Virus record (IMG/VR): IMGVR_UViG_3300034072_000926
Coordinates: 41,621-105,620 of that record
DNA length: 64,000 bases
From: a virus
Strand: one strand, 5' to 3'
The position numbers and the translations under genes were made by a program. Positions 1 to 64,000 of this stretch are shown piece by piece. The notes beneath the pieces were generated by a model, which was not told the DNA's origin, did not search any database, and saw nothing but the letters and a program-made list of their open reading frames with translations. Positions within the stretch are counted from its first letter, which is position 1; the number at the start of each line of letters is the position of its first letter.

Positions 1-135
1 ATCCACTTCCAATGGGCGAACGCTTCATGACGCGATTTGACAAGAGTCGCTATGAGGATAAGCCCGAGGACAAGAACATCTACTTCTCACCGCAGACGAC
101 TCCGATCTGGAACTACCTGTGCGGCTAAGTTGAAA

Positions 136-648
136 TCACTTAGCTCTAAGGGCACTTCTTTTCTGTCTCGAAGGGGAGTGCCTTTTTTGTGACTTTTTGA
201 TTTGCGAAGCCGCTTGCTTCTTTCGAAGCTGCATTACCTTACAATCAGGCGCATACTTTTCTCGCAGTTCCCATATTGCAGCCTTGATCGCTTTGATTGA
301 AGCAGGGGTCGAAACATAGCATTCAGTATAGCCCGAAAATCTAACTGATGGCGTGTAGCGAAACTGTTTCAATTTCGCGTGAAGTTCTTGTTCCACGTCA
401 AATAGAAGCTTCCTGCTTTCTAGTTTCTGACTGGTCATCAGACTGAAATCGTATCGTTCAACAAACGCATCAGGAAACTTCGTAAATCTCTCCACGATTT
501 TATCCTGACTGGTCATGCCAATCTTTATGAATTTCTCCACGACATAATTGAATGGAATCTCCTTGGACTCTTTCTTATAGGAGGCTTTGGATTTGGTTTT
601 CACTCGATAGACATATAGTCGGTGAGTTCTGATTGGATTATTTGACAT
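136..648 (-). CDS. T5orf172-like (GIY-YIG-related) domain protein
   Basis: ORF track 170 aa; pattern LYVYRV...KIGMTS...RF.....EQELH..L.....P.....GYTECY resembles the T5orf172/MUG113 domain; basic C-terminus. Confidence 0.4.
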   Translation of the reverse strand: MSNNPIRTHRLYVYRVKTKSKASYKKESKEIPFNYVVEKFIKIGMTSQDKIVERFTKFPDAFVERYDFSLMTSQKLESRKLLFDVEQELHAKLKQFRYTPSVRFSGYTECYVSTPASIKAIKAAIWELREKYAPDCKVMQLRKKQAASQIKKSQKRHSPSRQKRSALRAK

Positions 649-1190
649 ATAATAAGACCGGAATGAACGAACTTGTGAGCGAATGTATGACTTGCAGTAG
701 GCATGAAAGCCACACCTTTATCCCCCGCTACAATAGATAGACATTAAAAATCTATATTGTAGTGAGGGAATCAGTGTCTTGCAGTTAGAGGCTGTCAGAG
801 CACACCTTGAAACTGACACCATGTAAGCATGGCACCGGGGTCACGTTGTCGGTCTTAGGTCAGGAATCCTGGAATAGTGGCGGCGTCCTACCAGTCACAT
901 TTCAAGTTGCAATTGGTAGGCAGAAAGGTGGTCGGAGTGGACCAGAGCTTTCATCCTTGGGCTACTTGCGTTGTTTATACTGGCGCCAGACGTAACCTTT
1001 TCAACTCTTTGCAGAGGAGGCCGCCACCCATGGGATGGTTCCTCACCATCCCTGATCTTCCAGTTTGCGCCTAGCCGCTACCATTCCGTCTTCTTCCGGA
1101 CAAGGTTGAGATAACACTAGGTTGTCGTGTGCCTATTTAAAGGCTTGTCATTTTGGATAACGTACCGGACAACCCAGAGTCAATTACTCT

Positions 1191-1943
1191 TTACTTGTTG
1201 TTTGTATAGGGGGCCACTTTCCGAGCAAAGTCGGCGAAGTTTTTCATCTCCTTGACATTGAACGGGAGACGATAGATAGCGAGGGCTGCTCGTATCCCCA
1301 TCACCGCTAGTTCGATATCAAGCGTTCCGAGCCACGTTATGAATCGGTCGCCCTGCTCATAAAAGATGATATTCGGCTTGCCGTATTTCTCGAGCGTTGC
1401 TTTGAGACCCTCGCACACTTCCTTGATAACACGACAGTTCTCTTCAAAGGTGTCCGCAGGACCCCGTGCTTGCCCGCTCAGAACAAGATCACCTGTTAGC
1501 TGTCCGCTGTCGAGATCAAGGTCAAGTTCTTCTATGAGGGCTTCTACATGCTCCTCATAGGTTGTGCCATCGAGGTAGACAGTTGGCCAATGATAAGCCG
1601 TTATGTCCTTTGCAAAATGGACCGTGTATCCAGCTTTACCGCTGAAGATTCGTTCCTCGAGATGTGCGAGACGAACAGTAGTCTTATCATCGGCAAGCAC
1701 TTCAAAGCCGCAATAGCGACGCAAATACTGCCACGCATAGACTTGCATGTCGAGATGCAGGCCGCCGATCCACAGAGCGAGGTTGTTGATACCGTCCTTG
1801 ATGGCTTCGGGATTGCGTTTCCCATCAAGGTCATAGAAAATAATTGAGGCTTGGTGAATCAGTTCCATCTGAAAATCAGGATGGAACGTCTCTTCTGGCC
1901 ATTTGCCATCAAGAATCTGTTGGGCTATCTCTCGATTAGTCAT
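1191..1943 (-). CDS. hypothetical protein (250 aa)
   Basis: long ORF in same-strand gene block; no motif I can place. Confidence 0.45.
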   Translation of the reverse strand: MTNREIAQQILDGKWPEETFHPDFQMELIHQASIIFYDLDGKRNPEAIKDGINNLALWIGGLHLDMQVYAWQYLRRYCGFEVLADDKTTVRLAHLEERIFSGKAGYTVHFAKDITAYHWPTVYLDGTTYEEHVEALIEELDLDLDSGQLTGDLVLSGQARGPADTFEENCRVIKEVCEGLKATLEKYGKPNIIFYEQGDRFITWLGTLDIELAVMGIRAALAIYRLPFNVKEMKNFADFARKVAPYTNNK

Positions 1944-2151
1944 AAGAAACCTCCTGTGCTACCTTTGCTTGTAACACAGGAGGTCTGTTTGTCAACCCAT
2001 TGTAGTGAATTCCATGCCGTGCCTTGTGCCGACATATGGGCGTCGCACATCAGTGCGATGCATATTCAATACAATATCAGTTCCCTTCAGTGCGACCCGA
2101 AGGCTCTTGTCTGATTTTCGGAGAATGTCTGCTTCTATCGTTTTGCCCGTA

Positions 2152-2535
2152 TCAGTCGAGCTTACTGAGCAGGTCTCCGAACATTGCTGTCGTGTCATCT
2201 TCGTTCACCGGTTCCGTATAACCGAGAGTCATACGAAGCATGTCCATGAACACGCTGCGATCCGACTTCTCACCCATCGACCGATCTAACATGCCTTGCA
2301 CCACGTATGCAAGAATTTGGTAATCACTCTTGACCTGATCGCAGCCAAAATTGATTCCATTCGCCGCGAGCATCGTATGCATCTGCTGATGGATGCTGAC
2401 CTGTGGATTGGAAACCTTACGGAAGTCGTTCAGACGAACTACCTTGTCCTCAGTGTTTCCATCGTTTGAGTTAGCAACCTCTCCTTTGTTGTCGTCGCTG
2501 TTCATGATGCGACTTTCCAAACGAATAACATTCAT
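2152..2535 (-). CDS. hypothetical protein (127 aa)
   Basis: ORF track; acidic N-terminus; no recognisable motif. Confidence 0.35.
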   Translation of the reverse strand: MNVIRLESRIMNSDDNKGEVANSNDGNTEDKVVRLNDFRKVSNPQVSIHQQMHTMLAANGINFGCDQVKSDYQILAYVVQGMLDRSMGEKSDRSVFMDMLRMTLGYTEPVNEDDTTAMFGDLLSKLD

Positions 2536-2779
2536 AAGACACGCGGTCCCCCTTCACGCATTTCGACACGGATTTTGCTGGAGCGACCCGGCTTAAACCC
2601 ACAGCGCCAACACCCTCTCAAAAGCGTCTTTGCTGTAAAGGGTAAGCTATGTGTTCACACCTTACACGTCAAGCGGAATATGTAGCAGTAGTGTTGCAAA
2701 ACCGTTGAATTTCTGCAACACAGTCTAATAAACCATTGATAGAACAATGGAATATTTTCAAACAACCGTTAATTATTTT

Positions 2780-2824
2780 GAACAAAAAGGGTTAACAGGG
2801 TCCTTTAGAAACACCTGTTAACCC
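2780..2824 (-). terminator. rho-independent terminator after IF-3 gene
   Basis: perfect 11-bp inverted repeat GGGTTAACAGG(2789-2799)/CCTGTTAACCC(2814-2824); on minus strand followed by TTTTTGTT. Confidence 0.55.
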
Positions 2825-2879
2825 TTGGGGTTGTATGAAACTATAGATTCCTTGCCCGAGCAAGTAAATCTTAGTTAAT

Positions 2880-3410
2880 TTACGTAGTTTTCTTTGCCGC
2901 CGGCGCAACAATCGCAAAGAGCTGTCGCTCACTGCGGGCAACCGGGCGCTCAAACTTGAAATCTGTGAGGAATCCCAAGAAATCATTCATCACGCTGGCA
3001 CCAACATCCAAGTGCGTGATTTCACGGCCCTTGAACTTGATGATGATCTTGACCTTGTCGCCTTCATCCAGGAAACCCTGTGCGCGCTTGGCCTTGACCT
3101 TGAGGTCATTCATGTCTGTGGTAGGGCGAAGCTGAATCTCTTTCAGTTCAACCCTCGACTCCCTGGACTTCTTGGCAGCTTCCTTTGCACGACGACTCTC
3201 GTCATACTTGAACTTGCCATAATCCAGGATTTTGCAGACTGGCATACCGTTAGCCATATTGATAGCTACGAGATCCAGGCCTACCTGACGGGCCCGGTTT
3301 CGAGCGTCGATCAGTGAAACTACACCAATCTGCTCACCAGTGTCAGCAATGAGACGTACTTCTTTTGCGCGGATCTGATCATTCACCGCATACTTAAAAT
3401 TCACAGACAA
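2880..3410 (-). CDS. infC: translation initiation factor IF-3 homolog
   Basis: 176 aa; alignable over full length with bacterial IF3 (IRAKEVRLI..GEQIGVVSL..A...A...GLDLV.I......PVCKILDYGKFKY...R.......KE..KEIQLRP.TD..D..VK......FL.EGDKVKI...F.GRE..H...G..V); both N and C domains present. Confidence 0.88.
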   Translation of the reverse strand: MSVNFKYAVNDQIRAKEVRLIADTGEQIGVVSLIDARNRARQVGLDLVAINMANGMPVCKILDYGKFKYDESRRAKEAAKKSRESRVELKEIQLRPTTDMNDLKVKAKRAQGFLDEGDKVKIIIKFKGREITHLDVGASVMNDFLGFLTDFKFERPVARSERQLFAIVAPAAKKTT

Positions 3411-3432
3411 TCTTTCCCTTTCATGTAATAAG

Positions 3433-3453
3433 TGGACACTACATTGTGTCCAC
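3433..3453. other. intergenic hairpin between clpX and infC
   Basis: GTGGACAC-tacatt-GTGTCCAC perfect 8-bp stem. Confidence 0.3.
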
Positions 3454-3467
3454 TCACTAAGTCAACA

Positions 3468-4718
3468 TCAAGCTACTTTTGGGTTCTCGAAAACCACAAC
3501 AGGCTCTGCTGTTCCTTCAATGACATCCTTCGTTACTCGGATGGTAACTGCGCCTTGATCCTTCAGATCAGGTAGGTCATATTGGACCTGGATGAGACGC
3601 TTCTCAATAACGCTCCTCAGACCACGCGCACCAGTCTTACGGGTAATAGCGTCGACCGCGACAGCCTTGAGTGCTTCGTCGTCAAATTCAAGCGAGATGT
3701 TCTCAAGCTGGAACATCTTAGAGAACTGCTTCACAAGTGCATTCTTTGGTTCAGTGAGAACACGAACCAACTGCTCCTGGTCTAGCTCTTCCAAGCTAGT
3801 GATAACCGGAAGACGACCCACTAGCTCTGGAATCAAACCGAACTTCTGAAGATCTTCTGGCTCTACGCTATTAAGCAATTTGCTTGAGACCTTGCTGTTG
3901 TCTCCCTTAACGGAAGCACCAAAGCCGATGCTACCCTTGCCCTTGTTCATACGCTTGCCGATGATTTCATCCAAGCCCACGAATGCACCGCCAACAATGA
4001 ACAGGATGTTCTTCGTATTCACTACGGCCATCTCTGCATTTGGATGCTTACGGTTACCCTGTAGGGGCACACGAACTTCACTACCCTCGATAATCTTCAG
4101 CAAAGCTTGCTGAACACCCTCGCCTGACACGTCGCGGCTAATGGACGCGCTATCACCCCTACGGGCTTTCTTATCTACTTCGTCGAGGTAGATAATACCA
4201 CGCTCGGCCTTCGCCACATCATTATCGCATACCTGGAGCAAGCGAGAGATGATGGTCTCAACGTCATCACCCACATAACCAGCCTCAGTCAGCGAAGTCG
4301 CGTCAGCAATTGTGAATGGAACGTCGAGCAACTTCGCGATGCTCTTGGCCATGAGGGTCTTACCAGAACCGGTTGGGCCGAGCAGAAGGATGTTGGACTT
4401 TTCAAGCTCAACATCGTCAACCACAGGATTGGCTAGACGCTTGTAGTGATTATGAACCGCAACTGCCATGACCATCTTGGCATCATTTTGACCAATCACA
4501 TACTGGTCAAGAAACTCTCGGATTTGACGAGGGCTAGGAATCTCACCATCTTTGAGAGACATCTTGGTCTCTGCATTAGTGTCTTCCTTGAGGATGTCAG
4601 CACAAAGCTGGACACAGTCATTGCAGATAAAAACATCAGGTCCAGCAATCAGCTTCTGGACATGTTCTTGCTTCTTTCCGCAGAAGCTGCACGTTAGGGA
4701 CTTTTTGTTCTCGCTCAT
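3468..4718 (-). CDS. clpX: ATP-dependent Clp protease ATP-binding subunit ClpX
   Basis: 416 aa; N-terminal C4 zinc finger CSFCGK..CNDC; Walker A LLLGPTGSGKTLMA; full-length ClpX-like (IGF-loop region, sensor motifs). Confidence 0.9.
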   Translation of the reverse strand: MSENKKSLTCSFCGKKQEHVQKLIAGPDVFICNDCVQLCADILKEDTNAETKMSLKDGEIPSPRQIREFLDQYVIGQNDAKMVMAVAVHNHYKRLANPVVDDVELEKSNILLLGPTGSGKTLMAKSIAKLLDVPFTIADATSLTEAGYVGDDVETIISRLLQVCDNDVAKAERGIIYLDEVDKKARRGDSASISRDVSGEGVQQALLKIIEGSEVRVPLQGNRKHPNAEMAVVNTKNILFIVGGAFVGLDEIIGKRMNKGKGSIGFGASVKGDNSKVSSKLLNSVEPEDLQKFGLIPELVGRLPVITSLEELDQEQLVRVLTEPKNALVKQFSKMFQLENISLEFDDEALKAVAVDAITRKTGARGLRSVIEKRLIQVQYDLPDLKDQGAVTIRVTKDVIEGTAEPVVVFENPKVA

Positions 4719-4827
4719 ACCGACCTCGAGTATTCAGGTTTACCTGATATTTAGTTTTGTCGATCAAGGGCACTCGAGGGTAAATCCGGAGGACACCTTA
4801 TTGTATGTCCTCCGGAACTAGATTGCA

Positions 4828-6183
4828 TTATAAACCTGGTCGAACCTGTCGCATACTTTCTACGACCTGCACAATGTCGTTGACAATATCTGGATTCATC
4901 TCCAGTAACTCGATGATTAGATCCTTCGGAGTCCTTGGATCATCCTCAAGAGCCTGTGGTTCAACCTGTTCTGGCTTCCAGGCATTGATAGCGTTCTGCT
5001 GAACAGTTAACTGATCTTCCCACTGTTTTAGTAGCTCGCGCTCATCGTTCAAGCGAGCTTCCATAAGGAGCAATTCCTTATGGGCATTCTCGAGAACATC
5101 CTGGTCGATTGCTAAAATAGCACGGGCTTCGTCGAGTTCACTCTGATCTTTAGCTGATGCTTTCAATTGAGCAATCTCAGCCGTCAATGCTTCAACATCG
5201 AAATCGTCTTTCTCAACTGATTCCTCTTCGAGTTTAAGCTTCGTGTAAATTGGCTTGTAGTCTTCATCCAATTCAAGGAGTTGACCATCTATTGGCTTAA
5301 TAGTCACAGGTGCTTCTTCAACAGACCCGGTATGAGGATAGTTGATCTTATTGAGATCCATTTCATCTTCCTTGATCTGTTCAAGAATCTCCTGAACTGG
5401 AACCAAGGGTTCTGGAATCACAACTGCCTCGACCTTAACAGCTTTGGCCTTATCCTCTTTACGCTTCTGAAGTGAGATGCTACCCATGATGAACATCGCA
5501 ATAGCAAGAGGATCGAACGCAGCCATGATGAGCGAGATAATGATCCTGATTGCCTTCTGAGGATCCATGCCCAGAGCTTCGGCGATGAACTTTGCAACAC
5601 CGAGTTCTCCCTCAACATCACCGGTCTTCATCTTCAGAGGCACGAGCTTCTGAGTGATATCGTTGATTGTTGAGTTGTTAGCGTCAATGGTCTTCTGAAT
5701 CTCAGCAGCTTCTTTTTTCGATTGGTTCGAAGCACGGAGACCCGCACGAGCATTGCCTTCTAGGACTTTATCGGTGATCTTGCTGATCTGTCCCAAACGG
5801 GATTCAAGACGGACGTTCTCGTCTTGCTTCTGTTTCAGTTGGGTCTCGAGTTGAGCAACCTGAATACCAAGGCCAGCTAGTGGCGCCTGTTGTTCAAGAT
5901 GACCCTTACTCAGATAGCCATACACGCCGAGGCTTGTGATGGCCATAAGACATGCAACAAAGAAACAGAGTAGGCCGCGGAAATACCAAGGAGCCGCAGG
6001 GTTTCTCCAGTTGGCGTGAATCCACTTGGCGGTCACAATCTTGCCGACCTCAAGTGATGCGCCCATGATGACCACACCCCAGAAGGTAGCCGCAAAGATG
6101 CTGCCTAGACCTACTAGGGAGAAGTATGCCGCTACAGCAGAGATTGCAGCCGCGACGAAAAAGATGAGAATGATGAATGCCAT
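4828..6183 (-). CDS. membrane protein with long coiled-coil region
   Basis: 451 aa; two N-terminal hydrophobic segments plus a C-terminal TM; central heptad-like Q/E/K-rich region. Confidence 0.5.
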   Translation of the reverse strand: MAFIILIFFVAAAISAVAAYFSLVGLGSIFAATFWGVVIMGASLEVGKIVTAKWIHANWRNPAAPWYFRGLLCFFVACLMAITSLGVYGYLSKGHLEQQAPLAGLGIQVAQLETQLKQKQDENVRLESRLGQISKITDKVLEGNARAGLRASNQSKKEAAEIQKTIDANNSTINDITQKLVPLKMKTGDVEGELGVAKFIAEALGMDPQKAIRIIISLIMAAFDPLAIAMFIMGSISLQKRKEDKAKAVKVEAVVIPEPLVPVQEILEQIKEDEMDLNKINYPHTGSVEEAPVTIKPIDGQLLELDEDYKPIYTKLKLEEESVEKDDFDVEALTAEIAQLKASAKDQSELDEARAILAIDQDVLENAHKELLLMEARLNDERELLKQWEDQLTVQQNAINAWKPEQVEPQALEDDPRTPKDLIIELLEMNPDIVNDIVQVVESMRQVRPGL

Positions 6184-6264
6184 ATGTTGCCTCTAGGGTT
6201 CTAATCGGATATACAGACTGCCAAAGCAGACAGTCTACTTATCTCTAACTAGAACCCCGAGGTT

Positions 6265-6687
6265 TTAGGCGAACAAAGCCTTGAGCTTCTGCCAGAACGA
6301 CAGCTTAGGCTGTGGGGTAAGATCCGTCAGACCATTATAGCGATCCAGGAACTTCCACGAGATGTTCTTAGCACCGAAAGCCTTGAGAGCCTCAAATGCC
6401 ATGTTGGGGTCGAGATCGCTACAGGTGTAGATATCGAACTCGATGAAGGGCTGATCACATTCGTCCCACGTATGAAGAATCATATGAGACGTTGTGATAT
6501 AGACCCCGGCCGTCATGCCACGGTTACCAACTTGTTCGCAATATTCCGCAGAAGCCTCTTTCAAGACTTCCATGTCCATTGCGTGGACGATGTCGGTGAG
6601 CCACTGTTCGACGAAACGTTCGTCCTTCTTCAGCGGCGGATTGTCCACATGAGCGTGGACGATAAGGTGCTTGTGAAGCTTAGCCAT
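6265..6687 (-). CDS. speH: S-adenosylmethionine decarboxylase proenzyme (SpeH/archaeal-type AdoMetDC)
   Basis: 140 aa; GKHLIV.AH motif at N-terminus and TSHMILHTW-E....IEFDIYTC core typical of pyruvoyl AdoMetDC. Confidence 0.65.
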   Translation of the reverse strand: MAKLHKHLIVHAHVDNPPLKKDERFVEQWLTDIVHAMDMEVLKEASAEYCEQVGNRGMTAGVYITTSHMILHTWDECDQPFIEFDIYTCSDLDPNMAFEALKAFGAKNISWKFLDRYNGLTDLTPQPKLSFWQKLKALFA

Positions 6688-6772
6688 ATCAACTCCTAAT
6701 CAAAGATCGCGCTTTGCGAATAGCGTGTCTCAGGAAGATTAGGAGATCCGCTTCTTCCTTCGTTTCACCTGG

Positions 6773-7186
6773 TCAGAAAAACTTTGCCGTAGCGGTGATA
6801 TTTATCGGATTAGGCAATTTAGCCCAACCACCCCGCAGCAGGTCGTTGGAATTGACGGGCTTGAAACCCGCCTCGCGATCCAGCGACCAAGTGCAATGAT
6901 ATGTTTGACCATCCGGACGGACAGTCGATCCATCGACTTCTACGACTAAGCACTCAATACCTGCATCATTGCAGGCATATCCCACTACACGGAAGGTATC
7001 AGCTTCTGGCAGAGGTTGATCGGACTTCGCACCACGCTTGAAGGTAATGTGATGTCCGATAAACTCAGGAAACTTCGGAGGGAACGTCTGAGCCAACTGC
7101 GATCGACTCGACGCGTCCAATGCGAAGGCCATATAACCTCCCTTTGGCTTGCCGATGACCTCACTTGCTTTCAATGTTTCCTCCAA
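6773..7186 (-). CDS. 2H phosphoesterase superfamily protein (LigT/Acb1-like)
   Basis: 137 aa; two H-x-T-x motifs (HHITF and YHCTW) about 50 aa apart, size matches small phage 2H enzymes. Confidence 0.45.
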   Translation of the reverse strand: MEETLKASEVIGKPKGGYMAFALDASSRSQLAQTFPPKFPEFIGHHITFKRGAKSDQPLPEADTFRVVGYACNDAGIECLVVEVDGSTVRPDGQTYHCTWSLDREAGFKPVNSNDLLRGGWAKLPNPINITATAKFF

Positions 7187-7273
7187 AGCTGAGCTGCTCT
7201 TATGTGTATTTTCTCCTGCTCTGTCAATATCGTTTTACCAATCCGATAAATTAACCTGTATCCAATGTGAAAA

Positions 7274-7302
7274 TTGACACTTTGGGTTCCTAAAACATAT
7301 TG
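7274..7302 (+). promoter_or_regulatory. possible sigma70-like promoter upstream of topo II large subunit
   Basis: TTGACA(7274-7279) with 17-nt spacer to CATATT; weak -10. Confidence 0.25.
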
Positions 7303-7326
7303 TCAAACAAAGAACAAGGGTTAACC

Positions 7327-9198
7327 ATGTCCAACAACATTAAGAAACTAACAGATTACCAACACGCTCGCTTGAGGACAGAGATGTATCTGGGTTCGAG
7401 GTCACTCCATACTCAGAACGTCCTGCAATTCGTAGATGGCAAGCCACAGCCTGTTGAGACATCTTGGGTGCCTGCATTATATACAGCATTCCGTGAAGTT
7501 CTCGACAACGCACTCGATGAAGTAGTGGGTCACGGCCACGGCAGTCGCATTGATGTCACATATGATCCTAAGACTCGCGAGGTCAGTGTTCAGGACGATG
7601 GTCGTGGTATCCCTATCGCTTATGATGAATCGCATAAGTGTCACCTCGCAACGCTGGTTATGACTGAAGCTCGTGCTGGTCGTAACTTTGAAGAGCGCGG
7701 CGAAGTCGCGGGAACTAACGGTATCGGTGCATCGGTTGTGAACTTCTGCTCCGAATTTTTCCGTCTTGACATCCATAAGGATGGCGAAAGGTTCCAGCAG
7801 GAATTCACACAGGGTAATGCAGTCTTTGGTGACGAACTACAGGTCGGAAAGCCGAAGATTGTAAAGAAGCAGAATAAGAACGGAACAAAGATCACGTTCA
7901 AGCTGAGCGATGAAGTCTTCCCTGACTTGACTCTCCCTGAGGAGTTCATTCGTTCGCGCGTAACTGAGGTTGCAATCTGCAATCCATTGATCAAGATCTT
8001 CTACAATGGAGAACAGGTCAAGGTCAAGCCGCGACCTGAACAGAGCCTCTTCCCTGGCTTGAAGCCAATGGCCCTAGAAGTGAAGGAAGATACCTTCCGT
8101 AGCCGCTTCTGGATTGTGCCCAATTGGGTCAAGGACGGCGAGCATGTTCATACGATTGTTAACAATATTCCTGCCTTTAACGGCGGTGTTCACATTGATA
8201 TTTTCCGTCGTCTCTTTTATGGCAACCTGATCACGGCTCTAGAGAAGGAAAGCAAGCGTCGCAAGCTGACTCCTAACCGCTCAGATGTTACTGAAGGTGT
8301 TCTGATCTACAACATCACGAACATGAGGGCTCCGAACTTCGATAGTCAGTCCAAGACACGACTGATCAATGAAGAAGTTGGTAAGATCATCAAAAGCCAG
8401 CTAGAAGATCCTGAACTCTACAAGGAGTTCATTAAGAAGAACCGAGAGTGGATTGAGGAAATCTACAAGCGTTGTGCAGAACGCACAATGAAGAAAGACC
8501 TCGGTGATCTCGCGAAGGCTGCAAAGAAGAATCTCCGCACCAAGGTTCCTGGACTGATGGATGCTATTGCGACTGATCGCACATCTTGCATTCTCTTCCT
8601 CGCAGAAGGTGACTCGGCAATTTCGGGTATGAGCTCTGTTCGTAATCCTGAAATCCATGGTGGTCTTGCGCTTTCGGGTAAGGTGCTCAACGTCAATGGC
8701 GAAATGCCTAAGAAGGTCGTCGAGAACAAGGCTCTCGGTGAGATCATGAGCAGCATTGGTTTGGTCGTTGGACAGAAGGCCCATCGCGGTGCTCTGCGCT
8801 ATGGCCAGGTATATGTCGCACATGACATGGATCCCGACGGTCTAAACATCGGTGCGCTTCTGATCAACTTCTTCCACACTTACTGGCCTGAGTTGTTTGC
8901 TGATCCAAAGAACCCGTTTGTTCATATCTTCCGCACCCCGTTCATCATTGCTGAAAAGGGTAAAGCTCGCAAATACTGGTATGCTCATAACTACCAGGAC
9001 TTCAAGCCAGAAGATTACAGCGGTTGGTCGATCACCCGTGCAAAGGGTCTCGGAACTCTCACCCGTGCCGATTGGGAATACTCTCTGAAGAACCCAGAAG
9101 TCTACCCAATTGTGGATGATGGCAAGATGGGTGAGACTTTGGACCTGATCTTCAACGGCAAGCGTTCGGACGATCGCAAGACCTGGATTGGCCTATAA
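7327..9198 (+). CDS. DNA topoisomerase II large subunit (T4 gp39+gp60 fused type, GyrB-like)
   Basis: GHKL ATPase N-terminus (NALDEV, GHGHG, DDGRGIP), TOPRIM (LFLAEGDSA, DMDPDG); probable ATG at 7327 with AAGGG RBS (track starts at TTG 7300). Confidence 0.88.
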   Translation: MSNNIKKLTDYQHARLRTEMYLGSRSLHTQNVLQFVDGKPQPVETSWVPALYTAFREVLDNALDEVVGHGHGSRIDVTYDPKTREVSVQDDGRGIPIAYDESHKCHLATLVMTEARAGRNFEERGEVAGTNGIGASVVNFCSEFFRLDIHKDGERFQQEFTQGNAVFGDELQVGKPKIVKKQNKNGTKITFKLSDEVFPDLTLPEEFIRSRVTEVAICNPLIKIFYNGEQVKVKPRPEQSLFPGLKPMALEVKEDTFRSRFWIVPNWVKDGEHVHTIVNNIPAFNGGVHIDIFRRLFYGNLITALEKESKRRKLTPNRSDVTEGVLIYNITNMRAPNFDSQSKTRLINEEVGKIIKSQLEDPELYKEFIKKNREWIEEIYKRCAERTMKKDLGDLAKAAKKNLRTKVPGLMDAIATDRTSCILFLAEGDSAISGMSSVRNPEIHGGLALSGKVLNVNGEMPKKVVENKALGEIMSSIGLVVGQKAHRGALRYGQVYVAHDMDPDGLNIGALLINFFHTYWPELFADPKNPFVHIFRTPFIIAEKGKARKYWYAHNYQDFKPEDYSGWSITRAKGLGTLTRADWEYSLKNPEVYPIVDDGKMGETLDLIFNGKRSDDRKTWIGL

Positions 9199-9530
9199 TG
9201 ACAGATAACTCTCAGATTAGTCCAGATACTTTCTGGAAAGACGAAGAGGGCATCGAGGAACATTACTGTAATGTCTATGTGGCAATTGACAAGGTCAAGA
9301 GCTCGACCGTTTGGTATGAAGACCTCGACGATAACGTCATCGAATGGCTGAATACAAACGCCGGCAATCGGAGAGCCCACGGTCTTGAATGGTATCAGAA
9401 TCTCGAGTTAGACCGATATGATTGGTCGGTTCGAGGCACTGTCAGGTATAAGGGACAGAGCTGTATCCAGATCTTGATCAAGGATAAGCGAGCTGCAATG
9501 ATGTTCAAGCTGTCATGGGGCGGTTTGTGA
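9198..9530 (+). CDS. FKLxWGG-tail paralog family member
   Basis: 110 aa; C-terminus RAAMMFKLSWGGL; TAATG stop/start overlap with topo II gene. Confidence 0.6.
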   Translation: MTDNSQISPDTFWKDEEGIEEHYCNVYVAIDKVKSSTVWYEDLDDNVIEWLNTNAGNRRAHGLEWYQNLELDRYDWSVRGTVRYKGQSCIQILIKDKRAAMMFKLSWGGL

Positions 9531-9778
9531 ACGTTCAGTGTCGTAACTTCATAAAGAGTAACGATGGTAACAAATTTCTCGGGTGTGTCACAACTGATGC
9601 ACCCGAGACGTTCAAGCTTTGGCTCGCAATGGCTTGTCCTACAAGCCAGCAAGTTCTTATATTTGAACGCAATGATGGAGCCATACGAGAAGAGGGCGGC
9701 TATCGTTGGAGGCTCAATATCGTCCTGAATGATCGGAAAGAAGCCCTTATGTTCAAGCTTCGTTGGTATGGCGCATGA
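9515..9778 (+). CDS. FKLxWGG-tail paralog family member
   Basis: 87 aa; C-terminus EALMFKLRWYGA; overlaps previous stop (ATG 9515 or GTG overlapping TGA). Confidence 0.55.
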   Translation: MGRFVNVQCRNFIKSNDGNKFLGCVTTDAPETFKLWLAMACPTSQQVLIFERNDGAIREEGGYRWRLNIVLNDRKEALMFKLRWYGA

Positions 9779-10047
9779 GCTTCTCTAACTGGTATGCTGT
9801 CTGGTATGAGCCAGAACCCGATGACATTATGGCCTACATCTCTATGGAGAAAATTGCCGTCATAGGCGGTGCCGAAAACAATGGAACCTATGAGGCTTTC
9901 CAGATCAATCAGGGTAATGCCATCCTGTCTAAGTGGTGTAGAGTAAATTGCAAATCGCCGGGCAAACCTGTAAATGTGCGTGGTGAACCTGCGTGGGCCT
10001 TTAAGGACGCCCAAGATGCTTTGCTGTTCAAACTAACTTGGGGTTAA
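9763..10047 (+). CDS. FKLxWGG-tail paralog family member
   Basis: 94 aa; C-terminus DALLFKLTWG. Confidence 0.55.
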   Translation: MVWRMSFSNWYAVWYEPEPDDIMAYISMEKIAVIGGAENNGTYEAFQINQGNAILSKWCRVNCKSPGKPVNVRGEPAWAFKDAQDALLFKLTWG

Positions 10048-10048
10048 G

Positions 10049-10453
10049 ATGTACCACGGCAACAAACAATTCGACCTAGAGACAACAGCTAAATTCTGGC
10101 TACTTCAGATTCGTGGCATTCGTATCAGCTATTATGGCAAGGAAGGCTATTCTGCGATCGATTGGTGTACGGCAAATGTAAAGGGTCATTGGGGTTGGAA
10201 CCATGAACCTGAACTGATCAAAAATAGTGATATCGTTAAGAACATTGACTATCATTTCACTGGCATCTGGCCCAAGGCCGAAGAAGATGATGAAACCAGA
10301 ATGATGAACGCTATGGCTCGTCAATTACAGCAAGACATAGATGATGAAATTTTAGAGAAACTCGGGGTAAAGAGGATTCGTCCCTCAGGTTATTTCTGGT
10401 TCGATAACAATGACGACGCAATGCTGTTCAAGCTGACCTGGGGTGGTGAATGA
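10049..10453 (+). CDS. FKLxWGG-tail paralog family member
   Basis: 134 aa; C-terminus DAMLFKLTWGGE; starts 1 nt after previous stop. Confidence 0.6.
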   Translation: MYHGNKQFDLETTAKFWLLQIRGIRISYYGKEGYSAIDWCTANVKGHWGWNHEPELIKNSDIVKNIDYHFTGIWPKAEEDDETRMMNAMARQLQQDIDDEILEKLGVKRIRPSGYFWFDNNDDAMLFKLTWGGE

Positions 10454-10740
10454 AGGATTACGATTTCGTCACAGTTTATCTCCCCTATGTTGGTGCAGTT
10501 GCCCGTGGAGAGTATAGCCACTTGATCTCTGAGGAAGTGGTTGCATGGCTCAATGAACACGTAGGCAACGGCACCGTTTCATATCGTCACTGGTTGCTCA
10601 ACTACGACAATGACACCTACCAGTGGACCTATAAGGGAACTGATTACTCCTCTGAATCTCATCATACAAAGATAGTCAGAGCATTCTGCTTCAAAGACAT
10701 AGACAAAGCCAGCCTATTCAAATTGGTATGGGGTGGATAA
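10450..10740 (+). CDS. FKLxWGG-tail paralog family member
   Basis: 96 aa; C-terminus KASLFKLVWGG; ATGA overlap with previous gene. Confidence 0.6.
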   Translation: MKDYDFVTVYLPYVGAVARGEYSHLISEEVVAWLNEHVGNGTVSYRHWLLNYDNDTYQWTYKGTDYSSESHHTKIVRAFCFKDIDKASLFKLVWGG

Positions 10741-11186
10741 GTAGATTTATGCAATCTACTCGTGCCAAATATCTAACAGAATATCGTGCTTTACGAAATG
10801 CAATTCACCGTTGTCATAACAGCAAGAATAAGCAATATAAAGACTATGGCGGACGAGGTATAACCGTCTTTGATGAATGGCATACTGATTTTGACGCATT
10901 TATAAAACATATAGGACCTAAGCCTAGTCCTGATTTGACCTTAGAACGTATAGATAATGATAAGGGATATGAGCCTAATAATGTTACATGGGCGACTAGG
11001 TCTGAGCAGCAATACAACAGAAGATCACATAGTTCAGCGGCCCGAATTACAATCAACGGGCAATCTTATACCTTGAATGAATGGTCAAAGATAAGTGGAA
11101 TAAATGCCACTACTTTACGATCAAGATTAAATAAAGGTGTAAGCCAATCTGAATTACTAAATCCAGTTGGTAAAACTGGAGTTTAG
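10728..11186 (+). CDS. HNH/AP2-type homing endonuclease-like protein
   Basis: YGGRGI motif, LERIDNDKGYEPNNVTWATRSEQ motif, C-terminal helix-turn-helix-like tail (NEWSKISGI..TLRSRL); start probably ATG 10749 just after previous stop. Confidence 0.55.
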   Translation: MGWISRFMQSTRAKYLTEYRALRNAIHRCHNSKNKQYKDYGGRGITVFDEWHTDFDAFIKHIGPKPSPDLTLERIDNDKGYEPNNVTWATRSEQQYNRRSHSSAARITINGQSYTLNEWSKISGINATTLRSRLNKGVSQSELLNPVGKTGV

Positions 11187-11187
11187 A

Positions 11188-11484
11188 ATGAAAGTAGCAT
11201 ATAACTTCCTACCTGATTACCAATTCCCTCATTGGATAGATCACAGCACAACACCTGCTAGTGACAACCTCACTCACTTCATGAATGTCAACGAATGGTG
11301 CGGCAAGCAATTCGGGGACCTTGGTGTGAATTGGGGTTATGAGCGCAAGACTGATACCTCATCTGCGCCGAACGGGATGAACCCTGTCAGGGTGCGTCTG
11401 CATTATACCACAATTCATTACAGCTGGCGTTTCAAGAACAAGGAAGATGCTGCTTTGTTCAAACTCACGTGGGGTGGCGCGTGA
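11188..11484 (+). CDS. FKLxWGG-tail paralog family member
   Basis: C-terminus DAALFKLTWGGA; ATG 11188 preceded by GGAG, TAGAATG junction with endonuclease gene (track start 11167). Confidence 0.55.
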   Translation: MKVAYNFLPDYQFPHWIDHSTTPASDNLTHFMNVNEWCGKQFGDLGVNWGYERKTDTSSAPNGMNPVRVRLHYTTIHYSWRFKNKEDAALFKLTWGGA

Positions 11485-11783
11485 AGCTTACAGAATACGA
11501 AACAGTCTCGATCTATGTTCCAGAGAGTCGACGACTAGGCTCGGGTAGCGGACAGAGCTTTAAGCTCAACCCTGACCTTATTGAATGGGCTGATATGATG
11601 TACGGCTACAAGGCTCCCGACATGACTTACTTCGTTGCCAACCTTGACAATGATGCTTATGGTTGGGCGCATGGTGGTATGGCAGCTAGTCCTAATCCTC
11701 TCGATAATCGCCTCTATCGCAAGTTCATGTTCAAGAAGGAATCTGATGCCTTGATGTTCAAATTGACATGGGGTGGCAATTGA
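11481..11783 (+). CDS. FKLxWGG-tail paralog family member
   Basis: C-terminus DALMFKLTWGGN; GTG start overlapping TGA of previous (GTGA). Confidence 0.55.
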   Translation: MKLTEYETVSIYVPESRRLGSGSGQSFKLNPDLIEWADMMYGYKAPDMTYFVANLDNDAYGWAHGGMAASPNPLDNRLYRKFMFKKESDALMFKLTWGGN

Positions 11784-12064
11784 GTGGATATCAGATCAGG
11801 TTCAATATCGAGGACATCTACGAGATTCAAGAACATTTCGGCTTAACGTGGGAATGTCTGACCGTCGGAATGCGTCGAGAGCATGAAAAGGAATGGATAT
11901 TAAATCTCACCAGAGTTATTGACGCGTTAACTCAATGGTGTAAGGATAACGGTATAAGGCAATACTGGTTTGGCTACACTCAGATCGAATTGTGCGTAAC
12001 CTTTCAAGAGAAGAAGGACGCGATGCTATTCAAGTTGAGGTGGCATAATGGTAAGAGAAGTTGA
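11768..12064 (+). CDS. FKLxWGG-tail paralog family member (divergent tail)
   Basis: 98 aa; C-terminus DAMLFKLRWHNGKRS. Confidence 0.5.
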   Translation: MGWQLSGYQIRFNIEDIYEIQEHFGLTWECLTVGMRREHEKEWILNLTRVIDALTQWCKDNGIRQYWFGYTQIELCVTFQEKKDAMLFKLRWHNGKRS

Positions 12065-12251
12065 GACAGGATATGTGGGATTCAACCCACCAGTCTATCA
12101 CAAGTCTGATCGGTATTATCGAATTTGGGAGATCATTGACGAAATGAATCTCCGTCGTACGGTTGCCTTCATGTATCAAGGCAATATGGAATTGGTAGGG
12201 CTAGGCTTCCCTACGAAACAAGAAGCAATGATTTTCAGGTTGAAACTATAA
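12048..12251 (+). CDS. small protein, degenerate family tail
   Basis: 67 aa; C-terminus EAMIFRLKL; overlaps neighbours. Confidence 0.4.
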   Translation: MVREVETGYVGFNPPVYHKSDRYYRIWEIIDEMNLRRTVAFMYQGNMELVGLGFPTKQEAMIFRLKL

Positions 12252-12502
12252 TGGGAACAGTTCACAGAAACGGCATACCGCCCAAGCGTCTTCCTTTCAA
12301 GAAGGTCCAAACCTATTCCGATATGGAGTTCAATGAAGAACTCATCACGAAATGGGCAAGGGAACAACTGGAGAACCACATGCAATATGACATCGTGGTC
12401 TTCAATGGCACGAAAGGGAAGCTCAACCGTTCTATTGAGTTCACAGCCTGGTTTCAGACTAAGATTGATGCTGAACGCTTCCAGAAGAAATGGATGAAGT
12501 GA
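12251..12502 (+). CDS. small protein, weak family tail
   Basis: 83 aa; C-terminus DAERFQKKWMK; TAATG overlap. Confidence 0.4.
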   Translation: MGTVHRNGIPPKRLPFKKVQTYSDMEFNEELITKWAREQLENHMQYDIVVFNGTKGKLNRSIEFTAWFQTKIDAERFQKKWMK

Positions 12503-12795
12503 ACAATCAGATCTACATTGTTGATCGCGTGGATCAGGTCAAGTGGTATATCGACGAAGAGACTGCGATGACCTTCTGTCTACAGATGGATAAGAATCAT
12601 CGAGTCATCCGAAACTGGCTAATGGAAATGACCTCCAACACCGTGGTCATAAGTGGTCAGGGCGTCATGCCTCGTATGGGATCGAGTGATCATCCCAACA
12701 ATGTCTACCAATCCATTTCCCGTGACCAATTCAAACTCTATTTCGCAGACGCAGACGATGCAATGCTGTTCAAACTAACTTGGGGTGGCGAATGA
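12490..12795 (+). CDS. FKLxWGG-tail paralog family member
   Basis: 101 aa; C-terminus DAMLFKLTWGGE. Confidence 0.6.
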   Translation: MDEVNNQIYIVDRVDQVKWYIDEETAMTFCLQMDKNHRVIRNWLMEMTSNTVVISGQGVMPRMGSSDHPNNVYQSISRDQFKLYFADADDAMLFKLTWGGE

Positions 12796-12974
12796 CCACG
12801 TGCAAACTCTACAAGGCTTATCTCCTTAGCGATCGTGTCGAGGGTCCTAATATTCTGACTTTCTATGCCTACCACATGAGTGAGAAAGCAGCCAAGCAGG
12901 CTGCTATTCGTTGGGCTCAAGGTCAACATCCTGGCGCAAGCATCACCCTCGATAAAGTTGACTTGCTCTCATAA
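12792..12974 (+). CDS. small hypothetical protein (no family tail)
   Basis: ATGA overlap with previous gene; 60 aa; lacks the motif. Confidence 0.35.
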   Translation: MTTCKLYKAYLLSDRVEGPNILTFYAYHMSEKAAKQAAIRWAQGQHPGASITLDKVDLLS

Positions 12975-12991
12975 CTCACTATTATGGGCTT

Positions 12992-13348
12992 ATGAAAATA
13001 AGCTTCTGTCCTTGGCGTTCCCTGTCGCACCCTTACAGGGTCCAGTGGGGCTCTGTCTATGATTTAGTAACGCAGCAAAGCTCTGGTCCTAGAAGTTCTG
13101 AGGACTTCGCTCTGCGCGCCGCATGGGTTATTCGTTCTGAGGTTCTCAAATACATCGAAGAGTTACCTGATAGGAAATTCTTGTTCTTCTTTAAGATCAA
13201 GCCTATGGCGGCTGTGGCTTGTCAAGAGGCACGGTATATCGCAGGTCGTGCTGGACGAGTAACAGCCTTCCCTATACCTAAGCCTTTAATGTTCGCTCGC
13301 AAGAGTGACATTATGATGTTTAAGCTTCGTTTCGGCGGTCGTCTGTAA
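12992..13348 (+). CDS. FKLxWGG-tail paralog family member (divergent)
   Basis: 118 aa; C-terminus DIMMFKLRFGGRL. Confidence 0.5.
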   Translation: MKISFCPWRSLSHPYRVQWGSVYDLVTQQSSGPRSSEDFALRAAWVIRSEVLKYIEELPDRKFLFFFKIKPMAAVACQEARYIAGRAGRVTAFPIPKPLMFARKSDIMMFKLRFGGRL

Positions 13349-13713
13349 TGGAATTGTCTGCTAGGGGATTACCGTCGCTTCGCATTACTCAGGGATACCA
13401 TGTCGTGATTCGTGCCCCTGATTATCCAGGCTTACTTCCGCATCAAGAACGTTTCAAACATGGGTTCACAAATGAACTCAAAGATTGGCTCTTAGAGCAT
13501 GTGGGTCAACCTGCGACAAATCTCACATGGGAAAATGGCGAGGGCGATTGGATTCATACTGGCTGCCGTCAAGGCAAAGTAGAATGGGTTAATGCCCATA
13601 CCCCTTCGGTCATCAACAGCATGGACTTCTATTTTAGAGACCGGCGTCGAGCGAGACGTTTCAAGATAGTCTGGGAACGCTATTTTGAGATAGCACTGGG
13701 ACCTTTCACCTAA
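13348..13713 (+). CDS. small protein, degenerate family tail
   Basis: 121 aa; RRARRFKIVWERY near C-terminus; TAATG overlap; shares the W...W..G spacing of the family. Confidence 0.45.
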   Translation: MELSARGLPSLRITQGYHVVIRAPDYPGLLPHQERFKHGFTNELKDWLLEHVGQPATNLTWENGEGDWIHTGCRQGKVEWVNAHTPSVINSMDFYFRDRRRARRFKIVWERYFEIALGPFT

Positions 13714-13717
13714 ATTA

Positions 13718-13747
13718 TTGACGCGCTTCTGGTGTGCTAAGTAAAAT
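13718..13747 (+). promoter_or_regulatory. possible sigma70-like promoter for gp52-like gene
   Basis: TTGACG(13718-13723), 18-nt spacer, TAAAAT(13742-13747). Confidence 0.35.
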
Positions 13748-13771
13748 GCACATAGAAATCAGAGGCCATCA

Positions 13772-15127
13772 ATGACCCAAAATAGCTCAAATTATATCCT
13801 AGACACATCTCGCGAATATTCTATCTACGTATGTGAATCCCGTGCAATTCCTAAGGTCACAGACGGCCTAAAGGATGCTCAGCGCAAAGCGCTCTGGCTC
13901 GTTAAGAGCAAAGCCGAAAAGATCAAGACCGTATCGTTGGCTGGTGAAATGATCTCCAGCGGACTATATCTGCACGGCGACGCATCTGCCGCCGGTGCTA
14001 TCTCGATGTTGGCTGCACCCTATGTCAATAACGTCCCGCTCCTTGATGGTATTGGTTCGTTTGGCACTCGTGTTGCGCCCGTTGATGGCATTGGTGCTCC
14101 TCGCTATACCTATGTGAAGCGTGGTAAGGCTGCGCTAGAACTCATGTTCCCAGACATGGACATCGTCCCCGTAAAGGAGAACTACGATGGATCTACCATC
14201 GAGCCTCAGCATTTTCTTCCACTTATTCCCACGGTTCTGCTCAACGGAGTCAGTGGCATCGCTGTTGGTTGGAGTACTGAAATTCTACCCCGTAGCTTCA
14301 AGAGCCTCATTGATGCTACCATAGCAATTCTTGATGGGAAGACGATCAAGCGTATCCCTCCCAGCTACGAACTCTACAATGTTGGTGTGAAGCACCTTGA
14401 GGAGAACTCTTGGGAGTTCACTGGTAAGTTGGAGATCGTTGATACCTCGACGATCAAGATCACTGAGCTACCTCCTGAACTGACCCTTGAGAAGTTCAAG
14501 GAACGACTCAATACATATGAGGACGAGAACCGAATCTCGACCTATACCGACCGTTCCACTGACACCATCGACATCACGATCAAGATGGCACGTGGCACTG
14601 TTAAGGGCTGGTCGGAATCTCGCGCAATCGAATACTTCAAGCTGAAGCAGAAGAAGAGCGAGCGTATTGTTGTCATCGACTGGAACAACACATCTATCCG
14701 TCAGTATGAGAACGCTGAACAGCTAGTCAAGGACTTTGTTGCTTGGCGTTTGGAATGGTATAAGACCCGCTACGAACACAAGCTGACCAAGGATGATTAC
14801 GAGCTTGGTTTCTGGAAAGGTGTTAAGGCTTGCTTCGATGACAAGCTTCCTGCTCGTTTGGGTTCGATCAAGAGTCGTGCTGATCTAGATGCTGATGTTC
14901 GTGTGGTTGCAGAAGCCAAGAAGGTCATCTTGGATGACAAGCGTATTGATCGCATTGTCAACTTGCCAGCACATCGTTGGACCAAAGATGCTTACGCAGA
15001 TGTGTTGGCTAAGATCAAGGAACTCGAAGCTAACATCAAGGATTACAAGGCCATTTTGAAGGACCCTGAGAGGCGCAAGTCGATCTATAGGGAAGAGCTA
15101 GAAACTCTCAAGAAGGTTAAGTTCTAA
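13772..15127 (+). CDS. DNA topoisomerase II medium subunit (T4 gp52-like, GyrA-like)
   Basis: 451 aa; N-terminal RAIPKVTDGLKDAQRKALW motif of type IIA topoisomerase A subunits; catalytic Tyr region. Confidence 0.85.
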   Translation: MTQNSSNYILDTSREYSIYVCESRAIPKVTDGLKDAQRKALWLVKSKAEKIKTVSLAGEMISSGLYLHGDASAAGAISMLAAPYVNNVPLLDGIGSFGTRVAPVDGIGAPRYTYVKRGKAALELMFPDMDIVPVKENYDGSTIEPQHFLPLIPTVLLNGVSGIAVGWSTEILPRSFKSLIDATIAILDGKTIKRIPPSYELYNVGVKHLEENSWEFTGKLEIVDTSTIKITELPPELTLEKFKERLNTYEDENRISTYTDRSTDTIDITIKMARGTVKGWSESRAIEYFKLKQKKSERIVVIDWNNTSIRQYENAEQLVKDFVAWRLEWYKTRYEHKLTKDDYELGFWKGVKACFDDKLPARLGSIKSRADLDADVRVVAEAKKVILDDKRIDRIVNLPAHRWTKDAYADVLAKIKELEANIKDYKAILKDPERRKSIYREELETLKKVKF

Positions 15128-15130
15128 AGC

Positions 15131-15160
15131 AATGGGGAGGCCAAAGCCTCCCCATTCTCA
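15131..15160. terminator. bidirectional rho-independent terminator between convergent genes
   Basis: AATGGGGAGGC-caaa-GCCTCCCCATT perfect 11-bp stem. Confidence 0.5.
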
Positions 15161-15162
15161 TA

Positions 15163-16560
15163 TCAGTCCCGACGCATGTCCATTTCGACATCGCCACAAT
15201 AGGCAGTCTTGGCCGAAACCTTGTAGGTCTCGAATGTCAGACCATCCATGATCTTTGCCTTTGCCGTGACCGAATCAGTTGAGGTATAGCTATACCGAGT
15301 CGACTGAAGCGGCACGAACAGCTTCTCGTCCAGCTTGCTGACGTCATAGTAATAGAGCCAGAGGTCATCCCGGATAGAGCTCCAGGAATTTGCCGGCGGT
15401 GCTGCGCTCCGTGCATTATACCAGTCTTTGATATCGAAGCACACCGCCTTCCCTGACATCCTGACGAAGCCCGACTTGGCCTTGATCGAGGCCGGCTTGT
15501 TGGCGAGAAGATCATCGAAGGTGTGTTCGACCTTCTCGATAGTGATGTCTCCTTCAACTGGCTTGTTCGACGTTACCGCGTAGGTGCGAACATAGTAATC
15601 GTTGGAGTTCTCACTGATCCCGTTGCTCTTGCCGTTGTTCAGGAACTGGTTGAGCTCCTGTTCGCTTGCTTCCTGGGTTCCAGGGGTGTCAGTCGGGGTG
15701 ATCTCAGCAATCTTCGGCGTGGCAACCGCGAAGTAGCCATTGCGACTGCCAGGATAGGCAAACACATAACGCTTCTTGTCGCCAATCTTGGCCTGGAAGT
15801 TGTTGGCGCTGCCCGATGCCTTGATGAAGTAGAAGACCCCGAGGTATCGACCTTCATCGCCATTCTGGAACACCACGTGGTCGCCGATGTTGAGTTCCTT
15901 GAGGCTGACCTTTTTCGCAGCACGTTCGGTATTCGCTTGAGCTGCCTTGTAGGCGTCGCTCTCGACCGGGACCAGGATGTTCTCACTACCCAGACGACCC
16001 CAGATAAGCTGTTCCTGGATCTCGCCCTTCTCCATCGTGCAGAGCATCAGGATCTGAGCAAAGTTCGCGCTGCTGATCTCGAGCTCGAAACCACGGGGAT
16101 CTTCGATGCGCCACTTCACATTGCCGTTGCCGAAAGAAGCATAACGACGCACTTCGCGCGACAGCTTGAAGCCGACCATCGGCTTGTTCTCATAGGAGAC
16201 GCCGGGAATGGAAGTGTACGACCGTGACGCATGGTCATAGACCTGTGCCCACTTGTCAACGCTTTCCTTGCGCTTCTTTGCCGCAGCATCAGTGCCGTCC
16301 GGCGTCATGAAGCCCAGAGGAGTATTATCCTGCGAGGGACGACTCTGGAATCCCACATAGTGCTGAGCAGGGAACTTGATATCCTTGTTGTCTGCGCCTA
16401 CTTTACTCATAAGGCCCCTTACTGGCTTTGGAGTTTGATATACATTGCATACCGCTTCTCGATCTTTTCGATCGCTTCGAGATACGGTGCTGCGGCTTCT
16501 TCTGCGGCTTTCTTTTTCGCCGCGTTCATTTCCAGTTTGAGTTCCTGGATCTGATTCCAC
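15163..16560 (-). CDS. hypothetical protein (465 aa; true start may be an internal Met)
   Basis: long ORF; basic/Ser-Arg-rich first 50 aa look non-protein-like; no motif recognised. Confidence 0.45.
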   Translation of the reverse strand: MESDPGTQTGNERGEKESRRRSRSTVSRSDRKDREAVCNVYQTPKPVRGLMSKVGADNKDIKFPAQHYVGFQSRPSQDNTPLGFMTPDGTDAAAKKRKESVDKWAQVYDHASRSYTSIPGVSYENKPMVGFKLSREVRRYASFGNGNVKWRIEDPRGFELEISSANFAQILMLCTMEKGEIQEQLIWGRLGSENILVPVESDAYKAAQANTERAAKKVSLKELNIGDHVVFQNGDEGRYLGVFYFIKASGSANNFQAKIGDKKRYVFAYPGSRNGYFAVATPKIAEITPTDTPGTQEASEQELNQFLNNGKSNGISENSNDYYVRTYAVTSNKPVEGDITIEKVEHTFDDLLANKPASIKAKSGFVRMSGKAVCFDIKDWYNARSAAPPANSWSSIRDDLWLYYYDVSKLDEKLFVPLQSTRYSYTSTDSVTAKAKIMDGLTFETYKVSAKTAYCGDVEMDMRRD

Positions 16561-16655
16561 ATGTCCGTGATAGCCGTGCCTTCCGAGAGGATTTCCTGCT
16601 CGGTCGTGCCCGACTTGGACATCAATTGCTTGCGAACGGTGGAGAGAATGCTCAT
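16419..16655 (-). CDS. small coiled-coil protein
   Basis: 78 aa; ATGA start/stop overlap with the upstream gene supports it. Confidence 0.35.
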   Translation of the reverse strand: MSILSTVRKQLMSKSGTTEQEILSEGTAITDMWNQIQELKLEMNAAKKKAAEEAAAPYLEAIEKIEKRYAMYIKLQSQ

Positions 16656-17152
16656 GCGATCTGCACCGTTATACCAGCCTGACGGAGGTAATTAACGGCC
16701 TCGAGGATCTTTCGATTCCACGCTTCGGCGGCAAGGTCCATAGGCTTATCGGGCATCGAGACGCTGACCCACTGGTTCACGCAACTCTCAATGGCATGCT
16801 TGGCTTCAACGAGCCCCATGCCCGTCAGACCGCGCAGTTCCTTGATCGCGTTGATCTTTTGCCACTGAGTAGTCCCATCGACATATAGTCGCAAAGTCTT
16901 CGCATTGGGGAACTTGTTGGACACAATGCCCATAATGAGGCGTGCCTTCCAGTCCTTGCCGAGGATCGGCGCGAGGGCTTCCAGGACTTCGATCGAGGTG
17001 TCTCGGGTATAGAACTGCTTGATAACGCGCAGAAAAGAAGCCGAAACTTCGTCGAGCGCGAAGAACTGATCGTCCTCAGTTTCAGGGTCAATGAGTGCCA
17101 CGGTATCTCCTTTGATTCGCCGCAGCTCTACACTCCTTGCACCGCTTGTCAA
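16652..17152 (-). CDS. protein with ribosomal L7/L12 C-terminal-domain-like region
   Basis: 166 aa; KINAIKELRGLTGMGLVEAKHAIES closely parallels L7/L12 CTD ([25 protein letters not shown]); C-terminus ..AGITVQIA like ..AGAEVEVK. Confidence 0.5.
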   Translation of the reverse strand: MTSGARSVELRRIKGDTVALIDPETEDDQFFALDEVSASFLRVIKQFYTRDTSIEVLEALAPILGKDWKARLIMGIVSNKFPNAKTLRLYVDGTTQWQKINAIKELRGLTGMGLVEAKHAIESCVNQWVSVSMPDKPMDLAAEAWNRKILEAVNYLRQAGITVQIA

Positions 17153-17796
17153 CCTTTCATATAAGTATTGTGCTGAAAAGAATATCTTGTTATTGTGGTT
17201 TAATGCCTTGGACTTTTGAACAGCGCATCCAGAGGGCTTGTCAGGCCCTCTTAGATCGAAGTGAACTTGAGGACTCTCAGGTAGAGACGCTCAAGCGACC
17301 GCTCTTCTTTGGCAAATATGCCATGGGCGTTGGCTTGTCTCTTGCACTAGATCGCTGGGGTGACTGGTTTGAGGTCAAGGATCAGGTTCATTCTCTTTTG
17401 GATGGGCTTGATACTGTGGTTCAGAGCAATCGTAAAACCTATCAATTCAATATATTCTCCAGCGATGTTACGGTTCTGCGTCGATTGATGAAGACGAGTT
17501 TCTTCACCTTCAATCACGTTCGAATCGTTGACAAAACTTGTTGGCATCTTTCTCTCCCGAAGCCCAAGCCCAAGGCTAAGTTCTACGGAGAGTTCGGGTG
17601 GAGGTTCTCTTTCAAGGACCCACACTGGGGTGATGTTAAGGAGAATATTGAATTGTTGGAAGGGTTGTCTGGGACCTACAAGTTAGTCACTCAGCCACGC
17701 ACTTTCATCTACCTCTCTATTCTCTCGGATGTTCTGCTCATAAAACTCGTCGCAAGCGAGCAACTGTTGAGCTTGGATGACCGGCACACCTTGTAG
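17137..17796 (+). CDS. hypothetical protein (219 aa)
   Basis: ORF track; no motif. Confidence 0.4.
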   Translation: MHRLSTFHISIVLKRISCYCGLMPWTFEQRIQRACQALLDRSELEDSQVETLKRPLFFGKYAMGVGLSLALDRWGDWFEVKDQVHSLLDGLDTVVQSNRKTYQFNIFSSDVTVLRRLMKTSFFTFNHVRIVDKTCWHLSLPKPKPKAKFYGEFGWRFSFKDPHWGDVKENIELLEGLSGTYKLVTQPRTFIYLSILSDVLLIKLVASEQLLSLDDRHTL

Positions 17797-17865
17797 GGTT
17801 GGTTGACAACCCTAGTGTCCACCAAGTATATTGAGAGATAGTATCAACAATTCATGAGGTGATGG

Positions 17866-18408
17866 TTGAAATTAACAGGAGTATTGGTGCTCCTCTCGTT
17901 CCTATTGCTGACGCCAAAACCAGCCGAAGCCGGAACACTACCTAAATACCAAACGCTGCATACTGCGGTCCGTTCACTGAACACGCTCATCCCTGAGATC
18001 AGTGCTGCTAATCGGACCGAACAAGAACAGATGTTGTGCCTCGCACTAAACATCTATCATGAGATTCGTGGGGGGACACCGCGTGATCAGTGGGCAGTTG
18101 CTTTTGTGACACTAAACCGAACCAAGCGTAGCGCCTTCAAAGCGCGCAATGTTTGTGATGTCGTTTGGGCACCAGGGCAATTTAGTTGGACTAGGTGGGC
18201 AATGAGGGCACAGTTGCCACGTGAGAATGGATCATGGAAGGAAAGTCAAAGAAAAGCCTTCCTACTTCTCAGTGGTGAGAAAATGAATGACCCTACGAAC
18301 GGCTCGACGCATTTCTATCAGGCAAGGTTGAATCCTGGTTGGGCCCGTCGCTTAGTTAATAAGGTTCGTATCGGAAGCCATATGTTTGCGAGTTTACCAG
18401 GCAGGTAA
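17866..18408 (+). CDS. SleB-like cell wall hydrolase (Hydrolase_2 family) with N-terminal signal peptide; probable endolysin
   Basis: MKLTGVLVLLSFLLLTPKPAEA signal; LALNIYHEIRG, AVAFVTLNR, APGQFSW, THFY motifs of SleB/CwlJ family. Confidence 0.7.
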   Translation: MKLTGVLVLLSFLLLTPKPAEAGTLPKYQTLHTAVRSLNTLIPEISAANRTEQEQMLCLALNIYHEIRGGTPRDQWAVAFVTLNRTKRSAFKARNVCDVVWAPGQFSWTRWAMRAQLPRENGSWKESQRKAFLLLSGEKMNDPTNGSTHFYQARLNPGWARRLVNKVRIGSHMFASLPGR

Positions 18409-18446
18409 ACTGGGTTTGCCCATTAACTCAAATCCCATAGAAAGGT

Positions 18447-18480
18447 AGAGCCCGGCTTTTAGGCCGGGCTCTTTGTTTCT
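18447..18480 (+). terminator. rho-independent terminator
   Basis: AGAGCCCGGC-ttttag-GCCGGGCTCT 10-bp stem followed by TTGTTTCT. Confidence 0.6.
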
Positions 18481-18497
18481 GCAATGTTTAGGAAGAA

Positions 18498-19055
18498 TTA
18501 CCCTAGGTAAATTGCACTATTTGCACCATGCTCGAAGCATTCAACGCTCACGAGACGCACATCAGGGTTAACCGCATAACGACCTAGTTCGCCCTTCTTC
18601 ATCTTCTCAAGAAGTTCGACGGACTTGTCATAGACTAGCTTGGCGGTCAATTCACAACCCACCCCAGGAACGATACGGAGATCGCACAGACGTCCGACAG
18701 AATAAGGAGTCGGTGTGAAACCGCTGCCGTCTTCTTCGCTAGAAGCTTTGCCATTCCAATTTGCATCTAGAGCAAACTTTGCAAAGGTTTCAAATACTTC
18801 ACGCGCAGGATCATCCTCAGCGACCAAGATCGTGTGGTCAAACATATGATCTAGATAAGCCTTAATGGGCTTCATTCCGCCGAAGTCGAAACACCAGTTC
18901 TTTTCATCAAGCGTTTCAGACTCGAAAACAAACTTGAAGCCTAGCGAGTAGCCATGAAGCGTTGAGCAATGGCTGTGATTTGCCTTCCACTGACGGAAGC
19001 AGCAGGAGAGTCCACGGTCAGTGCCGTAGGTTTTGGTCGATTGATACTTTGCCAT
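18498..19055 (-). CDS. queD: 6-pyruvoyl-tetrahydropterin synthase / QueD-like
   Basis: 185 aa; CxxxHGH-type motif (HSHCSTLHGYS), zinc-binding His pattern and size consistent with PTPS/QueD. Confidence 0.65.
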   Translation of the reverse strand: MAKYQSTKTYGTDRGLSCCFRQWKANHSHCSTLHGYSLGFKFVFESETLDEKNWCFDFGGMKPIKAYLDHMFDHTILVAEDDPAREVFETFAKFALDANWNGKASSEEDGSGFTPTPYSVGRLCDLRIVPGVGCELTAKLVYDKSVELLEKMKKGELGRYAVNPDVRLVSVECFEHGANSAIYLG

Positions 19056-19205
19056 TTTATGTTCTCTTTATCTGGCAACCAGAATCTTTAGAGAGGGTTG
19101 AGTTATTGTCCTCTTATGTCATTTATACAGAAACAGGTGATTAGGCGCAATATATGCGTTGATAATTTCCACCTTAAATAGGATGAACCCTAGAAGGAGA
19201 ATCTT

Positions 19206-19700
19206 ATGGAACTCGGTATCACACAGCCACACATGGCATATCGTTTCAGGCTCGCCAAGTGTCAGCGTTCAATTACTCAGAACGTTGAAACGGTCGAGAT
19301 CGAGAACGTGGCCAAAACTATCAAGATCAAAGTCCGTTCCACTATCCTAGGAAATGACTACGCTGATGCTGTCGCGTTCGCTGATAACAGATCATTTGTG
19401 ATCGATGCGCTTGATGGTATGGGCAATCCTTACTTCGTTATCAAGCCTCTCGAACTGGTCTGCACCTCACACCTGACCAGCTTTGAATATGGTAATTCTG
19501 GCACCTTGTATCACTATTATGAATTCAAATACGATTATATGGGCGTATTCGTGTCAGAAGACGAACAGCCGAATGTTCTGCCAATGGCAAGCGATCCCAA
19601 CTTCCCATCTATTGCAGAGGCTATGGCTGAGTTGGAAAAGAAAGTGACTTCCGCGGCCGAACAAGTTAATAAGGATGATCTAGACAAGGGTACGGAATAA
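19206..19700 (+). CDS. hypothetical protein (164 aa)
   Basis: ORF with TTAAATAGG late-like motif about 30 nt upstream and GGAG RBS. Confidence 0.45.
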   Translation: MELGITQPHMAYRFRLAKCQRSITQNVETVEIENVAKTIKIKVRSTILGNDYADAVAFADNRSFVIDALDGMGNPYFVIKPLELVCTSHLTSFEYGNSGTLYHYYEFKYDYMGVFVSEDEQPNVLPMASDPNFPSIAEAMAELEKKVTSAAEQVNKDDLDKGTE

Positions 19701-19704
19701 AGCA

Positions 19705-20076
19705 ATGCGTGGGCTCACTCCTGACGAACGTGAGATGTGGTCGAAAGTAACCAAGGACGTCACACCCCTTGGTTCTACCCCTATGAGCCCCGTAGAGCAG
19801 TCAATCGTGCTTCCAGCAACCACACCGCGCGCAAAACCTTTCCGACCCGTATTGGACTTGCATGGGCTTACTTTGCACGATGCTTATAATCGTTCAGTTT
19901 CCCATATCGCTAATGCGGCCGGAAAGTATCGCTATGTGGTCATTATTACTGGCTTGAGCGGGCAGATCAGAGAAGAGTTTCCTAAGTGGTTCTCTAATCA
20001 CGCACTCGTGAGATCGATTAACTCACTACGAGGCGGAGGAGCCTGGGAAGTATGGCTGAAGAAAAGAGATACGTAG
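19705..20076 (+). CDS. Smr domain protein
   Basis: LDLHGLTLHDA...YVVIITGLSG...RGGGAWEVWL matches Smr (MutS2 C-terminal) signature. Confidence 0.65.
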   Translation: MRGLTPDEREMWSKVTKDVTPLGSTPMSPVEQSIVLPATTPRAKPFRPVLDLHGLTLHDAYNRSVSHIANAAGKYRYVVIITGLSGQIREEFPKWFSNHALVRSINSLRGGGAWEVWLKKRDT

Positions 20077-20321
20077 ACGCTGATGCATTGATCAATAGTC
20101 TACGCAATATACCCAATCCTGGTTACAACACACCTTATTCAAGTGGCGCCCTAGATAGTCAGGTCAATACCCTGATTAGTCAGGCCATGTCTATGGCCTT
20201 CTCGGTATTCATTACCCAACTCGAGAATGCTATTTCGACGACTGCGAGGCCCTATACCCAGTGTATGCTTTGCACTCGCAAGCCACATGACCCGGATCCA
20301 TTTGCTCCAGACGGTCGTTAA
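20052..20321 (+). CDS. hypothetical small protein
   Basis: 89 aa ORF overlapping neighbours; weak. Confidence 0.25.
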   Translation: MAEEKRYVDADALINSLRNIPNPGYNTPYSSGALDSQVNTLISQAMSMAFSVFITQLENAISTTARPYTQCMLCTRKPHDPDPFAPDGR

Positions 20322-20683
20322 ATCCTGATCTCAATATCTCCACCGAAATCTTTAATATCCTTGGCAATTTCCATGCCATATTCGGTGGAGAAATATCCTT
20401 CAGTGCGAAACGCACCATCACTCTCGCCGCGCCAGAACGACTTGTAGCCAAGCAAGTCAATTGCGATGAGCCGCTTGAGTTCCTCAACCTTGAACCCCTT
20501 GCAGAGCTGAGACACTTCGCCCCTGGTCAGATACAAGTCATCAGGAGTTTCTGCCGATAGCTTCTTCATGATCAGCTTCGTGTGGAAAGCCTTGAGGAAA
20601 TTATAGGCCGGGCTGTCTTCGGTAATGACAGCGTAGCTCTTGCCGTCAATGACTTCGATATCATACATAAGGTCTTGCCTCAC
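20318..20683 (-). CDS. hypothetical protein (121 aa)
   Basis: ORF track; no family tail. Confidence 0.4.
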   Translation of the reverse strand: MRQDLMYDIEVIDGKSYAVITEDSPAYNFLKAFHTKLIMKKLSAETPDDLYLTRGEVSQLCKGFKVEELKRLIAIDLLGYKSFWRGESDGAFRTEGYFSTEYGMEIAKDIKDFGGDIEIRI

Positions 20684-20954
20684 AGATTAGATCGTCGTAC
20701 CAGGTCAGTTTCGCAAGCACCGCGTCCTTGGGATTCTTGAACGAGATGTTTCGACCGCTTTTCATATCATCGATGCTATATAGATCAGTGGTATGGTTGT
20801 TCAACCATATTGTTTCCTGCATAGACGGCGAACGATTCAGACCCAATTGGGTCTTGAAACGCAGGTTGCGCTTGCGATGAGGATGACGAAACACCTTGAG
20901 CTTGATGGCATCCTGGCGAGTCATTTTCTTCACGATGTCACTGAGCTTCTTCAT
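20661..20954 (-). CDS. FKLxWGG-tail family member (divergent tail)
   Basis: 97 aa; C-terminal region DAVLAKLTWYDD. Confidence 0.45.
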   Translation of the reverse strand: MKKLSDIVKKMTRQDAIKLKVFRHPHRKRNLRFKTQLGLNRSPSMQETIWLNNHTTDLYSIDDMKSGRNISFKNPKDAVLAKLTWYDDLICEARPYV

Positions 20955-21178
20955 CTTCCACCAAAGGTCAGCTTGAACAACATTGCAGTCTTATGATCCT
21001 TGAATGTCCAGTCCACCCAACAGTGGGTCTGATCATTACAAGCCTTGAACGAGTAGTCATGCCATACTGACAGACCCTTACCAAGCATCCAATGAGCACA
21101 TTCGGGAAAGGCATCAACGACATTACTGCCGATGGGATAGCCGTCCTTGAGCTTAGAGGTCCGAACAGTGACGGTCAT
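20951..21178 (-). CDS. FKLxWGG-tail paralog family member
   Basis: 75 aa; C-terminus TAMLFKLTFGGR; 4-nt overlaps both sides. Confidence 0.55.
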   Translation of the reverse strand: MTVTVRTSKLKDGYPIGSNVVDAFPECAHWMLGKGLSVWHDYSFKACNDQTHCWVDWTFKDHKTAMLFKLTFGGR

Positions 21179-21462
21179 TTTCCGCCGAACCGCAACTTGA
21201 ACAAAGCCGCGAGATCCTTGCTTGGGAAATAGAACTTAGTGACTTCGTATTCACCGTTCTCTGTCGAGCAGGACATATCGAATCCGTGGGCATCGCACCA
21301 ATCAACAACTTCAGGCCCAACCTTGTAGTTGAATGTGTCTCCATATTTGCCACAGGGAACCTTGATCAGGTACGGACGAATATCGAAGACTAGTTCAAAC
21401 TTTCCTTGCCGCTCCTTTTTAAGATTGGCAAGGAAAGCCTCGACTTGCTCTCTGGAAGCCAT
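21175..21462 (-). CDS. FKLxWGG-tail paralog family member
   Basis: C-terminus LAALFKLRFGGK; likely ATG at 21462 forming TAATG with CCA-enzyme stop (track start 21516). Confidence 0.55.
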   Translation of the reverse strand: MASREQVEAFLANLKKERQGKFELVFDIRPYLIKVPCGKYGDTFNYKVGPEVVDWCDAHGFDMSCSTENGEYEVTKFYFPSKDLAALFKLRFGGK

Positions 21463-22616
21463 TATTCGACCTCCAGCAGTTCTTCCTTGGTCTTCGTCCA
21501 GCGACTGAACGTCCAAGCCTGCTTCATCCGATTCAGCTTCTGACCCATTTCCGGACCGGGCTTCATGCCCATATCCAGCAAGTCCTTACCACGAACCGGG
21601 AAGGTCGGGATCTCGAAGTTGCGAGCATAATCGGCCAGCAACGTCTCGCCCTGCACTTCTGCAAAGCTCACGACATGATCCCGAGGGAACTCGTCCCGAG
21701 TCAGCATCACTTCGATCCGCTGTTCGTCCAGGAACACGCCGCGGTTGCGGATCATGTTCCGAACCTTTGCCTCTTCCGGCGAGCTCATCTTCCAGAACTT
21801 GAAGAACTTCTCTTCATCAGTGCTGGCGACCAGCGTAGCCAGTGCGGCCAGCGCATCATCGGCACGGGTCAGTTCAGCGGGGTTGAAGCGGAAGATGCCC
21901 AGTGCCCGATTGACCTGAGTCTTGAAGATCGCGTCCACGATCCGCGTCCGACCCGGCATCTTGGGATCCAGCAGCTTCTGCATTTCCAGCCAGAACCGCT
22001 CAACGCTTACGACGTTCAGCTTGTCCAGAACTTCACCCTCAGCGAAGATATCCAGCGTGTCCTGATCCATCGAAGCATCGAATCGTGCTGCGAAGCGGAA
22101 GTAGCGCAGGATACGCAGGTAGTCCTCTTCAACGCGCTTGCGCGCATCGCCGACGAACCGAACGACCTTGGCTTCCAGATCCGCCCGACCATTGAAGTAG
22201 TCGAAGACTTCGCCCTTCATGTCCATCGACATTGCGTTGATGGTCAGGTCGCGCCGTTCTGCATCGACTTCGAAGCTGCGAGTGAATTCCACCGTTGCAT
22301 GACGACCGTCAGTCTCAGTGTCGATCCGCAGCGTGGTGACTTCGAAGGGTTCGCCATCAACGACCAGCGTAGCCGTGCCGTGCTGGATACCGGTCGGGAT
22401 AAAACCGAACTTGTTGATCTCTGCGATGATCTTCATTTCGTCCGGCGTTGCATCGGTTGCGAAGTCGATATCCTTGGGTTCCACACCCAGCAGCGCATCA
22501 CGAACACAGCCGCCGACGAACCGGACCTCATGACCCGCCATATCGAAGGCTTTCATCAGCTTCTTCGTCTTCGGGGTCATCAGTTTGTCCAGCATGTCGA
22601 TCTCCTTGTTGTTCAT
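21462..22616 (-). CDS. cca: CCA-adding tRNA nucleotidyltransferase
   Basis: 384 aa; FVGGCVRDALLG...DIDFAT head-domain motifs of class II CCA/poly(A) polymerase family. Confidence 0.85.
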   Translation of the reverse strand: MNNKEIDMLDKLMTPKTKKLMKAFDMAGHEVRFVGGCVRDALLGVEPKDIDFATDATPDEMKIIAEINKFGFIPTGIQHGTATLVVDGEPFEVTTLRIDTETDGRHATVEFTRSFEVDAERRDLTINAMSMDMKGEVFDYFNGRADLEAKVVRFVGDARKRVEEDYLRILRYFRFAARFDASMDQDTLDIFAEGEVLDKLNVVSVERFWLEMQKLLDPKMPGRTRIVDAIFKTQVNRALGIFRFNPAELTRADDALAALATLVASTDEEKFFKFWKMSSPEEAKVRNMIRNRGVFLDEQRIEVMLTRDEFPRDHVVSFAEVQGETLLADYARNFEIPTFPVRGKDLLDMGMKPGPEMGQKLNRMKQAWTFSRWTKTKEELLEVE

Positions 22617-22639
22617 GTAACGCTTCTAGCATGAACAGG

Positions 22640-22885
22640 TTAGGAGTCAACCGATATTATTTCTGTATTCCATGACAATTTTGCTAACATTGCGGTTTCT
22701 TTTGAAACTACTAAATGCCAAACAGCCGGCCCAGGCCACATTTCATGCTGGATTTTAACTCTTTCCAAACCCTTACTTCGAGAAGCATTTTCAATATCAA
22801 ATTGCCATTCGGGTTCGTATCTGTCTAACCATTCTAATAATTCTTCAGTTTGGTTCGGCATTGCTTCTATGTAGAGATGGATCAT
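22640..22885 (-). CDS. FKLxWGG-tail family member (divergent tail)
   Basis: 81 aa; C-terminal TAMLAKLSWNTE. Confidence 0.45.
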   Translation of the reverse strand: MIHLYIEAMPNQTEELLEWLDRYEPEWQFDIENASRSKGLERVKIQHEMWPGPAVWHLVVSKETAMLAKLSWNTEIISVDS

Positions 22886-23667
22886 ACCAGATCCTTCGGA
22901 TCTACTGAACTATTTGCGATCTTCGCAAGACGCCGGTCTTCAATGACCTGCCAGCGACGAGCCATTTCAGCACGAACCTCATCGACGGCTTGTTGCCATT
23001 CAGGCTTTACATAGAGCAAGACTGCGATCTTCCACATCAGCAGATTCTTAGCGTCTTTGCGCTTTTCCTTAACCTTGACCTTCTTCTCTTGAAGCCGGGC
23101 AGCTTTCATCTTGCAGTAGACGCGCCATGCCTCTGGATTCTGTCGCAGTTTCAGGAACTTGTTGAACTTCATGTCGCCGCGCAGGTTGTTGCACCCGCTA
23201 CAGGACATCACAACATTGCTCAGGTGATCCGTGCCGCCTTTGCCTTGACACACGATATGCTCAAGGGTTGCTCGACGATTATTGGAAATCGGAGTATCAC
23301 CGGGAAGCCAGGATTTCTGACCACAGAAGTAGCAGAGGCCGCCTTGAAGATGAAACATCTTAGTGGTCTTGCGACGACGAGCATTGGTGAACTTTGTGTA
23401 CCACTCCTCTTTCGCTTCAGGAGTCGTCCACTTTTTACGGACGGCGCGTCCGATTAGTTGAGTGTAGCTGATCCCACCCGAGAGCTTTCCAGGCTTTTTG
23501 CTTTGCACGACGGCAAAGTCGAACGGGAAAGACAATGGGCCAGAAGATCCAATAGTTCCAGTTGATGGAACCGCGGCGCTTGGGGCTGATTCCACACTTG
23601 ACGACGTATGGGATGAGCAAGATGAGACACAGGACGAATACGACGTTTTTGCCTCTGTCGCTACCAC
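22882..23667 (-). CDS. HNH endonuclease
   Basis: 261 aa; CYFCG...ATLEHIVCQGKGGTDHLSNVVMSCSGCNNLRG HNH/zinc motif; Ser-rich N-terminus. Confidence 0.7.
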   Translation of the reverse strand: MVATEAKTSYSSCVSSCSSHTSSSVESAPSAAVPSTGTIGSSGPLSFPFDFAVVQSKKPGKLSGGISYTQLIGRAVRKKWTTPEAKEEWYTKFTNARRRKTTKMFHLQGGLCYFCGQKSWLPGDTPISNNRRATLEHIVCQGKGGTDHLSNVVMSCSGCNNLRGDMKFNKFLKLRQNPEAWRVYCKMKAARLQEKKVKVKEKRKDAKNLLMWKIAVLLYVKPEWQQAVDEVRAEMARRWQVIEDRRLAKIANSSVDPKDLV

Positions 23668-23710
23668 CCGAAAACACTCCCATAACTACCTCCGTTGCTC
23701 ACCGCTTACG

Positions 23711-23932
23711 TTAGAGTCCGCCCCATGTCAACTTGAATAGTGACGCGATGTTAGGGTTGGCGAACATAAAATGGTGCTTGCCTTTGTGCGGTCCACAGTA
23801 GAGATAATCATGACGAATATTGAGGCCTTGCTCGTCAACCCAATCGATCAGGTCGGATATAGGGTGACTATCGCTGACTAGGATTTTGACCATATTTTCT
23901 AGTGGAATCAATACCGCCATTAGAAACCCCAA
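23711..23932 (-). CDS. FKLxWGG-tail paralog family member
   Basis: 73 aa; C-terminus ASLFKLTWGGL. Confidence 0.55.
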   Translation of the reverse strand: MGFLMAVLIPLENMVKILVSDSHPISDLIDWVDEQGLNIRHDYLYCGPHKGKHHFMFANPNIASLFKLTWGGL

Positions 23933-24615
23933 TTCTCACGTTCGTTCTCTTCCCTGAGGAGACGTTCGAGTTCATCATCCTCAAAATCGTCATCATCCTC
24001 GTTCAGACCTTCATGATCTGCGGTCTTACTGATCCACTTCTCTGCATCGAAGTCGTTGATCTCAAAGTCACGATACAGACCAACAACCCTGACATGATAG
24101 AATGTCGAATTCTCGAAACTCTCATAGGTGACCTGCTGGCAATAGAGGCCGAACGCTGCCAAACCCTGAGTCAGAGCAATCGAATCCATCATCTTCATGC
24201 CGACCCTAACATAAAAGTTGATGGTCAGATTGAATCCCGGTCCGTTGACCTCTTCTTCCGAATAGCCGTTGTGTCCATATGTGGTCGAGATGTTATCGTC
24301 AGCCATAACGCTTACGATCTCGGCCTTATAGAAATTGAGACCTGCTCGGTCCTTATCCAGTATGTTGAACGGACAGGCTTGGACCTCGAATGGCTTTTGA
24401 AGCCATGCCTCAAGTTCATCCAGACTATGGAAGTTCTGAACGTCTTGGCGAATAGGCAAATATTGCCTGATTGCAAGACGCAATGACCGATAATCCTGAG
24501 CACGTTTGCCCCAGGACCCATTGATCAGAACAGTCATGTTGTCGAGCAGGCTATTGTAATAGTTCCGCCACATTCGTAGCGGATACTGCTCGTTTGTGAC
24601 TAGGCTGCGTTTCAT
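23920..24615 (-). CDS. hypothetical protein with acidic C-terminus (231 aa)
   Basis: ORF track. Confidence 0.45.
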   Translation of the reverse strand: MKRSLVTNEQYPLRMWRNYYNSLLDNMTVLINGSWGKRAQDYRSLRLAIRQYLPIRQDVQNFHSLDELEAWLQKPFEVQACPFNILDKDRAGLNFYKAEIVSVMADDNISTTYGHNGYSEEEVNGPGFNLTINFYVRVGMKMMDSIALTQGLAAFGLYCQQVTYESFENSTFYHVRVVGLYRDFEINDFDAEKWISKTADHEGLNEDDDDFEDDELERLLREENERENWGF

Positions 24616-25736
24616 CGCACTTCCTTGATCCGATTCATTAACGTGGACTTCTTGCCCTTATATTCGTCATGCTTCTTGACAGTGCCCCTGATCCGAACAC
24701 GCTTACCTTCCTTGCCACGGAATACTGGCTTAGTGGCGAACCACTTGTAGACATTGCCAGAGTGATCATGGAAGCTATGGAGGAAGCATGTATCGAGAGT
24801 CCGAACATTGTCCACGATGACTTCCACTTCAAGCTTCTGATCGATCACGCCTTGGAATTCACTGCTCAGGGGTCCAGTGCGATTGCGCGAATAATACACG
24901 CCTACGATCGAGGCCGCGATGCCAATGCTCCGTTCCTCGAGTGCTTCGCTGTTGGCGACTACATGGCAGTTGTGCTCATAGTCAGAGAGTTCGCCCTCGA
25001 GTCCCCGTGCCCAGTCAAGAGCAGCGTTTGCGAGGTTCCGTGCTGCGCTGGAGGCCAGAGGAAGCTGGCGGCTCATTGAGCCCCATACGCGATCTGAGGT
25101 GCTCTGATATCCAGTCTCACGAGCAACCCGGCGACTCACGAAGCCATTTTCCAGGATGCTTGATGCACAGAGGGTCATGAAGTCCTCAGTATCGATCCAG
25201 CGATAATCCCGAAGCGAAGAGGAGTCGAAATTGCGAACACCACGTGCAAATTCGCCGATACTGGCGACCAGTTCAGCCATCTTGGCCCATTTGTCTGCGT
25301 CTCCGTGACCGAGGAAGTCCTTGAGGCACGAACTGCCAACTTGCTTGAAGCCATGATCTTCATGGAAGACCACGAACGTATCACGCCGACGACGCTTGTG
25401 ACCGCAATGGTCACAGGATGGATCACTGTGGCGATATTCCTCTGGGAGATCGCGAAGACCAGTGGTGCGGACGATATTGCCAGTCTCATTGCCGTGGTCG
25501 ATTCGTGCCACAAACTCCCAGCCGTCCAGCTTGGGTTCGGGGAAGGCAACGAAGACCTCGTTGATACGATGTCCGTAGAATTTGGATTGTTTGTTCTCTT
25601 CCTTGTGGAAGCCCACAACAGTGAGGAAGAGCCGCTCGCCGGTCAGACGCTTTGCGCGCTTGGCGAGAGTCTCGAGCTTGGCCTTAAACCATTCGAAGCC
25701 GTCTGCGGGAATTTCGTAAGTTTTGCCTTCAGCCAC
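24612..25736 (-). CDS. hypothetical protein (374 aa) with CxxC..HxxH cluster
   Basis: ORF track; CDHCGHKRRRR motif. Confidence 0.5.
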   Translation of the reverse strand: MAEGKTYEIPADGFEWFKAKLETLAKRAKRLTGERLFLTVVGFHKEENKQSKFYGHRINEVFVAFPEPKLDGWEFVARIDHGNETGNIVRTTGLRDLPEEYRHSDPSCDHCGHKRRRRDTFVVFHEDHGFKQVGSSCLKDFLGHGDADKWAKMAELVASIGEFARGVRNFDSSSLRDYRWIDTEDFMTLCASSILENGFVSRRVARETGYQSTSDRVWGSMSRQLPLASSAARNLANAALDWARGLEGELSDYEHNCHVVANSEALEERSIGIAASIVGVYYSRNRTGPLSSEFQGVIDQKLEVEVIVDNVRTLDTCFLHSFHDHSGNVYKWFATKPVFRGKEGKRVRIRGTVKKHDEYKGKKSTLMNRIKEVR

Positions 25737-25789
25737 GTTCGATCTCCTGTTGTGTTATTTCGTATCATAACATCAAACAGGATTGAGTC

Positions 25790-25835
25790 AACCAGAAAAG
25801 GTGAAGCCCCTATCAGTTCTACCAATAGGGGCTTT
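25790..25835 (-). terminator. rho-independent terminator after Ig-like protein gene
   Basis: AGCCCCTAT/ATAGGGGCT 9-bp stem; minus strand followed by TCACCTTTTCT. Confidence 0.5.
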
Positions 25836-25839
25836 CTAA

Positions 25840-26811
25840 TTAGTCGTTAGGCGCTAATGCGTTCACATTGAATGTAGCGACAACCGCAGGAGTTCCGTCC
25901 TTTGGAGTAGCAGTTGCGGTGATCTTATAGAGACCTTCCTTATAGCTAGGATGGATAAAGCTCACACGCTGGATGTTCTGAAGGATATCACCCTTTTCGC
26001 TCACATAGGAGTCTGTGATCGTGCCATACGGGCTATTGATCACAATAGTATCATTGCGATTTACTAGGAAGAAGTTACCGATCGCGATCCCATCCTTCTC
26101 AAAAGCAATTGAGATATCATAGAGATCGGTCAGCTTATGATTGCCTGGATTCTGCTTTAGACCAAAAGCAAAGCGCAGGTTCCAATCTTCCTTGATCTGA
26201 TTGCCAGAAGCATTCACTGCCTTAGACAATAGCTGGAAGGTATAGGTTCCGCTCACTGAGTCAGGATTGCCCGAAGACGAACCCCTGAAGCCTGGACCAA
26301 CTGCAACCTCAATACGACCGTCAGTTGCAACCTGCATCTTGTTGATAGGATTAGTATTACCAAGAAGCATGTAGGAAGTGCTTGGCTTGCGGAACTGGGT
26401 TCCAAGCGAGCTATTTGCAGTTGAGGTAGGAGCCACAACAGTTGCGGCCTCGATTGGGTTCTCGACAGTTTCGATCGTGAAGGCAGAGTTACCCGTTGCA
26501 TTCCAGCTTGCCTGTTCGCCAGTGCTAGTAGTCAGAACTCGACCCTTGAAGCCGTCGACCTGAACGATCTGACCAACGCTATTCATAACATTGACGCTCA
26601 TTTCACCAGGGGCTAGATCTTCAGCGGGCTTTGCGACAAGCTTGGACCTCACTTCTTCACCATCGACGTTGATGATGAATTCACGGGTTGCAGTCTGCTT
26701 TACGAGGTAACCCTCAACTTCGCTGCCGTCCACAATAGTCTTGCAACGGATCGCGTCTGGTCCAAAGAACTTCTTACTTACAGGACGTCCCATATCATTC
26801 TCCTTAATCAA
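25840..26811 (-). CDS. virion-associated protein with Ig-like repeats (paralog A)
   Basis: 323 aa; N-terminus MGRPVSKKFFG shared with next gene; Ser/Thr/Gly-rich beta-rich C-terminal region. Confidence 0.5.
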   Translation of the reverse strand: MIKENDMGRPVSKKFFGPDAIRCKTIVDGSEVEGYLVKQTATREFIINVDGEEVRSKLVAKPAEDLAPGEMSVNVMNSVGQIVQVDGFKGRVLTTSTGEQASWNATGNSAFTIETVENPIEAATVVAPTSTANSSLGTQFRKPSTSYMLLGNTNPINKMQVATDGRIEVAVGPGFRGSSSGNPDSVSGTYTFQLLSKAVNASGNQIKEDWNLRFAFGLKQNPGNHKLTDLYDISIAFEKDGIAIGNFFLVNRNDTIVINSPYGTITDSYVSEKGDILQNIQRVSFIHPSYKEGLYKITATATPKDGTPAVVATFNVNALAPND

Positions 26812-26847
26812 AGAAATAGGGTAGTGTTTCCACTACCCTATTGTCTA

Positions 26848-27519
26848 TTAGGCTACGGTCAGAGTGCCTGCATTCGAGGTGACCGAAGTTGCACCAGCTG
26901 CGCTAACAACGCAACGATACTGGTTGCCGTTCAGGCCAGTCGAGTTAGCAATGTTCAGGGTAGCTGCGGTTGCACCAGTGTAAACGCCGCCGTTCGAGAC
27001 GTTGGCGAAAGCTGCTGCGCCGACTTTGACCTGCCACTGGTAGGTCAGAGTTGCACCCTGGGTAGCAGTTGCAGCGACCACGAAAGTGGTAGCTGCTGGA
27101 GCGGTAACGCTGCGGTTGGTTGGCTGAGTAGTGATCGTGATCACTGGAGCAGGTAGCGAGAACGAGTCGCCAGTTGCTTCAGCTTCGACCTTGCCACCAG
27201 CTGCGGCAGCGAAGTCCCACTTTACCGTGGTGCCATCGTCTAGGGTTGCGGTGCGACCCTTGATGCTCTTCATAGCCTTGACAGTGCCACCGGTGTTACG
27301 AGCAAAAACGACCATTTCGCCGTCTTCAAGTTCGCCAGCTTCCTTGACAACTAGATTGCAGCGACCCTTGGTTCCGTCGACCATAACGTCGAAGGTGTGA
27401 GTGCCGGTCTGCTTAACGATGTAGCCGTAACCTTCGGCTTCGCCTTCGACCTTAGCGAGGACCTTGAACGAGGAACCTGCTTCGTCACCGAAGAACTTCT
27501 TATTGAGTGGACGTCCCAT
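26848..27519 (-). CDS. virion-associated protein with Hoc-like Ig domain (paralog B)
   Basis: 223 aa; N-terminus MGRPLNKKFFG; C-terminal ITITTQP...LTYQWQ...YRCVVS...LTVA is an I-set Ig-like pattern. Confidence 0.5.
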   Translation of the reverse strand: MGRPLNKKFFGDEAGSSFKVLAKVEGEAEGYGYIVKQTGTHTFDVMVDGTKGRCNLVVKEAGELEDGEMVVFARNTGGTVKAMKSIKGRTATLDDGTTVKWDFAAAAGGKVEAEATGDSFSLPAPVITITTQPTNRSVTAPAATTFVVAATATQGATLTYQWQVKVGAAAFANVSNGGVYTGATAATLNIANSTGLNGNQYRCVVSAAGATSVTSNAGTLTVA

Positions 27520-27548
27520 GTGAATCTCCTAAATAGGCGTGGGTTTTA

Positions 27549-27557
27549 CCTATTTAG
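27549..27557 (-). promoter_or_regulatory. late-promoter-like CTAAATAGG about 30 nt upstream of start
   Basis: plus-strand CCTATTTAG; also pairs with CTAAATAGG at 27529-27537 (9-bp inverted repeat). Confidence 0.4.
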
Positions 27558-27568
27558 TGGAAAATGGG

Positions 27569-28159
27569 CTATATGGACAACTTCATGAGCATTATTCGAC
27601 CTGGCGAGTCAGCGAGAGGAACGTCGAGGATTGACGCAACGTGTGGAATGCCGCGCATCAATTGCTCGTAGTCGACCATTCCATTTTCTTCCAGATTGAA
27701 TCTGAACTTGTCGATCGTTGGCCAGTAATTGATCTTGTTTGCAGACAAGCTGCCAGGATGAGTGCCAATACCATCAAGGTAGGCCATGAAGACAAAGGCC
27801 ACCTTCCACTGATCATGCTTGTCGATGAGTTCCCAGATCGAATATGAAAGCTTCTGTGCTGCGCGAGTAAGACGCCCGCGCTCGTAGCCTGTCATATGTT
27901 CGTATGACAGATTAGCCAGCCCTGTTGCGGCCTTGTGGCTGTTCGAGACGTTGCGGAGGACTCTCGTCTGCTTCACAACGTCTCGATAGAGAGATTCAAG
28001 CTCGTTCAAAGCGATCCCAGATCGGCTTGAGATCCTCACGAACTTGTGTGACAATCTCGCCCAGGAAGTTAGTGCCCAGCCAGGTCGTGCGATCCAGCGC
28101 ACGAGGATCATTGGAATCCAGACCAATGCCCCAGATGTTGTCCCAGGGGCTTGCCTCAA
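27569..28159 (-). CDS. hypothetical protein (start uncertain; track ORF overlaps NADAR gene by 163 nt)
   Basis: true start is probably an internal Met (e.g. MTGYERG near 27871). Confidence 0.3.
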   Translation of the reverse strand: MRQAPGTTSGALVWIPMILVRWIARPGWALTSWARLSHKFVRISSRSGIALNELESLYRDVVKQTRVLRNVSNSHKAATGLANLSYEHMTGYERGRLTRAAQKLSYSIWELIDKHDQWKVAFVFMAYLDGIGTHPGSLSANKINYWPTIDKFRFNLEENGMVDYEQLMRGIPHVASILDVPLADSPGRIMLMKLSI

Positions 28160-28553
28160 CTAGCGTGGTTCCATCCGTGCTGAACAGCCATTCCAGATAG
28201 TCCTGGTTCTGAGTGAACTTGGCCATATTGCCGCGATAGACAATGACCTTCATGTTTGCTTCCCAGATGGCTTTGTCGAAGCCCTTGACTAGTCGACCGG
28301 TGGCCTTCTGGACCTTGGGATTGTCGCTAGCCATGATGATCTTCAGTGCATCAGCATCGCCGAACAAGCGAGCCTTCTCTGCCATCATCCACTGCTCTGC
28401 GCAGTTGTATTCGACTTCGCCGATTACGAACGGACTAGGCGCCCACTGGCTTGCCATACCACCGTAAAAGAAAGTAAACTTTTCGCTCATCACCAACCTC
28501 CCGGAACCATCAAATCTGTAGTTTGGGGTGGACCCTTTTGAGTCCTGTCCCAA
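27996..28553 (-). CDS. NADAR (YbiA-like) domain protein
   Basis: 185 aa; FFYGG..S.W..SPF..G..Y...EQWMMAEKA..F.D......I....P...K..GR.V.......W......VM.....KF.QN......L..T....LVEASPWD.IWGIG pattern. Confidence 0.7.
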   Translation of the reverse strand: MGQDSKGSTPNYRFDGSGRLVMSEKFTFFYGGMASQWAPSPFVIGEVEYNCAEQWMMAEKARLFGDADALKIIMASDNPKVQKATGRLVKGFDKAIWEANMKVIVYRGNMAKFTQNQDYLEWLFSTDGTTLVEASPWDNIWGIGLDSNDPRALDRTTWLGTNFLGEIVTQVREDLKPIWDRFERA

Positions 28554-28684
28554 GCAATAATGTCGCGAATATGTGCCAGGATTTCTTCTGGCACAATTTG
28601 ATTGCGCTTCGGCTTGCCATACTTCAAAGCGAGAGCATCTCGCTGTTTTTCTAGCTCTTGCCGAGTCTTAATCATTCGCACCAT
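28490..28684 (-). CDS. small hypothetical protein
   Basis: 64 aa ORF between NADAR and nuclease genes. Confidence 0.25.
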   Translation of the reverse strand: MVRMIKTRQELEKQRDALALKYGKPKRNQIVPEEILAHIRDIIAWDRTQKGPPQTTDLMVPGGW

Positions 28685-29097
28685 CCTGCTCGTTTGCCGC
28701 CAATATACGGTCTTGCATAACCCCTAGTGATCATCATGTCAGCCAATTTCTGACCACCGACGAAAACATCAGCGTCCACTCGACCGCCATACTTATCCCA
28801 CTTGAGATTGGTCAATGTGACCTGACGCCCTGCGGCAACAATCACGCGGGTTGTGAATGCCTTGGCGGCCAGCGCATTGCGCTTCTCGCTCTCACACTTG
28901 CCGCGCATCTCAGGGGTGTCTATGCCCCTTACACGAACGCCGATGCGGCTAAGTTCCGGCGGCAATCCCGGCATATTGATGTAGAAGGTATCACCATCAT
29001 ATACGCCGGTCACGGCATAATTGTAGGACGGTGCAGCGGTTGCCGGAGTTGCGACCAAAGCCGCAATAGCAAAAAGGGTGCTACGAATAAGTTTCAT
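28672..29097 (-). CDS. staphylococcal-nuclease-like (SNase/thermonuclease) secreted nuclease
   Basis: signal peptide MKLIRSTLFAIAALVATPATA; DGDT, RVRGIDTPE, DKYGGR motifs. Confidence 0.75.
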   Translation of the reverse strand: MKLIRSTLFAIAALVATPATAAPSYNYAVTGVYDGDTFYINMPGLPPELSRIGVRVRGIDTPEMRGKCESEKRNALAAKAFTTRVIVAAGRQVTLTNLKWDKYGGRVDADVFVGGQKLADMMITRGYARPYIGGKRAGWCE

Positions 29098-29136
29098 AAC
29101 ACCCTTTTTACATATTTAGATTAGAACGTCAAGCCC

Positions 29137-30342
29137 TTATCGGGCGTTCAGTTCCTTCTGACGCTGCGCTGCGGAGATCAGACCTTTACGCAGGTTCTCC
29201 TGTGCGGCGACCAGGCGCTGTTCGCCTTCGGCGCGCTTTTGCTTGCCCTCAGCGACCAGGTCGATGGACTCGTTGATCGTCTCGAGCAGCTTTGCGTGAG
29301 CATGTTCGGCCGCTTCGACATCGTAGATGCCGCGTTCCATGGCCTTGCGAGCCACCCGATTGCTCTCGTTGAGCTGGTCAGCCGATTGCTTGATCAGGTC
29401 GTTGGTGAAGTCCGTCGCGGCATTAGTTGCCTTGCCGGCTTCGGCAGCACGCCATGCAGCAATCTGCACCGCCATCGTGCGCTTCCACATCGAGACGTTA
29501 TTGAGGATCTGGCTCTGGATCTTCTGTGCCAGGCCCTTGTCGATTGCCTGCACGATACGGATGCTCGGCAGCGCCCGGATGGTGTCATCGCGAGTCAGCA
29601 GCAGGTCATACCGACGACGTTCCAGTTCGTCGCGGGTTTCGGTCATATCCCGCAGTTCCTGCGCGTCGGCCATATCACCGCTTGCATTGGCCTTGGCTTC
29701 CAGTGCCGGAATATGAACGGTGTTGACTTCGTTCATCAGCCATTCGATGGCAGCAATCTGCTCATCCAGATTGTCCAGCATCCCCAGGGTGGCCTGGTAG
29801 AGCTTGTCCATCGCGACCATGTCCTTGAGCATCTGGACACGATGGCCTTCCAGCACGTTCGAGGCTTGGATGATCTGGCCCTCGACGGTCTTGTATTTGT
29901 CGAGGAACTTCTGCAGAACACCGGCGCCGCCCAGCAGCTTTGCGAAGAAGCCGGGCTTCTTTGCTGTCGACAGTGCGCCGAAGTCCAGACCCTTCATGTC
30001 GCGGACCATGGCATTCAGTGCATCGCCGGCCGGACCTGCGTCCTTGGTGCGAACACCCTGCAGAAGCTGTTCCGAGACCTGCGTGGCATTCTTCTGCGCT
30101 TCGACGCCGAAAGTGATGATAGAGCCGCTGTCCTTGAGGTTGATTTTGCTGGCCAGTTCCCTGACACGAGCATCGGACACCTTCGGAGCCGTCCGGCCGA
30201 TTTGTTCATTCAGGGAGACGATTTCCTGTTCCCCGATCCCCGGAACGACCAGTGCATTCTGTGCTGTCGGCATAGGGAGAAGTTCGCCAGTCAGAGACGG
30301 GGTCTCCACGGCGGTAGTGGTCTTGGTCGGATCGCTTGCCAT
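29137..30342 (-). CDS. TelA-like (toxic anion resistance) family protein
   Basis: 401 aa; architecture and central KYKTVEGQIIQASNVLEGHRVQMLKDMVAMDKLYQATLGMLDNLDEQIAAIEWL region resemble TelA/KlaB. Confidence 0.55.
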   Translation of the reverse strand: MASDPTKTTTAVETPSLTGELLPMPTAQNALVVPGIGEQEIVSLNEQIGRTAPKVSDARVRELASKINLKDSGSIITFGVEAQKNATQVSEQLLQGVRTKDAGPAGDALNAMVRDMKGLDFGALSTAKKPGFFAKLLGGAGVLQKFLDKYKTVEGQIIQASNVLEGHRVQMLKDMVAMDKLYQATLGMLDNLDEQIAAIEWLMNEVNTVHIPALEAKANASGDMADAQELRDMTETRDELERRRYDLLLTRDDTIRALPSIRIVQAIDKGLAQKIQSQILNNVSMWKRTMAVQIAAWRAAEAGKATNAATDFTNDLIKQSADQLNESNRVARKAMERGIYDVEAAEHAHAKLLETINESIDLVAEGKQKRAEGEQRLVAAQENLRKGLISAAQRQKELNAR

Positions 30343-30347
30343 TTGTA

Positions 30348-31064
30348 TTAGATTCCCTCGTTGCTGAGACGGCTCTTCATCACCGTCATATTCACGTCAA
30401 AATCCATGACGTCGTTGGACAGAAGCTTGTCGAGCAGCTTCTGAAAGTTGTCGTCGATGGTGTCCAACATATCGTCGAACTGTGCCATCTGCTTCTGCGC
30501 CTCAATATTTCGAGCGCCGGTCTTGCTCAGTTGGGCATAACCTCGAACCAGCTTGATCGTCTCATCCAGGTAGCTGTTGAGCCAGCTCTGTGCGAGAAGA
30601 ACGTCCTTGGGATCGATACGGAAATCCTCAATGATCTTCCGACCGATTGCATCAATATGCTTGATGCGCCGAATAGTGTTGGGAGCCTTGATCTGGGTTG
30701 CTTCTATGAGGATGCGGTCCAGCTTGTCGGTTCCAGTCTTGATCGCTTCCACGACCAGCTTGGGGTCGACCCCGGAGGTCCCTGCCTCAATGTCGTCCAT
30801 ACGCTTGTAGAGATCCTTGATCTCCTGTGCGGTTGCAGCCTTACGACCGGGCCAGAAATACCAGATGCCCAGGCCAGTTGCAGCGCTCAGCGGAGCAGCT
30901 AGTGCAAGGTCACCGATGAAGGAAAGTGGGAAAGCAGCCATGCCGCTTACGAACACACATGCGGCGCCTCCGAGGGCAGCAACTTTACTCACTACGTCTT
31001 TTGTCATTGTTTCCTCGCTTAACACTGGATCCCTTATAGCAAGAATTACCAGTATGTCTACCAA
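30348..31064 (-). CDS. membrane protein (2-3 TM) in TelA/flotillin block
   Basis: 238 aa; hydrophobic segments near N-terminus and in GGAACVFVSGMAAFPLSFIGDLALAAPLSAATGLGIWYFW. Confidence 0.45.
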   Translation of the reverse strand: MVDILVILAIRDPVLSEETMTKDVVSKVAALGGAACVFVSGMAAFPLSFIGDLALAAPLSAATGLGIWYFWPGRKAATAQEIKDLYKRMDDIEAGTSGVDPKLVVEAIKTGTDKLDRILIEATQIKAPNTIRRIKHIDAIGRKIIEDFRIDPKDVLLAQSWLNSYLDETIKLVRGYAQLSKTGARNIEAQKQMAQFDDMLDTIDDNFQKLLDKLLSNDVMDFDVNMTVMKSRLSNEGI

Positions 31065-31118
31065 AGAAAAGAAAAGGGCGACATTGCTGCCGCCCCTTTC
31101 CCAATTGTTCCGAAAAAC

Positions 31119-32870
31119 TTAGAGTTCGTCGGGATTGATACCAGCCAGCTTCTGCAGCTCTGCCTTTTCCTGTGCCGAAATTGCTTCGGCCGAACCACGG
31201 GCCTTACGGACCGGAGCAGTCCTCACCGGCGCAGGAGCACCAACAACTTCCAGCGAACCATCTTCGTTCAGCGGAGCAGCGGCAGCTTCGACCAGACCGT
31301 TCAGACCACGGCTCAGGTCAACACCCAGTTCGCGAGCCATTTCGTCAATGACCGGAACCTGCAGTCGGTAACCCAGCATCGAGTTGGTCAGGTCAGTTGC
31401 GAGATTGCCAGTGGTCTGAGTGCCACTGATTGCGCCTTCGCCGGCCTGGCCACCAAGGCCGCCCAGACCACCCATCTGCACAACGCGGATGCTGTCGACC
31501 TTCTCCATCGGCTTGGTCATCTTTTCCATGATGGTCGGCATGGATTCGATAAGCGCCTTGCGGAGGTTGTAAGCCATCTGCGCCGGAGTGACGACGTTAG
31601 CAGCTTCGTTGAGGGCGCGCTGACCTTCGGATTCAACTTCATAACGCTTTGCGTCAGCGTCGATGAGTCGTTCCTTGGCCTTAGCCTGCGAGTCGGCAGC
31701 TTCGAGCTCAGCAGCAGCCATAACGCGGATACGAGTTGCTTCCTGTTCAGCTGCCTGCTCTGCCTGGATGACCGCAACGCGCTTTGCACGTTCTGCCGAA
31801 GCCTCAGCTTCAACGGTCTTCACTGCTTCAGTTGCACGAACCTGTTCTGCACGAGCATTGTCTGCTGCTGCGCGGGCCTTCGATTCCTGCTCCGACTTCT
31901 CAGCAACAGCAATACGCGACTGCTGGCTTGCAATCTCGAGAGCCTGAGCTGCCTCAGTCTCAGAGACCTTGATTGCGCGCTCCTTAGCAACGCGAGCCTG
32001 TTCGGTCGTCTTGGCGGCTTCGATTTCGGCCAGGTCCGATTCACGCTTGCGCTCTGCACGGGTCTGAGCCAGTTCAGCTTCCTGAGCTGCACGACGGGTT
32101 TCGACTTCACGCTGCTGTTCGAGGGTAGCGAACTCGTTCTGCTGCTTGATTTCCAGCGAACGCTTGTTGGCTTCGAAGTTCTTCTGCTCAATCGCAACGC
32201 GGTTGTCAGCTTCGATTTCGTTACGCTCCTTACGACGCGTCTCAGTGACCTGAGTCAGCTTCGCAAGACCTTCAGCGTCGAAGGCGTTGTTGGGGTTGAA
32301 GAACTTAACGTCCGTCTGGTCAAGACCAGTCAGCGAGACCGATTCCAGTTCCAGGCCGTTCTTCTTCAGGTCTTCCGCAACAGTGTTCTGAACCTTCTGA
32401 ACGAAGTCACCGCGCTTTTCATGCAGGTCCTGCATGTCCATCGAAGCAGCCGCAGCGCGCAGGGCGTCGACGAACTTACCTTCGACCAGACCAGCAAGCT
32501 GATCAGGTGCCATCGTGCGACGGCCAAGGGTCTGTGCCGCAGTGGCAATTGCAGTAGCATCAGGCGCGACGCGAACATAGAACTCTGCACGAACGTCGAC
32601 GCGCAGCCGGTCCTTGGTGATCAGCGAAGCTTCGCCACCGCCACGCTGAACAGTGAGGCGCAGGGTCTGCATATTGATCGGGATAGTTTCGTGCAGGATA
32701 GGAAGCACGATTGCACCGCCGTCCTTCACAACCTTTTCGCCGCCGAAACCGGTGCGGACGAAAGCCAGTTCCTTCGATGCACGATGGAACATCTTGGTCA
32801 TGATTAGGCCGAGGACGATAATTCCAAGGACAATCACGCCTGTAACAATTAGGCCAAACTGAAGACTCAT
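31119..32870 (-). CDS. flotillin-like SPFH/band-7 protein (YqiK-like)
   Basis: 583 aa; N-terminal TM, SPFH domain, long E/A/R/K-rich coiled-coil (flotillin repeats). Confidence 0.8.
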   Translation of the reverse strand: MSLQFGLIVTGVIVLGIIVLGLIMTKMFHRASKELAFVRTGFGGEKVVKDGGAIVLPILHETIPINMQTLRLTVQRGGGEASLITKDRLRVDVRAEFYVRVAPDATAIATAAQTLGRRTMAPDQLAGLVEGKFVDALRAAAASMDMQDLHEKRGDFVQKVQNTVAEDLKKNGLELESVSLTGLDQTDVKFFNPNNAFDAEGLAKLTQVTETRRKERNEIEADNRVAIEQKNFEANKRSLEIKQQNEFATLEQQREVETRRAAQEAELAQTRAERKRESDLAEIEAAKTTEQARVAKERAIKVSETEAAQALEIASQQSRIAVAEKSEQESKARAAADNARAEQVRATEAVKTVEAEASAERAKRVAVIQAEQAAEQEATRIRVMAAAELEAADSQAKAKERLIDADAKRYEVESEGQRALNEAANVVTPAQMAYNLRKALIESMPTIMEKMTKPMEKVDSIRVVQMGGLGGLGGQAGEGAISGTQTTGNLATDLTNSMLGYRLQVPVIDEMARELGVDLSRGLNGLVEAAAAPLNEDGSLEVVGAPAPVRTAPVRKARGSAEAISAQEKAELQKLAGINPDEL

Positions 32871-32891
32871 TACATTCTCCTACTGAGTCGG

Positions 32892-33536
32892 TTAAATCTT
32901 ACGCACATTGAAGGCGTAGGAATTCTTGCTGTTAGGACCGATTAACACCGCGCTTTCTCCCACATCAATATTCTCGTCACCTGTGGCGAAAACAAAAATG
33001 TAGTGGTCCTGACCATGCTGGTCGGTAACACGGAGTGATCCACTCACTTCGCTGGTTGCTGGTCCCATAACCAATACCCCGACCTGTCCCGTGAGACTCT
33101 CAATCGTAACGGCCGAGGTAATGTCCTGAGGCATTATGCGTGAGAACGCCGTAGAGCCCCAACGAACAAAGGGTAGGGTGAGAGCAGTCACGACCGGGAT
33201 ACTCAAGCCAAGGGGCGCGAGCGAACCAGAGAACCCACTGTAAGCCCATTGTGCGCTATACCCGAGAGCAGTGAATACAGTGCTGAAAATAACAATGAAC
33301 ACCATCGCGGGAACATGACCCGGATTGATCCAATTGAAGAATCCACCATCTACCTCGAGGTAGTCTGGGATGCCATTGTTATTGAGGTCGGCGGTGAAAT
33401 CGACATCACTATGGAAGATCGAAAGGCCGAGGATCAGACCGATGATCTCTACAAGGAATATCGCGGCCAATAGACAACCTGTGACCATGAAGGGCAGGTT
33501 AGCTGGGTCGGTGATGAATAAGATTAGGTCGTTCAT
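32892..33536 (-). CDS. YqiJ/NfeD-like inner membrane protein
   Basis: 214 aa; multiple TM segments plus C-terminal OB-fold-like region; sits immediately upstream of the flotillin gene, as in yqiJK operons. Confidence 0.55.
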   Translation of the reverse strand: MNDLILFITDPANLPFMVTGCLLAAIFLVEIIGLILGLSIFHSDVDFTADLNNNGIPDYLEVDGGFFNWINPGHVPAMVFIVIFSTVFTALGYSAQWAYSGFSGSLAPLGLSIPVVTALTLPFVRWGSTAFSRIMPQDITSAVTIESLTGQVGVLVMGPATSEVSGSLRVTDQHGQDHYIFVFATGDENIDVGESAVLIGPNSKNSYAFNVRKI

Positions 33537-33571
33537 ATCTCGGGCATAACGACCCGATGACTATAACGTCA

Positions 33572-33871
33572 TTATTCTTTTGGTGGGAGAGCGTCTGCTA
33601 GTCTAGCAAGAACCTGGCCATGGCAAGGCGAGGGATGACACCAGCATCCAAGCTTCTTGCCCTTTAATTCATGGAGTGCAGCCATAAGGGTTGGCTGTTC
33701 AACGATCCAATCGGCAAATTGCTGGATAACTTCTTCACGGGTGCCATCACGACCAACGATAAATGGATTGCCCCACTTAGTCTTACGGTCAATGCGAACG
33801 TCAAAGTGATCCACCTTGAGGTTGACCACTGTGGTTGAGGGCGGGGGCCAGGAAAAGAGTTCGTCTGCCAT
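33572..33871 (-). CDS. DUF4326-like protein
   Basis: 99 aa; KWGNPF and LGCWCHP.PCHG motifs. Confidence 0.5.
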   Translation of the reverse strand: MADELFSWPPPSTTVVNLKVDHFDVRIDRKTKWGNPFIVGRDGTREEVIQQFADWIVEQPTLMAALHELKGKKLGCWCHPSPCHGQVLARLADALPPKE

Positions 33872-34031
33872 ACTTCTACTTATCGAGCAGACATGAGTAA
33901 CCCAGGAGGTTTTTAATCCTCCTGGGTCATTCCGACCTTCGGCATTTGAGAGACTACCGAGGGCTGTGATTTATATAATGTGGGGAGAAGTGAGTTGCAA
34001 GACTTGCAATTGCAATAAGCAACTTAATCTG

Positions 34032-34104
34032 TGCTGTCTATGGGACTTGAACCCATGACCTCTTCATTACCAATGAAGTGCTACTACCACTGAGCTAAGA
34101 CAGC
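34032..34104 (-). tRNA. tRNA-Thr (anticodon GGU)
   Basis: 73 nt cloverleaf with 7-bp acceptor stem GCTGTCT/AGACAGC, anticodon stem CTTCA/TGAAG, loop TTGGTAA, T-arm ATGGG-TTCAAGT-CCCAT; CCA not encoded. Confidence 0.8.
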
Positions 34105-34138
34105 ATGTTCCGATGTTCTCTTTATAACACCGACACTC

Positions 34139-34146
34139 TTATTTAG
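34139..34146 (-). promoter_or_regulatory. late-promoter-like CTAAATAA upstream of tRNA
   Basis: about 35 nt upstream of the tRNA 5-prime end on the minus strand. Confidence 0.3.
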
Positions 34147-34150
34147 CAAT

Positions 34151-34492
34151 TTATTTCAGGAGAAGATTTAGGGCTTTTGTCATATCATCGAAGGAAGCTG
34201 GCTTCTCAATGAGATTAAAACCATGATAGCAAGACGAGAGACGATGGAGTTCACCGGTGCAGATCAAACCCGGCGTGAGGGTCTTCCTCATCATATCAGC
34301 AACGGGTTCAGAAGTGCCATCAAGTAATGTCACGTCGAGGATCACTCCGGAGAAGCGATTCACTCTGATCAGTTCCATGGCCTCTTTAACAGTCCCGACC
34401 ATGGCCGCGACGTCCACTCCCTCTTCTTTGCAGACTTCTTCCCAATATAATTGCAGGAAGGCCTCGTCTTCGACGATAAGGACAGTGGACAT
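34151..34492 (-). CDS. stand-alone response-regulator receiver (REC/CheY-like) domain protein
   Basis: 113 aa; VLIVEDE start, acidic pocket, phosphoacceptor-like D in ILDVTLLDG, conserved T and K positions. Confidence 0.6.
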   Translation of the reverse strand: MSTVLIVEDEAFLQLYWEEVCKEEGVDVAAMVGTVKEAMELIRVNRFSGVILDVTLLDGTSEPVADMMRKTLTPGLICTGELHRLSSCYHGFNLIEKPASFDDMTKALNLLLK

Positions 34493-34500
34493 GATAACTC

Positions 34501-35019
34501 CTAGAAACTGAGTTTCGCCAGCATAACCTGATCGACCGTCCCCTTGTCGAGGATCATTGCACTCGCTGGTTTGCCGACACGGACAAGATCCGTTGCGGTA
34601 TTGCCTTGGGCACTCTTGAAGAGCTTTGCGTAGATAGTGCCCTTGTCACTGATCTTCTTCACAGTGCCCATTACCATATCCACTCGGGCACCTTCTGTGC
34701 CGCGCGGGAAGATAATCGTATGACCAATCTCGATGGTGCGACCCATGAGATCATTGAAGCGGGGTGTCTCAGGATCTTCGGCAAAATGAGTGCCGCCCTT
34801 CCAATTCGGAAGGTGTTCTAGCTCGCTGCCTTTGATCCAGAATCCTCGACGCGTTCCGACGGCCAATTGATAATCATGCGCGCTGTAATATTTGGACCGG
34901 ACACTCATGACGCGTCCGACGGTGCCTTCTCGAAGGCCAGCAATAACCCGCACGAATTGCGGACCATCTTCCATACTAGCAATAAGGGACATCGCTGCCT
35001 GGTAGTTATTGAGATTCAT
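34501..35019 (-). CDS. hypothetical protein (172 aa), C-terminus VMLAKLSF
   Basis: ORF track; the C-terminus faintly resembles the paralog family tail. Confidence 0.45.
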   Translation of the reverse strand: MNLNNYQAAMSLIASMEDGPQFVRVIAGLREGTVGRVMSVRSKYYSAHDYQLAVGTRRGFWIKGSELEHLPNWKGGTHFAEDPETPRFNDLMGRTIEIGHTIIFPRGTEGARVDMVMGTVKKISDKGTIYAKLFKSAQGNTATDLVRVGKPASAMILDKGTVDQVMLAKLSF

Positions 35020-35274
35020 TTGCGACCCTCAAGAAAAGTTTCGATCTGTAGCAGCGACCTTCGGATAACCCCTCAGGCATTTTATTATTGCAACTAAAAT
35101 GCGCGTTGCACGTTTTAGCATGTTGCGTTGCAAACTATTACAAGATATGGCATTAGTAAAGTGCTACCCGATAAAAAATCTAGGTTTTCTGTAGGTTACC
35201 ACCTATAGCCTGGGAGAAGTCACAGAAAAGCGCAGGTTATTCCAAATAACCCACGCCCTTCTTGATTAACTATA

Positions 35275-35466
35275 TCAGTCCAGCAAATCTTCATCAAACT
35301 GAAGTCGGAAACGAAAAGCCTCATCAATTCCCGAGAAGCTGAGTTCGAGAGAGTCGTCATCTGCGTTAACGATTGCGCTCTGATCGACATGCTCATCCGC
35401 AAGCCACTTTACAACCTTATCCTTAGATGCGGCATCCACCCACAACGTCCATGTGCTTGCGACCAT
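35275..35466 (-). CDS. small acidic hypothetical protein
   Basis: 63 aa. Confidence 0.3.
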   Translation of the reverse strand: MVASTWTLWVDAASKDKVVKWLADEHVDQSAIVNADDDSLELSFSGIDEAFRFRLQFDEDLLD

Positions 35467-35569
35467 TTGTACCTCGTTTGTTTTGCTAAGAACTGATATC
35501 TAACGCCCAGAGCGTTCTTTTTCAATATATTCCTTAACAATATAGGTTAAGGTCAGGTGCATCAGCCAT

Positions 35570-35639
35570 GAGAAAAGGTGGCCCGTCCTGTTGTTCGGTG
35601 GAGCCATACCGCACCTAGGGAGTTGATCCCCTAGGGATT
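35570..35639. repeat. copy A of ~70-nt direct repeat with internal hairpin
   Basis: about 88% identical to 37054-37122; hairpin CCTAGGG/CCCTAGG. Confidence 0.6.
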
Positions 35640-35699
35640 GTGAGGCATAGGAGTCTACCGAAGCTTCTTCCTAACCTCGCTGCCGTTAGGCAGAAAATA

Positions 35700-36011
35700 T
35701 CAACAGCCGAGAGAGATTTTCTCAGCCTTTAGTTCATCAACTAGATCATTAAGACAGTCGACTTCACTATCGAAGATATCAGGAAAATCGGAAATAATAC
35801 CTTGAATTTCGTAGATGACTTCAATGAGGTGATCTACATCCTCACATCGTCCAGAATAGCGAGCAACATCCTCATACGGGAGCTCAGCATCAGCGCCTTC
35901 AGGATCATACCCGATCTTGGCACGAGACTCTTCTACTGCCTTCTTAACAGCAGGGCAAACCTGCCCACTAACCATATTAGCGAGCAGGAGAACCAAGGCA
36001 ACATCTGTCAT
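35700..36011 (-). CDS. hypothetical protein (103 aa)
   Basis: ORF track. Confidence 0.4.
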   Translation of the reverse strand: MTDVALVLLLANMVSGQVCPAVKKAVEESRAKIGYDPEGADAELPYEDVARYSGRCEDVDHLIEVIYEIQGIISDFPDIFDSEVDCLNDLVDELKAEKISLGC

Positions 36012-36202
36012 TAGACTTCCTTTGCCTTAAATGCTTCTGCTTTCTGCTCCATGCTCTTGAGCAAATTAAACAGCTTAGTGCCAGCAGCAATCATCTTGCC
36101 GTAAGCGGGATGGTCAGTGTTCTTGTGCATCCAATCCTCAAATTCTAATAGTTGTTCTTGAGACATGCTGGTGATCAGCGCATCTGCTTTATGTGTAGCC
36201 AT
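36011..36202 (-). CDS. small hypothetical protein (63 aa)
   Basis: ATGA-type overlap with the downstream gene. Confidence 0.35.
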   Translation of the reverse strand: MATHKADALITSMSQEQLLEFEDWMHKNTDHPAYGKMIAAGTKLFNLLKSMEQKAEAFKAKEV

Positions 36203-36291
36203 TGTATGTTCTCCTTAGCGACGGCGTCAATTACAGAATAATCCGATTGGCGCCTCCAGTCCATCGCTTGCTCAATAAATACAGTAGGTAA

Positions 36292-37077
36292 GTGGGAGGA
36301 TCCGACCCCTCCCACAACCCGGCTTGGAGCATCCAGGCTGTCCCTTACTGGTATTTATTGGAGCCCATTATGCGCCATCAGCACGACTACTATGGATTCG
36401 TCTATCTCTGGCGAGACTCTGAAACTAATCGATTCTATATCGGCAGTCATTACGGTAGCACAACCGACTCCTATATTGCGAGTTCCAAGTGGTTGAAATC
36501 CGCATATAAGAAGCGTCCTCATACCTTTAGGCGACGTATCCTTCAATACCTCACAACAGACGACAAGAAGCTGCTTCATCAAATAGAACAGGCTTGGCTT
36601 GATTTGATCAAGGATGAAGAATTAGGTAAGCGTTATTATAATCTTAAGAAATTCGCAGCCGGTGGGAATGGTTCTGCTAATAAAGGTAAAACTAGAATTT
36701 CTTGGAGGAAAGGCTTGTCTAATGAAATGATCCAACTTCGTAAAGATGGTCTATTCTGTGTCATGTCTTGTGACAAGCCTAAGCCAAGAAACCAGAGGGT
36801 TACGAAGCCTAAAAAGGTAACTATTCCAAGGAAACCTACACCGATCATTGATAAGGACTGTGAACTTTGTGGAACAACTTTCCAAACAAAGAGAGCCGGT
36901 CGATTCTGTAGCAAATCTTGTTCAAACAAAAATAACGGAAAGAATGTAGACCGAGCAGCAAATGGTCGCAAAGGTTCCGAGAAGATGCGAGAGATTGCTA
37001 CAAATCGTATTAGACATTACGATTCAGACGGATCATGGACTTGGATGTATAAAGAGAAAAGTGACCCGTCCTGTTGA
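36292..37077 (+). CDS. GIY-YIG homing endonuclease (Seg-like) with C-terminal zinc finger
   Basis: YGFVYLWRD...RFYIGSH GIY-YIG motif; CELCG...CSKSC; real start probably Met at about 36370. Confidence 0.75.
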   Translation: MGGSDPSHNPAWSIQAVPYWYLLEPIMRHQHDYYGFVYLWRDSETNRFYIGSHYGSTTDSYIASSKWLKSAYKKRPHTFRRRILQYLTTDDKKLLHQIEQAWLDLIKDEELGKRYYNLKKFAAGGNGSANKGKTRISWRKGLSNEMIQLRKDGLFCVMSCDKPKPRNQRVTKPKKVTIPRKPTPIIDKDCELCGTTFQTKRAGRFCSKSCSNKNNGKNVDRAANGRKGSEKMREIATNRIRHYDSDGSWTWMYKEKSDPSC

Positions 37078-37122
37078 TCGGTGGAGTCATACCGCACCTA
37101 AGGAGTTGATTGCCTTAGGAAT
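37054..37122. repeat. copy B of ~70-nt direct repeat with internal hairpin
   Basis: hairpin CCTAAGG/CCTTAGG (compensatory relative to copy A), followed by AATTTT. Confidence 0.6.
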
Positions 37123-37421
37123 TTTGCCAATTAGGCAGCCAGAGCTACTTCATTGGCGACAACTTCGTTGTCATTGACAGTTACGTCGTTGGTCTTTTAA
37201 GGAAACCACTCCTGTTATCTCTCGCAGCCGTTTGCGCACACGTCGATCCTAAGTTCAGGCCCATCATAACCGCTCTTTACAGAGCCGAGTCACTTCTTAG
37301 GGCAGTGACTCTCAGTTATGGTGGACCTGCCGGGTACCGCCCCCGGGTCCGTTGATTGCTATTAAGCTTTGGTCATCAATAACAACACCACTATAACAAT
37401 GGTGTTACGGGCTGTCAAGCC

Positions 37422-37721
37422 TTAATTAGCAGTCGCTGCCCTATATTGTTCGGCGGCGTCTTCCTTAGGTAGAGCACCAGCAACAATATGGGATTCACGA
37501 ATCGAAACAGTTGCGTCATTATCTGCCGCAGCCATCCAAGGCGTGAACATCACACGAACCTGCGTTGGGTTCTCTGGATTCTCAGCCAAGACCATAGCGA
37601 GTGGATTCTTGACCTTGACTTCTGAAGGGGTGAATTCGACAACCAGCGCGATGATCTCTTCGCCCGTCGATAGCTTCATAGTCATAATGGTAGGCTCTGT
37701 GGCCTTCTTCTCATGTAGCAT
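37422..37721 (-). CDS. hypothetical protein (99 aa)
   Basis: ORF track. Confidence 0.4.
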   Translation of the reverse strand: MLHEKKATEPTIMTMKLSTGEEIIALVVEFTPSEVKVKNPLAMVLAENPENPTQVRVMFTPWMAAADNDATVSIRESHIVAGALPKEDAAEQYRAATAN

Positions 37722-37730
37722 AGTAGGTCC

Positions 37731-38240
37731 TTATGGATGCTTTTGATTCAGTAGAGCTCGATGGAAGCCCTTATAATTGTCCAGAGTCATATAGCCTATG
37801 AACTTGCTGCCTGCGAACATTGGATAGCGTTCAAATTCACCAACCCTCAACACCGAGTCACCAAACCTCACAAATTCATCATCGGCGATCAGAAATGAAT
37901 CACCAGTGTTGACTTCTATCTTCCATTCTTTGTCGCCATATCCTGCACCGCCAATGAATGCAGGCGCACTATCCCATACCCTGACTTCGTAGGTCGGCTT
38001 GGGCAATGATTTGGCTTCTTCGTCGGCTGCAATTGCTTGAGCTAGACGAGCCTTGACATACATGTCTCGGTCTTCGACGGCACGAGCACTCTTGAGAGCG
38101 TCTCGAATCCATAGAGGCTGAGACAATGCGTCAATCTCATCATGTGTCATCTTGAACACATTATCTACGAGTTCCTGAAGTTGTGGCTTTTTCTTGGCCA
38201 CAATCTTCAGAAATTCTAATGGGCTTTTGCCGGATCTCAT
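37731..38240 (-). CDS. hypothetical protein (169 aa)
   Basis: ORF track; 4-nt overlap with glutaredoxin gene. Confidence 0.45.
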   Translation of the reverse strand: MRSGKSPLEFLKIVAKKKPQLQELVDNVFKMTHDEIDALSQPLWIRDALKSARAVEDRDMYVKARLAQAIAADEEAKSLPKPTYEVRVWDSAPAFIGGAGYGDKEWKIEVNTGDSFLIADDEFVRFGDSVLRVGEFERYPMFAGSKFIGYMTLDNYKGFHRALLNQKHP

Positions 38241-38476
38241 GCAGACTTCTTGAAGTAAGCATCAAGATCGGTGAAACCGCCGATATACTGCTCACCTAGC
38301 CAGATCTGAGGAACCGTGCGAGGGGCTGCACCAGTAACTGCGGTCACTCGTTCGATGAGTTCTTCACGCAGGTCGATAGCCGAGAGTTCAGTATATTCAA
38401 TACCCTTCTGAGTCAGAAGACGCTTTGCTGAGACGCAGTGTGGGCAGTTGGGCTTGGAGTAAACGATTGCAGTCAT
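38237..38476 (-). CDS. glutaredoxin (NrdH/T4 NrdC-like redoxin)
   Basis: 79 aa; CPHC active site near N-terminus, TVPQIW motif; adjacent to the RNR genes. Confidence 0.7.
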   Translation of the reverse strand: MTAIVYSKPNCPHCVSAKRLLTQKGIEYTELSAIDLREELIERVTAVTGAAPRTVPQIWLGEQYIGGFTDLDAYFKKSA

Positions 38477-38477
38477 T

Positions 38478-38744
38478 TCAATATCCTTCGATTATAATCT
38501 TGTTTTCTTCAACGATAATTTTGCAGTTCTTCTGAACGTGTCCAGTTTTTGCAAAGACTTCGACCATTGCTTCATAGGATCCTTCCTCAATATCATGTTC
38601 ACATGATATCACACCGGGAGTGAATCCTACTGGGACTTCATAGGGATTCTTGGCATCAAGATAGATCCTATGGGTAAGCTTGACCGAAGTTTCCACCTCG
38701 GTCAGCTTGTAGACATCCCCATCAATTGTGATACGAAACTTCAT
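38478..38744 (-). CDS. hypothetical protein (88 aa)
   Basis: ORF track. Confidence 0.4.
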   Translation of the reverse strand: MKFRITIDGDVYKLTEVETSVKLTHRIYLDAKNPYEVPVGFTPGVISCEHDIEEGSYEAMVEVFAKTGHVQKNCKIIVEENKIIIEGY

Positions 38745-39875
38745 TTAGAGCCTGAACGTGCTGAAGTCGTCGTCTTGTGCGTCTTGCTTAACGCCGCCAA
38801 CCACGTAGCTGGAGATTTCAGTTTCCTGTGGGGCAACCTGAACCGACTTCGAGGCAATCCAAGAAGAAGTCCAAGGCAGTGGGTTGCGAGCAGGAATCTT
38901 AAACGGCGCAGTCAAACCGACGCCGCGCATACGAGTGCCAGCAATGTAGTCCACATACTCATTCAAGAGAGCCTCGTTAAGACCGATGATGCTGCCATCC
39001 TTGAACAGATACTTGGCCCAAGCCTTTTCCTGTGCAATAGCGCTCATATACATCGAGATAGCCTGTGCTTCAGTTTCCTGTGCAATCTGAACGAAGTCTG
39101 GATCATCGGACTTCAAGATGTTGCGAAGCAGGTTCTGAGTAGCAGCAAGATGCAGGTTCTCGTCACGCGCAATGAACTTGATGATCTTTGCGTTACCTTC
39201 CATGCGCTTGTTTTCTGCAAATGCCCAGGAGCAAGCGAACGACACGTAGAAACGAACACCCTCAAGGATGTTGACACTCATCATAGTCAGCCACAGCTTC
39301 TTCTTCAGCTCATAGAGGTCAACCTTGACTTCCTTGCCATTGACCTTGTGAGTGCCGACACCCAATAGGTCATACCACTTCGACGACTCAATGAGATCAT
39401 CATAGTTGGCCGAGATGTCCTTGGCGCAATCGACGATTTCCTCGATGTGACCCATCGAATCGAAGACTTCTGAGGGGTTCGGATAGACGTTACGAATGAT
39501 GTGAGTGTAGGAACGGCTATGAATCGTTTCATAGAATGCCCAAGTCTGTGTCCATGTTTCCATTTCAGGAAGACTGGTGATCGAGCCAAAAGCCTGTGTT
39601 GGACTACGACCCTGAACCGAGTCGAGAAGGATCTGACGCTTTAGGTTTGAGGTAAAGATGTGCTTTTCATGATCGGACAGCTTTACAAAGTCGCCGCGAT
39701 CAGTATTGAGATCCACTTCCTCTGGTCGCCAGAAAAAGCCCAGCTGCTGGCTGGTTAGATGTTCCAGTTCAGGATACTTGACCTGGTCAAAACGCTGAAT
39801 GTTCACTGGACCAGCAGGGTCGAAGAACATCCTAGCAGTTAGATGATTAGGTGCATTTAGGTTGAAGACGCTCAT
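38745..39875 (-). CDS. nrdB: ribonucleotide reductase class Ia beta subunit
   Basis: 376 aa; di-iron ligand regions (EGVRFYVSFACSWAFAE, ARDENLHL), full-length NrdB-like. Confidence 0.9.
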   Translation of the reverse strand: MSVFNLNAPNHLTARMFFDPAGPVNIQRFDQVKYPELEHLTSQQLGFFWRPEEVDLNTDRGDFVKLSDHEKHIFTSNLKRQILLDSVQGRSPTQAFGSITSLPEMETWTQTWAFYETIHSRSYTHIIRNVYPNPSEVFDSMGHIEEIVDCAKDISANYDDLIESSKWYDLLGVGTHKVNGKEVKVDLYELKKKLWLTMMSVNILEGVRFYVSFACSWAFAENKRMEGNAKIIKFIARDENLHLAATQNLLRNILKSDDPDFVQIAQETEAQAISMYMSAIAQEKAWAKYLFKDGSIIGLNEALLNEYVDYIAGTRMRGVGLTAPFKIPARNPLPWTSSWIASKSVQVAPQETEISSYVVGGVKQDAQDDDFSTFRL

Positions 39876-40105
39876 TCGTCGGCCCCTTTCAATTTTTCGA
39901 TTTCATTTTCAATATTGCGGAGACGAATGCTGATGTAGATTGACAAACAGTTTGCCAGACCTTCACGCCCGTTATTTGTCACGATAGACGGAATCATCTG
40001 GTTATCCACTGCCACAGTAAAGGGCAGATGCAGTTGACCAGCCTTGTAAATCATCTGTTTCAAATATTCTCGCTCTTCCTCGAGAGCTTTGATTTGGGCG
40101 TTCAT
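39872..40105 (-). CDS. small coiled-coil protein (77 aa)
   Basis: 4-nt overlap with nrdB. Confidence 0.35.
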   Translation of the reverse strand: MNAQIKALEEEREYLKQMIYKAGQLHLPFTVAVDNQMIPSIVTNNGREGLANCLSIYISIRLRNIENEIEKLKGADE

Positions 40106-40202
40106 CGCCTTCTCCTTATTCCAGTATAATACGGAACTCTGGCTGCAAAAGTCTATTTTAGGTAGAACGACCCAGGGGTGATAAGCCCCTGGGTCTGGAC
40201 TT

Positions 40203-42509
40203 TTAGAGCTTGCAGGAATCGCAATCTTCGTCGTCTAGAATCTCTTCTAGTTCTTCATCACTCTTTGTCTCGTTGACGACGAGGGTGACGTCTTCCTGAC
40301 CGTCATAAGTGTTGAAGTAATAGAGGTTCTTGCCGCCATACTTGTAGAAGTTCAACAAGTCAGTGATCATGTCCTTCATGGAAATCTCACGATTCTCATA
40401 ATGGTCAGGATTGTAGCTGGTGTTGACACTTGCGCTCTGATCCAGATACTTGTTAAGAACACAAGCAACCTTCAGATAACCGGCAGGCCCGCGCTGATCC
40501 CAAAGTAGTTCATACTTGTTCTTCAGCTTGCCAATCTCAGGCACAACCTGCTTGAGCACGCCATGCTTGGAGACCTTCTCAGAAACCAGCGCACGAACAG
40601 GTTCAATGCCATTGGTCGAGTTGGACAACTGAGCAGAAGTCTCTGCGGGCATCAGAGCCATCAGAGTGGTATTGCGGATACCATTCTTGATCAGCTGAGC
40701 ACGGAGATCTTCCCAAGGCATACGAGTCGTTGGTTCGACTAGTTCATCCAGATCACGCTTGTAGGTGTCAATGGGCATAACACCTTGGCTATACTTGGAC
40801 TTGTAAGAACCTGGGCAGGCTCCCTTTTCCAAAGCCAGATCGGCTGAAGCCTTGATCAGGTAGTAGGACATGCCTTCCATGTATTCGTCGACCAGTGGAA
40901 GAGCAGCATCGTCATACTTCAGACCATTCTTCGCAAGGAAGTAGGCCAGGTTGATGATACCAACGCCGAGAGGACGAAGTTCCTTCGTAGCAAGTTCTGC
41001 GGCCTTGACTGGGTAATTCTGGTAGCTGAGAATTTCATCAAGGAAGCGAACAACCAGCTTTGCAGGCTTTTCGAAATCATGAGGTGTCTTGACACGACCC
41101 CAGTTGAGTGCGCTGAGGGTGCAAAGGCTGATGCGACCATTGGGATCGTCGAAGTGCTGCATTGGAACCGTAGGAAGTGTGATTTCCTGGCAGAGGTTGC
41201 TCTGCGTGATCGGAGCCAACTCAGGGATATACGAACCATGCGAGTTTGCGTGGTCAATGTTCATGAGGTAGATACGACCAGTTTCCTTACGCTCGGTCAT
41301 GAACGTAATAAACACATCGAGGGCCTTCATTGACTTCTTACGAATCTTTGGATCAGCTTCGTAATGAGTGTAGAGGCGATCAAACTCGTCCTGATCAGCA
41401 TAGAACGCATCAAGGAGACCCGGAACATCCTTAGGTGAGAAGAACGTAATGTCTCCACCTTCCACAAGACGCTTATACATCATGCGGTTAAACAGGAAGC
41501 TATAGTCGAGGTGACGAATACGATTCTGTTCAGTGCCCTTGTTGTTCTTCAGAACAATCAGGTCCTCAAATTCGTAATGCCAAAGCGGGAAGTGGACAGT
41601 AGCCGCACCACCGCGAACACCGCCTTGCGAACAGCTCTTAACTGCTGCCTGCATCCAGCGAACAAACGGCAAAAGACCAGTATGTTCAGCATCGCCATTG
41701 CGGATCTTCGAACCAAGAGCACGAACACGACCCATGTCAATACCAAGCCCTGCCTTCTGGCTGATATACTTGACAACGCTGCTATTTGTGGCAACGAGAG
41801 AATCAAGAGAGTCGTCAGTCGAAATGGTAACACACGAGCTGAACTGCTTCTGTGGCGTCCTCAGACCTGCCATGATGGGCGTAGGCAGGCTGATGTCGAA
41901 CTGGCTTACTGCATCGTAGAAATCCTTGATGTAGTCCATGCGGGTATCCTTGGGATACGCCATGAAGCCAATCGCGCTGATCAGAACCAGAGCAATCTGC
42001 GGGGTTTCAAAGAACTGACCGGTAACGCGGTCCTTGACGAGATACTTGCCGCGCCACTGTTCCATGCCAGCGTAGGCAATCAAGTCGTCTCGCGTATGCT
42101 TGACGATCTTCTCAAGCTTCTTCCACTCTTCGTCGTTGAAGTTGTCGAGCAGTTCCTGAGTGTAATGACCCTCAGCGACATTCTTCTCAACAACCTGCTT
42201 AACAGTCCAAGGCTCATAACGGCCATAGACTTCCTTACGAAGCTGGTAGCTAGCCAGACGACTAGCAACGAACTGGTAGTTTGGAGTTTCCTCGCTGATC
42301 AGTTCGCTTGCGCTCTTAACGAGCAGTTCGTGAATCTTGGTGCTCAAGACTCCGTCTTCTAGCTGAAGCTGGGCGCGGAGTTCTACCTCGGAAGGTGAAA
42401 CACCGGCAAGGTCTTCGCAGGCCCAGAAGACAACCTTATGAATCTTTTCGAGGTCTAATGCCTCTTTGCGGCCGTCACGCTTGACAACCATAATTGGTGT
42501 GTTGCCCAT
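40203..42509 (-). CDS. nrdA: ribonucleotide reductase class Ia alpha subunit
   Basis: ATP-cone VVKRDGRKE..D..KI; catalytic Cys/Asn/Glu regions; C-terminal CxxC tail; start set at MGNTPIM (42509) rather than track start 42557, because CTAAATAT sits 32 nt upstream of it. Confidence 0.9.
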   Translation of the reverse strand: MGNTPIMVVKRDGRKEALDLEKIHKVVFWACEDLAGVSPSEVELRAQLQLEDGVLSTKIHELLVKSASELISEETPNYQFVASRLASYQLRKEVYGRYEPWTVKQVVEKNVAEGHYTQELLDNFNDEEWKKLEKIVKHTRDDLIAYAGMEQWRGKYLVKDRVTGQFFETPQIALVLISAIGFMAYPKDTRMDYIKDFYDAVSQFDISLPTPIMAGLRTPQKQFSSCVTISTDDSLDSLVATNSSVVKYISQKAGLGIDMGRVRALGSKIRNGDAEHTGLLPFVRWMQAAVKSCSQGGVRGGAATVHFPLWHYEFEDLIVLKNNKGTEQNRIRHLDYSFLFNRMMYKRLVEGGDITFFSPKDVPGLLDAFYADQDEFDRLYTHYEADPKIRKKSMKALDVFITFMTERKETGRIYLMNIDHANSHGSYIPELAPITQSNLCQEITLPTVPMQHFDDPNGRISLCTLSALNWGRVKTPHDFEKPAKLVVRFLDEILSYQNYPVKAAELATKELRPLGVGIINLAYFLAKNGLKYDDAALPLVDEYMEGMSYYLIKASADLALEKGACPGSYKSKYSQGVMPIDTYKRDLDELVEPTTRMPWEDLRAQLIKNGIRNTTLMALMPAETSAQLSNSTNGIEPVRALVSEKVSKHGVLKQVVPEIGKLKNKYELLWDQRGPAGYLKVACVLNKYLDQSASVNTSYNPDHYENREISMKDMITDLLNFYKYGGKNLYYFNTYDGQEDVTLVVNETKSDEELEEILDDEDCDSCKL

Positions 42510-42540
42510 ATTTTTCCTTGTTCTCTTTTTCTTAGGGCAG

Positions 42541-42548
42541 ATATTTAG
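42541..42548 (-). promoter_or_regulatory. late-promoter-like CTAAATAT upstream of nrdA
   Basis: plus-strand ATATTTAG. Confidence 0.35.
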
Positions 42549-42600
42549 TGAGTCCAAAATTTCATTCTGTGGCGCGTTTAAGTGCTCTTAGAACTGCTAA

Positions 42601-43065
42601 TTAGACTTCCTGGTGTCCGCCCTCAGGGTTAACACGGTAGCTCACCAAATATGCACAATCTACCCTCTCAATGTCAAAATTGATAACACTGGCATGGAGG
42701 TAATTTAGCGCCCATTTGTTATCAACCAGGAGAACCATCGTTTGAAACGATTCCTTTGAATTGCGGACATAATGTAGGCGCAAACGCTCAGGAGACCAAC
42801 CCGCTAGGATGAGGGTCTGTTCCATGAGATATGCCTTTGCTGTATCGTCGAAATCACCCTGGCTGAGAAGTTCCCAAGGTGTTGGCCAAGCAGTCGTGTC
42901 GTCATAGTCTAGGACGTAGTTAGATGTAGGTGCCTGAGATACCCATACTGAAACAGCTTTTAGCTGGTCCATTTCTTCCAAATCGTTTAGGTTTTGACGG
43001 AAATCTCTCCAAGAAGTGAGTCGCTCACTAGGAGACAGTAGGAAGGGATTCATAGAACTCTCCAT
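42601..43065 (-). CDS. hypothetical protein (154 aa)
   Basis: ORF track. Confidence 0.45.
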   Translation of the reverse strand: MESSMNPFLLSPSERLTSWRDFRQNLNDLEEMDQLKAVSVWVSQAPTSNYVLDYDDTTAWPTPWELLSQGDFDDTAKAYLMEQTLILAGWSPERLRLHYVRNSKESFQTMVLLVDNKWALNYLHASVINFDIERVDCAYLVSYRVNPEGGHQEV

Positions 43066-43073
43066 TAAGGAAT

Positions 43074-43724
43074 TTAGACTGCTTGGGTAGGTGGCGAAGG
43101 ATCTACCTCAGGGGCAGACCATTCTCGTCCACTCAGCGATAGCGTTAGCTCAAGACCAAAATTGTTCCTAAACGCTAGCCAAGTAATACCTGTGTCAGCA
43201 CCGGTCAGATCATAACGAGTTAACTGGAAATGACCAGTTGTGCTCGTAGGAAGATTTGCCGATCCGCCTGGCCAGTTCAAAGAACACATCGAGCCAGAAG
43301 TTAAGTTGACAACAGATTGATCTGGATCACTAGGATGAACGCAGACCGTCATAATGCCCATAAGCTTGACCGAACCACCGTTGCCATAGAGGCTAAAATC
43401 GTAAGTAGCAAAGTCACGTTCGTTATGGACGAAAAGTGGGAAGACGCTGGTCATGTTGCTGTTCGAGCCACACACCGCAGACACAAGAGGTCCGTGATAG
43501 TAGACATCGCCGCCAATGCCACGCTGAATATCAAGTTCAGTTAGAAGCTTGATATTCTGATAGGGATAGGATTTCCTGCCAGACACGCTGGGATGAGTCT
43601 GTGCGCCGATGAAAACTTCACCAGTGTCAGTAGTCATTCCAATCTCGCCATCTTCTAGAGCATTAGGGAGTTCCCCGCTAGTGCCCCTTCGATGTTGGAT
43701 CCTGGAGATCTGATAAACAGCCAT
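43074..43724 (-). CDS. hypothetical protein (~217 aa)
   Basis: ATG at 43724 (track uses upstream TTG); AATAAATA late-like motif about 25 nt upstream. Confidence 0.45.
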   Translation of the reverse strand: MAVYQISRIQHRRGTSGELPNALEDGEIGMTTDTGEVFIGAQTHPSVSGRKSYPYQNIKLLTELDIQRGIGGDVYYHGPLVSAVCGSNSNMTSVFPLFVHNERDFATYDFSLYGNGGSVKLMGIMTVCVHPSDPDQSVVNLTSGSMCSLNWPGGSANLPTSTTGHFQLTRYDLTGADTGITWLAFRNNFGLELTLSLSGREWSAPEVDPSPPTQAV

Positions 43725-43796
43725 TCTGTCCTCCAATTTACCCTATATTTATTCTCCGCCGCTTGACTTAATCCTATTTCGTGCTAAAGATATCAT

Positions 43797-44195
43797 ATGA
43801 GCGATATTATTGTGCCACCGATCGGAACTAAGGTTGAAGTCCTCAGCCGTTATACTCTTCCTTGGATGAACGAGTATCGTCGTCCAACCGTTGGAGTAGT
43901 GGCCCATAGCAATTCATGGGACAAGCCAGGCACCTTCCGCCTCATTGGAACGGGAGGTATTGGCGAGGCTGTTGTCTCTCTGGATCGTCTCGAATACCTC
44001 AAGATTATCAAAGATTCAACAACGTCGACCACGGCAGCCAAAAGCGAAGTCTCGAGTTTCGAGATCAAAGGCAGTCAGGGCGATATCTATATCGTAACCT
44101 TAGACGGCGACAAGGCAAAATGCACATGTCCAGCTGGAAGCCATGGTCGAGTCTGTAAGCATATCAAGATGGCTCGGGAAGAGCACCATTCTTGA
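43797..44195 (+). CDS. SWIM-type zinc finger protein
   Basis: 132 aa; C-terminal CTCPAGSHGRVCKHI (CxCx(n)CxH). Confidence 0.5.
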   Translation: MSDIIVPPIGTKVEVLSRYTLPWMNEYRRPTVGVVAHSNSWDKPGTFRLIGTGGIGEAVVSLDRLEYLKIIKDSTTSTTAAKSEVSSFEIKGSQGDIYIVTLDGDKAKCTCPAGSHGRVCKHIKMAREEHHS

Positions 44196-44859
44196 AGAAG
44201 ATGTCGAGGCGACCTAGCCATTCATTGATAGCCGCCTCAAATTCCTCACCCTCAAAGACATATTCAGCATAGCTCAAGTCTCGAGCGACCATAAAGATCA
44301 CTCCGCGCTTGATGTTCGTGCCAAACAGCTCGTTATGGGCGAGCGCATACGCGGCAAGCTGACAAGCATAATTGTTAATCTTGTCCTTGCTCTTCATCTT
44401 ATTGGTCGTCTTGTAGTCCATGATGGCTGGTTCGCCATTATGAATTCCAATCAAGTCAGCCGTGCCTGCATACAAGCCTGGAAAGTAGAGCATCTCTTCC
44501 ATTGCCCATACTTCGCTAACATTGATTAGACCACGTTCGATGATAACGTCTGCCATGTTGGTTGCCATCTTACGCACAACATTGGAACCACCTGGACGTT
44601 CTTCGCCCATCATGTAGTTCTCCAAATGAGTGTGCATCAGAGAGCCTAGACCCGCAGCTTCGTCACGGATCTGGTCTGCTTTCTTGTCACCAACCCAGGC
44701 GCGCCATTCCAAGAGACCAGATTTGTCCTCTGTGGCGCCAAGGATTGTGGTAACACTTGCGTGAGCCATACCCTTATCGCAGATATAATGCCTAGTGCCG
44801 TTCTCCTGCGTAACTCGCTCTAGGGTAGGATATTTGTAAAGATCGTTTTTTGGTATCAT
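44164..44859 (-). CDS. PD-(D/E)xK family nuclease (Cas4/YqaJ-like)
   Basis: 231 aa; GTADLIGI...IMDYKT core motif; convergent 32-nt overlap with the SWIM gene. Confidence 0.5.
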   Translation of the reverse strand: MIPKNDLYKYPTLERVTQENGTRHYICDKGMAHASVTTILGATEDKSGLLEWRAWVGDKKADQIRDEAAGLGSLMHTHLENYMMGEERPGGSNVVRKMATNMADVIIERGLINVSEVWAMEEMLYFPGLYAGTADLIGIHNGEPAIMDYKTTNKMKSKDKINNYACQLAAYALAHNELFGTNIKRGVIFMVARDLSYAEYVFEGEEFEAAINEWLGRLDIFFKNGALPEPS

Positions 44860-44963
44860 GTCTTTTTCTTTCTAGATATACGGATTCTGGATGTGATTGT
44901 CTATATCCGATCTAGCCCAGACATGGGTGAAGCGGGGAATTGTCTCCCCGCTTCGTATTTACC

Positions 44964-46595
44964 TCAACGATAAGAAGTGCGAGTCGTGACCTTCTTCTTT
45001 CCTACAGCCTGACGAGCAGCAATCCTGAACTCATCCAAGCTACCATATTCCATTTCAGCTTGCTGAATGATGGCTTCGTGAATTGTTTCATTGTCATCGA
45101 AATGCTTCTGACAAACTGCACGAATAGCCTGGAAGACCGATGCCTGTGGATTGTTCTTCAGAGTTTCCTTCACAATACGCAGAGCAGCAGCCAACTGACC
45201 ATTAGTTAAGCCGTGTTGGCCGGCCGCACTAGCCTCTTCCAGTTCCTCCTGCTCAAGTGCTTCAGCGAGCCCCTTAGATAGGGCCTCAAGACGTGCGCGG
45301 GTTTCATGCACGCTTGGCGTGCCTTGGTTCACATAGGACCCTTGCTGAACGCCTGCGAGCTTCGCAACTTCCTGAACCTGCTGGGCAAAGAAGACGTCTT
45401 CGGTCGTGTCTTCTTCAACGACTTCGTCCTCTTCGACTTCTTCGTGGAACTGACGATATTCACCAGTTGGCATAACGTCAATGCCTAGCACATAGGCGCC
45501 TTCAGCAATCTCAATAGGATGTTCGCCACTTGCGACCTTAGTTGCAATCACGCGAGCATCGCCGTAAGTCGTGAAGCCTTCCTGGACTAGTTGAACCCTA
45601 GTGCCAGCTGTTGCCCACTTTGGCTGTTCGACTGTGCCGATATTTTCCATGATCTGGGTGTGAACCACCACTGCAAAGTTGTTAGCCTCCATGATGGCCT
45701 CCTCTAGTTCTTCTGTTTCATTAAGTTCTGGATCTCCTGCAAGGCCTTGCAGATCGCAATCACCTGTAGTGAGATCATCAATGCTTTCGTCCATTTGTTC
45801 ATCGAACTGGTCCTCAGTATCGGTCAAAAGCGCATCAGTTTCCATCATGTAATGGAGGGCCTGAGCTTTGAACTCTTCTTCTGACAAAGTGGAAAATTCC
45901 TGCATGTAAGGTGTTGCCTGATAGTGCCCATAGGCTCTTTCAAGAATAGTCTCAACTGGCAAACCTTCATCCATACCACCCCACTCTAGACATTCTAGAA
46001 GGTCACCTTTGTATAGACCATTTCCGATGTCAGCAAGACCTTCGGCGAGACTTTCAGAAATCTTTTTCGCAATCATAAGTGGACTCTTTACCCCTTGGGT
46101 CACATAACCCTTCCTCTTGAATTCAGCGAAGGTCTTTTCATTTGTTAGCATCGCACTGCTATTCGAGGCAGAGAATGCAATGACCTGGAAGTGTTCCATA
46201 TCAAACTCAGTCACGCCGCCATACATCACAGTTGGCTTGAACGTAACTTCTTTGAAAGCCTTGATTGCTTCATCCTTAGTCGAATAGCCAAGCATGACCT
46301 TGTCTTCGTCAAACTTCGAACCATCGACAGTTAGCTGATGAACCACATAGACCTTGGCGCCCTTCTTTGGATTCTTCCTCAGATAGCAATCAAGGTGTTC
46401 GCCGTCAGGACTATGGGTTCCCTTGATATAACCGTAATGTGCTGGGACTTTGATTGCCCATTCATCACCGGTCTTCTTGTTCTTGCCCCTGCGATAACCA
46501 CCAGCAGGGACTTCAATGGAAATATCTAGTCCTTCGAAGTGCTGACGGCTATGAAGCTTCGCCTCATTGAGCTGTTTGAAAAATTCCATACTCAC
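44964..46595 (-). CDS. large acidic protein with N-terminal inorganic-pyrophosphatase-like domain
   Basis: 543 aa; IEVPAGGYRRGKN...AHYGYI.GT.SPDGEHLDCYL parallels family I PPase motifs; acidic central region. Confidence 0.45.
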   Translation of the reverse strand: MSMEFFKQLNEAKLHSRQHFEGLDISIEVPAGGYRRGKNKKTGDEWAIKVPAHYGYIKGTHSPDGEHLDCYLRKNPKKGAKVYVVHQLTVDGSKFDEDKVMLGYSTKDEAIKAFKEVTFKPTVMYGGVTEFDMEHFQVIAFSASNSSAMLTNEKTFAEFKRKGYVTQGVKSPLMIAKKISESLAEGLADIGNGLYKGDLLECLEWGGMDEGLPVETILERAYGHYQATPYMQEFSTLSEEEFKAQALHYMMETDALLTDTEDQFDEQMDESIDDLTTGDCDLQGLAGDPELNETEELEEAIMEANNFAVVVHTQIMENIGTVEQPKWATAGTRVQLVQEGFTTYGDARVIATKVASGEHPIEIAEGAYVLGIDVMPTGEYRQFHEEVEEDEVVEEDTTEDVFFAQQVQEVAKLAGVQQGSYVNQGTPSVHETRARLEALSKGLAEALEQEELEEASAAGQHGLTNGQLAAALRIVKETLKNNPQASVFQAIRAVCQKHFDDNETIHEAIIQQAEMEYGSLDEFRIAARQAVGKKKVTTRTSYR

Positions 46596-46954
46596 CAGAA
46601 GATCCTCCAGAAGAAAGTGTTACCAGTGCTGGTATTCTTTAGCGGGGTCACCTGATAGCCGAGATCAACGAAGTTCTTCTGCACGATATCAATCTGTTCC
46701 TTAAGGCTACGATTATCAAGGTCAGCAAAGAGAACGCCGTAATAGTCACGAGCATCAATCTTTGCTTCATTGAGGGGATCATAGCTCAATGGATCAGTCA
46801 TTGGGCTGACAATGCTCTTGCCAACTTCTACAGAGAGTTCGCCAGCTTCAATAGCCTGATAGATAGCTTCCTCAAGAGCACGAATCTCAGCATGAATTGC
46901 TAGATTGTTCCTCGAGCCTGCACGGGCTTCTGCGGCCGTGGGGAATGTGTTCAT
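46592..46954 (-). CDS. hypothetical protein (120 aa)
   Basis: ORF track; 4-nt overlaps. Confidence 0.4.
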   Translation of the reverse strand: MNTFPTAAEARAGSRNNLAIHAEIRALEEAIYQAIEAGELSVEVGKSIVSPMTDPLSYDPLNEAKIDARDYYGVLFADLDNRSLKEQIDIVQKNFVDLGYQVTPLKNTSTGNTFFWRIFW

Positions 46955-47319
46955 AGTTCATCACCTTTTCGGTCAATCGAGCGGAGAGCAGCAGAACGAA
47001 CAGCTTTATCGTCCTTTTCTGCTTGCTTCTGATCCACTTGTCGTCCAGCGGTTGGATTGTCGATGAATACGCTCATTTGTCCAGTTTCTGGATCAGGCGT
47101 AACATTGATACCCTGAACACCCTTAAGAGCCTGGTTCACCAATTCAGGCGAAGCGGCGGTTCCTTCCAGGTCAGGGTTAGCGGACAATAGGTCAACAACC
47201 TGCTGAACCGTAATAGTTTCAGCACCTTGGGCTTTAAGCGATGCCACGACGTCGAGGATAGCGTTCTTGGCAACATCCAAGACTCCCATATCTTCGACTA
47301 CAATTTCATTCCAACGCAT
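46951..47319 (-). CDS. hypothetical protein (122 aa), N-terminus MRWNEIVVEDM
   Basis: ORF track. Confidence 0.4.
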   Translation of the reverse strand: MRWNEIVVEDMGVLDVAKNAILDVVASLKAQGAETITVQQVVDLLSANPDLEGTAASPELVNQALKGVQGINVTPDPETGQMSVFIDNPTAGRQVDQKQAEKDDKAVRSAALRSIDRKGDEL

Positions 47320-47395
47320 TAGTGCCTCCTAAATTGTCCACTATTTACACTTTAGTCATGGTAAAGCCCCGACGTTTCCGCCGGGGCCCTATCTA

Positions 47396-49711
47396 TTACT
47401 TGTTCAGCTTAGGATTGATCGAGATCTTCTTAGCTGGGGTAGGATTGATCGAGATCTTCTTCGCAGGAGTTGGGTTAATGGAAACCTTCTTCGCAGGAGT
47501 TGGATTGATCGAGACCTTCTTCGATGGAGCAGGGGTTACCTGTGCGACCAGGTCATCCATTTCCTTGTTGCCCTGGTTCATCATGTTGGCCTTAACGCCG
47601 GTCATGACCTTGTCCAGTGCTGGGCTTGCGGCAGCAGGAGCAGCGGATCCCATTGCAGCAGCAGCGCCCATACCAAGAGCAGCCTTCTTCAGCTTGTCCT
47701 TGAAACCTTCGTCAACCTTCTCTTCGGTCGACTCTTCCTTTGGTTCTTCGGCATCCTTCTTGGCAAATGGATTACCCTTTGGCTTTTCGGCAGCTTCTGG
47801 AGCCTTTGAACCACCAACTTCATCAGCCTTTGGCTCTGCGGCCTTTTCGCCACCCTCGGTCTTTGCAGCACCGGCTGGGTTGCTCTTCAGCTTCTGATAG
47901 TCGGTCGAGAATGGCTCGCCCTTATACTGGCCCATAGTGTCTACTGGCCAATGAGCAGCGTTGATGTTCTCGTTAACTGCTTCGTCGCCGTTCAGTTCGC
48001 TCGATGCAGCGGCAGCAAATTCACCAGCGTTCTTTGGAGTCTTGCCATCCTGCTTCATCTTGTTCAGCATCTTGTTCGCAACATTGCGCTCCTGACCAGT
48101 CATACCAGTCATTGCACTCTGAACGCTCTGGTTAGCAGCAGACTTGTTGGTGCCCATCTTGCCTGCCATCTTTGCCATTGCCGAACCGGCGACCTTCTGG
48201 TCCTGAGTCGAAAGAGCAGTGAATTCACGAAGCTTACGAACACTGTAGGCTGCTGGGCTTGCACCGAATTCTGCAGTGAAAGCTTCAACCAGTGCTAGAG
48301 TTGCGTTCTCATCGCCTTCCATCAGACCGGCCTTAGAAGCCATCAGATTCGAAAACTCACGAACGAACTTTGCAGCATTGCCCTTTCCTTCGCTCTGGAT
48401 CGAAGCTTCAATCAGCCGAGCGACCGAACGAGCAGCTAGAGTTGCCTCAGAAACTTCTTCGTCACCCTTTGCCTTCTCACGACGTGCCGACTTACGAGCA
48501 GCAAAGCGATCTGCCTTGTCGTCGTCTTCGTCGTTACCCTTGCGGAAGGTCTTGCCTTCGTCTAGCTCATCCTCGCCTTTACCCTTTTCCTTGCGGGCAG
48601 ACTTACGAGCAGCAAAACGTTCAGCCTTGTCATCTTCGTCGTCATTCTTGCGGAAAGTCTTACCTTCGTTGGTCTGCTTTGCCTGAGCAACAGCATCCTG
48701 GTATGCCTTTTCCTGTTCGTAATCATCCATCGACAACTGGCTCGAACCAGCTACGCGGTGATAATCGTAACCCTTCTTTGCAATAGCACCAACGCTACCG
48801 ACAGAAGCTAGAGCGGCCGCACCAAGAGCAGCATTCTTTAGGCCCCTAGTGAACTTGCCTTCAACGATGTCTAGGTCTGCACTCTGGGTGAAGGTTGGTT
48901 CGGCGAGCTGTGCCATTGCAGCGGCACCATGCTTCTTCTTACCAATCCAACCTGCCAGCTTAACTGGATCAGCGGCTGCCTTCTTTGCAACGCTCGATGC
49001 GAAGCTCTTGAAATGATCTTCTGGCATGCCCATTGCTGCTTCGTTGAGAACCCAATCAATCAGGCTTTCTAGCGACTCAGTTTCAAGTAGCCTGCGACCA
49101 GCAGCTTCTAGGATGATGGATTCGTTCAGGGCCTTACCGCCTTCAACGCTTTCCTTCTTTGCACGACCGAGTGGTTCTTCAACTGGACCAGCGGCAGCAT
49201 CAGCTGCACCGAAATCGTCCATTGCACCATCGAGGTCAGCCGACATATCGTCACCGGCTGGTTCTGCGAATGGATCAGCCGCTGGTGCTTCTGCACCAAC
49301 ATCAGCTGCCATATCATTAGCTGGAAGCTTACCTTCAAGACGCATAATGGAATTGCCCATTTCGTCCTTTGCACGACGAACAGTGTTCATCGCGTTGGTG
49401 ATTGCTTCCTGTGCAGAAGCTTCGAAGGTGTGAGCGCCGTCCTGGCCGAAGGTTGCCTTCATCTTGTCGACGAGTGGGAAGAGATCCTGTGCGTTCATCT
49501 TTGCCAGGTCTTCTGCCATGTTCTGCAGCTTGTGCATCATGTCCTGAGCGGCAAGGATGAGTTCAGCCTGATCCAGGTCGTTCTCAAGTAGGGTGGCCAT
49601 GCCAGATGGCTGAGCTGCTTCTTCCAGCTTACGAGCAGCCACTAGACGAGCCTGCACGTTTGCAACCTCCTCCTTGATCGCCTGAAGCTTTTCAAACTTA
49701 GTCTTGTTCAT
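47396..49711 (-). CDS. large Ala/Lys-rich, low-complexity protein with internal repeats (possible scaffold/internal head protein)
   Basis: 771 aa; C-terminal 4x KK(V/I)SINPTPA; internal ~37-aa duplication (GKTFRK..DEDD.KA.RFAARKSAR.EK.KG). Confidence 0.55.
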   Translation of the reverse strand: MNKTKFEKLQAIKEEVANVQARLVAARKLEEAAQPSGMATLLENDLDQAELILAAQDMMHKLQNMAEDLAKMNAQDLFPLVDKMKATFGQDGAHTFEASAQEAITNAMNTVRRAKDEMGNSIMRLEGKLPANDMAADVGAEAPAADPFAEPAGDDMSADLDGAMDDFGAADAAAGPVEEPLGRAKKESVEGGKALNESIILEAAGRRLLETESLESLIDWVLNEAAMGMPEDHFKSFASSVAKKAAADPVKLAGWIGKKKHGAAAMAQLAEPTFTQSADLDIVEGKFTRGLKNAALGAAALASVGSVGAIAKKGYDYHRVAGSSQLSMDDYEQEKAYQDAVAQAKQTNEGKTFRKNDDEDDKAERFAARKSARKEKGKGEDELDEGKTFRKGNDEDDDKADRFAARKSARREKAKGDEEVSEATLAARSVARLIEASIQSEGKGNAAKFVREFSNLMASKAGLMEGDENATLALVEAFTAEFGASPAAYSVRKLREFTALSTQDQKVAGSAMAKMAGKMGTNKSAANQSVQSAMTGMTGQERNVANKMLNKMKQDGKTPKNAGEFAAAASSELNGDEAVNENINAAHWPVDTMGQYKGEPFSTDYQKLKSNPAGAAKTEGGEKAAEPKADEVGGSKAPEAAEKPKGNPFAKKDAEEPKEESTEEKVDEGFKDKLKKAALGMGAAAAMGSAAPAAASPALDKVMTGVKANMMNQGNKEMDDLVAQVTPAPSKKVSINPTPAKKVSINPTPAKKISINPTPAKKISINPKLNK
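47405..47530. repeat. tandem 30-bp repeat (about 4 units)
   Basis: GATTGATCGAGATCTTCTT-type units; encode the KKxSINPTPA repeats on the minus strand. Confidence 0.6.
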
Positions 49712-49723
49712 ACGATTTGCTCC

Positions 49724-50026
49724 TTAAGCGGAAGTCTTGTTTCGCTTGATACGCTTTGGCGCTACTTCGGAAAGGAAAATGCCAAGAGCTTCCTGAATGA
49801 GAACAGCCTCATTGTATTGAGGATTTTCATTGTAGGAATTGAAAGCAGATTCAGAGATGATCTTGCTTCGCTGTTGGCCATATGCCTCATGAAGGCTCTG
49901 GAGTTCTGCTAGGCTTTCAAAAGCCGAGAAATCAATCGTTACCCCGTGGGTAGATTCTAGGACATTCAAGATCCTAGACAAACGATAGCTTGAGCTCGTT
50001 TTGAGGTCATCGATGACCATAAGCAT
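49724..50026 (-). CDS. hypothetical protein (100 aa)
   Basis: CTAAATAT about 29 nt upstream (plus-strand 50055-50062). Confidence 0.4.
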   Translation of the reverse strand: MLMVIDDLKTSSSYRLSRILNVLESTHGVTIDFSAFESLAELQSLHEAYGQQRSKIISESAFNSYNENPQYNEAVLIQEALGIFLSEVAPKRIKRNKTSA

Positions 50027-50122
50027 CCTTCCAGTTAGCGCGCTGCGTTAGTCTCATATTTAGCGCGGACGTCTGTCAGTCAGCAGGAAACAACTAGCAT
50101 AATGCCAGTCGTTTCCCAATAA

Positions 50123-50851
50123 TTAACGGATGGATTCTAGAATGCTCTTGATCTGATCCTGAGCCGCAAGCGCATTGGCCTTTGCGACATTGAAACGATC
50201 CTTGAACACATTGGCGGCAGCAGTTTCGCCTAGGTTAATCGACTGCTGATAACGAGACTTGTGCTTACCAGTCTCAATGCGATTACGATTGTAATCTTCT
50301 TCCAGTTCTAGAACTTCCTGAACTTTTGCAGAGTCAAGACCCTGGCCCTTGTTCATCAGCTTCATAATTGCGGTTGCAGCTTCCTTGATAACCAGGTCAC
50401 TAACAACGTCTTTACGGCTTGCATCAACAACCGAGAAGCGATTTACTTCCTTGCCATTGCTTTCCTGGATGGATACCAATACAGTGAATGGACCATTACT
50501 AGCTGCCGGGGCGGGTGCAAAGTGAGAAGCTTCAACGAGAGGCTGACGCTGTGGCTGAGTTGGTTCATCGCCACCGAGTGCGCTCATCTTCTCGAGCAAG
50601 GTCTTCATTGCGTCAACTTCTTCGCGACTTGTGCCGAAGCTTGGCATGTAGGGCTGTGCAGGAGGGGCCTGACGGCTCTCATATAGTGGACGCTGAGTTC
50701 CAGCATGGCCACCAGTGTAATGGGCTTGCTGAGGTTGCTGAACGGCAGGAACATTTGAGCCGCCGCCATTGCCACCATTCATAATCTGCAGAAGGCGAGC
50801 CATTTCAGCTTTTTCTTGATTGCTTGGGCCCATCGGAATTAGATTTGACAT
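50123..50851 (-). CDS. hypothetical protein (242 aa)
   Basis: ORF track; Gly/Gln/Pro-rich N-terminal half. Confidence 0.45.
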   Translation of the reverse strand: MSNLIPMGPSNQEKAEMARLLQIMNGGNGGGSNVPAVQQPQQAHYTGGHAGTQRPLYESRQAPPAQPYMPSFGTSREEVDAMKTLLEKMSALGGDEPTQPQRQPLVEASHFAPAPAASNGPFTVLVSIQESNGKEVNRFSVVDASRKDVVSDLVIKEAATAIMKLMNKGQGLDSAKVQEVLELEEDYNRNRIETGKHKSRYQQSINLGETAAANVFKDRFNVAKANALAAQDQIKSILESIR

Positions 50852-50852
50852 A

Positions 50853-51083
50853 TTATCTCCAAAGGTCGTCGAGTTTGCTTACCACATAGTAGATGTTTCC
50901 ATCACGTTGGGTTCTTTCCAGAACGCCACGGCTGACCATCTTGCGGGCAACTTCACGTTGACGTTCATCTAGCTCTTTACGCTGGATGAATTGCCCCTCC
51001 TGAGATTCAATCAAATCAATCAGACCCTGCTCCTCTTGGGAAACAGGGATCTGAAGTCCGCCGCGAATCTCATGGAAGCGCAT
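50853..51083 (-). CDS. hypothetical protein (76 aa)
   Basis: ORF track. Confidence 0.4.
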   Translation of the reverse strand: MRFHEIRGGLQIPVSQEEQGLIDLIESQEGQFIQRKELDERQREVARKMVSRGVLERTQRDGNIYYVVSKLDDLWR

Positions 51084-51086
51084 GGT

Positions 51087-52412
51087 TTACTTCTTACGGC
51101 GTTCGCCGAGGTAATCGCGACCCATCATCTGCACCTGATTAGTCAGGTCTTGCAGCTTCTGGATCAGGCTCTTGTATTCGGAGAGACGAATGTCTGCCAG
51201 CATGGTCTGAATGTTGTTCAGGCCGTCTTCAATCTGGCTCATTGCGTCGCTCTGTGTAGGAGCCATTGGCATTGCACCCGGCATACCCATTGGCTCAACT
51301 GGATCAGTACCAAGGGCACCTGGGATACCGGCGTCTGCAGGAATCTCTGCATCAAGGTCGCTGCCCATATCTACTGGTTCTGCGCCCGCAGGAGCAATCT
51401 CTGGAGCATCTAGGTCTCCAAGCTCTTCGGGTTCCCCACCGACTGGACCCGCAGCCAAAACACCCTCTGGATCAATCTCAGGGGCATCAGCAACTTCAAT
51501 ACCTGCAATGTCGTCATCCATCAGAGGCAGACCTGCGAGTTCGCGCAGGCGGAAGAGTGGGTTTACTTTGTTCATACCAATTACTCCTTCGTCTAGGCGG
51601 CTCACTTCAGTCTCAGCTACCATTTCAAGCTGGCCGTTCATAATAACGCCGATTGTTCCGTTTGGTCCATGTGGGATCTTGACCTGGCCGGTTACACCGC
51701 CAACGTTCACATCCTCACCAATTGCGAATTCGATCTCCTCGTCGAAACGAGGCTTGTGCTTGGCACCACGACCGTGCTTGTCTACCTTACGAGCGTCGAC
51801 GCCATCTTTGTGGTAGCCGGCCTTACCAGCAACCGGCATAGCAGCAAGTGGATTGCGCTGCTTCATAGTTGCCATCTTTTCACGAGCTTCACGCTCACGC
51901 TTCTTTGAATTCTTGCTCATCTTCTCTTCAATCTCAATGGAATCACGAACTGTTGGCTTGCGGAGGATCTCCGACAGAGCGCGACCAGTGCGATAAGCAC
52001 CTTCACGATCATTGCACTCAATGCGGTAGTTTACAGGACTGGTTGCCTGATAAGCAACTTCATTCTCGTCCAACCAATCCAGAACGCGATCACGGGTTTG
52101 TTCAGTAACTTCGACCGCATAGGTGAAGCCTTCATCAACGCGAGTCATAACACCGAAGGTTTCGTCCAGTGCCTTGCCTTCGCGGATGCTTTCCCATTGT
52201 GCGTTCAGGAGATCGTTGCTCATTGCAGCCTCATTCTTTAACTTGATACCATATTTACCTAAAAGAGAATTCACTCGAACAGTATTCCTGCTCTTGATCG
52301 CATCGACCAATGCCATAAGGATATTGCCTTCGATTTGTGCCTCCAGGTCATTAGCAGTTTTCTCATCCACACCCTTGCTTACAAGGTAGTCGGTCAAGTC
52401 GAACTTATCCAT
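51087..52412 (-). CDS. hypothetical protein (441 aa) with Pro/Asp/Ala-rich C-terminal region
   Basis: ORF track; possibly a morphogenesis protein. Confidence 0.5.
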   Translation of the reverse strand: MDKFDLTDYLVSKGVDEKTANDLEAQIEGNILMALVDAIKSRNTVRVNSLLGKYGIKLKNEAAMSNDLLNAQWESIREGKALDETFGVMTRVDEGFTYAVEVTEQTRDRVLDWLDENEVAYQATSPVNYRIECNDREGAYRTGRALSEILRKPTVRDSIEIEEKMSKNSKKREREAREKMATMKQRNPLAAMPVAGKAGYHKDGVDARKVDKHGRGAKHKPRFDEEIEFAIGEDVNVGGVTGQVKIPHGPNGTIGVIMNGQLEMVAETEVSRLDEGVIGMNKVNPLFRLRELAGLPLMDDDIAGIEVADAPEIDPEGVLAAGPVGGEPEELGDLDAPEIAPAGAEPVDMGSDLDAEIPADAGIPGALGTDPVEPMGMPGAMPMAPTQSDAMSQIEDGLNNIQTMLADIRLSEYKSLIQKLQDLTNQVQMMGRDYLGERRKK

Positions 52413-52721
52413 TCTTCTTTCCCTTCTTTACGTGAATACGGGTCTTGATCTTAGGACCACGATTCTCTTGGATGATCTGCTCAAATTGAAGAGACCATAG
52501 GTATGAAGCCTGTTCACGGATATTTCCAGCGACAGGCGTAATAAGAGGCTCATCGCCAAACAGCTCAGAAAGAGTCATTGGTTGCTCACAGGTTCAAAGT
52601 TGGATCCGTGGTATTTAGCTTATCGTGCAATCTGCGGAGCAATGTAGCTAGTTAAAGCAACATACCCAAAAAACGCACTTTACGGTAAATAACGGTAACG
52701 GTTCGCGTAGGGAGACTACAT

Positions 52722-52967
52722 ATGGGTGATCTATTCAAAAGTGTAGTCGAAATGATCGCGAAGGGCGAAGCAGGAGCTCTGACGGCTATTCTCCTAGCTA
52801 TCATTGGTGTCTTGGGTTGGTATTGTTTTCGCCTGATGAAGCAACTGGAAAAGAAGGACGAGAAGATCTATAAGATCATCGACGACTATTCCAAGAACAA
52901 CATCACTATCACTGACGCTCTAAACGGCCTCAAGACGGTGCTTATTGAGATTAAGGCAAAGCTCTAA
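52722..52967 (+). CDS. small single-TM protein
   Basis: 81 aa; LTAILLAIIGVLGWYCF TM; TAATG overlap with the PAS gene. Confidence 0.4.
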   Translation: MGDLFKSVVEMIAKGEAGALTAILLAIIGVLGWYCFRLMKQLEKKDEKIYKIIDDYSKNNITITDALNGLKTVLIEIKAKL

Positions 52968-54628
52968 TGTGGTTTAAAGATCGGAAGGAAAAGAAGAAGC
53001 AGCGTGAAGCTGTTTTGAAAGCGGCGCTTGACTCTAGCGAAGCCCTTGAAAAGGCCGCTAAAGGCACGATGAACCTTGCCGAAGATGTAACCAAAACCCT
53101 TCAAAGCAAAATTGACGACTATGCTCGGCAGATTGACCAAACGTCTAGTCTGCTGAGCGACGCTCTCATTCTAGTTGATGACCACGGAGTCATCGAAAGT
53201 TTCAATCCAGCGGCTGAAAAGATGTTTGGTATTGCTAGGAGACATATCAGGGGGAAGAGCATTTCTAAGCTCTTCGAATTCCCCAAAGATACTATCATCG
53301 ACCCAGTGTTCATGGATGAACTAACCGTAAAGGTCAATGAGAATGATCCTGCAGCCACTGTCCATTATGAAGACTTCATGGGCATCCGTAAAGATGGCAT
53401 GACTTTCCATGTGGACGTCAGTGCCAGCAAATTCACCAGGAACAACTCGAAAGTCCATTACATCATCCTAGTCCACGATGTGACCCACAAGGTGGCGAAT
53501 AGCAAAATGGTCGAAGATCTTGCTCAGAGGAACATGGAACTCCTTGCTACCATTGATGCATCAAATACCGGATTCATTATCCTAAGCCCTGATGGTAGCG
53601 ACTTCAAGATCAACTTCGTCAACATGGGCTTTAGTCGTCTCACTGGGTATTCTAGGACTCAGATCAAGAATATGAGCCTTATGGATCTTCTTGGCATCGA
53701 GCAAACTTTCTGGTCGGTTCGTCGTAGCCTTCTTGAACAGAAAGAAGCACGTCACGAAGTCCAGCTAGAGATCGGAACATGTCAGACTATCTGGTTTGAC
53801 ATTCAGATCACACCAGTGTTCAACGATGGTATCTGTAGTCAGTGGATCTTAGTGTTCTATGACACTACTGCACTAAAGAAAGCATATCACGATCTCAGGA
53901 AGAGCGAATCACATTTCAAGGCGTTTAGTGATGCAAGTTCCGAGTCCATGCTTATCCACAACTTTGGTCAGGTCATTGATTGGAACGATCGCCTCAACGC
54001 ATTGACTGGCTATACAGATGAAGAGATTGAGAAACTCATGCCTCTTGATCTTGTCCATCCTCTCGAACGTGAGAAGATCAGAGAAGAGGTTCATTTAACT
54101 GGTAACAATAGCTATGAAACGCTATTCATGACCAAACAAGGCGATGTTCGTGAGGTTGCAATCAACAGTCGTTCCATTGAATGGGATAACACTGATGCAA
54201 GGATTTCAATTGTTCGAGATGTAACCGAATACAAGGATATCGAGACTCAGTTGAAGACTGCAAGGGAGCGTTATCGCACGGTCATCGATAACACGATCGA
54301 TATGGTCATTTGCTTCAATAGCGATTTCGAGATTACCTTCTCGAATCAGACCTTCCGTGACTACTATGAAGTAGAGCTAGAAGACATCAATGGGTTCTCA
54401 CTCTTGGAGATCATCCCTGAGACTGACCATAAGAAGTTCAAGGAATATATGATGGAGATCGCCCCTGGGAATGATGTTCGTCGAGGTATTCACCGTGTCC
54501 AGCGTCATGGAGACATTAGGATGCAGGATTGGATCGACCGTGGCATCTTTGATGAAGATGGAAATCTCATTGAAATTCAGAGTGTTGCTCGAGACGTAAC
54601 TAGCCTTTTGCCTCCACCTACTACTTGA
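52967..54628 (+). CDS. four-PAS-domain protein without recognisable output domain
   Basis: 553 aa; four repeats of about 110 aa each with a PAS-like core (..D..G.I...N......G........G........). Confidence 0.65.
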   Translation: MWFKDRKEKKKQREAVLKAALDSSEALEKAAKGTMNLAEDVTKTLQSKIDDYARQIDQTSSLLSDALILVDDHGVIESFNPAAEKMFGIARRHIRGKSISKLFEFPKDTIIDPVFMDELTVKVNENDPAATVHYEDFMGIRKDGMTFHVDVSASKFTRNNSKVHYIILVHDVTHKVANSKMVEDLAQRNMELLATIDASNTGFIILSPDGSDFKINFVNMGFSRLTGYSRTQIKNMSLMDLLGIEQTFWSVRRSLLEQKEARHEVQLEIGTCQTIWFDIQITPVFNDGICSQWILVFYDTTALKKAYHDLRKSESHFKAFSDASSESMLIHNFGQVIDWNDRLNALTGYTDEEIEKLMPLDLVHPLEREKIREEVHLTGNNSYETLFMTKQGDVREVAINSRSIEWDNTDARISIVRDVTEYKDIETQLKTARERYRTVIDNTIDMVICFNSDFEITFSNQTFRDYYEVELEDINGFSLLEIIPETDHKKFKEYMMEIAPGNDVRRGIHRVQRHGDIRMQDWIDRGIFDEDGNLIEIQSVARDVTSLLPPPTT

Positions 54629-54845
54629 CAAAAGGTTATAAGACTTTACTCTAAAGCCTAAGGAGTAAGTCATGTCATCACAAATCCCAGCCTACCGATT
54701 CAAGATCATCCACAAGGATGACAATGTAACCGTGCGATGTAATGACATATTGCTCGCTGCTATCAAAGAAGCGAAGAAATCATCCTGATACAAGAAAACG
54801 CCAGTGTTTCCACTGGCGTTCCTCGTTTTCGGACTTTCTAAAAAC

Positions 54846-55163
54846 TTAGAAAGTGAATGCCGAAATCACAACTGCGAAACCGCAAGCAGCGGTAACTTCG
54901 TTCGAGAACGCAGTCAGGTCGCCGAAGATTTCGTTGTGCTCAACAGCGAAGTTGAGAACAGTTGCCGATGGGGTGCCCATAACAACAGGCTGTGCGCGGA
55001 TCGAGATTGCTTCGATCAGCTTGTCCATCTTAACCGAGTGCTGCTCTTCGTCGCCAACTAGGGTGGTCAGACCGCCCGAAGCAACAGTAGCAGTGAACAT
55101 TGGCAGGCCGCCAGACAGGAACTGATCTGGGGTCTTTGCGAAGCCGTGAACCTTCTGAGTCAT
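54846..55163 (-). CDS. hypothetical protein (105 aa)
   Basis: canonical TATAAATA 36 nt upstream. Confidence 0.45.
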   Translation of the reverse strand: MTQKVHGFAKTPDQFLSGGLPMFTATVASGGLTTLVGDEEQHSVKMDKLIEAISIRAQPVVMGTPSATVLNFAVEHNEIFGDLTAFSNEVTAACGFAVVISAFTF

Positions 55164-55198
55164 TGTAAAATCTCCTAAAAGAGAGTTTCTGTTAACTC

Positions 55199-55206
55199 TA
55201 TTTATA
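55199..55206 (-). promoter_or_regulatory. T4-type late promoter TATAAATA
   Basis: plus-strand TATTTATA; 36 nt upstream of the ATG at 55163. Confidence 0.45.
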
Positions 55207-55219
55207 CAATCACAGAGTT

Positions 55220-55423
55220 CTAACGACGGATAATAGCAGGGGCTACTTCAGAGGTCTTCTTGCGCTTCTTCTTACGTTCAGCAGCATCGTAGATACCCTT
55301 GTGGCCATTCGGATCAAAGCCAGCACCAATCCCACCAACACTGGTCGCTACATTGCCTGATGCCGATGCGCCGGCGGTTGCCGTTTCGAGAATAGGGGTC
55401 GCTACGATTTCTGTCCAACGCAT
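55220..55423 (-). CDS. small protein (67 aa), N-terminus MRWTEIVATP
   Basis: shares its N-terminal 7 residues with the 46951..47319 product. Confidence 0.3.
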   Translation of the reverse strand: MRWTEIVATPILETATAGASASGNVATSVGGIGAGFDPNGHKGIYDAAERKKKRKKTSEVAPAIIRR

Positions 55424-56328
55424 TATTTCACCTGTAATCCGAGATCCTTGAATGAGTCAGGTATTTCAACCTTCAAGCTATTTAAGCGCTCATGATAGAT
55501 ATTACGGATTGTGTTGCAGTCCTCCCAGGTGTAAATGCGACGACAGGTCATCCAGAGACCTTCAATGGTTTTCATTTCAGAACCATTAAGATAAGGACGT
55601 TCACCGAACAACAGTTCTGGCATTAACGCAGGATCATTTATAACTTCTCGGGTGGCAGGAAGAGCTGACGGGAAGATTTGAAGAAACTCATCCTTCGAGA
55701 CTTCCTTGAAGTCCTGAACTCGACCCTTGCCGTCCTTACGCATAGGACGATAGCGATAGCGCCATACACAACCACGATCATGAAAGAACGTTGGACCCAC
55801 TCGAGCAATGACTTTACCATCGTCTTCTAACACCCAATCACTGTTGAAGGCCACAATAGCCTTGATCATTTCTGTTCGGTACAACCCCTTATAGTTTGAA
55901 GTATCTTGCGGCTGTCGATACCAGGGTATACTGGCCAAAGTCAGGGCCGGAGAGAAGTAGGAGAACTCCTGCCACTCGAAGTTGCCGAACATGAAGTCAA
56001 TCTGCACATATCCGTTGTCAGGATTGCCGTCAATAGGGACCGCCGTGAAGATCTGATTATTACCAGGACGAGGCTTAACGTGGTCCTCTCCCAAGAAGGC
56101 GATCAGCTGACTAGCGACCTTTGCCTGGTCATAACGAGTAATCTCGAGGTTGAGATCAATGTCGCCGGAGTCAGGATTCTTTCCTGCACTACCCAGCATA
56201 GCTTCGCGTAACTCAGAGGTTTTGTTGAGGGTGTAGTCGGGCCACTTCTTTTCTAGCCAGAACAACGTGTGTTCTATCTCTTGTCGAAGGATCCGTCGGG
56301 TAACTCCCTCGAATGCTTTACCGCCCAT
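55423..56328 (-). CDS. hypothetical protein (301 aa)
   Basis: ORF track. Confidence 0.45.
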   Translation of the reverse strand: MGGKAFEGVTRRILRQEIEHTLFWLEKKWPDYTLNKTSELREAMLGSAGKNPDSGDIDLNLEITRYDQAKVASQLIAFLGEDHVKPRPGNNQIFTAVPIDGNPDNGYVQIDFMFGNFEWQEFSYFSPALTLASIPWYRQPQDTSNYKGLYRTEMIKAIVAFNSDWVLEDDGKVIARVGPTFFHDRGCVWRYRYRPMRKDGKGRVQDFKEVSKDEFLQIFPSALPATREVINDPALMPELLFGERPYLNGSEMKTIEGLWMTCRRIYTWEDCNTIRNIYHERLNSLKVEIPDSFKDLGLQVK

Positions 56329-57517
56329 CTTCGATTCTCTTTCTCGTATCGTAGAACATGTTCAGAGTTCGTTGGTGCAAATCCTCATGCAGATAACTGA
56401 TCCTGTTGGCTTCGGATAAGTCAAACATATTCGGGTTAAGGACCAACTTATGTCTCGATGCTTTGTATCTCTCTAATAGCACATCCAGGCGCTCAAGTCG
56501 CTTTGCTTTTGGCCAATCCTTTGTCCGGCTCAAGAAACTCGGTCGATTAGGACGCCGACCACCTACAATCCAGTATTTCACAAGATGTGTAAACTTGTTT
56601 AGTTCGGCGAAGCGTGGATTGTTCATCTTGAACTTCAATCCAGAAGATTCAACAACCATTCCTTCGTGTAGGGAATACCAACTACTATGTCCGAGATTTA
56701 TATATCGGAGATGATGGTTAGTGATGACCTGGTGTGCTATCCGTTCTTTAATGGATTTAATGACATTATGATAATGGGTTTTGATTACGATGCGTTCTGT
56801 CTTGATCTGTTCTTTTAGTTCAGACCATTTACGACCATTAGTCTTAGGATGAGTCCTAGCGAGACTGGCTTCCAATATGTCTTGATAAGTGAACTCATCA
56901 ACATTGCTCATTCGCTGAGAGAACGAAATAAGCAACTGATATGCAGCGGTTATAGTGTCATTGAGCTCGCTAGTTCTGTTCTCGTTAACCTTTTGATTCA
57001 CCGCGAAGCCACAAATAGTCGGATTATTAATCTCGCTGAGTGTCCTACCATCTAGAGAGACTTGGGTTTTCGGTAGAAGATTCGTTCGGAACGTCTTGAT
57101 CAATTTCTCAGTTTCGCGGGAGACCATGAAGTTCGAATATGTAATAACGATCTTGAATCTAGAATGCTCCCAAGTATGATAAGGAACACTATTAGGGAGT
57201 TCGCCCTGGATGATCTCTGCCCCGAAGGTGTTTCCCTTTTCGATGAGACCGAGACTTATGAGTTCGCTGACAAGCATCATCGAGCAATGATGAGCGTGAT
57301 GATATGTCTGAGCCCAACACTCGTCCGGCCATTCTGCTAGACTATAACAGGGAGGCGCACCCTTGCGCTTGGAAAAGAATCGACCCTCCTCATCAAGACC
57401 AAACTCAAGCGAGGAGCCATCTAGCTTCTCACTGATTGTCCAGCCGCGATTGAACGAATCCAGTAGTGTCTGGATCGGGAGATCTTCTATGTGAGGTAGA
57501 CTGGTCATGCCCTGCAT
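56318..57517 (-). CDS. hypothetical protein (399 aa)
   Basis: ORF track. Confidence 0.45.
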   Translation of the reverse strand: MQGMTSLPHIEDLPIQTLLDSFNRGWTISEKLDGSSLEFGLDEEGRFFSKRKGAPPCYSLAEWPDECWAQTYHHAHHCSMMLVSELISLGLIEKGNTFGAEIIQGELPNSVPYHTWEHSRFKIVITYSNFMVSRETEKLIKTFRTNLLPKTQVSLDGRTLSEINNPTICGFAVNQKVNENRTSELNDTITAAYQLLISFSQRMSNVDEFTYQDILEASLARTHPKTNGRKWSELKEQIKTERIVIKTHYHNVIKSIKERIAHQVITNHHLRYINLGHSSWYSLHEGMVVESSGLKFKMNNPRFAELNKFTHLVKYWIVGGRRPNRPSFLSRTKDWPKAKRLERLDVLLERYKASRHKLVLNPNMFDLSEANRISYLHEDLHQRTLNMFYDTRKRIEDGR

Positions 57518-57546
57518 TTAGCATAGGCATGACCTCAGGTCAATTT

Positions 57547-58470
57547 TTAGGTGCGGCTGCGGAGAAGTGCAAAACCGATCATCGACAGGATTTTTCTCTC
57601 CTTGTCGGTAAATTCGCTAGGCTTCCTAGTCATGCTGGCTTTACGCAATAAAGCGGAAACGGTCTGTGGGCTGATACCCATAGCGTCCAGACCACGCATC
57701 ATTTCTTTCGTGTCGTATTGACCGCTTGGCTTCTTGCCGCCTTCGTTCTTTCCGAGGTCAGCATTCATATTGATGCCACCGCGACCACCCTTCATGATAC
57801 CAGCTTGAGCAGCCTGTGCGATTGCATCGGCTTTGTCATTTGCTGGTCCATTGTAGAGATAATTGTCGTTGATACGGGCTGCACTGGCGTTCATCATAAT
57901 GTCGACGACATCATCGGGTAGCGGGACAGTCTCATCGTAGTCTTCCGCTTCGTTGGTCTTCTTACCGACTTCGCCATAGTCGCTCAGCTTTGTGTTGAGA
58001 TCCTTAGGAAGAGGACGACCATCCTCTTCTTGTTCAGCGCCAGTCTTGATTGTCTTTTCGATTGGCTTTTCTTCAGCATTAGGCTCTGCAGGTTCATCAG
58101 ACCCTTGACGCAAATTCGCCTTGTGCATCACAAAGTCAATGTCTTCGTCCGTGAAGCCAATCCTGTGAGTCATGAAACGATCCATGTCCTCAAGGGTGCC
58201 TTCTCGATCTGTCTGGCCTAGCCAAGTGAGCCACTGCTTTTTGAGGTCACTGGCAAGCTTCTTGCGTTCCTTGTCGCCAAGACGACGCTTGATCTTATTC
58301 TTGAGATTTCCCACCCAACCTTCGTTGACAGGAGTTTCGCAAGACTCAAGGAGATTAAGGACTTGTCGCATCCTTTCGCTGTCATTTGACATTCTTTTTC
58401 TTCTCCTCATCCTTACGGAATTCACGAATCTTGCGATTAAATTTGTCTGGGTCACGATTCTTGATAGCAC
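57547..58470 (-). CDS. hypothetical protein (about 280-307 aa; start uncertain)
   Basis: ORF track; 5-prime end overlaps the next ORF. Confidence 0.4.
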   Translation of the reverse strand: MLSRIVTQTNLIARFVNSVRMRRRKRMSNDSERMRQVLNLLESCETPVNEGWVGNLKNKIKRRLGDKERKKLASDLKKQWLTWLGQTDREGTLEDMDRFMTHRIGFTDEDIDFVMHKANLRQGSDEPAEPNAEEKPIEKTIKTGAEQEEDGRPLPKDLNTKLSDYGEVGKKTNEAEDYDETVPLPDDVVDIMMNASAARINDNYLYNGPANDKADAIAQAAQAGIMKGGRGGINMNADLGKNEGGKKPSGQYDTKEMMRGLDAMGISPQTVSALLRKASMTRKPSEFTDKERKILSMIGFALLRSRT

Positions 58471-58654
58471 CTAATAGGCGACGTTGCAACTCATCAGCTT
58501 CCTCTTCAGAGAAAGTTTCCGAAATCAAGTTCATGAGATTAACCGCACTAGCGATCACATTAGTCGCTCGTGCTTCTAAGATTTGGTGCCTATCCCTCTG
58601 AGGGACGAAGAGATCGAGCTCTTCGATTAAGCTTTTTACGCGAGCGTCTTTCAT
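58382..58654 (-). CDS. small hypothetical protein (90 aa)
   Basis: ORF track. Confidence 0.3.
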   Translation of the reverse strand: MKDARVKSLIEELDLFVPQRDRHQILEARATNVIASAVNLMNLISETFSEEEADELQRRLLGAIKNRDPDKFNRKIREFRKDEEKKKNVK

Positions 58655-58660
58655 CGGCCC

Positions 58661-58942
58661 TTACTCCTTGGAGAATCCAGAATAGCGTTCCAATAGTCGC
58701 TCTAACATATTGGCAGCGAGTGCTAAACCCTCTTCGACGCCACGAGCGTAGTCCAGATTGTCGTCCGACTCACTGTAACTGCGAAGTTTGAAAATCATAT
58801 CATTAACATCTTCTAAAAGATATGGAGAGTCATCGAGGTCAGGGACCTCGATGGTCTCCAGAATCATGTCGTCCTCCTGGGACATCGTGGTGCTTTCAGT
58901 TAACCTGAAATACCTCCTAATGTCATCGGGTTGACTGTCCAT
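58661..58942 (-). CDS. acidic hypothetical protein (93 aa)
   Basis: CTAAATAGGG about 27 nt upstream (plus-strand 58968-58977). Confidence 0.4.
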   Translation of the reverse strand: MDSQPDDIRRYFRLTESTTMSQEDDMILETIEVPDLDDSPYLLEDVNDMIFKLRSYSESDDNLDYARGVEEGLALAANMLERLLERYSGFSKE

Positions 58943-58982
58943 TCATGACTCTCCTAACTGGCGCGCACCCTATTTAGCAGAA

Positions 58983-60503
58983 TCACTTATTGAGCTTCTT
59001 TGCAAAAGCACGGAGTGCGGCTCCATCCATCTGCATCTTTCCAGCTGCTGACGGAACAGGAACTGGGTTCCTTTGCAGAACAGGATTCAATGCTGCATCA
59101 CCTTTTGGCAATGTAGGATCCTTCTCAGGTGAGAAGGAAGTGCCAATTGACTTAGGAACAACGGTCGAAACATTGCCCTTTAGACCAGCTGCAATGGGCG
59201 ACATGCCTGAACTGCGACCCTCGGCCATTTCCTGCGGAGCATCAGTGATCCTCAGTGTATTGGGATCAATCTTAAGGAAGATCTTCTGACCAACACCAGA
59301 TGACGAACGAGTCTTAAGGAACTGAATCTGATATTCGCCACGTTCTTTCATAGCCGCAGTTGTGAGGATCGCCATCACGTTATCCGCGGTGTTGATCTTC
59401 GAGATACCGCCTGCAATGTGGCTTGCGTCGAAGTCTTGTTCCTGAATAGAAGCACGGTTGAGCTGCGATGCAGTCGCACAAAGGATGTTCCATTCGACTG
59501 CAAGAGCACGAAGTTCTTCAGATGTGAACTTGTCCTTAATGAACTGGTCACTGACGTTAATCTTACCACTGTTCGGGTGCATCAGGTCAAGGTAGTCGAC
59601 CACGATAGCATCAGGGCGCGCACCTGTCTGAATCTCAAATTCCTGCAGGTATGCACGAATGTCATTCGCCGTGGTGCCGGCCATCGGCAGCTTCTTAATT
59701 TGAAGCTTGCCCCACTTGTGAGCCTTGCCACCACTCTTACGCATCATACCAAGGCGCATCGCAACTTCGTCGATGTCCTTAAAGATCTGCTTCGTCGGCA
59801 TCTCGGTGATCATTGCGTCATAGCGAAGACCAACGAGTTCTTCAGAAAGTTCCATCGTGATGTAGATCACGCTCAAGCCCATCTGCACCCAGTTAAGCGC
59901 AAGGTTCTGTAAGAACAGTGATTTACCCGTACCAGGTCCACCGCAGAAGAAGCTGATTTCACCTCGGTTGAAACCACCATAAAGCTTGGAGTCAATGTCC
60001 TTCCAGCCAGTTGGTGTGGTATCAGTCTTATCCCTCATGCGTTCTAGACGCTCTTTGGGATCCATGAAATAGTCGGTGCCTAGTTCAGTCTGTAGACTGA
60101 TCAGCATGTTCTCTTTTGAACGGCGTTCTAGTTCAGCATAGTCGCCCTTGGAGATCAACTGAGGACCTTCAAAGACAAGAGCTTCCATGGCCTTATGACG
60201 ACAGAAATCTGCAATCGTGTTCAGGAACCATTCAACGTGATTCGACTGAACATTTGGGATAATTGGCGTATCAATCCCAGTCTCTGCCGTGACCTGTTCA
60301 GGTGTAGGTAGAGCACGGTATTCGTTTGTGAACTTCTGGATATAGCGAACTGCCGGACGTAGGCGCTCATTCCAGTATTCGGGCTTTACGATATTCTGAC
60401 AACGAACATAGGCGCTGTTGTCAGTAAGCATGAACTGAATGAGGACCTTCTGGACCTCTTCGCTATATTCCTTGAGCTCTGTTTGTTCTTTTCTCTGGCT
60501 CAC
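58983..60503 (-). CDS. replicative DNA helicase (DnaB family, T4 gp41-like)
   Basis: 506 aa; Walker A FFCGGPGTGKS, RecA-like core, N-terminal helical domain. Confidence 0.85.
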   Translation of the reverse strand: MSQRKEQTELKEYSEEVQKVLIQFMLTDNSAYVRCQNIVKPEYWNERLRPAVRYIQKFTNEYRALPTPEQVTAETGIDTPIIPNVQSNHVEWFLNTIADFCRHKAMEALVFEGPQLISKGDYAELERRSKENMLISLQTELGTDYFMDPKERLERMRDKTDTTPTGWKDIDSKLYGGFNRGEISFFCGGPGTGKSLFLQNLALNWVQMGLSVIYITMELSEELVGLRYDAMITEMPTKQIFKDIDEVAMRLGMMRKSGGKAHKWGKLQIKKLPMAGTTANDIRAYLQEFEIQTGARPDAIVVDYLDLMHPNSGKINVSDQFIKDKFTSEELRALAVEWNILCATASQLNRASIQEQDFDASHIAGGISKINTADNVMAILTTAAMKERGEYQIQFLKTRSSSGVGQKIFLKIDPNTLRITDAPQEMAEGRSSGMSPIAAGLKGNVSTVVPKSIGTSFSPEKDPTLPKGDAALNPVLQRNPVPVPSAAGKMQMDGAALRAFAKKLNK

Positions 60504-60519
60504 AGGACCTCCTGGTCTC

Positions 60520-61551
60520 TTATACTAAGCGTTGCCGCCTTACACCTATTTCTAGCTTATTCTTTGTCATTGCATCAATAATTGACCACACCGTATAGAG
60601 TTTTCCGTAAGCTTTTACCGCATCTGCGGCGTCCTTGATGCCAGTGTCCCAACGAGGAAAGGACACATACCATCCCTCACTGAGGGCAGTATCAACAAGC
60701 TTACCGCCTTGTTCTACGCGGTCGGGAACAACAATGATTTTCTTGCCAGTTTGATTAAGCCAACGTGCTTGGTCAGGCATGACCTTGTCACCAAGCATCG
60801 CAATACCATTTATCGCGATACCATCGAAGGGTCCTTCACAGACGAATAGAAATTCCCAGTCCTTCTTGATCGCTTCGGTGTTGAAGAGATAACGAGGCTG
60901 GACTTCACTAAAGTATCGCATTGGTGACGAATTGTCGATCACACGAGCAGTCCAACCGACGACTTCATGTTCCCAGAAGAAGGGAATGATAACTCGACGA
61001 TTCAATCCATTTGTCTTCTCAGGTGTCCAATAGAAGTCTGCCCCTAAGAGGACTTCATCACCACGAGTTGACAAGTAGGCAAGAGCATCGAGGAAGTCTG
61101 GATCGGTTAGTTCATGCTCGAGCCAGAACGTGATTGGTTTGGCACCCTTAGGCAAAGGCACTGGCTTGAACTCTAGTCGCTCGAGAAGTTCACGAGGGGC
61201 CATGGAGACCAACTCACCCTTCTCAAGCATGTTCTTCCTCAGTTCCTCAACATAGAAACCAAGCCAATCAAGTTCTTCCTTAGGCATACCCAGCCACTGG
61301 AAGTAATCTTTCCACTTTGTAGTGAATCGACTTCCAGGTGTCCAAGCAGTCTTAAAGCCACAGTTGAAGCAGGAGATTGTTGTTCGACCGTCGAAGTCAA
61401 ACATCAATCCTCCACGCTTCTTAGTATCAGGTCGGGACTGTCCGTTATGAATGCAGCATGGACCATTGAATCTCATCCACCTACTAGGAGTGGATTGCGC
61501 TCCAGATATATGCTTGATTAGGGCATCGTAGACGAGAGTCAAAGGGTTCAT
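60520..61551 (-). CDS. DNA primase (T4 gp61-like; zinc ribbon + TOPRIM)
   Basis: 343 aa; CC..C..C zinc ribbon (PCCIHNG...SCFNCG); TOPRIM-like CEGPFDGIAI and VVPDRVEQG; lies beside the helicase as in T4. Confidence 0.65.
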   Translation of the reverse strand: MNPLTLVYDALIKHISGAQSTPSRWMRFNGPCCIHNGQSRPDTKKRGGLMFDFDGRTTISCFNCGFKTAWTPGSRFTTKWKDYFQWLGMPKEELDWLGFYVEELRKNMLEKGELVSMAPRELLERLEFKPVPLPKGAKPITFWLEHELTDPDFLDALAYLSTRGDEVLLGADFYWTPEKTNGLNRRVIIPFFWEHEVVGWTARVIDNSSPMRYFSEVQPRYLFNTEAIKKDWEFLFVCEGPFDGIAINGIAMLGDKVMPDQARWLNQTGKKIIVVPDRVEQGGKLVDTALSEGWYVSFPRWDTGIKDAADAVKAYGKLYTVWSIIDAMTKNKLEIGVRRQRLV

Positions 61552-63302
61552 TAGAGTTCAAACAATCCATCGTTCATGATAGCCAGCTTTGGCTTGTTTT
61601 CGGCCAGGGTTGCAGCTTCTGCTTCCTTCCTAGCCTTCGTGACCTGCTTGTGTTCCTTGATGTCACCCAACTCGAAAGTTGAATAGTCAAGAACGCCACG
61701 TTCTGCATTGTCACTTGCAAGATAGTTCAGGATCTTACGATTCTTCTCAAGGTAGTCGTTGTAGTTCTCAACCTTGAAAGCTTCCTCGATGACACCCTTG
61801 AGCTCAAGCAACTGGGCCGGAACCTTCGCGGGATCATTCGAGTCGTAGAGTTCCTGAGACTCATAAACGCCTTCTAGGTGAACCTGGACGTTATGATTCA
61901 TCAGCATTGCATAGGTAACAACGTCCCATGTCGAAGTGAACTTAGGGTCCACGTTGACACAGATATCACCCATTGTGAGGCGCTTGCCGATTTCAGTCTC
62001 AACAAAGCGAGAACCTTCGACACCCTTGAGACGTTCGTCGAACATGTCCTTCAGAACATCAAGGAAGGGACGATCAGCTTCCGAGCCCTTAGCAGGGAGA
62101 GGAATCTTCTGTCCGTTCTCATCCAACTTATAGACAATCCTGTCCTTACCTGTCGATATCATTTCGTGACCGATTTGTTCAATACCGTCCTTATCGAAAT
62201 AGGTATTGGTAGGCAGGTAGTGACGACCGTCTAGCTTCTCACCCTGAATTGACCAGCTGTCCTTGTTCAGGTTATAGCCGAGGAAGACCTTGCCATAAGC
62301 TGCTAGGGTGAAGGGTGACGAAACGTCATAGGAGATCGTGAAGTTCGGATTGATCTGTTCACGAACCTGACGCTGGATGGTGGTATAGATGCAACCGTGC
62401 TGGAACTTGCCAACACCAAGAAAGTGCATCCAGTCCTTGTCCTGCAGGAGACCGTCATCCCTCATATTGAGGATACGACCCAAGCCCATCTCAAAGTTTT
62501 CCTTGTGATGGCTTGCAAGCGACCAACCCTCAAAGGGATAGTGCTTGACGTTCTCATACCAAATCTTAGATTCGGTTGGATTACGACCCTGAACAACATT
62601 TAGGAACTTCGTTGCGCCAGGAACTCGGTTAGCCACGAAGTAATCGTTGTTGATGATCGTCTGCAACATACAGGCGTAATAGAGACGATCATTGATGTCA
62701 TTGACGTTGCCACCATTCTTGATAATAAGGGCATCGAGTGCCGCCTTATTATTGAAATCCGGAGACTGGAAGGTTTCCATCTTCGGAGTACCATCTTCGT
62801 TGAAGATCTTCTTCTTGTTGGCGTCAATGGCTTGCAAGAAGCCAGTCGTCGATTCAAGACGCTCAAGGTGACGGTCGATGTTACCAAGACCAATACCACC
62901 AGTTGGGAAGTCGAGGACCATTGACCAATCACAGTTGGCTTCCATCCAGCGCATCATCTTCTCGCGGGTCTTATCGCCCTCGAACTTGATCGCGCCTGTC
63001 TGGATCTGAAATCCACCAGAGTCGCCCAACACCGTGAACATGCCAGGTGTGCGATCACGACCAGTAACCATGTCCTTGCGATGCGTGACTGCATTGCCCT
63101 TAGCAGCCTGTCCGGCCGAATATAGAGCGCTGTTCAGATAGAACAGGTTCGTGTTCGAATCAAAGAAATTCAAATCACTACGAGGGATAGGTGGCTCCCT
63201 CTTTGGGTTTTCCGCATTCACGTAGCGGACATACATTTCTGAGATAGCCGGTGTGAACCGAGCATAATCTCGATATCTCTTGGAATAGTCAATACCGGAC
63301 AT
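61551..63302 (-). CDS. tRNA-guanine-transglycosylase superfamily protein (possible DpdA-like DNA transglycosylase)
   Basis: 583 aa; VLGDSGGFQ motif matching the TGT DSGGFQ active-site region, followed by a MVLDFP segment resembling TGT DIVMIFDEC. Confidence 0.45.
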   Translation of the reverse strand: MSGIDYSKRYRDYARFTPAISEMYVRYVNAENPKREPPIPRSDLNFFDSNTNLFYLNSALYSAGQAAKGNAVTHRKDMVTGRDRTPGMFTVLGDSGGFQIQTGAIKFEGDKTREKMMRWMEANCDWSMVLDFPTGGIGLGNIDRHLERLESTTGFLQAIDANKKKIFNEDGTPKMETFQSPDFNNKAALDALIIKNGGNVNDINDRLYYACMLQTIINNDYFVANRVPGATKFLNVVQGRNPTESKIWYENVKHYPFEGWSLASHHKENFEMGLGRILNMRDDGLLQDKDWMHFLGVGKFQHGCIYTTIQRQVREQINPNFTISYDVSSPFTLAAYGKVFLGYNLNKDSWSIQGEKLDGRHYLPTNTYFDKDGIEQIGHEMISTGKDRIVYKLDENGQKIPLPAKGSEADRPFLDVLKDMFDERLKGVEGSRFVETEIGKRLTMGDICVNVDPKFTSTWDVVTYAMLMNHNVQVHLEGVYESQELYDSNDPAKVPAQLLELKGVIEEAFKVENYNDYLEKNRKILNYLASDNAERGVLDYSTFELGDIKEHKQVTKARKEAEAATLAENKPKLAIMNDGLFEL

Positions 63303-63342
63303 TAACTGCCTCTCTTATAGGGTTAACCTCACTATAGGCTAA

Positions 63343-63351
63343 CCTATTTAG
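63343..63351 (-). promoter_or_regulatory. late-promoter-like CTAAATAGG
   Basis: about 41 nt upstream of the ATG at 63302. Confidence 0.35.
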
Positions 63352-63355
63352 GCAG

Positions 63356-63907
63356 TCAATTTCTAAACACCAGTTTGGTAATTTTACCTTCGTCGGCAGG
63401 TAGAACATATGGGTTGAATTCCAGCTGTTCATACTTGTTGATCAAGTAGACACGAACCCACATGAAGTTGCCTTCAAAGGTAAAAGCTTCGGTAGAAGTC
63501 TGATGATCATATTCCCTGACTTCGATATCGAACCAGTTAAGTTCGGTTGGAACACTAGGCTCCAAACTCCCTTGGATCTTGAAGTGGCCAGAGAAGTTAT
63601 CGAGGAATGCAACAAGGGTATGGACCCCTGAGGTGTTGTTTCGCTGGAGCGAGCCCTCTAGAGCGCTTGAAACGCGGATAGATGTATCAAGACCGTCAAT
63701 CTCTGCATTGGTCAATGACAGAGCTTCGTAGGGGATTTCCACACTAGGCTGGGGATCGAAGATAGGACCCTGTGCTAGTTCAAAGAAACCAGTCTGACTT
63801 TCAAAGGTGTCCATGTAGAGCATGTGAGTGCTACCATCAACATTGGTGACTTGAACGCTATAGGAATAGGTCTGGAGAAACCAATCGGCCGTAACATCAG
63901 GCAACAA
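63356..63907 (-). CDS. hypothetical protein (183 aa)
   Basis: ORF track. Confidence 0.4.
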   Translation of the reverse strand: MLPDVTADWFLQTYSYSVQVTNVDGSTHMLYMDTFESQTGFFELAQGPIFDPQPSVEIPYEALSLTNAEIDGLDTSIRVSSALEGSLQRNNTSGVHTLVAFLDNFSGHFKIQGSLEPSVPTELNWFDIEVREYDHQTSTEAFTFEGNFMWVRVYLINKYEQLEFNPYVLPADEGKITKLVFRN

Positions 63908-64000
63908 GATTAGCTTGCAGATACCCTTTGCTTCGTCGATGACTTTGAGCTCCTGTTGGAAAAGAAGCTGACTTGTCTTCTGGTCAAAGAAATTGACCTT

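Follow-up and report, generated by a model that had tools for sequence, protein, structure and literature searches.

The recurring TAAATA element upstream of genes in an uncultured huge phage is most likely a promoter read by the phage's own gp55-like sigma factor

A stretch of 64,000 nucleotides of viral DNA (the window) carries the octamer TATAAATA on the minus strand at 55199-55206, with 35 nt between the motif and the ATG at 55163. The same octamer is the late promoter of phage T4, where it occupies positions -13 to -6, although the T at -13 is poorly conserved in other T4-like phages (PMC1524935). A first-pass annotation had taken it as a canonical late promoter and had noted a related CTAAATA upstream of further genes. 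This raises the question whether the window contains a recurring promoter signal, and which sigma factor would read it. A single copy of TATAAATA was found as compared to 0.57 expected; the octamer alone is therefore not significant. Its canonical form is a coincidence: orthologous sites in relatives read GATAAATA or TATAAATA, and the first T is not conserved, being C or T.

An ORF- and RBS-based gene model was made for the window, according to which 91% of the DNA is coding and ~9% non-coding. The ORF 36292-37077 (+) of the first model was dropped upon revision, as Rfam placed a permuted, alpha-type tmRNA at 37060-37422. The heptamer CTAAATA occurs 11 times as compared to 4.04 expected copies, and 11 copies were reached in 0 of 100 shuffles. 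When every copy was listed with its context, the unit common to all NTAAATA sites proved to be the hexamer TAAATA. The window contains 24 copies of it, 17 of which are non-coding in the first gene model (hypergeometric p = 6e-14) and 18 in the revised one. Dinucleotide-preserving shuffles of the intergenic DNA itself, made with the revised model, yielded 4.3 +/- 2.1 non-coding copies with a maximum of 12, and 18 copies were reached in 0 of 2000 shuffles. The enrichment upstream of starts relative to shuffled sequence, on which the first-pass annotation depended, thus held in the window. An unbiased k-mer scan returned TAAATA as the top intergenic-enriched hexamer, above the Shine-Dalgarno (SD) words, and CTAAATA as the top heptamer, with 10 of its 11 copies intergenic.

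The copies are also ordered with respect to genes. In the first gene model, 15 are located within 100 nt upstream of a start on the same strand, at gaps of 10-42 nt and in one case 96 nt; overall, about 15 copies stand 15-55 nt before such a start, that of the tRNA-Thr gene included. In spacers between genes of the same strand, 13 copies share the direction of the genes and 2 have the opposite one (p = 0.004). Co-oriented exact copies near starts number 15 and one-mismatch variants only 10; hence, the element is close to invariant. These data confirm the recurring (C)TAAATA word before genes as a real signal.

The sites are listed with their context in Table 1. The minus-strand sites proposed earlier as CTAAATA do read so at 27551, 29113, 34140, 42542, 50057, 58971 and 63345, whereas the one at 43747 is ATAAATA; the earlier coordinates were mostly 1-3 nt lower because trailing bases had been included. 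The copy proposed before the plus-strand gene at 19206 is present as part of TTAAATAGG at 19174-19182 (+). Additional sites were found at 4748, 52612, 47342 and 52685 (+), together with conserved sites inside genes at 52252 and 55479. ATAAATA also occurs at 36275 (+) and 36352 (-).

Table 1. TAAATA sites of the window and associated features. Distances are given to the start of the downstream gene.
Feature	Position	Strand	Context
CTAAATA	63345..63351	-	42 nt before ATG of 61551-63302 (583 aa), followed by primase and DnaB-like helicase; orthologous site in Phosso also CTAAATA (L171 5180)
Sigma70-like TTGACT-N17-TATAGT	63331-63359		overlaps CTAAATA at 63345..63351
CTAAATA	58971..58977	-	28 nt before 58661-58942; operon with virion protein 58382-58654; kept in L002, L005 and Phosso
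TTAAATA	55479..55485	-	inside 3' end of gene 55423-56328; 55 nt before start of 55220-55423; TAAATA kept in L002, L004, L005 and Phosso
TATAAATA	55199..55206	-	core TAAATA 55199-55204; 35 nt before 54846-55163
GTAAATA	52685..52691	+	30 nt before 52722-52967 and PAS-domain gene 52967-54628; divergent partner of 52612
CTAAATA	52612..52618	-	33 nt before 52405-52578; operon with virion protein 50853-51083
GTAAATA	52252..52258	-	inside ORF 51087-52412; 28 nt before in-frame ATG 52223 with its own SD; possible internal promoter and start; kept in L002, L004 and L005, absent in Phosso
CTAAATA	50057..50063	-	36 nt before 49724-50020 and 771-aa virion protein 47396-49711
GTAAATA	47342..47348	-	22 nt before 46951-47319; operon end is virion/minor-head-like protein 44964-46589; terminator-like hairpin just upstream
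GTAAATA	44956..44962	-	overlaps stop codon of 44964-46589; hairpin directly after; 96 nt before exonuclease gene; conserved, promoter role doubtful
ATAAATA	43746..43752	-	21 nt before virion protein 43074-43724
CTAAATA	42542..42548	-	32 nt before nrdA ATG at 42509 (MGNTPIM)
CTAAATA	34140..34146	-	35 nt before tRNA-Thr (34031-34104)
CTAAATA	29113..29119	-	15 nt before 28672-29097, nuclease with signal-peptide-like N-terminus
CTAAATA	27551..27557	-	31 nt before Ig-like head protein 26848-27519; doubles as hairpin 5' arm
CCTATTTAG	27529..27537	-	hairpin 3' arm, overlaps SD (TTTAGGAG); plus strand reads CTAAATAGG
TTAAATA	19174..19180	+	25 nt before 19206-19700
CTAAATA	4748..4754	-	29 nt before ClpX-like gene 3468-4718
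TTAAATA	1134..1140	-	head of 542-nt stretch without convincing ORF (649-1190)
Virion/head genes in TAAATA-led units	58382-58654, 50853-51083, 47396-49711, 44964-46589, 43074-43724, 26848-27519

The origin of the DNA was determined by exact protein match. The window, with a G+C content of ~48%, lies reverse-complemented at ~166.7-230.7 kb of contig CACUZI010000001.1 (GCA_902726455.1, 389,450 bp) and is thus part of the genome of an uncultured huge phage. Among its products are T4-type topoisomerase II subunits, NrdA/NrdB, a DnaB-like helicase, a primase, a CCA-adding enzyme, a tRNA-Thr and several virion proteins. When 20 kb were compared by megablast with the GenBank phages, no near match was obtained; the 771-aa virion protein has distant relatives only, in Sinorhizobium phage Phosso (469 kb), Agrobacterium phage Atu_ph07 (490 kb) and Pseudomonas phage PA5oct. 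The phage belongs to the neighbourhood of Atu_ph07, Phosso and PA5oct, with a genome of roughly 390-465 kb. Its host is probably an alphaproteobacterium, because the tmRNA is of the permuted alpha type and the relatives infect Sinorhizobium and Agrobacterium. From the 389-kb contig, about 94 kb were examined, namely the window and two further segments, L167 and L169.

Closer relatives were obtained by an IMG/VR scan with the 771-aa protein, which returned four syntenic loci at 59-66% amino acid identity, one of them from a 462-kb contig. TAAATA was invariant at 11 of 11 comparable orthologous positions in L002, L004 and L005; of the sequence around it, only the SD and the first codons have not drifted apart. 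Each site has a stable base before the hexamer: G, A or T is kept at particular sites, for example G before the orthologues of 46951-47319 (site 47342) in every relative. Both the nrdA site and that of the primase operon are conserved; at nrdA, motif, SD and ATG are all kept in L002, L004 and L005, which supports the start at MGNTPIM proposed earlier. In the syntenic 32 kb of Phosso (34-50% amino acid identity), TAAATA again stands at orthologous upstream sites, mostly as ATAAATA, and 12 of 17 copies fall into the 6.9% of the DNA annotated as non-coding (p = 5e-11).

We then searched for a cognate sigma factor. Protein gp694 of Atu_ph07 is annotated as a T4-like late sigma (PMC6102473) and has homologues in Phosso, PA5oct, Rak2-like phages, cyanophages and T4-like phages. 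A tblastn search of the window with this gp55-like protein gave no match, so the sigma gene lies outside the window. A locus search with the Atu_ph07 sigma alone returned only Atu_ph07 itself, and one with a 3-sequence sigma alignment missed the contigs of close relatives. A profile search of 5.8 billion proteins identified P0045 on the 389,450-bp contig and P0039 on the 462,455-bp relative. P0045 (292 aa) is encoded at 88664-89542 of CACUZI010000001.1, that is, on the window's own contig at a distance of about 78 kb; the gp55 homologue that the first-pass annotation had suggested looking for is therefore present. The protein matches PHROG 12791 'sigma factor for late transcription' at 5.7e-94 and PHROG 234 at 2.6e-22; with T4 gp55 in PDB 7d7c_F it gives a weak alignment (1.8e-4). 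Its gene is followed by gp47- and gp46-like genes, as gene 55 adjoins the gp47/gp46 genes in T4, and a divergent baseplate operon contains gp53-like, gp25-like and hub genes.

In the T4 structure, the bases at -12 (an adenine), -9 and -8 are flipped into pockets of gp55 lined by N13, L54, R57, F86, H95, Y97 and T99 (PMC7892883). According to the weak alignment most of these residues are retained in P0045, N13, R57, F86, Y97 and T99 corresponding to N11, R183, F210, Y221 and T223, whereas L54 and H95 are replaced by Y180 and F219. The motif is most likely a promoter read by this gp55-like sigma of the phage.

Aligning 18 promoter-like sites on the hexamer revealed that the six core bases alone are informative and that all six are invariant. 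The preceding base is C in nine sites, G in four, T in three and A in two (C enrichment p = 0.009), and C precedes 13 of 26 sites once those of L167 and L169 are added. C at this position is thus a preference (~50%) and not a requirement, since the preceding base is site-specific and stable across relatives. The conserved unit is TAAATA rather than the CTAAATA described earlier, and in Phosso it is mostly preceded by A. The two bases 3' of the hexamer lean to G/T and then G, roughly as written earlier. Of the T4 octamer, neither the T at -13, a position devoid of information, nor the A at -12 is conserved. Such variation is also reported for Aeh1 and other T4-like phages (PMC1524935), but the loss of the -12 adenine, for which T4 gp55 has a pocket, counts against the T4-type reading.

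In these 18 sites no -35 element was detected, information being ~0 throughout positions -45 to -2 (counted from the hexamer), and a TG extension was absent. This bears on the possibility that TAAATA is the -10 box of the host primary sigma, i.e. that the sites are ordinary host-type promoters. The alphaproteobacterial promoter consensus is roughly CTTGAC-N17-CTATAT; CTAAAT differs from CTATAT by one base, the host is probably an alphaproteobacterium, and TTGA-like words occur somewhere upstream of a few TAAATA sites. However, these words are 2-9 nt from the motif and not 16-18 nt, no fixed spacing carries information, and the invariance of all six bases across sites and phages is unlike degenerate sigma70 -10 boxes. 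Moreover, the window has a separate spacer class of sigma70-like TTGAC-N16-18-TAnnnT sites, found before both topoisomerase genes, the IF3-like gene, 17866-18408 and 24612-25736, and the contig has a gene for a gp55-type sigma of its own. We consider a host-sigma origin of the TAAATA sites very unlikely.

Many TAAATA sites have a terminator-like hairpin immediately upstream and an SD and ATG downstream. The motif might instead act in the RNA, as an A/U-rich translation enhancer or a nuclease or processing site, since TAAATA always stands shortly upstream of an SD, some copies being part of predicted hairpins with the SD. But one copy is found before a tRNA gene, which points to transcription and not translation as the step concerned, and the distance from the motif to the SD or ATG varies from 15 to 55 nt. 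The terminator-like hairpins that often directly precede the motif mark it as the start of a unit. Furthermore, divergent motif pairs are located between divergent genes (52612/52685 and L167 9060/9076), and the motif co-occurs with a gp55-type sigma whose known target holds the same hexamer. A role in RNA instead of a promoter is hardly credible in view of these features. Two copies in L169 do not fit a T4-like start point because they are too near the called start: the one at 9781 overlaps the called ATG, and the one at 16123 is 12 nt upstream of the called start.

The genes behind the motif were examined for function. All six virion/head PHROG matches are in TAAATA-led units, although these hold only 34 of 95 genes (p = 0.0015). 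In L169, CTAAATA is located 21 nt before a gp25-like baseplate gene. The topoisomerase genes, the IF3-like gene and the small paralogous genes at 7-24 kb have almost no TAAATA. Non-virion genes are found in TAAATA-led units as well, namely nrdA/nrdB, tRNA-Thr, ClpX, the secreted-type nuclease and the operon of the 583-aa protein, primase and helicase; in L169, other copies precede gp47-like and HNH endonuclease genes. Because the motif also stands before nrdA, the tRNA, the primase-helicase operon and ClpX, a late-only function is unproven, and the label 'late' for the motif is reasonable but unproven as well.

These non-virion units could mean that the same promoter element, read by the gp55-like sigma or another phage factor, is not late-specific and instead defines a merged middle-plus-late class that follows sigma70-dependent early genes. 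The conservation of the nrdA and primase-operon sites in relatives agrees with this, and so does the k-mer scan of the window, in which no middle-promoter-like third motif stood out. On the other hand, all virion-protein matches belong to TAAATA-led units, the topoisomerase, IF3-like and small paralogous genes lack the motif, and the primase operon could owe an early expression to the sigma70-like site that overlaps its CTAAATA. T4, too, has late promoters before some non-structural genes and in its tRNA region. A merged class appears unlikely.

A T4-type late-promoter element, read by a gp55-family sigma and combined with hairpin gating at the Ig-like gene, is the explanation we regard as probable. 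It agrees with the position and strand specificity of the motif, the lack of a -35 element, the conserved orthologous sites and the presence of P0045 on the contig, which together support the T4-type reading of the first-pass annotation. NTAAATA, with C preferred at N, would be a -10-like element matching -12 to -6 of T4 TATAAATA. The host RNA polymerase core with P0045 would recognise this single element without a -35 contact, and transcription would start ~6 nt downstream, giving leaders of 10-50 nt that carry the SD. In the virion-gene cluster at 43-59 kb, most operons would begin with a promoter of this kind, and so would the baseplate operon of the contig, nrdA, tRNA-Thr, ClpX and the primase-helicase operon with its overlapping sigma70-like promoter. 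Genes that are presumably early, among them those for topoisomerase and the IF3-like protein, may depend on the sigma70-like class. At the Ig-like gene, read-through RNA would pair an anti-SD/promoter segment with the SD and AUG, and RNA started at the promoter would be free of this arm and hence open to translation, in the manner of T4 gene e.

The proposed system was compared to known phages. Common to the window and T4 are a single near-invariant A/T-rich -10-like element with TAAATA, the missing -35, the short distance upstream of virion genes and a genome-encoded gp55-family sigma next to gp47/gp46-like genes. Unlike in T4, six of eight bases are fixed here, with -13 free and C instead of A at -12 in about half of the sites; P0045 has ~125 extra residues after the N-terminal helix as compared to T4 gp55 (185 aa); and the motif additionally heads nrdA, replication, ClpX and tRNA units. 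At T4 late promoters, gp55 acts together with the co-activator gp33 and the sliding clamp gp45, which couple transcription to replication.

In Aeromonas phage Aeh1, the late promoters have CTAAATA from -12 onwards (Nolan et al. 2006, PMC1524935), in agreement with the first-pass annotation, which had named it as a variant of some T4-like phages. Aeh1 has this 7-mer upstream of late-gene orthologues and a divergent gp55, but it is a conventional T4-like phage, whereas the phage studied here is huge and merely prefers the C. The jumbo phages CBB and GAP32 encode a gp55-like sigma and carry ATAAATA in front of structural genes, at 35 places in CBB, where gp33 and gp45 were not detected (Buttimer et al. 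2017, PMC5259590). These Rak2-like phages share with the window the jumbo size, the gp55-like sigma and the TAAATA core before structural genes; however, the preferred base before the core is A in CBB/GAP32 and Phosso and C here, and they infect enterobacteria and are only distantly related, their sigma being ~38% identical to that of Atu_ph07. The PA5oct omics paper gives sigma70-type promoters only and no late motif, and the paper on AP-J-162, like Phosso and Atu_ph07 a cultured relative, does not discuss promoters.

The motif is thus a known kind of signal, in a lineage where it has apparently not been described before; judged by the aligned sites, TAAATA forms the core, and C at -12 is favoured in this lineage. 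A specialist will not be surprised, since the same core motif and sigma are reported for T4-like and Rak2-like phages. Nevertheless, a usable transcription map is obtained for an uncultured huge phage, with operon heads and start codons (nrdA; possibly the internal start at 52223), and genes probably belonging to the gp55-dependent programme are separated from those of the host-sigma programme. The T4 late-promoter paradigm is extended to a very distant huge-phage lineage, TAAATA being the deeply conserved part. It is tempting to go further, though we do so with considerable doubt: in the Atu_ph07/Phosso-like clade, an enlarged gp55-like sigma may read the hexamer only, accept any base in the -12 pocket and, once the early phase is over, serve not only virion genes but also those for nucleotide synthesis, replication, tRNAs and chaperones, perhaps with neither gp33 nor a gp45 clamp and with hairpin gating as a recurrent feature.

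The conserved leader with a promoter inside a hairpin is an attractive side result. Two copies of the motif had been described earlier as an inverted repeat around the start region of the Ig-like gene; the 9-bp repeat CTAAATAGG / CCTATTTAG is indeed present and spans 27529-27557. The plus-strand CTAAATA at 27529 was rejected as a second promoter, as it is directed into a minus-strand gene and a hairpin arm over the SD accounts for it better. In the fold predicted for read-through RNA, CUAAAUAGG is paired with CCUAUUUAG, a segment extending into the SD, and CCCAU with AUGGG. The predicted folding energy is -18.9 kcal/mol (z = -4.2; equalled in 0 of 200 shuffles), as compared to -5.2 kcal/mol (z = -0.15) for the leader of 26848-27519 in RNA beginning at the inferred T4-like +1.

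A locus search with the Ig-like protein returned Ig-domain matches only and no orthologues. Six orthologous leaders were obtained by protein search (52-71% amino acid identity), giving seven with the window's own. Each of the six contains CTAAATA 28-42 nt before the ATG, and the SD is predicted to pair with an anti-SD rich in pyrimidines that lies at the promoter or upstream of it; the sequences involved differ, for example GAUCUCC/GGAGAUC, CCUCC/GGAGG-like and AUCUCCU/AGGAGAU. In all seven, the predicted probability of an unpaired SD was 0.00-0.21 in read-through RNA as compared to 0.28-0.59 in promoter-initiated RNA, a T4-like start being assumed. In six of these leaders nearly all SD partners are located upstream of the inferred start, and in the remaining one most of them are. 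The probability for read-through RNA was below that of shuffled-upstream controls in seven of seven, in three of them at <= 3/100. As the offset of the anti-SD arm differs among the seven leaders, RNAalifold found no common helix, and covariation by alignment column is not usable.

On the basis of these predictions, the 27529-27557 repeat looks like a hairpin of the T4 gene e type that would hide the ribosome site in read-through RNA. In T4 gene e (lysozyme) and I-TevI, the late promoter lies inside a hairpin masking the ribosome binding site of read-through RNA (PMC3014915). As there, in seven of seven orthologues the promoter or upstream sequence is predicted to pair with the SD and AUG, and promoter-started RNA would be free of this arm. 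The gene concerned here encodes an Ig-like head protein and not a lysis protein or homing endonuclease. The gating may not be one of early versus late, because the nearest upstream promoter (29113) is also of the TAAATA type.

The gating did not extend to the TAAATA promoters in general. For 15 promoters of the window the effect was mixed, masking of the SD by upstream sequence being overall no stronger than in shuffled controls; 5 were masked below 10% of the shuffled controls and 4 showed the opposite. At the ClpX site, CTAAATA stands between the arms of a similar 8-bp inverted repeat, CCTCGAGT...ACTCGAGG, the 3' arm of which covers the SD.

The 105-aa gene at 54846-55163 (minus strand) is preceded by the leader AACAGAAACTCTCTTTTAGGAGA (55164-55198, minus strand), which is near-invariant in three diverged metagenomic relatives (L002, L004 and L005) and mostly retained in the more distant cultured Sinorhizobium phage Phosso. 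Conservation of this leader far exceeds that of other leaders and suggests an operator or an RNA element.

TAAATA motifs were also found in overlapping arrangements. The sigma70-like element at 63331-63359 together with the CTAAATA that it overlaps is possibly a dual early-plus-late promoter. In further DNA of the same contig just past window position 64000 (L167, 9060-9076), the spacer of a divergent gene pair carries one TAAATA on each strand, and the two copies face and overlap each other (ATAAATACAGGGTATTTAG). Because each copy is located 33-45 nt from the start of its own gene, the site resembles two divergently oriented promoters that overlap.

At the centre of the virion-gene cluster, a 553-aa PAS-domain protein is encoded at 52967-54628 (plus strand), opposite to the strand of the cluster, and its gene is preceded by a predicted GTAAATA promoter of its own. 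The arrangement in Phosso is identical, the product being annotated there as PAS domain S-box protein. At 51087-52578 (minus strand), a 57-aa and a 441-aa ORF in different frames overlap by 8 nt, and one 590-aa gene is the counterpart of both in Phosso; the cause could be a frameshift, split gene or programmed event. The 441-aa ORF contains a conserved GTAAATA, an SD and an in-frame ATG at 52223.

Small paralogous genes occur in a run at 9198-13713 (plus strand) and 20318-21462 (minus strand). Their conserved 3' ends, TCAA(A/G)CT..C.TGGGGTGG.., encode ..FKLTWGG* and overlap the start codon of the next gene; no TAAATA promoter was found before these genes.

Four non-coding stretches are unusually long (649-1190, 33872-34030, 35020-35274 and 35467-35699), and none reached an Rfam gathering score. 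The 542-nt stretch at 649-1190 begins directly after a TTAAATA site. Repeats of (G)TTGCAA are abundant in two of the four, and TTGCAA is enriched between genes in the window (14 of 54 copies intergenic).

Promoter-like, auxiliary and tmRNA features of the window
Feature	Position	Strand	Remarks
Sigma70-like TTGACT-N17-TATAGT	63331-63359	-	overlaps CTAAATA before 583-aa/primase/helicase operon
IF3-like translation initiation factor	2880-3404	-	host-like auxiliary gene; phrog_9787
ClpX with its zinc finger	3468-4718	-	host-like auxiliary gene
S-adenosylmethionine decarboxylase-like protein	6265-6687	-	host-like auxiliary gene
QueD	18498-19055	-	host-like auxiliary gene
CCA-adding enzyme	21462-22595	-	host-like auxiliary gene
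Permuted (two-piece) tmRNA, alphaproteobacterial type, phage-encoded	37060-37422	-	Rfam RF01849, 103 bits; RF04321, 99 bits

The type of the permuted tmRNA points to an alphaproteobacterial host; a tmRNA was also reported for the related phage AP-J-162 (PMC11242549). Furthermore, a protein identical to P0121, the 223-aa product of the Ig-like head protein gene at 26848-27519, is encoded on a 465,259-bp JGI contig; therefore, the phage genome probably extends beyond the 389 kb covered by the NCBI contig.

Follow-up and report, generated by a model that had tools for sequence, protein, structure and literature searches.

DpdA is regarded as the signature protein of 7-deazaguanine DNA modification: in genome mining, matches to DpdA/TGT HMMs decide whether a deazapurine pathway is taken to serve the modification of nucleic acids (e.g., 10.64898/2026.04.15.718813). 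The roles of its active-site residues were defined by mutagenesis of Salmonella DpdA, and a CxCxxC...H structural zinc site, conserved in tRNA-guanine transglycosylases (TGTs) and DpdA, pins the insertion known as Ins8 to the barrel (PMC10164549). A conserved His, "position 196" in Hutinet 2019, corresponds to H181 of Salmonella DpdA. Not all phage types keep it: DpdA2 lacks the DpdA1 His (PMC6884629). DpdA3, a very remote TGT homolog that HHpred alone detected, has members in Cellulophaga phage phiST (CGPG_00065), in Flavobacterium phages, and in Campylobacter phages of the CP220 type (PMC10516641). Here we describe a protein and its family, both called TGTL, encoded on a 64-kb stretch of viral DNA (the window). 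We place this uncatalogued family among the relatives of the enzymes exchanging DNA guanine for 7-deazaguanine, from which it has diverged very far. The gene lies in a replication module:

61551..63302, minus strand: TGTL, TGT/DpdA-superfamily protein and candidate DNA 7-deazaguanine transglycosylase (583 aa, ATG start)
60520..61551, minus strand: DNA primase (phrog_47, E 4e-26), translationally coupled to TGTL (TAATG read directly)
58983..60503, minus strand: DnaB-like replicative helicase (Pfam DnaB_C 4.5e-17; phrog_19 7.7e-73)

The ORF listing contains the 583-aa frame with exactly the ends and ATG start given in the original prediction. That prediction had also placed the gene immediately downstream of the helicase-primase pair; the adjacency holds, but the genes are on the minus strand, so TGTL lies 5' of both primase and DnaB. 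The TAA stop of TGTL and the primase ATG share one base, and this TGTL-primase synteny recurs in Sinorhizobium phage Phosso and in P0081, L008, L009, and L013. A Shine-Dalgarno-like GAGAGG sits 6 nt ahead of the ATG at 63302. Residues 1-22 are kept in homologs, which favors this long start and not the shorter JGI gene call (561 aa, P0001). The window's other 583-aa ORF (31119-32870) was considered as a paralog and rejected, being a flotillin/SPFH protein.

Standard searches do not retrieve the family. TGTL and 42 family members had no match in Pfam, PHROGs, NCBIfam, or PADLOC, nor against PDB sequences with phmmer/hmmsearch, and none of the 42 matched PF01702 (TGT) or PF20314 (DUF6610, the DpdA4 family) even at E up to 10. 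The profile comparison by which the prediction proposed to be checked gave a divided answer. Against DpdA1 (9g-type alignment) or E. coli TGT alone, hhalign returned probabilities of 1-17%, which are not significant and make those alignments usable for motif register only. Against Vibrio phage GR7B_00174 and two relatives, alignment A1 of the TGTL family scored 96-97% (E 5e-9 to 3e-11). These bridge proteins in turn match Pfam TGT, Lauda_00102 doing so at 32.9 bits, over the gathering cut-off. A possible identity of the bridge family with DpdA3 was rejected, its tblastn matches being jumbo phages of Pseudomonas, Xanthomonas, Vibrio, Achromobacter, and Burkholderia. Clustered at 50% identity, the TGTL family forms >1,100 groups, and it includes no fewer than 595 viral loci. 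Since a family of this size is invisible to DpdA/TGT HMMs, a large share of G-modifying phages would be missed or misclassified.

The active site was located from five conserved segments, with residue conservation counted over 242 diverse family members (identity down to ~27%):

63006..63026, minus strand: G93-D94-S-G-G-F98-Q99 motif, aligned to the TGT and DpdA1 motifs
62904..62921, minus strand: M128-V-L-D131-F-P133 motif (D131 242/242, P133 241/242), aligned with the bridge-family LDxPT
62583..62600, minus strand: N235-V-V-Q238-G-R240 strand, equivalent to TGT GIxQGG and DpdA H181-G182
62406..62426, minus strand: H293-F-L295-G296-V-G-K motif, equivalent to TGT YLMGVGKP
62316..62333, minus strand: S324-Y-D326-V-S-S motif (D326 242/242)

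The two segments on which the TGT assignment had originally been based, TVLGDSGGFQIQ (residues 90-101, window 63000-63035) and MVLDFP (residues 128-133, window 62904-62921), are present as quoted. They are no chance match: D94, S95, and G97 are each found in 241 of the 242 members and Q99 in 239, position 98 is F or Y in 241, and D131 is invariant. The catalytic aspartates could also be aligned as had been asked: D94 and D326 fall opposite D89 and D264 of E. coli TGT, and they line up likewise with the motifs of DpdA1 and with the bridge family. D94 is predicted to act as general acid/base, like D95 of DpdA, D102 of Z. mobilis TGT, and D89 of E. coli TGT, and F98 to stack against the base, like F99 of DpdA. 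D326 is the predicted nucleophile of a covalent enzyme-DNA intermediate (equivalent to DpdA D256, E. coli TGT D264, and Z. mobilis TGT D280); in hhalign it is paired with that E. coli residue and with the "SCDSSSWIQSAAFG" motif of DpdA1. The equivalence of D131 to the superfamily Asp is based on the bridge alignment and motif order. All three active-site Asp residues of the superfamily (acid/base, base recognition, nucleophile) are thus found in the TGTL family; together with H293 (242/242) they occur in 241-242 members and align with residues that are catalytic in E. coli TGT and DpdA1. L295 (239/242), next to G296 (240/242), corresponds to DpdA L236 of the base sandwich. The Q238 strand aligns to E. 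coli TGT FGIIQGS. The conserved His of DpdA1 and bacterial DpdA is not found at position 238, which is Gln in 224 members, Ser in 10, and His in 8; G239 is kept in 233.

Structure prediction, a further check proposed at the outset, gave a TGT-type (beta/alpha)8 TIM barrel, which resembles structures of the TGT family more closely than it does other TIM barrels. DpdA is the top structural match, and Cap10 scores well under DpdA and the TGTs. As predicted, the protein is longer than DpdA (583 aa versus 317 aa for DpdA1), and it carries the following regions:

62628..62900, minus strand: family-specific insertion of variable length, residues ~135-225 (alignment A1)
61923..62315, minus strand: equivalent of DpdA Ins8, residues ~330-460 (secondary structure, pLDDT, alignment A1)
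61890..61961, minus strand: C448 to H470-N471 (C448 173/242, H470 228, N471 227)
61554..61838, minus strand: C-terminal helical tail, residues 489-583 (AF2 secondary structure, pLDDT, alignment A1)

The first insertion, whose length varies greatly in alignment A1, joins the D131 strand to the VQG strand. Its spacing from D131 to Q238 is 107 aa, versus 51 aa from D130 to H181 in bacterial DpdA, a difference of ~55 residues. The Ins8 equivalent lies 3' of the nucleophile and consists of beta-hairpins and a hypervariable low-confidence loop without a CxCxxC zinc knuckle. CxCxxC is found in none of the 242 family members, whereas E. coli TGT (CDCYTC) and all three bridge proteins have it, so its loss departs from a superfamily hallmark. 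C448 and H470-N471 are a probable remnant of the site, representing the third Cys and the His on the terminal barrel helix; the 22-residue spacing from C448 to H470 is that of C373 to H395 in Salmonella DpdA. From these sequences, the TGT/DpdA scaffold would appear able to work without its conserved zinc site. The last ~50 residues are of low confidence (AF2) and poorly conserved (alignment A1).

Co-occurrence with 7-deazaguanine synthesis or salvage genes, as expected for a DpdA-type enzyme, was observed for the TGTL family. One pathway gene lies in the window:

18498..19055, minus strand: QueD/6-carboxy-tetrahydropterin synthase family gene (38% identity to Phosso QueD, E 1e-34)

It scores 46.2 bits against Pfam PTPS (cut-off 22.4) and matches CPH4 synthase (PDB 7v0f, E 0.006). 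A tblastn search of the window with phage 9g FolE, QueD, Gat-QueC, and QueE gave no match; QueD emerged through its Phosso ortholog. FolE and QueE were not found within the 64-kb window. The Phosso genome is collinear with the window, encodes a TGTL of 50% identity as its sole detectable TGT-superfamily protein, and served as proxy for the remainder of the ~465-kb source genome; it encodes FolE, QueE, and QueD and no QueC. Phosso-type phages also encode Q-family tRNAs (Asp, Asn, His). Across 80 viral loci, FolE was present in 36 and QueE in 32 of the 45 with sufficient downstream flank, and PolB in 53 of the 59 with sufficient upstream flank, although a single large lineage of related phages contributes much of this signal, which is therefore not fully independent. 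The TGTL homolog of Vibrio phage 2.275.O is followed by QueF, YhhQ, QueC, FolE, QueE, and QueD. TGTL lies in DNA-replication modules in every lineage, with primase-DnaB here and PolB-clamp elsewhere. Members also occur in small bacterial islands without tRNA context. An island in Aurantimonas combines TGTL with a glycosyltransferase (GT) ortholog and an adjoining YhhQ-like gene that scores 26.9 bits against a cut-off of 27.2.

The family can be set beside a DNA phenotype in the therapeutic Pseudomonas jumbo phage PA5oct. Its DNA is resistant to several restriction enzymes with G-containing sites and is targeted by modified-G sensors, and the paper describing this names QueE and QueD and no DpdA (PMC12191111). 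We found that PA5oct gp168, located between PolB and QueE, is a TGTL family member. The family is probably the missing enzyme behind the restriction-resistant DNA of a large phage group, and gp168 is a concrete candidate for the unexplained modified G of PA5oct and its relatives. This candidate bears on END nuclease and restriction susceptibility and hence on the choice of phages for therapy.

Fold, active-site residues, and genomic context support the original suggestion of a DpdA-like transglycosylase as a candidate activity. At a probability of roughly 0.74, we read TGTL as a DpdA-like TGT-superfamily nucleic-acid transglycosylase, most likely modifying the DNA of its own phage once this has been replicated. 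If it works as TGT and DpdA do, the target guanine would be flipped into a pocket on the C-terminal side of the TIM barrel, where F98 and L295 would sandwich it and D131 and Q238 would read it. D94, acting as a base, would then activate N9 of the incoming 7-deazaguanine and thereby resolve the intermediate. Phage FolE, QueD, and QueE would supply the 7-deazaguanine, with QueD encoded in the window and FolE and QueE expected elsewhere in the genome, as in Phosso. Given that Phosso has no QueC, CDG or one of its derivatives is probably what is inserted, or else preQ0 made by the host. Further decoration of the base by a conserved GT-B glycosyltransferase-like partner may follow, and the outcome would be G-modified DNA that resists restriction. 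In this scheme, DNA as the target, the kind of base, and the GT step are inferred, and the fold, the invariant catalytic residues, the loss of the zinc motif, and the genomic association were observed.

This partner neighbors TGTL in PA5oct-like phages, occurs in Phosso, and has the ortholog in the bacterial island noted above. In two family members, P0265 and P0266, a GT4 domain is fused N-terminally to the enzyme. We rejected the fused domain and the neighboring partner (c5_GT) as one shared domain, since no homology between them was detectable, and the two links to glycosyl transfer are thus analogous. The recurrent partner and the fusions hint at a possibly new hypermodified base. Tentatively, and with the odds against it, TGTL and the GT partner may install an undescribed base, a glycosylated or otherwise decorated CDG-derived 7-deazaguanine. 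The phages concerned would be very numerous and for the most part uncultured, with jumbo phages of 200-470 kb among them. If true, 7-deazaguanine DNA hypermodification would be far more widespread and chemically diverse than the DpdA1-4 census, and its scaffold would be zinc-less.

Three other readings were weighed against DNA modification. TGTL could be a phage tRNA-guanine transglycosylase that modifies position 34 of GUN-anticodon tRNAs, whether of the phage or of its host, by placing there a 7-deazaguanine such as preQ1 or preQ0. Such an enzyme would belong to the large translation-related gene set of jumbo phages, and the Gln at position 238, as in tRNA TGTs and not the His of DpdA, as well as the Q-family tRNAs of Phosso-type phages, would fit it. 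We consider it improbable, as the best structural match is DpdA, the gene sits in replication modules in every lineage and in bacterial islands without tRNA context, and the protein lacks the zinc subdomain that helps TGT to bind tRNA. The nucleophile motif SYDVSSPFTLAAYG is likewise closer to "SCDSSSWIQSAAFG" of DpdA1 than to "MFDCVMPTRNARNG" of TGT, and the PA5oct phenotype is at the DNA level, with no other candidate enzyme.

The TGT fold could instead support another chemistry or substrate, such as attachment of a deazaguanine to protein, exchange for a base other than a 7-deazaguanine, or mere removal of guanine by a DNA glycosylase, whose purpose could be host DNA damage or countering a defense system. 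Protein attachment is the activity of Cap10 in type IV CBASS; its low structural score relative to DpdA and TGTs and the absence of a Cap9 or CD-NTase partner from the contexts examined speak against this option. The association with FolE, QueD, QueE, QueC, QueF, and YhhQ argues for 7-deazaguanine as the incoming base, the full set of guanine-binding and catalytic residues is invariant, and PA5oct DNA behaves as G-modified; we give these variants only a small chance. Least probable by far is a catalytically dead protein with a structural or replication-accessory role, comparable to QTRT2, the non-catalytic partner of QTRT1. Although it would account for the coupling to primase, a pseudo-enzyme is not expected to retain three catalytic Asp and the base-pocket residues across 242 sequences of such divergence, and Phosso has no second, catalytic TGT paralog to serve as partner.

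How, then, does a DpdA-like TGTL compare with the described types? Bacterial TGTs (Z. mobilis, E. coli) differ in matching Pfam TGT, in their zinc site, and in their insertions; the genes of tRNA TGTs usually lie apart from those of the pathway, but that of TGTL is in a replication module beside genes for deazaguanine synthesis. Bacterial DpdA of Salmonella Montevideo (PDB 7ui4), the DNA preQ0 insertase of Dpd restriction-modification, shares 12% identity with TGTL and has His181 and CxCxxC where TGTL has Gln238 and no such motif. It belongs to a Dpd island with DpdC and DpdB, a ParB-like ATPase required for insertion. TGTL belongs to a phage replication module and does not match the PADLOC Dpd models, and neither DpdB nor DpdC was seen, by annotation or Pfam match, among the neighbors in the window, Phosso, PA5oct, or the conserved module.

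DpdA3 resembles TGTL in logic and layout, with the polymerase gene on one side and a CDG-level pathway (FolE, QueD, and QueE, no QueC) on the other. CP220 and the PA5oct-type module also have similar accessory genes (in CP220, PRTase, epimerase, and many radical SAM genes). However, tblastn with two TGTL family members matched no Cellulophaga, Campylobacter, or Flavobacterium phage, and HMM and hhalign searches of the whole CP220 genome found no ORF that was TGT-like or detectably related to TGTL, a result compatible with either a deep relationship to DpdA3 or none. One hmmsearch run with filters off (E up to 10) gave noise only, and a single match with heuristic filters off (E 0.0015), a 163-aa CP220 tail-region protein, was treated as noise.

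Like TGTL, DpdA2 (Vibrio phage nt-1) and the bridge proteins are encoded by large phages and are TGT-like, divergent in sequence, and long, at 450-570 aa. The uncharacterized nt-1 protein R9TGF0, possibly its DpdA2, is a structural neighbor of TGTL (BFVD E 1e-9); this match is at the structure level only, nt-1 being absent from the tblastn matches. The bridge proteins (GR7B_00174, Lauda_00102, PhiXhv-12 XYR92962, and the "tRNA guanine transglycosylase" of Motura) are unclassified and come from 200-260-kb phages. Their family aligns with TGTL with all motifs in register, although BLAST-level similarity covers only ~160 residues (E 8e-5 to 7e-3). They keep CxCxxC, through which they match Pfam TGT, and have His at the VQG position where TGTL has Gln. 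DpdA1 (Enterobacteria phage 9g gp03 and relatives) has no HMM-detectable relationship to TGTL (profile-profile probability 1%) and carries the conserved His that TGTL does not conserve. The two nevertheless share the S-x-D-x-S-S...A-A-(F/Y)-G nucleophile motif and the D-S-G-(G/A)-F motif, and both are phage-encoded and associated with FolE, QueD, and QueE. The 9g enzyme also provides a precedent for the location of TGTL in a replication module.

The 583-aa reading frame behind the original prediction is present in full on the minus strand, opening with ATG, and both peptides quoted from it occur in its translation (TVLGDSGGFQIQ at residues 90-101 and MVLDFP at residues 128-133). The gene, here termed TGTL, and its neighbors are as follows.

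61551..63302, minus strand: TGTL, ATG start, 583 aa
60520-61551, minus strand: primase (phrog_47, E 4e-26)
58983-60503, minus strand: DnaB-type helicase (phrog_19, E 8e-73)

The adjacency to the primase and helicase stands, but not the downstream position: in the direction of transcription, TGTL precedes the primase and then the helicase. A Shine-Dalgarno-like GAGAGG lies 6 nt 5' of the ATG, and residues 1-22 are kept in aligned homologs, which favors the long 583-aa start over the public gene call of 561 aa (P0001). The stop codon (TAA) shares a base with the primase ATG (TAATG), which implies translational coupling. Coupling and placement among replication genes fit an action of TGTL on newly made phage DNA; the characterized phage 9g DpdA also adjoins DNA polymerase and clamp.

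Library searches left the family without a name. TGTL and 42 aligned family members had no match in Pfam, PHROGs, NCBIfam, or PADLOC at E up to 10, including Pfam TGT (PF01702) and DUF6610 (the DpdA4 family), and PDB sequences yielded nothing relevant to TGTL by phmmer or profile hmmsearch. The family itself is large, with 2,107 matches at 90% clustering and 1,138, 789, and 428 clusters at 50% identity (E up to 1e-3, 1e-10, and 1e-30, respectively). At least 595 loci were confirmed in IMG/VR, and the cultured carriers are Sinorhizobium phage Phosso (50% identity), PA5oct-group Pseudomonas jumbo phages (30%), and Vibrio phage 2.275.O (27%). All source names given for family members read "hypothetical protein." This abundance without annotation is one reason for our moderately high interest in the family.

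An AlphaFold2 model built on the 42-sequence alignment was confident (mean pLDDT 87, pTM 0.85), and its 50 best Foldseek matches in the PDB were exclusively bacterial and archaeosine TGTs (E about 1e-6, probability 1.00). All 16 significant matches among BFVD viral models were TGT/DpdA-like or uncharacterized, including an uncharacterized Vibrio phage nt-1 protein and a phage Motura "tRNA guanine transglycosylase." The catalytic aspartates are also alignable, as the original prediction required: hhalign places D94 on D89 of E. coli TGT (LTDSGGFQ motif) and D326 on the nucleophile D264, pairing NVVQG with GIIQG and LGVGK with MGVGK. Among 242 diverse members (the family alignment, 125 representatives at 50% identity, and viral loci), D131, H293, and D326 are each invariant (242/242), and D94 is missing only from one gapped sequence (241/242). 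Flanking positions are nearly as constant (S95, G97, and P133, 241 each; G296, 240; Q99 and L295, 239 each). In Salmonella DpdA, D95 is the acid/base, F99 stacks, D130 recognizes the base, L236 belongs to the same set, and D256 is the nucleophile; D95A and D256A each abolish activity (PMC10164549). The order and numbering of these catalytic and base-pocket residues run parallel to those of TGTL. In an alignment to DpdA1 whose score was not significant, D94 pairs with "LDSGAFS" and "SYD326VSSPFTLAAYG" with "SCDSSSWIQSAAFG."

Long TGT-like proteins from 200-260-kb phages bridge the remaining distance. Among them are PhiXhv-12 XYR92962, Lauda_00102, and GR7B_00174, whose annotation reads "TGT domain-containing protein." They align to the TGTL family profile over up to 354 columns (probability 96-97%, E 5e-9 to 3e-11) with all motifs in register, and an HMM built from three of their sequences matches the TGTL of the window directly (E 1.6e-7). 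They reach Pfam TGT through a C-terminal zinc subdomain, Lauda_00102 at 32.9 bits exceeding the gathering cut-off. At the level of sequence profiles, these proteins join the TGTL family to Pfam TGT by a statistically solid link. By fold and catalytic residues, TGTL is a member of the TGT superfamily.

TGTL occurs in four genomic arrangements, each linked to 7-deazaguanine metabolism. Gene orders are given below.

PA5oct-like module: PolB, sliding clamp (c1_245), TGTL, c3_176, c4_136, GT-B-like protein c5_GT (GT, glycosyltransferase), FolE, phosphoribosyltransferase (PRTase), HIT, QueE, c11_150, 5'-3' exonuclease
PA5oct: gp173/171 PolB, gp170 clamp, gp168 TGTL, gp167 GT-like, gp163 PRTase, gp162 QueE
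Vibrio phage 2.275.O: PolB, clamp, two small genes, TGTL (NVP2275O_468), 370-aa unknown, QueF, YhhQ-type transporter (PF02592), QueC, aminohydrolase, FolE, QueE, QueD
Aurantimonas bacterial island: TGTL, YhhQ-like protein, ortholog of the phage GT-like partner
Window and Phosso: TGTL, primase, DnaB, PAS protein, SPFH, TelA, nucleotidyltransferase, Smr, QueD, topo IV A, topo large subunit, ClpX, IF3

The co-directional PA5oct-like module was common to ~72 of 80 fetched viral loci; where enough flank was available, it included FolE (36/45), QueE (32/45), PRTase (25/45), and PolB (53/59). In several loci (e.g., PA5oct 224607-228313 [L088], L012, L017, and L034), the interval from FolE to QueE holds genes for a phosphoribosyltransferase, an NAD-dependent epimerase/dehydratase, and a HIT-family protein, a hint that the deazapurine undergoes sugar or nucleotide-level chemistry beyond current DpdA pathway schemes. 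Similar accessory genes occur in the DpdA3-bearing Campylobacter phage CP220. The 2.275.O gene set is a complete preQ1 pathway. In Aurantimonas, the GT-like ortholog is unambiguous (E 4e-134), and the YhhQ-like protein matches Vut_1 at E 7e-6 (26.9 bits vs a cut-off of 27.2). Two homologs (P0265 and P0266) fuse the TGT-like domain to an N-terminal GT4 glycosyltransferase (weak "GT4-conflict" match) that has no detectable homology to the neighboring phage GT-like partner. Separately, metagenome contigs L003-L005 carry an integrase-flanked bacterial island in which a conserved 535-aa protein lacking any Pfam match precedes a 472-aa TGT-like gene (8367-9974 and 10001-11419 in L003); the former could be a different partner or part of a defense-type arrangement.

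Read in inverted orientation, the window is collinear with 323-383 kb of Phosso (PV764938.1), where the local order of virion protein, TGTL, primase, and DnaB is the same; this marks the source as a Phosso-like phage (~465 kb) whose host is probably an alphaproteobacterium. In Phosso, PolB, clamp, c4_136, a GT-like gene, FolE, QueE, c11_150, and exonuclease occupy 145-159 kb, QueD lies at 372 kb, QueC is not detectable, and TGTL is the sole detectable TGT-superfamily protein. With the PolB module devoid of TGTL and TGTL beside the primase, this layout implies that TGTL moved from the polymerase to the primase-helicase module in the Phosso clade. The slot between sliding clamp and c4_136, held by the TGT-like gene in PA5oct-like modules, contains Phosso gene 222 ("glycosylase," 149815-150348), which may be a replacement or a second DNA-base-acting enzyme. 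Phosso also clusters four radical-SAM genes with an oxidoreductase (genes 272, 283, 284, 287, and 290; 179870-193014), and CP220 likewise has many radical-SAM genes. Further features of the window include the following.

18498-19055, minus strand: QueD/6-carboxy-tetrahydropterin synthase family gene, 185 aa, located by Phosso collinearity ~43 kb from TGTL
31119-32870, minus strand: flotillin/SPFH ORF, 583 aa (Pfam Flot 8.8e-35, Band_7 1.8e-19)
34031-34104, minus strand: tRNA-Thr(GGU), the sole tRNA in the window, not Q-family
16652-17152 (minus), 44964-46595 (minus), 52967-54628 (plus), and others: cellular-type genes unusual for a phage (ribosomal L7/L12 C-terminal domain, E 4.7e-7; InPase-domain protein; protein with at least four PAS domains)

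The window QueD shares 38% identity with that of Phosso (E 1e-34), scores 46.2 bits against Pfam PTPS (cut-off 22.4), and has CPH4 synthase as its best PDB match. FolE and QueE were not found within the 64-kb window; in a genome of roughly 465 kb, they are expected to lie outside it. The flotillin/SPFH ORF was rejected as a TGTL relative, its equal length being coincidental; together with TelA and YqiJ_N matches, it suggests a membrane-stress module like the Phosso SPFH and TelA genes (492 and 494). The window also matches IF3, ClpX zinc finger, AdoMet decarboxylase, NADAR, the CCA-adding/PolyA_pol head domain, and both RNR subunits.

The TGT fold, invariant catalytic residues, and 7-deazaguanine gene context bear out the proposed candidacy of TGTL as a DpdA-like DNA-guanine transglycosylase, and by analogy support its inserting a 7-deazaguanine as DpdA does. 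If TGTL works as its homologs TGT and DpdA do, the guanine nucleotide to be replaced would be flipped into the barrel pocket, its Watson-Crick edge read by D131 and Q238 and the base sandwiched by F98 and L295. D326 would displace the base, yielding a covalent glycosyl-enzyme intermediate, while D94 serves as general acid; in the second half of the reaction, D94 would deprotonate N9 of the incoming 7-deazaguanine, whose attack on C1' would complete the exchange. The pathway encoded by Phosso- and PA5oct-type phages (FolE, QueD, QueE) ends at CDG, as in DpdA3-bearing phages (PMC10516641), so the likely inserted base is CDG, a CDG derivative, or preQ0 supplied by the host; in 2.275.O it is probably preQ1. 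More speculatively, the recurrent GT-B-like partner and the PRTase, HIT, and epimerase of PA5oct-like modules suggest further decoration of the base, and the recurring glycosyltransferase association raises the prospect of novel DNA chemistry.

PA5oct supplies a phenotype. Its DNA resists several G-site restriction enzymes, which the authors attribute to a modified G within GA and/or GG, and END nucleases, one specific for G-modified phages, restrict it; QueE (gp162) and a QueD-like protein (gp230) were reported, and the paper names no DpdA (PMC12191111). A 2026 jumbo-phage review lists deazaguanine incorporation only among "predicted capabilities." The TGTL member gp168 is the obvious candidate for the G-modifying enzyme, giving this open experimental observation a candidate explanation.

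That TGTL instead modifies tRNA is improbable: Phosso-type phages do carry Q-family tRNAs and Gln238 is TGT-like, but the replication-module context recurs in every lineage, the best structural match is DpdA, the nucleophile motif is DpdA-like, the PA5oct phenotype is at the DNA level, and copies occur in bacterial islands. Tight linkage to deazaguanine supply genes makes a Cap10-like protein modifier or a glycosylase-only activity unlikely; for Cap10, the score is also well below those of DpdA and the TGTs, and Cap9 and CD-NTase partners are absent from all contexts examined. The invariance of the catalytic residues renders a pseudo-enzyme very unlikely.

Relative to known enzymes, DpdA-like insertion by TGTL is an extension of an established system, not a novel one, with several departures. 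The unusual length originally remarked upon is real, but not the suspected extra domains: it derives from a variable-length insertion between the D131 and VQG strands (~residues 135-225), a hypervariable, partly low-confidence Ins8-equivalent region (~330-460), and a helical tail, without recognizable appended domains. Whereas DpdA enzymes and TGTs in general are described as conserving a structural CxCx2C...H zinc site (PMC10164549), the CxCxxC motif, present in E. coli TGT and 3/3 bridge proteins, occurs in 0/242 TGTL members. Only C448 (173/242) and H470 (228/242) are left, 22 residues apart like C373 and H395 of Salmonella DpdA, and we read them as a remnant of the site on a zinc-less TGT scaffold. 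The H-G histidine of DpdA1 and bacterial DpdA is replaced by Gln238, as in tRNA TGTs; DpdA2 likewise lacks this histidine (PMC6884629). Unlike bacterial Dpd systems, TGTL has no DpdB or DpdC partner recognizable by annotation or Pfam among its neighbors in the window, Phosso, PA5oct, and the conserved module. Because it lacks the zinc site, the H-G histidine, a match to any curated HMM, and such DpdB/DpdC partners, the family is classified as a putative new subfamily of DpdA-like enzymes. Neither tblastn with family members nor HMM and hhalign searches across the entire genome of the DpdA3-bearing phage CP220 revealed similarity. The names "DpdA5" and "DpdA6" were not found in a literature search. 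The zinc-containing bridge proteins are related but distinct, and DpdA3-bearing phages follow the same genomic logic as TGTL carriers.
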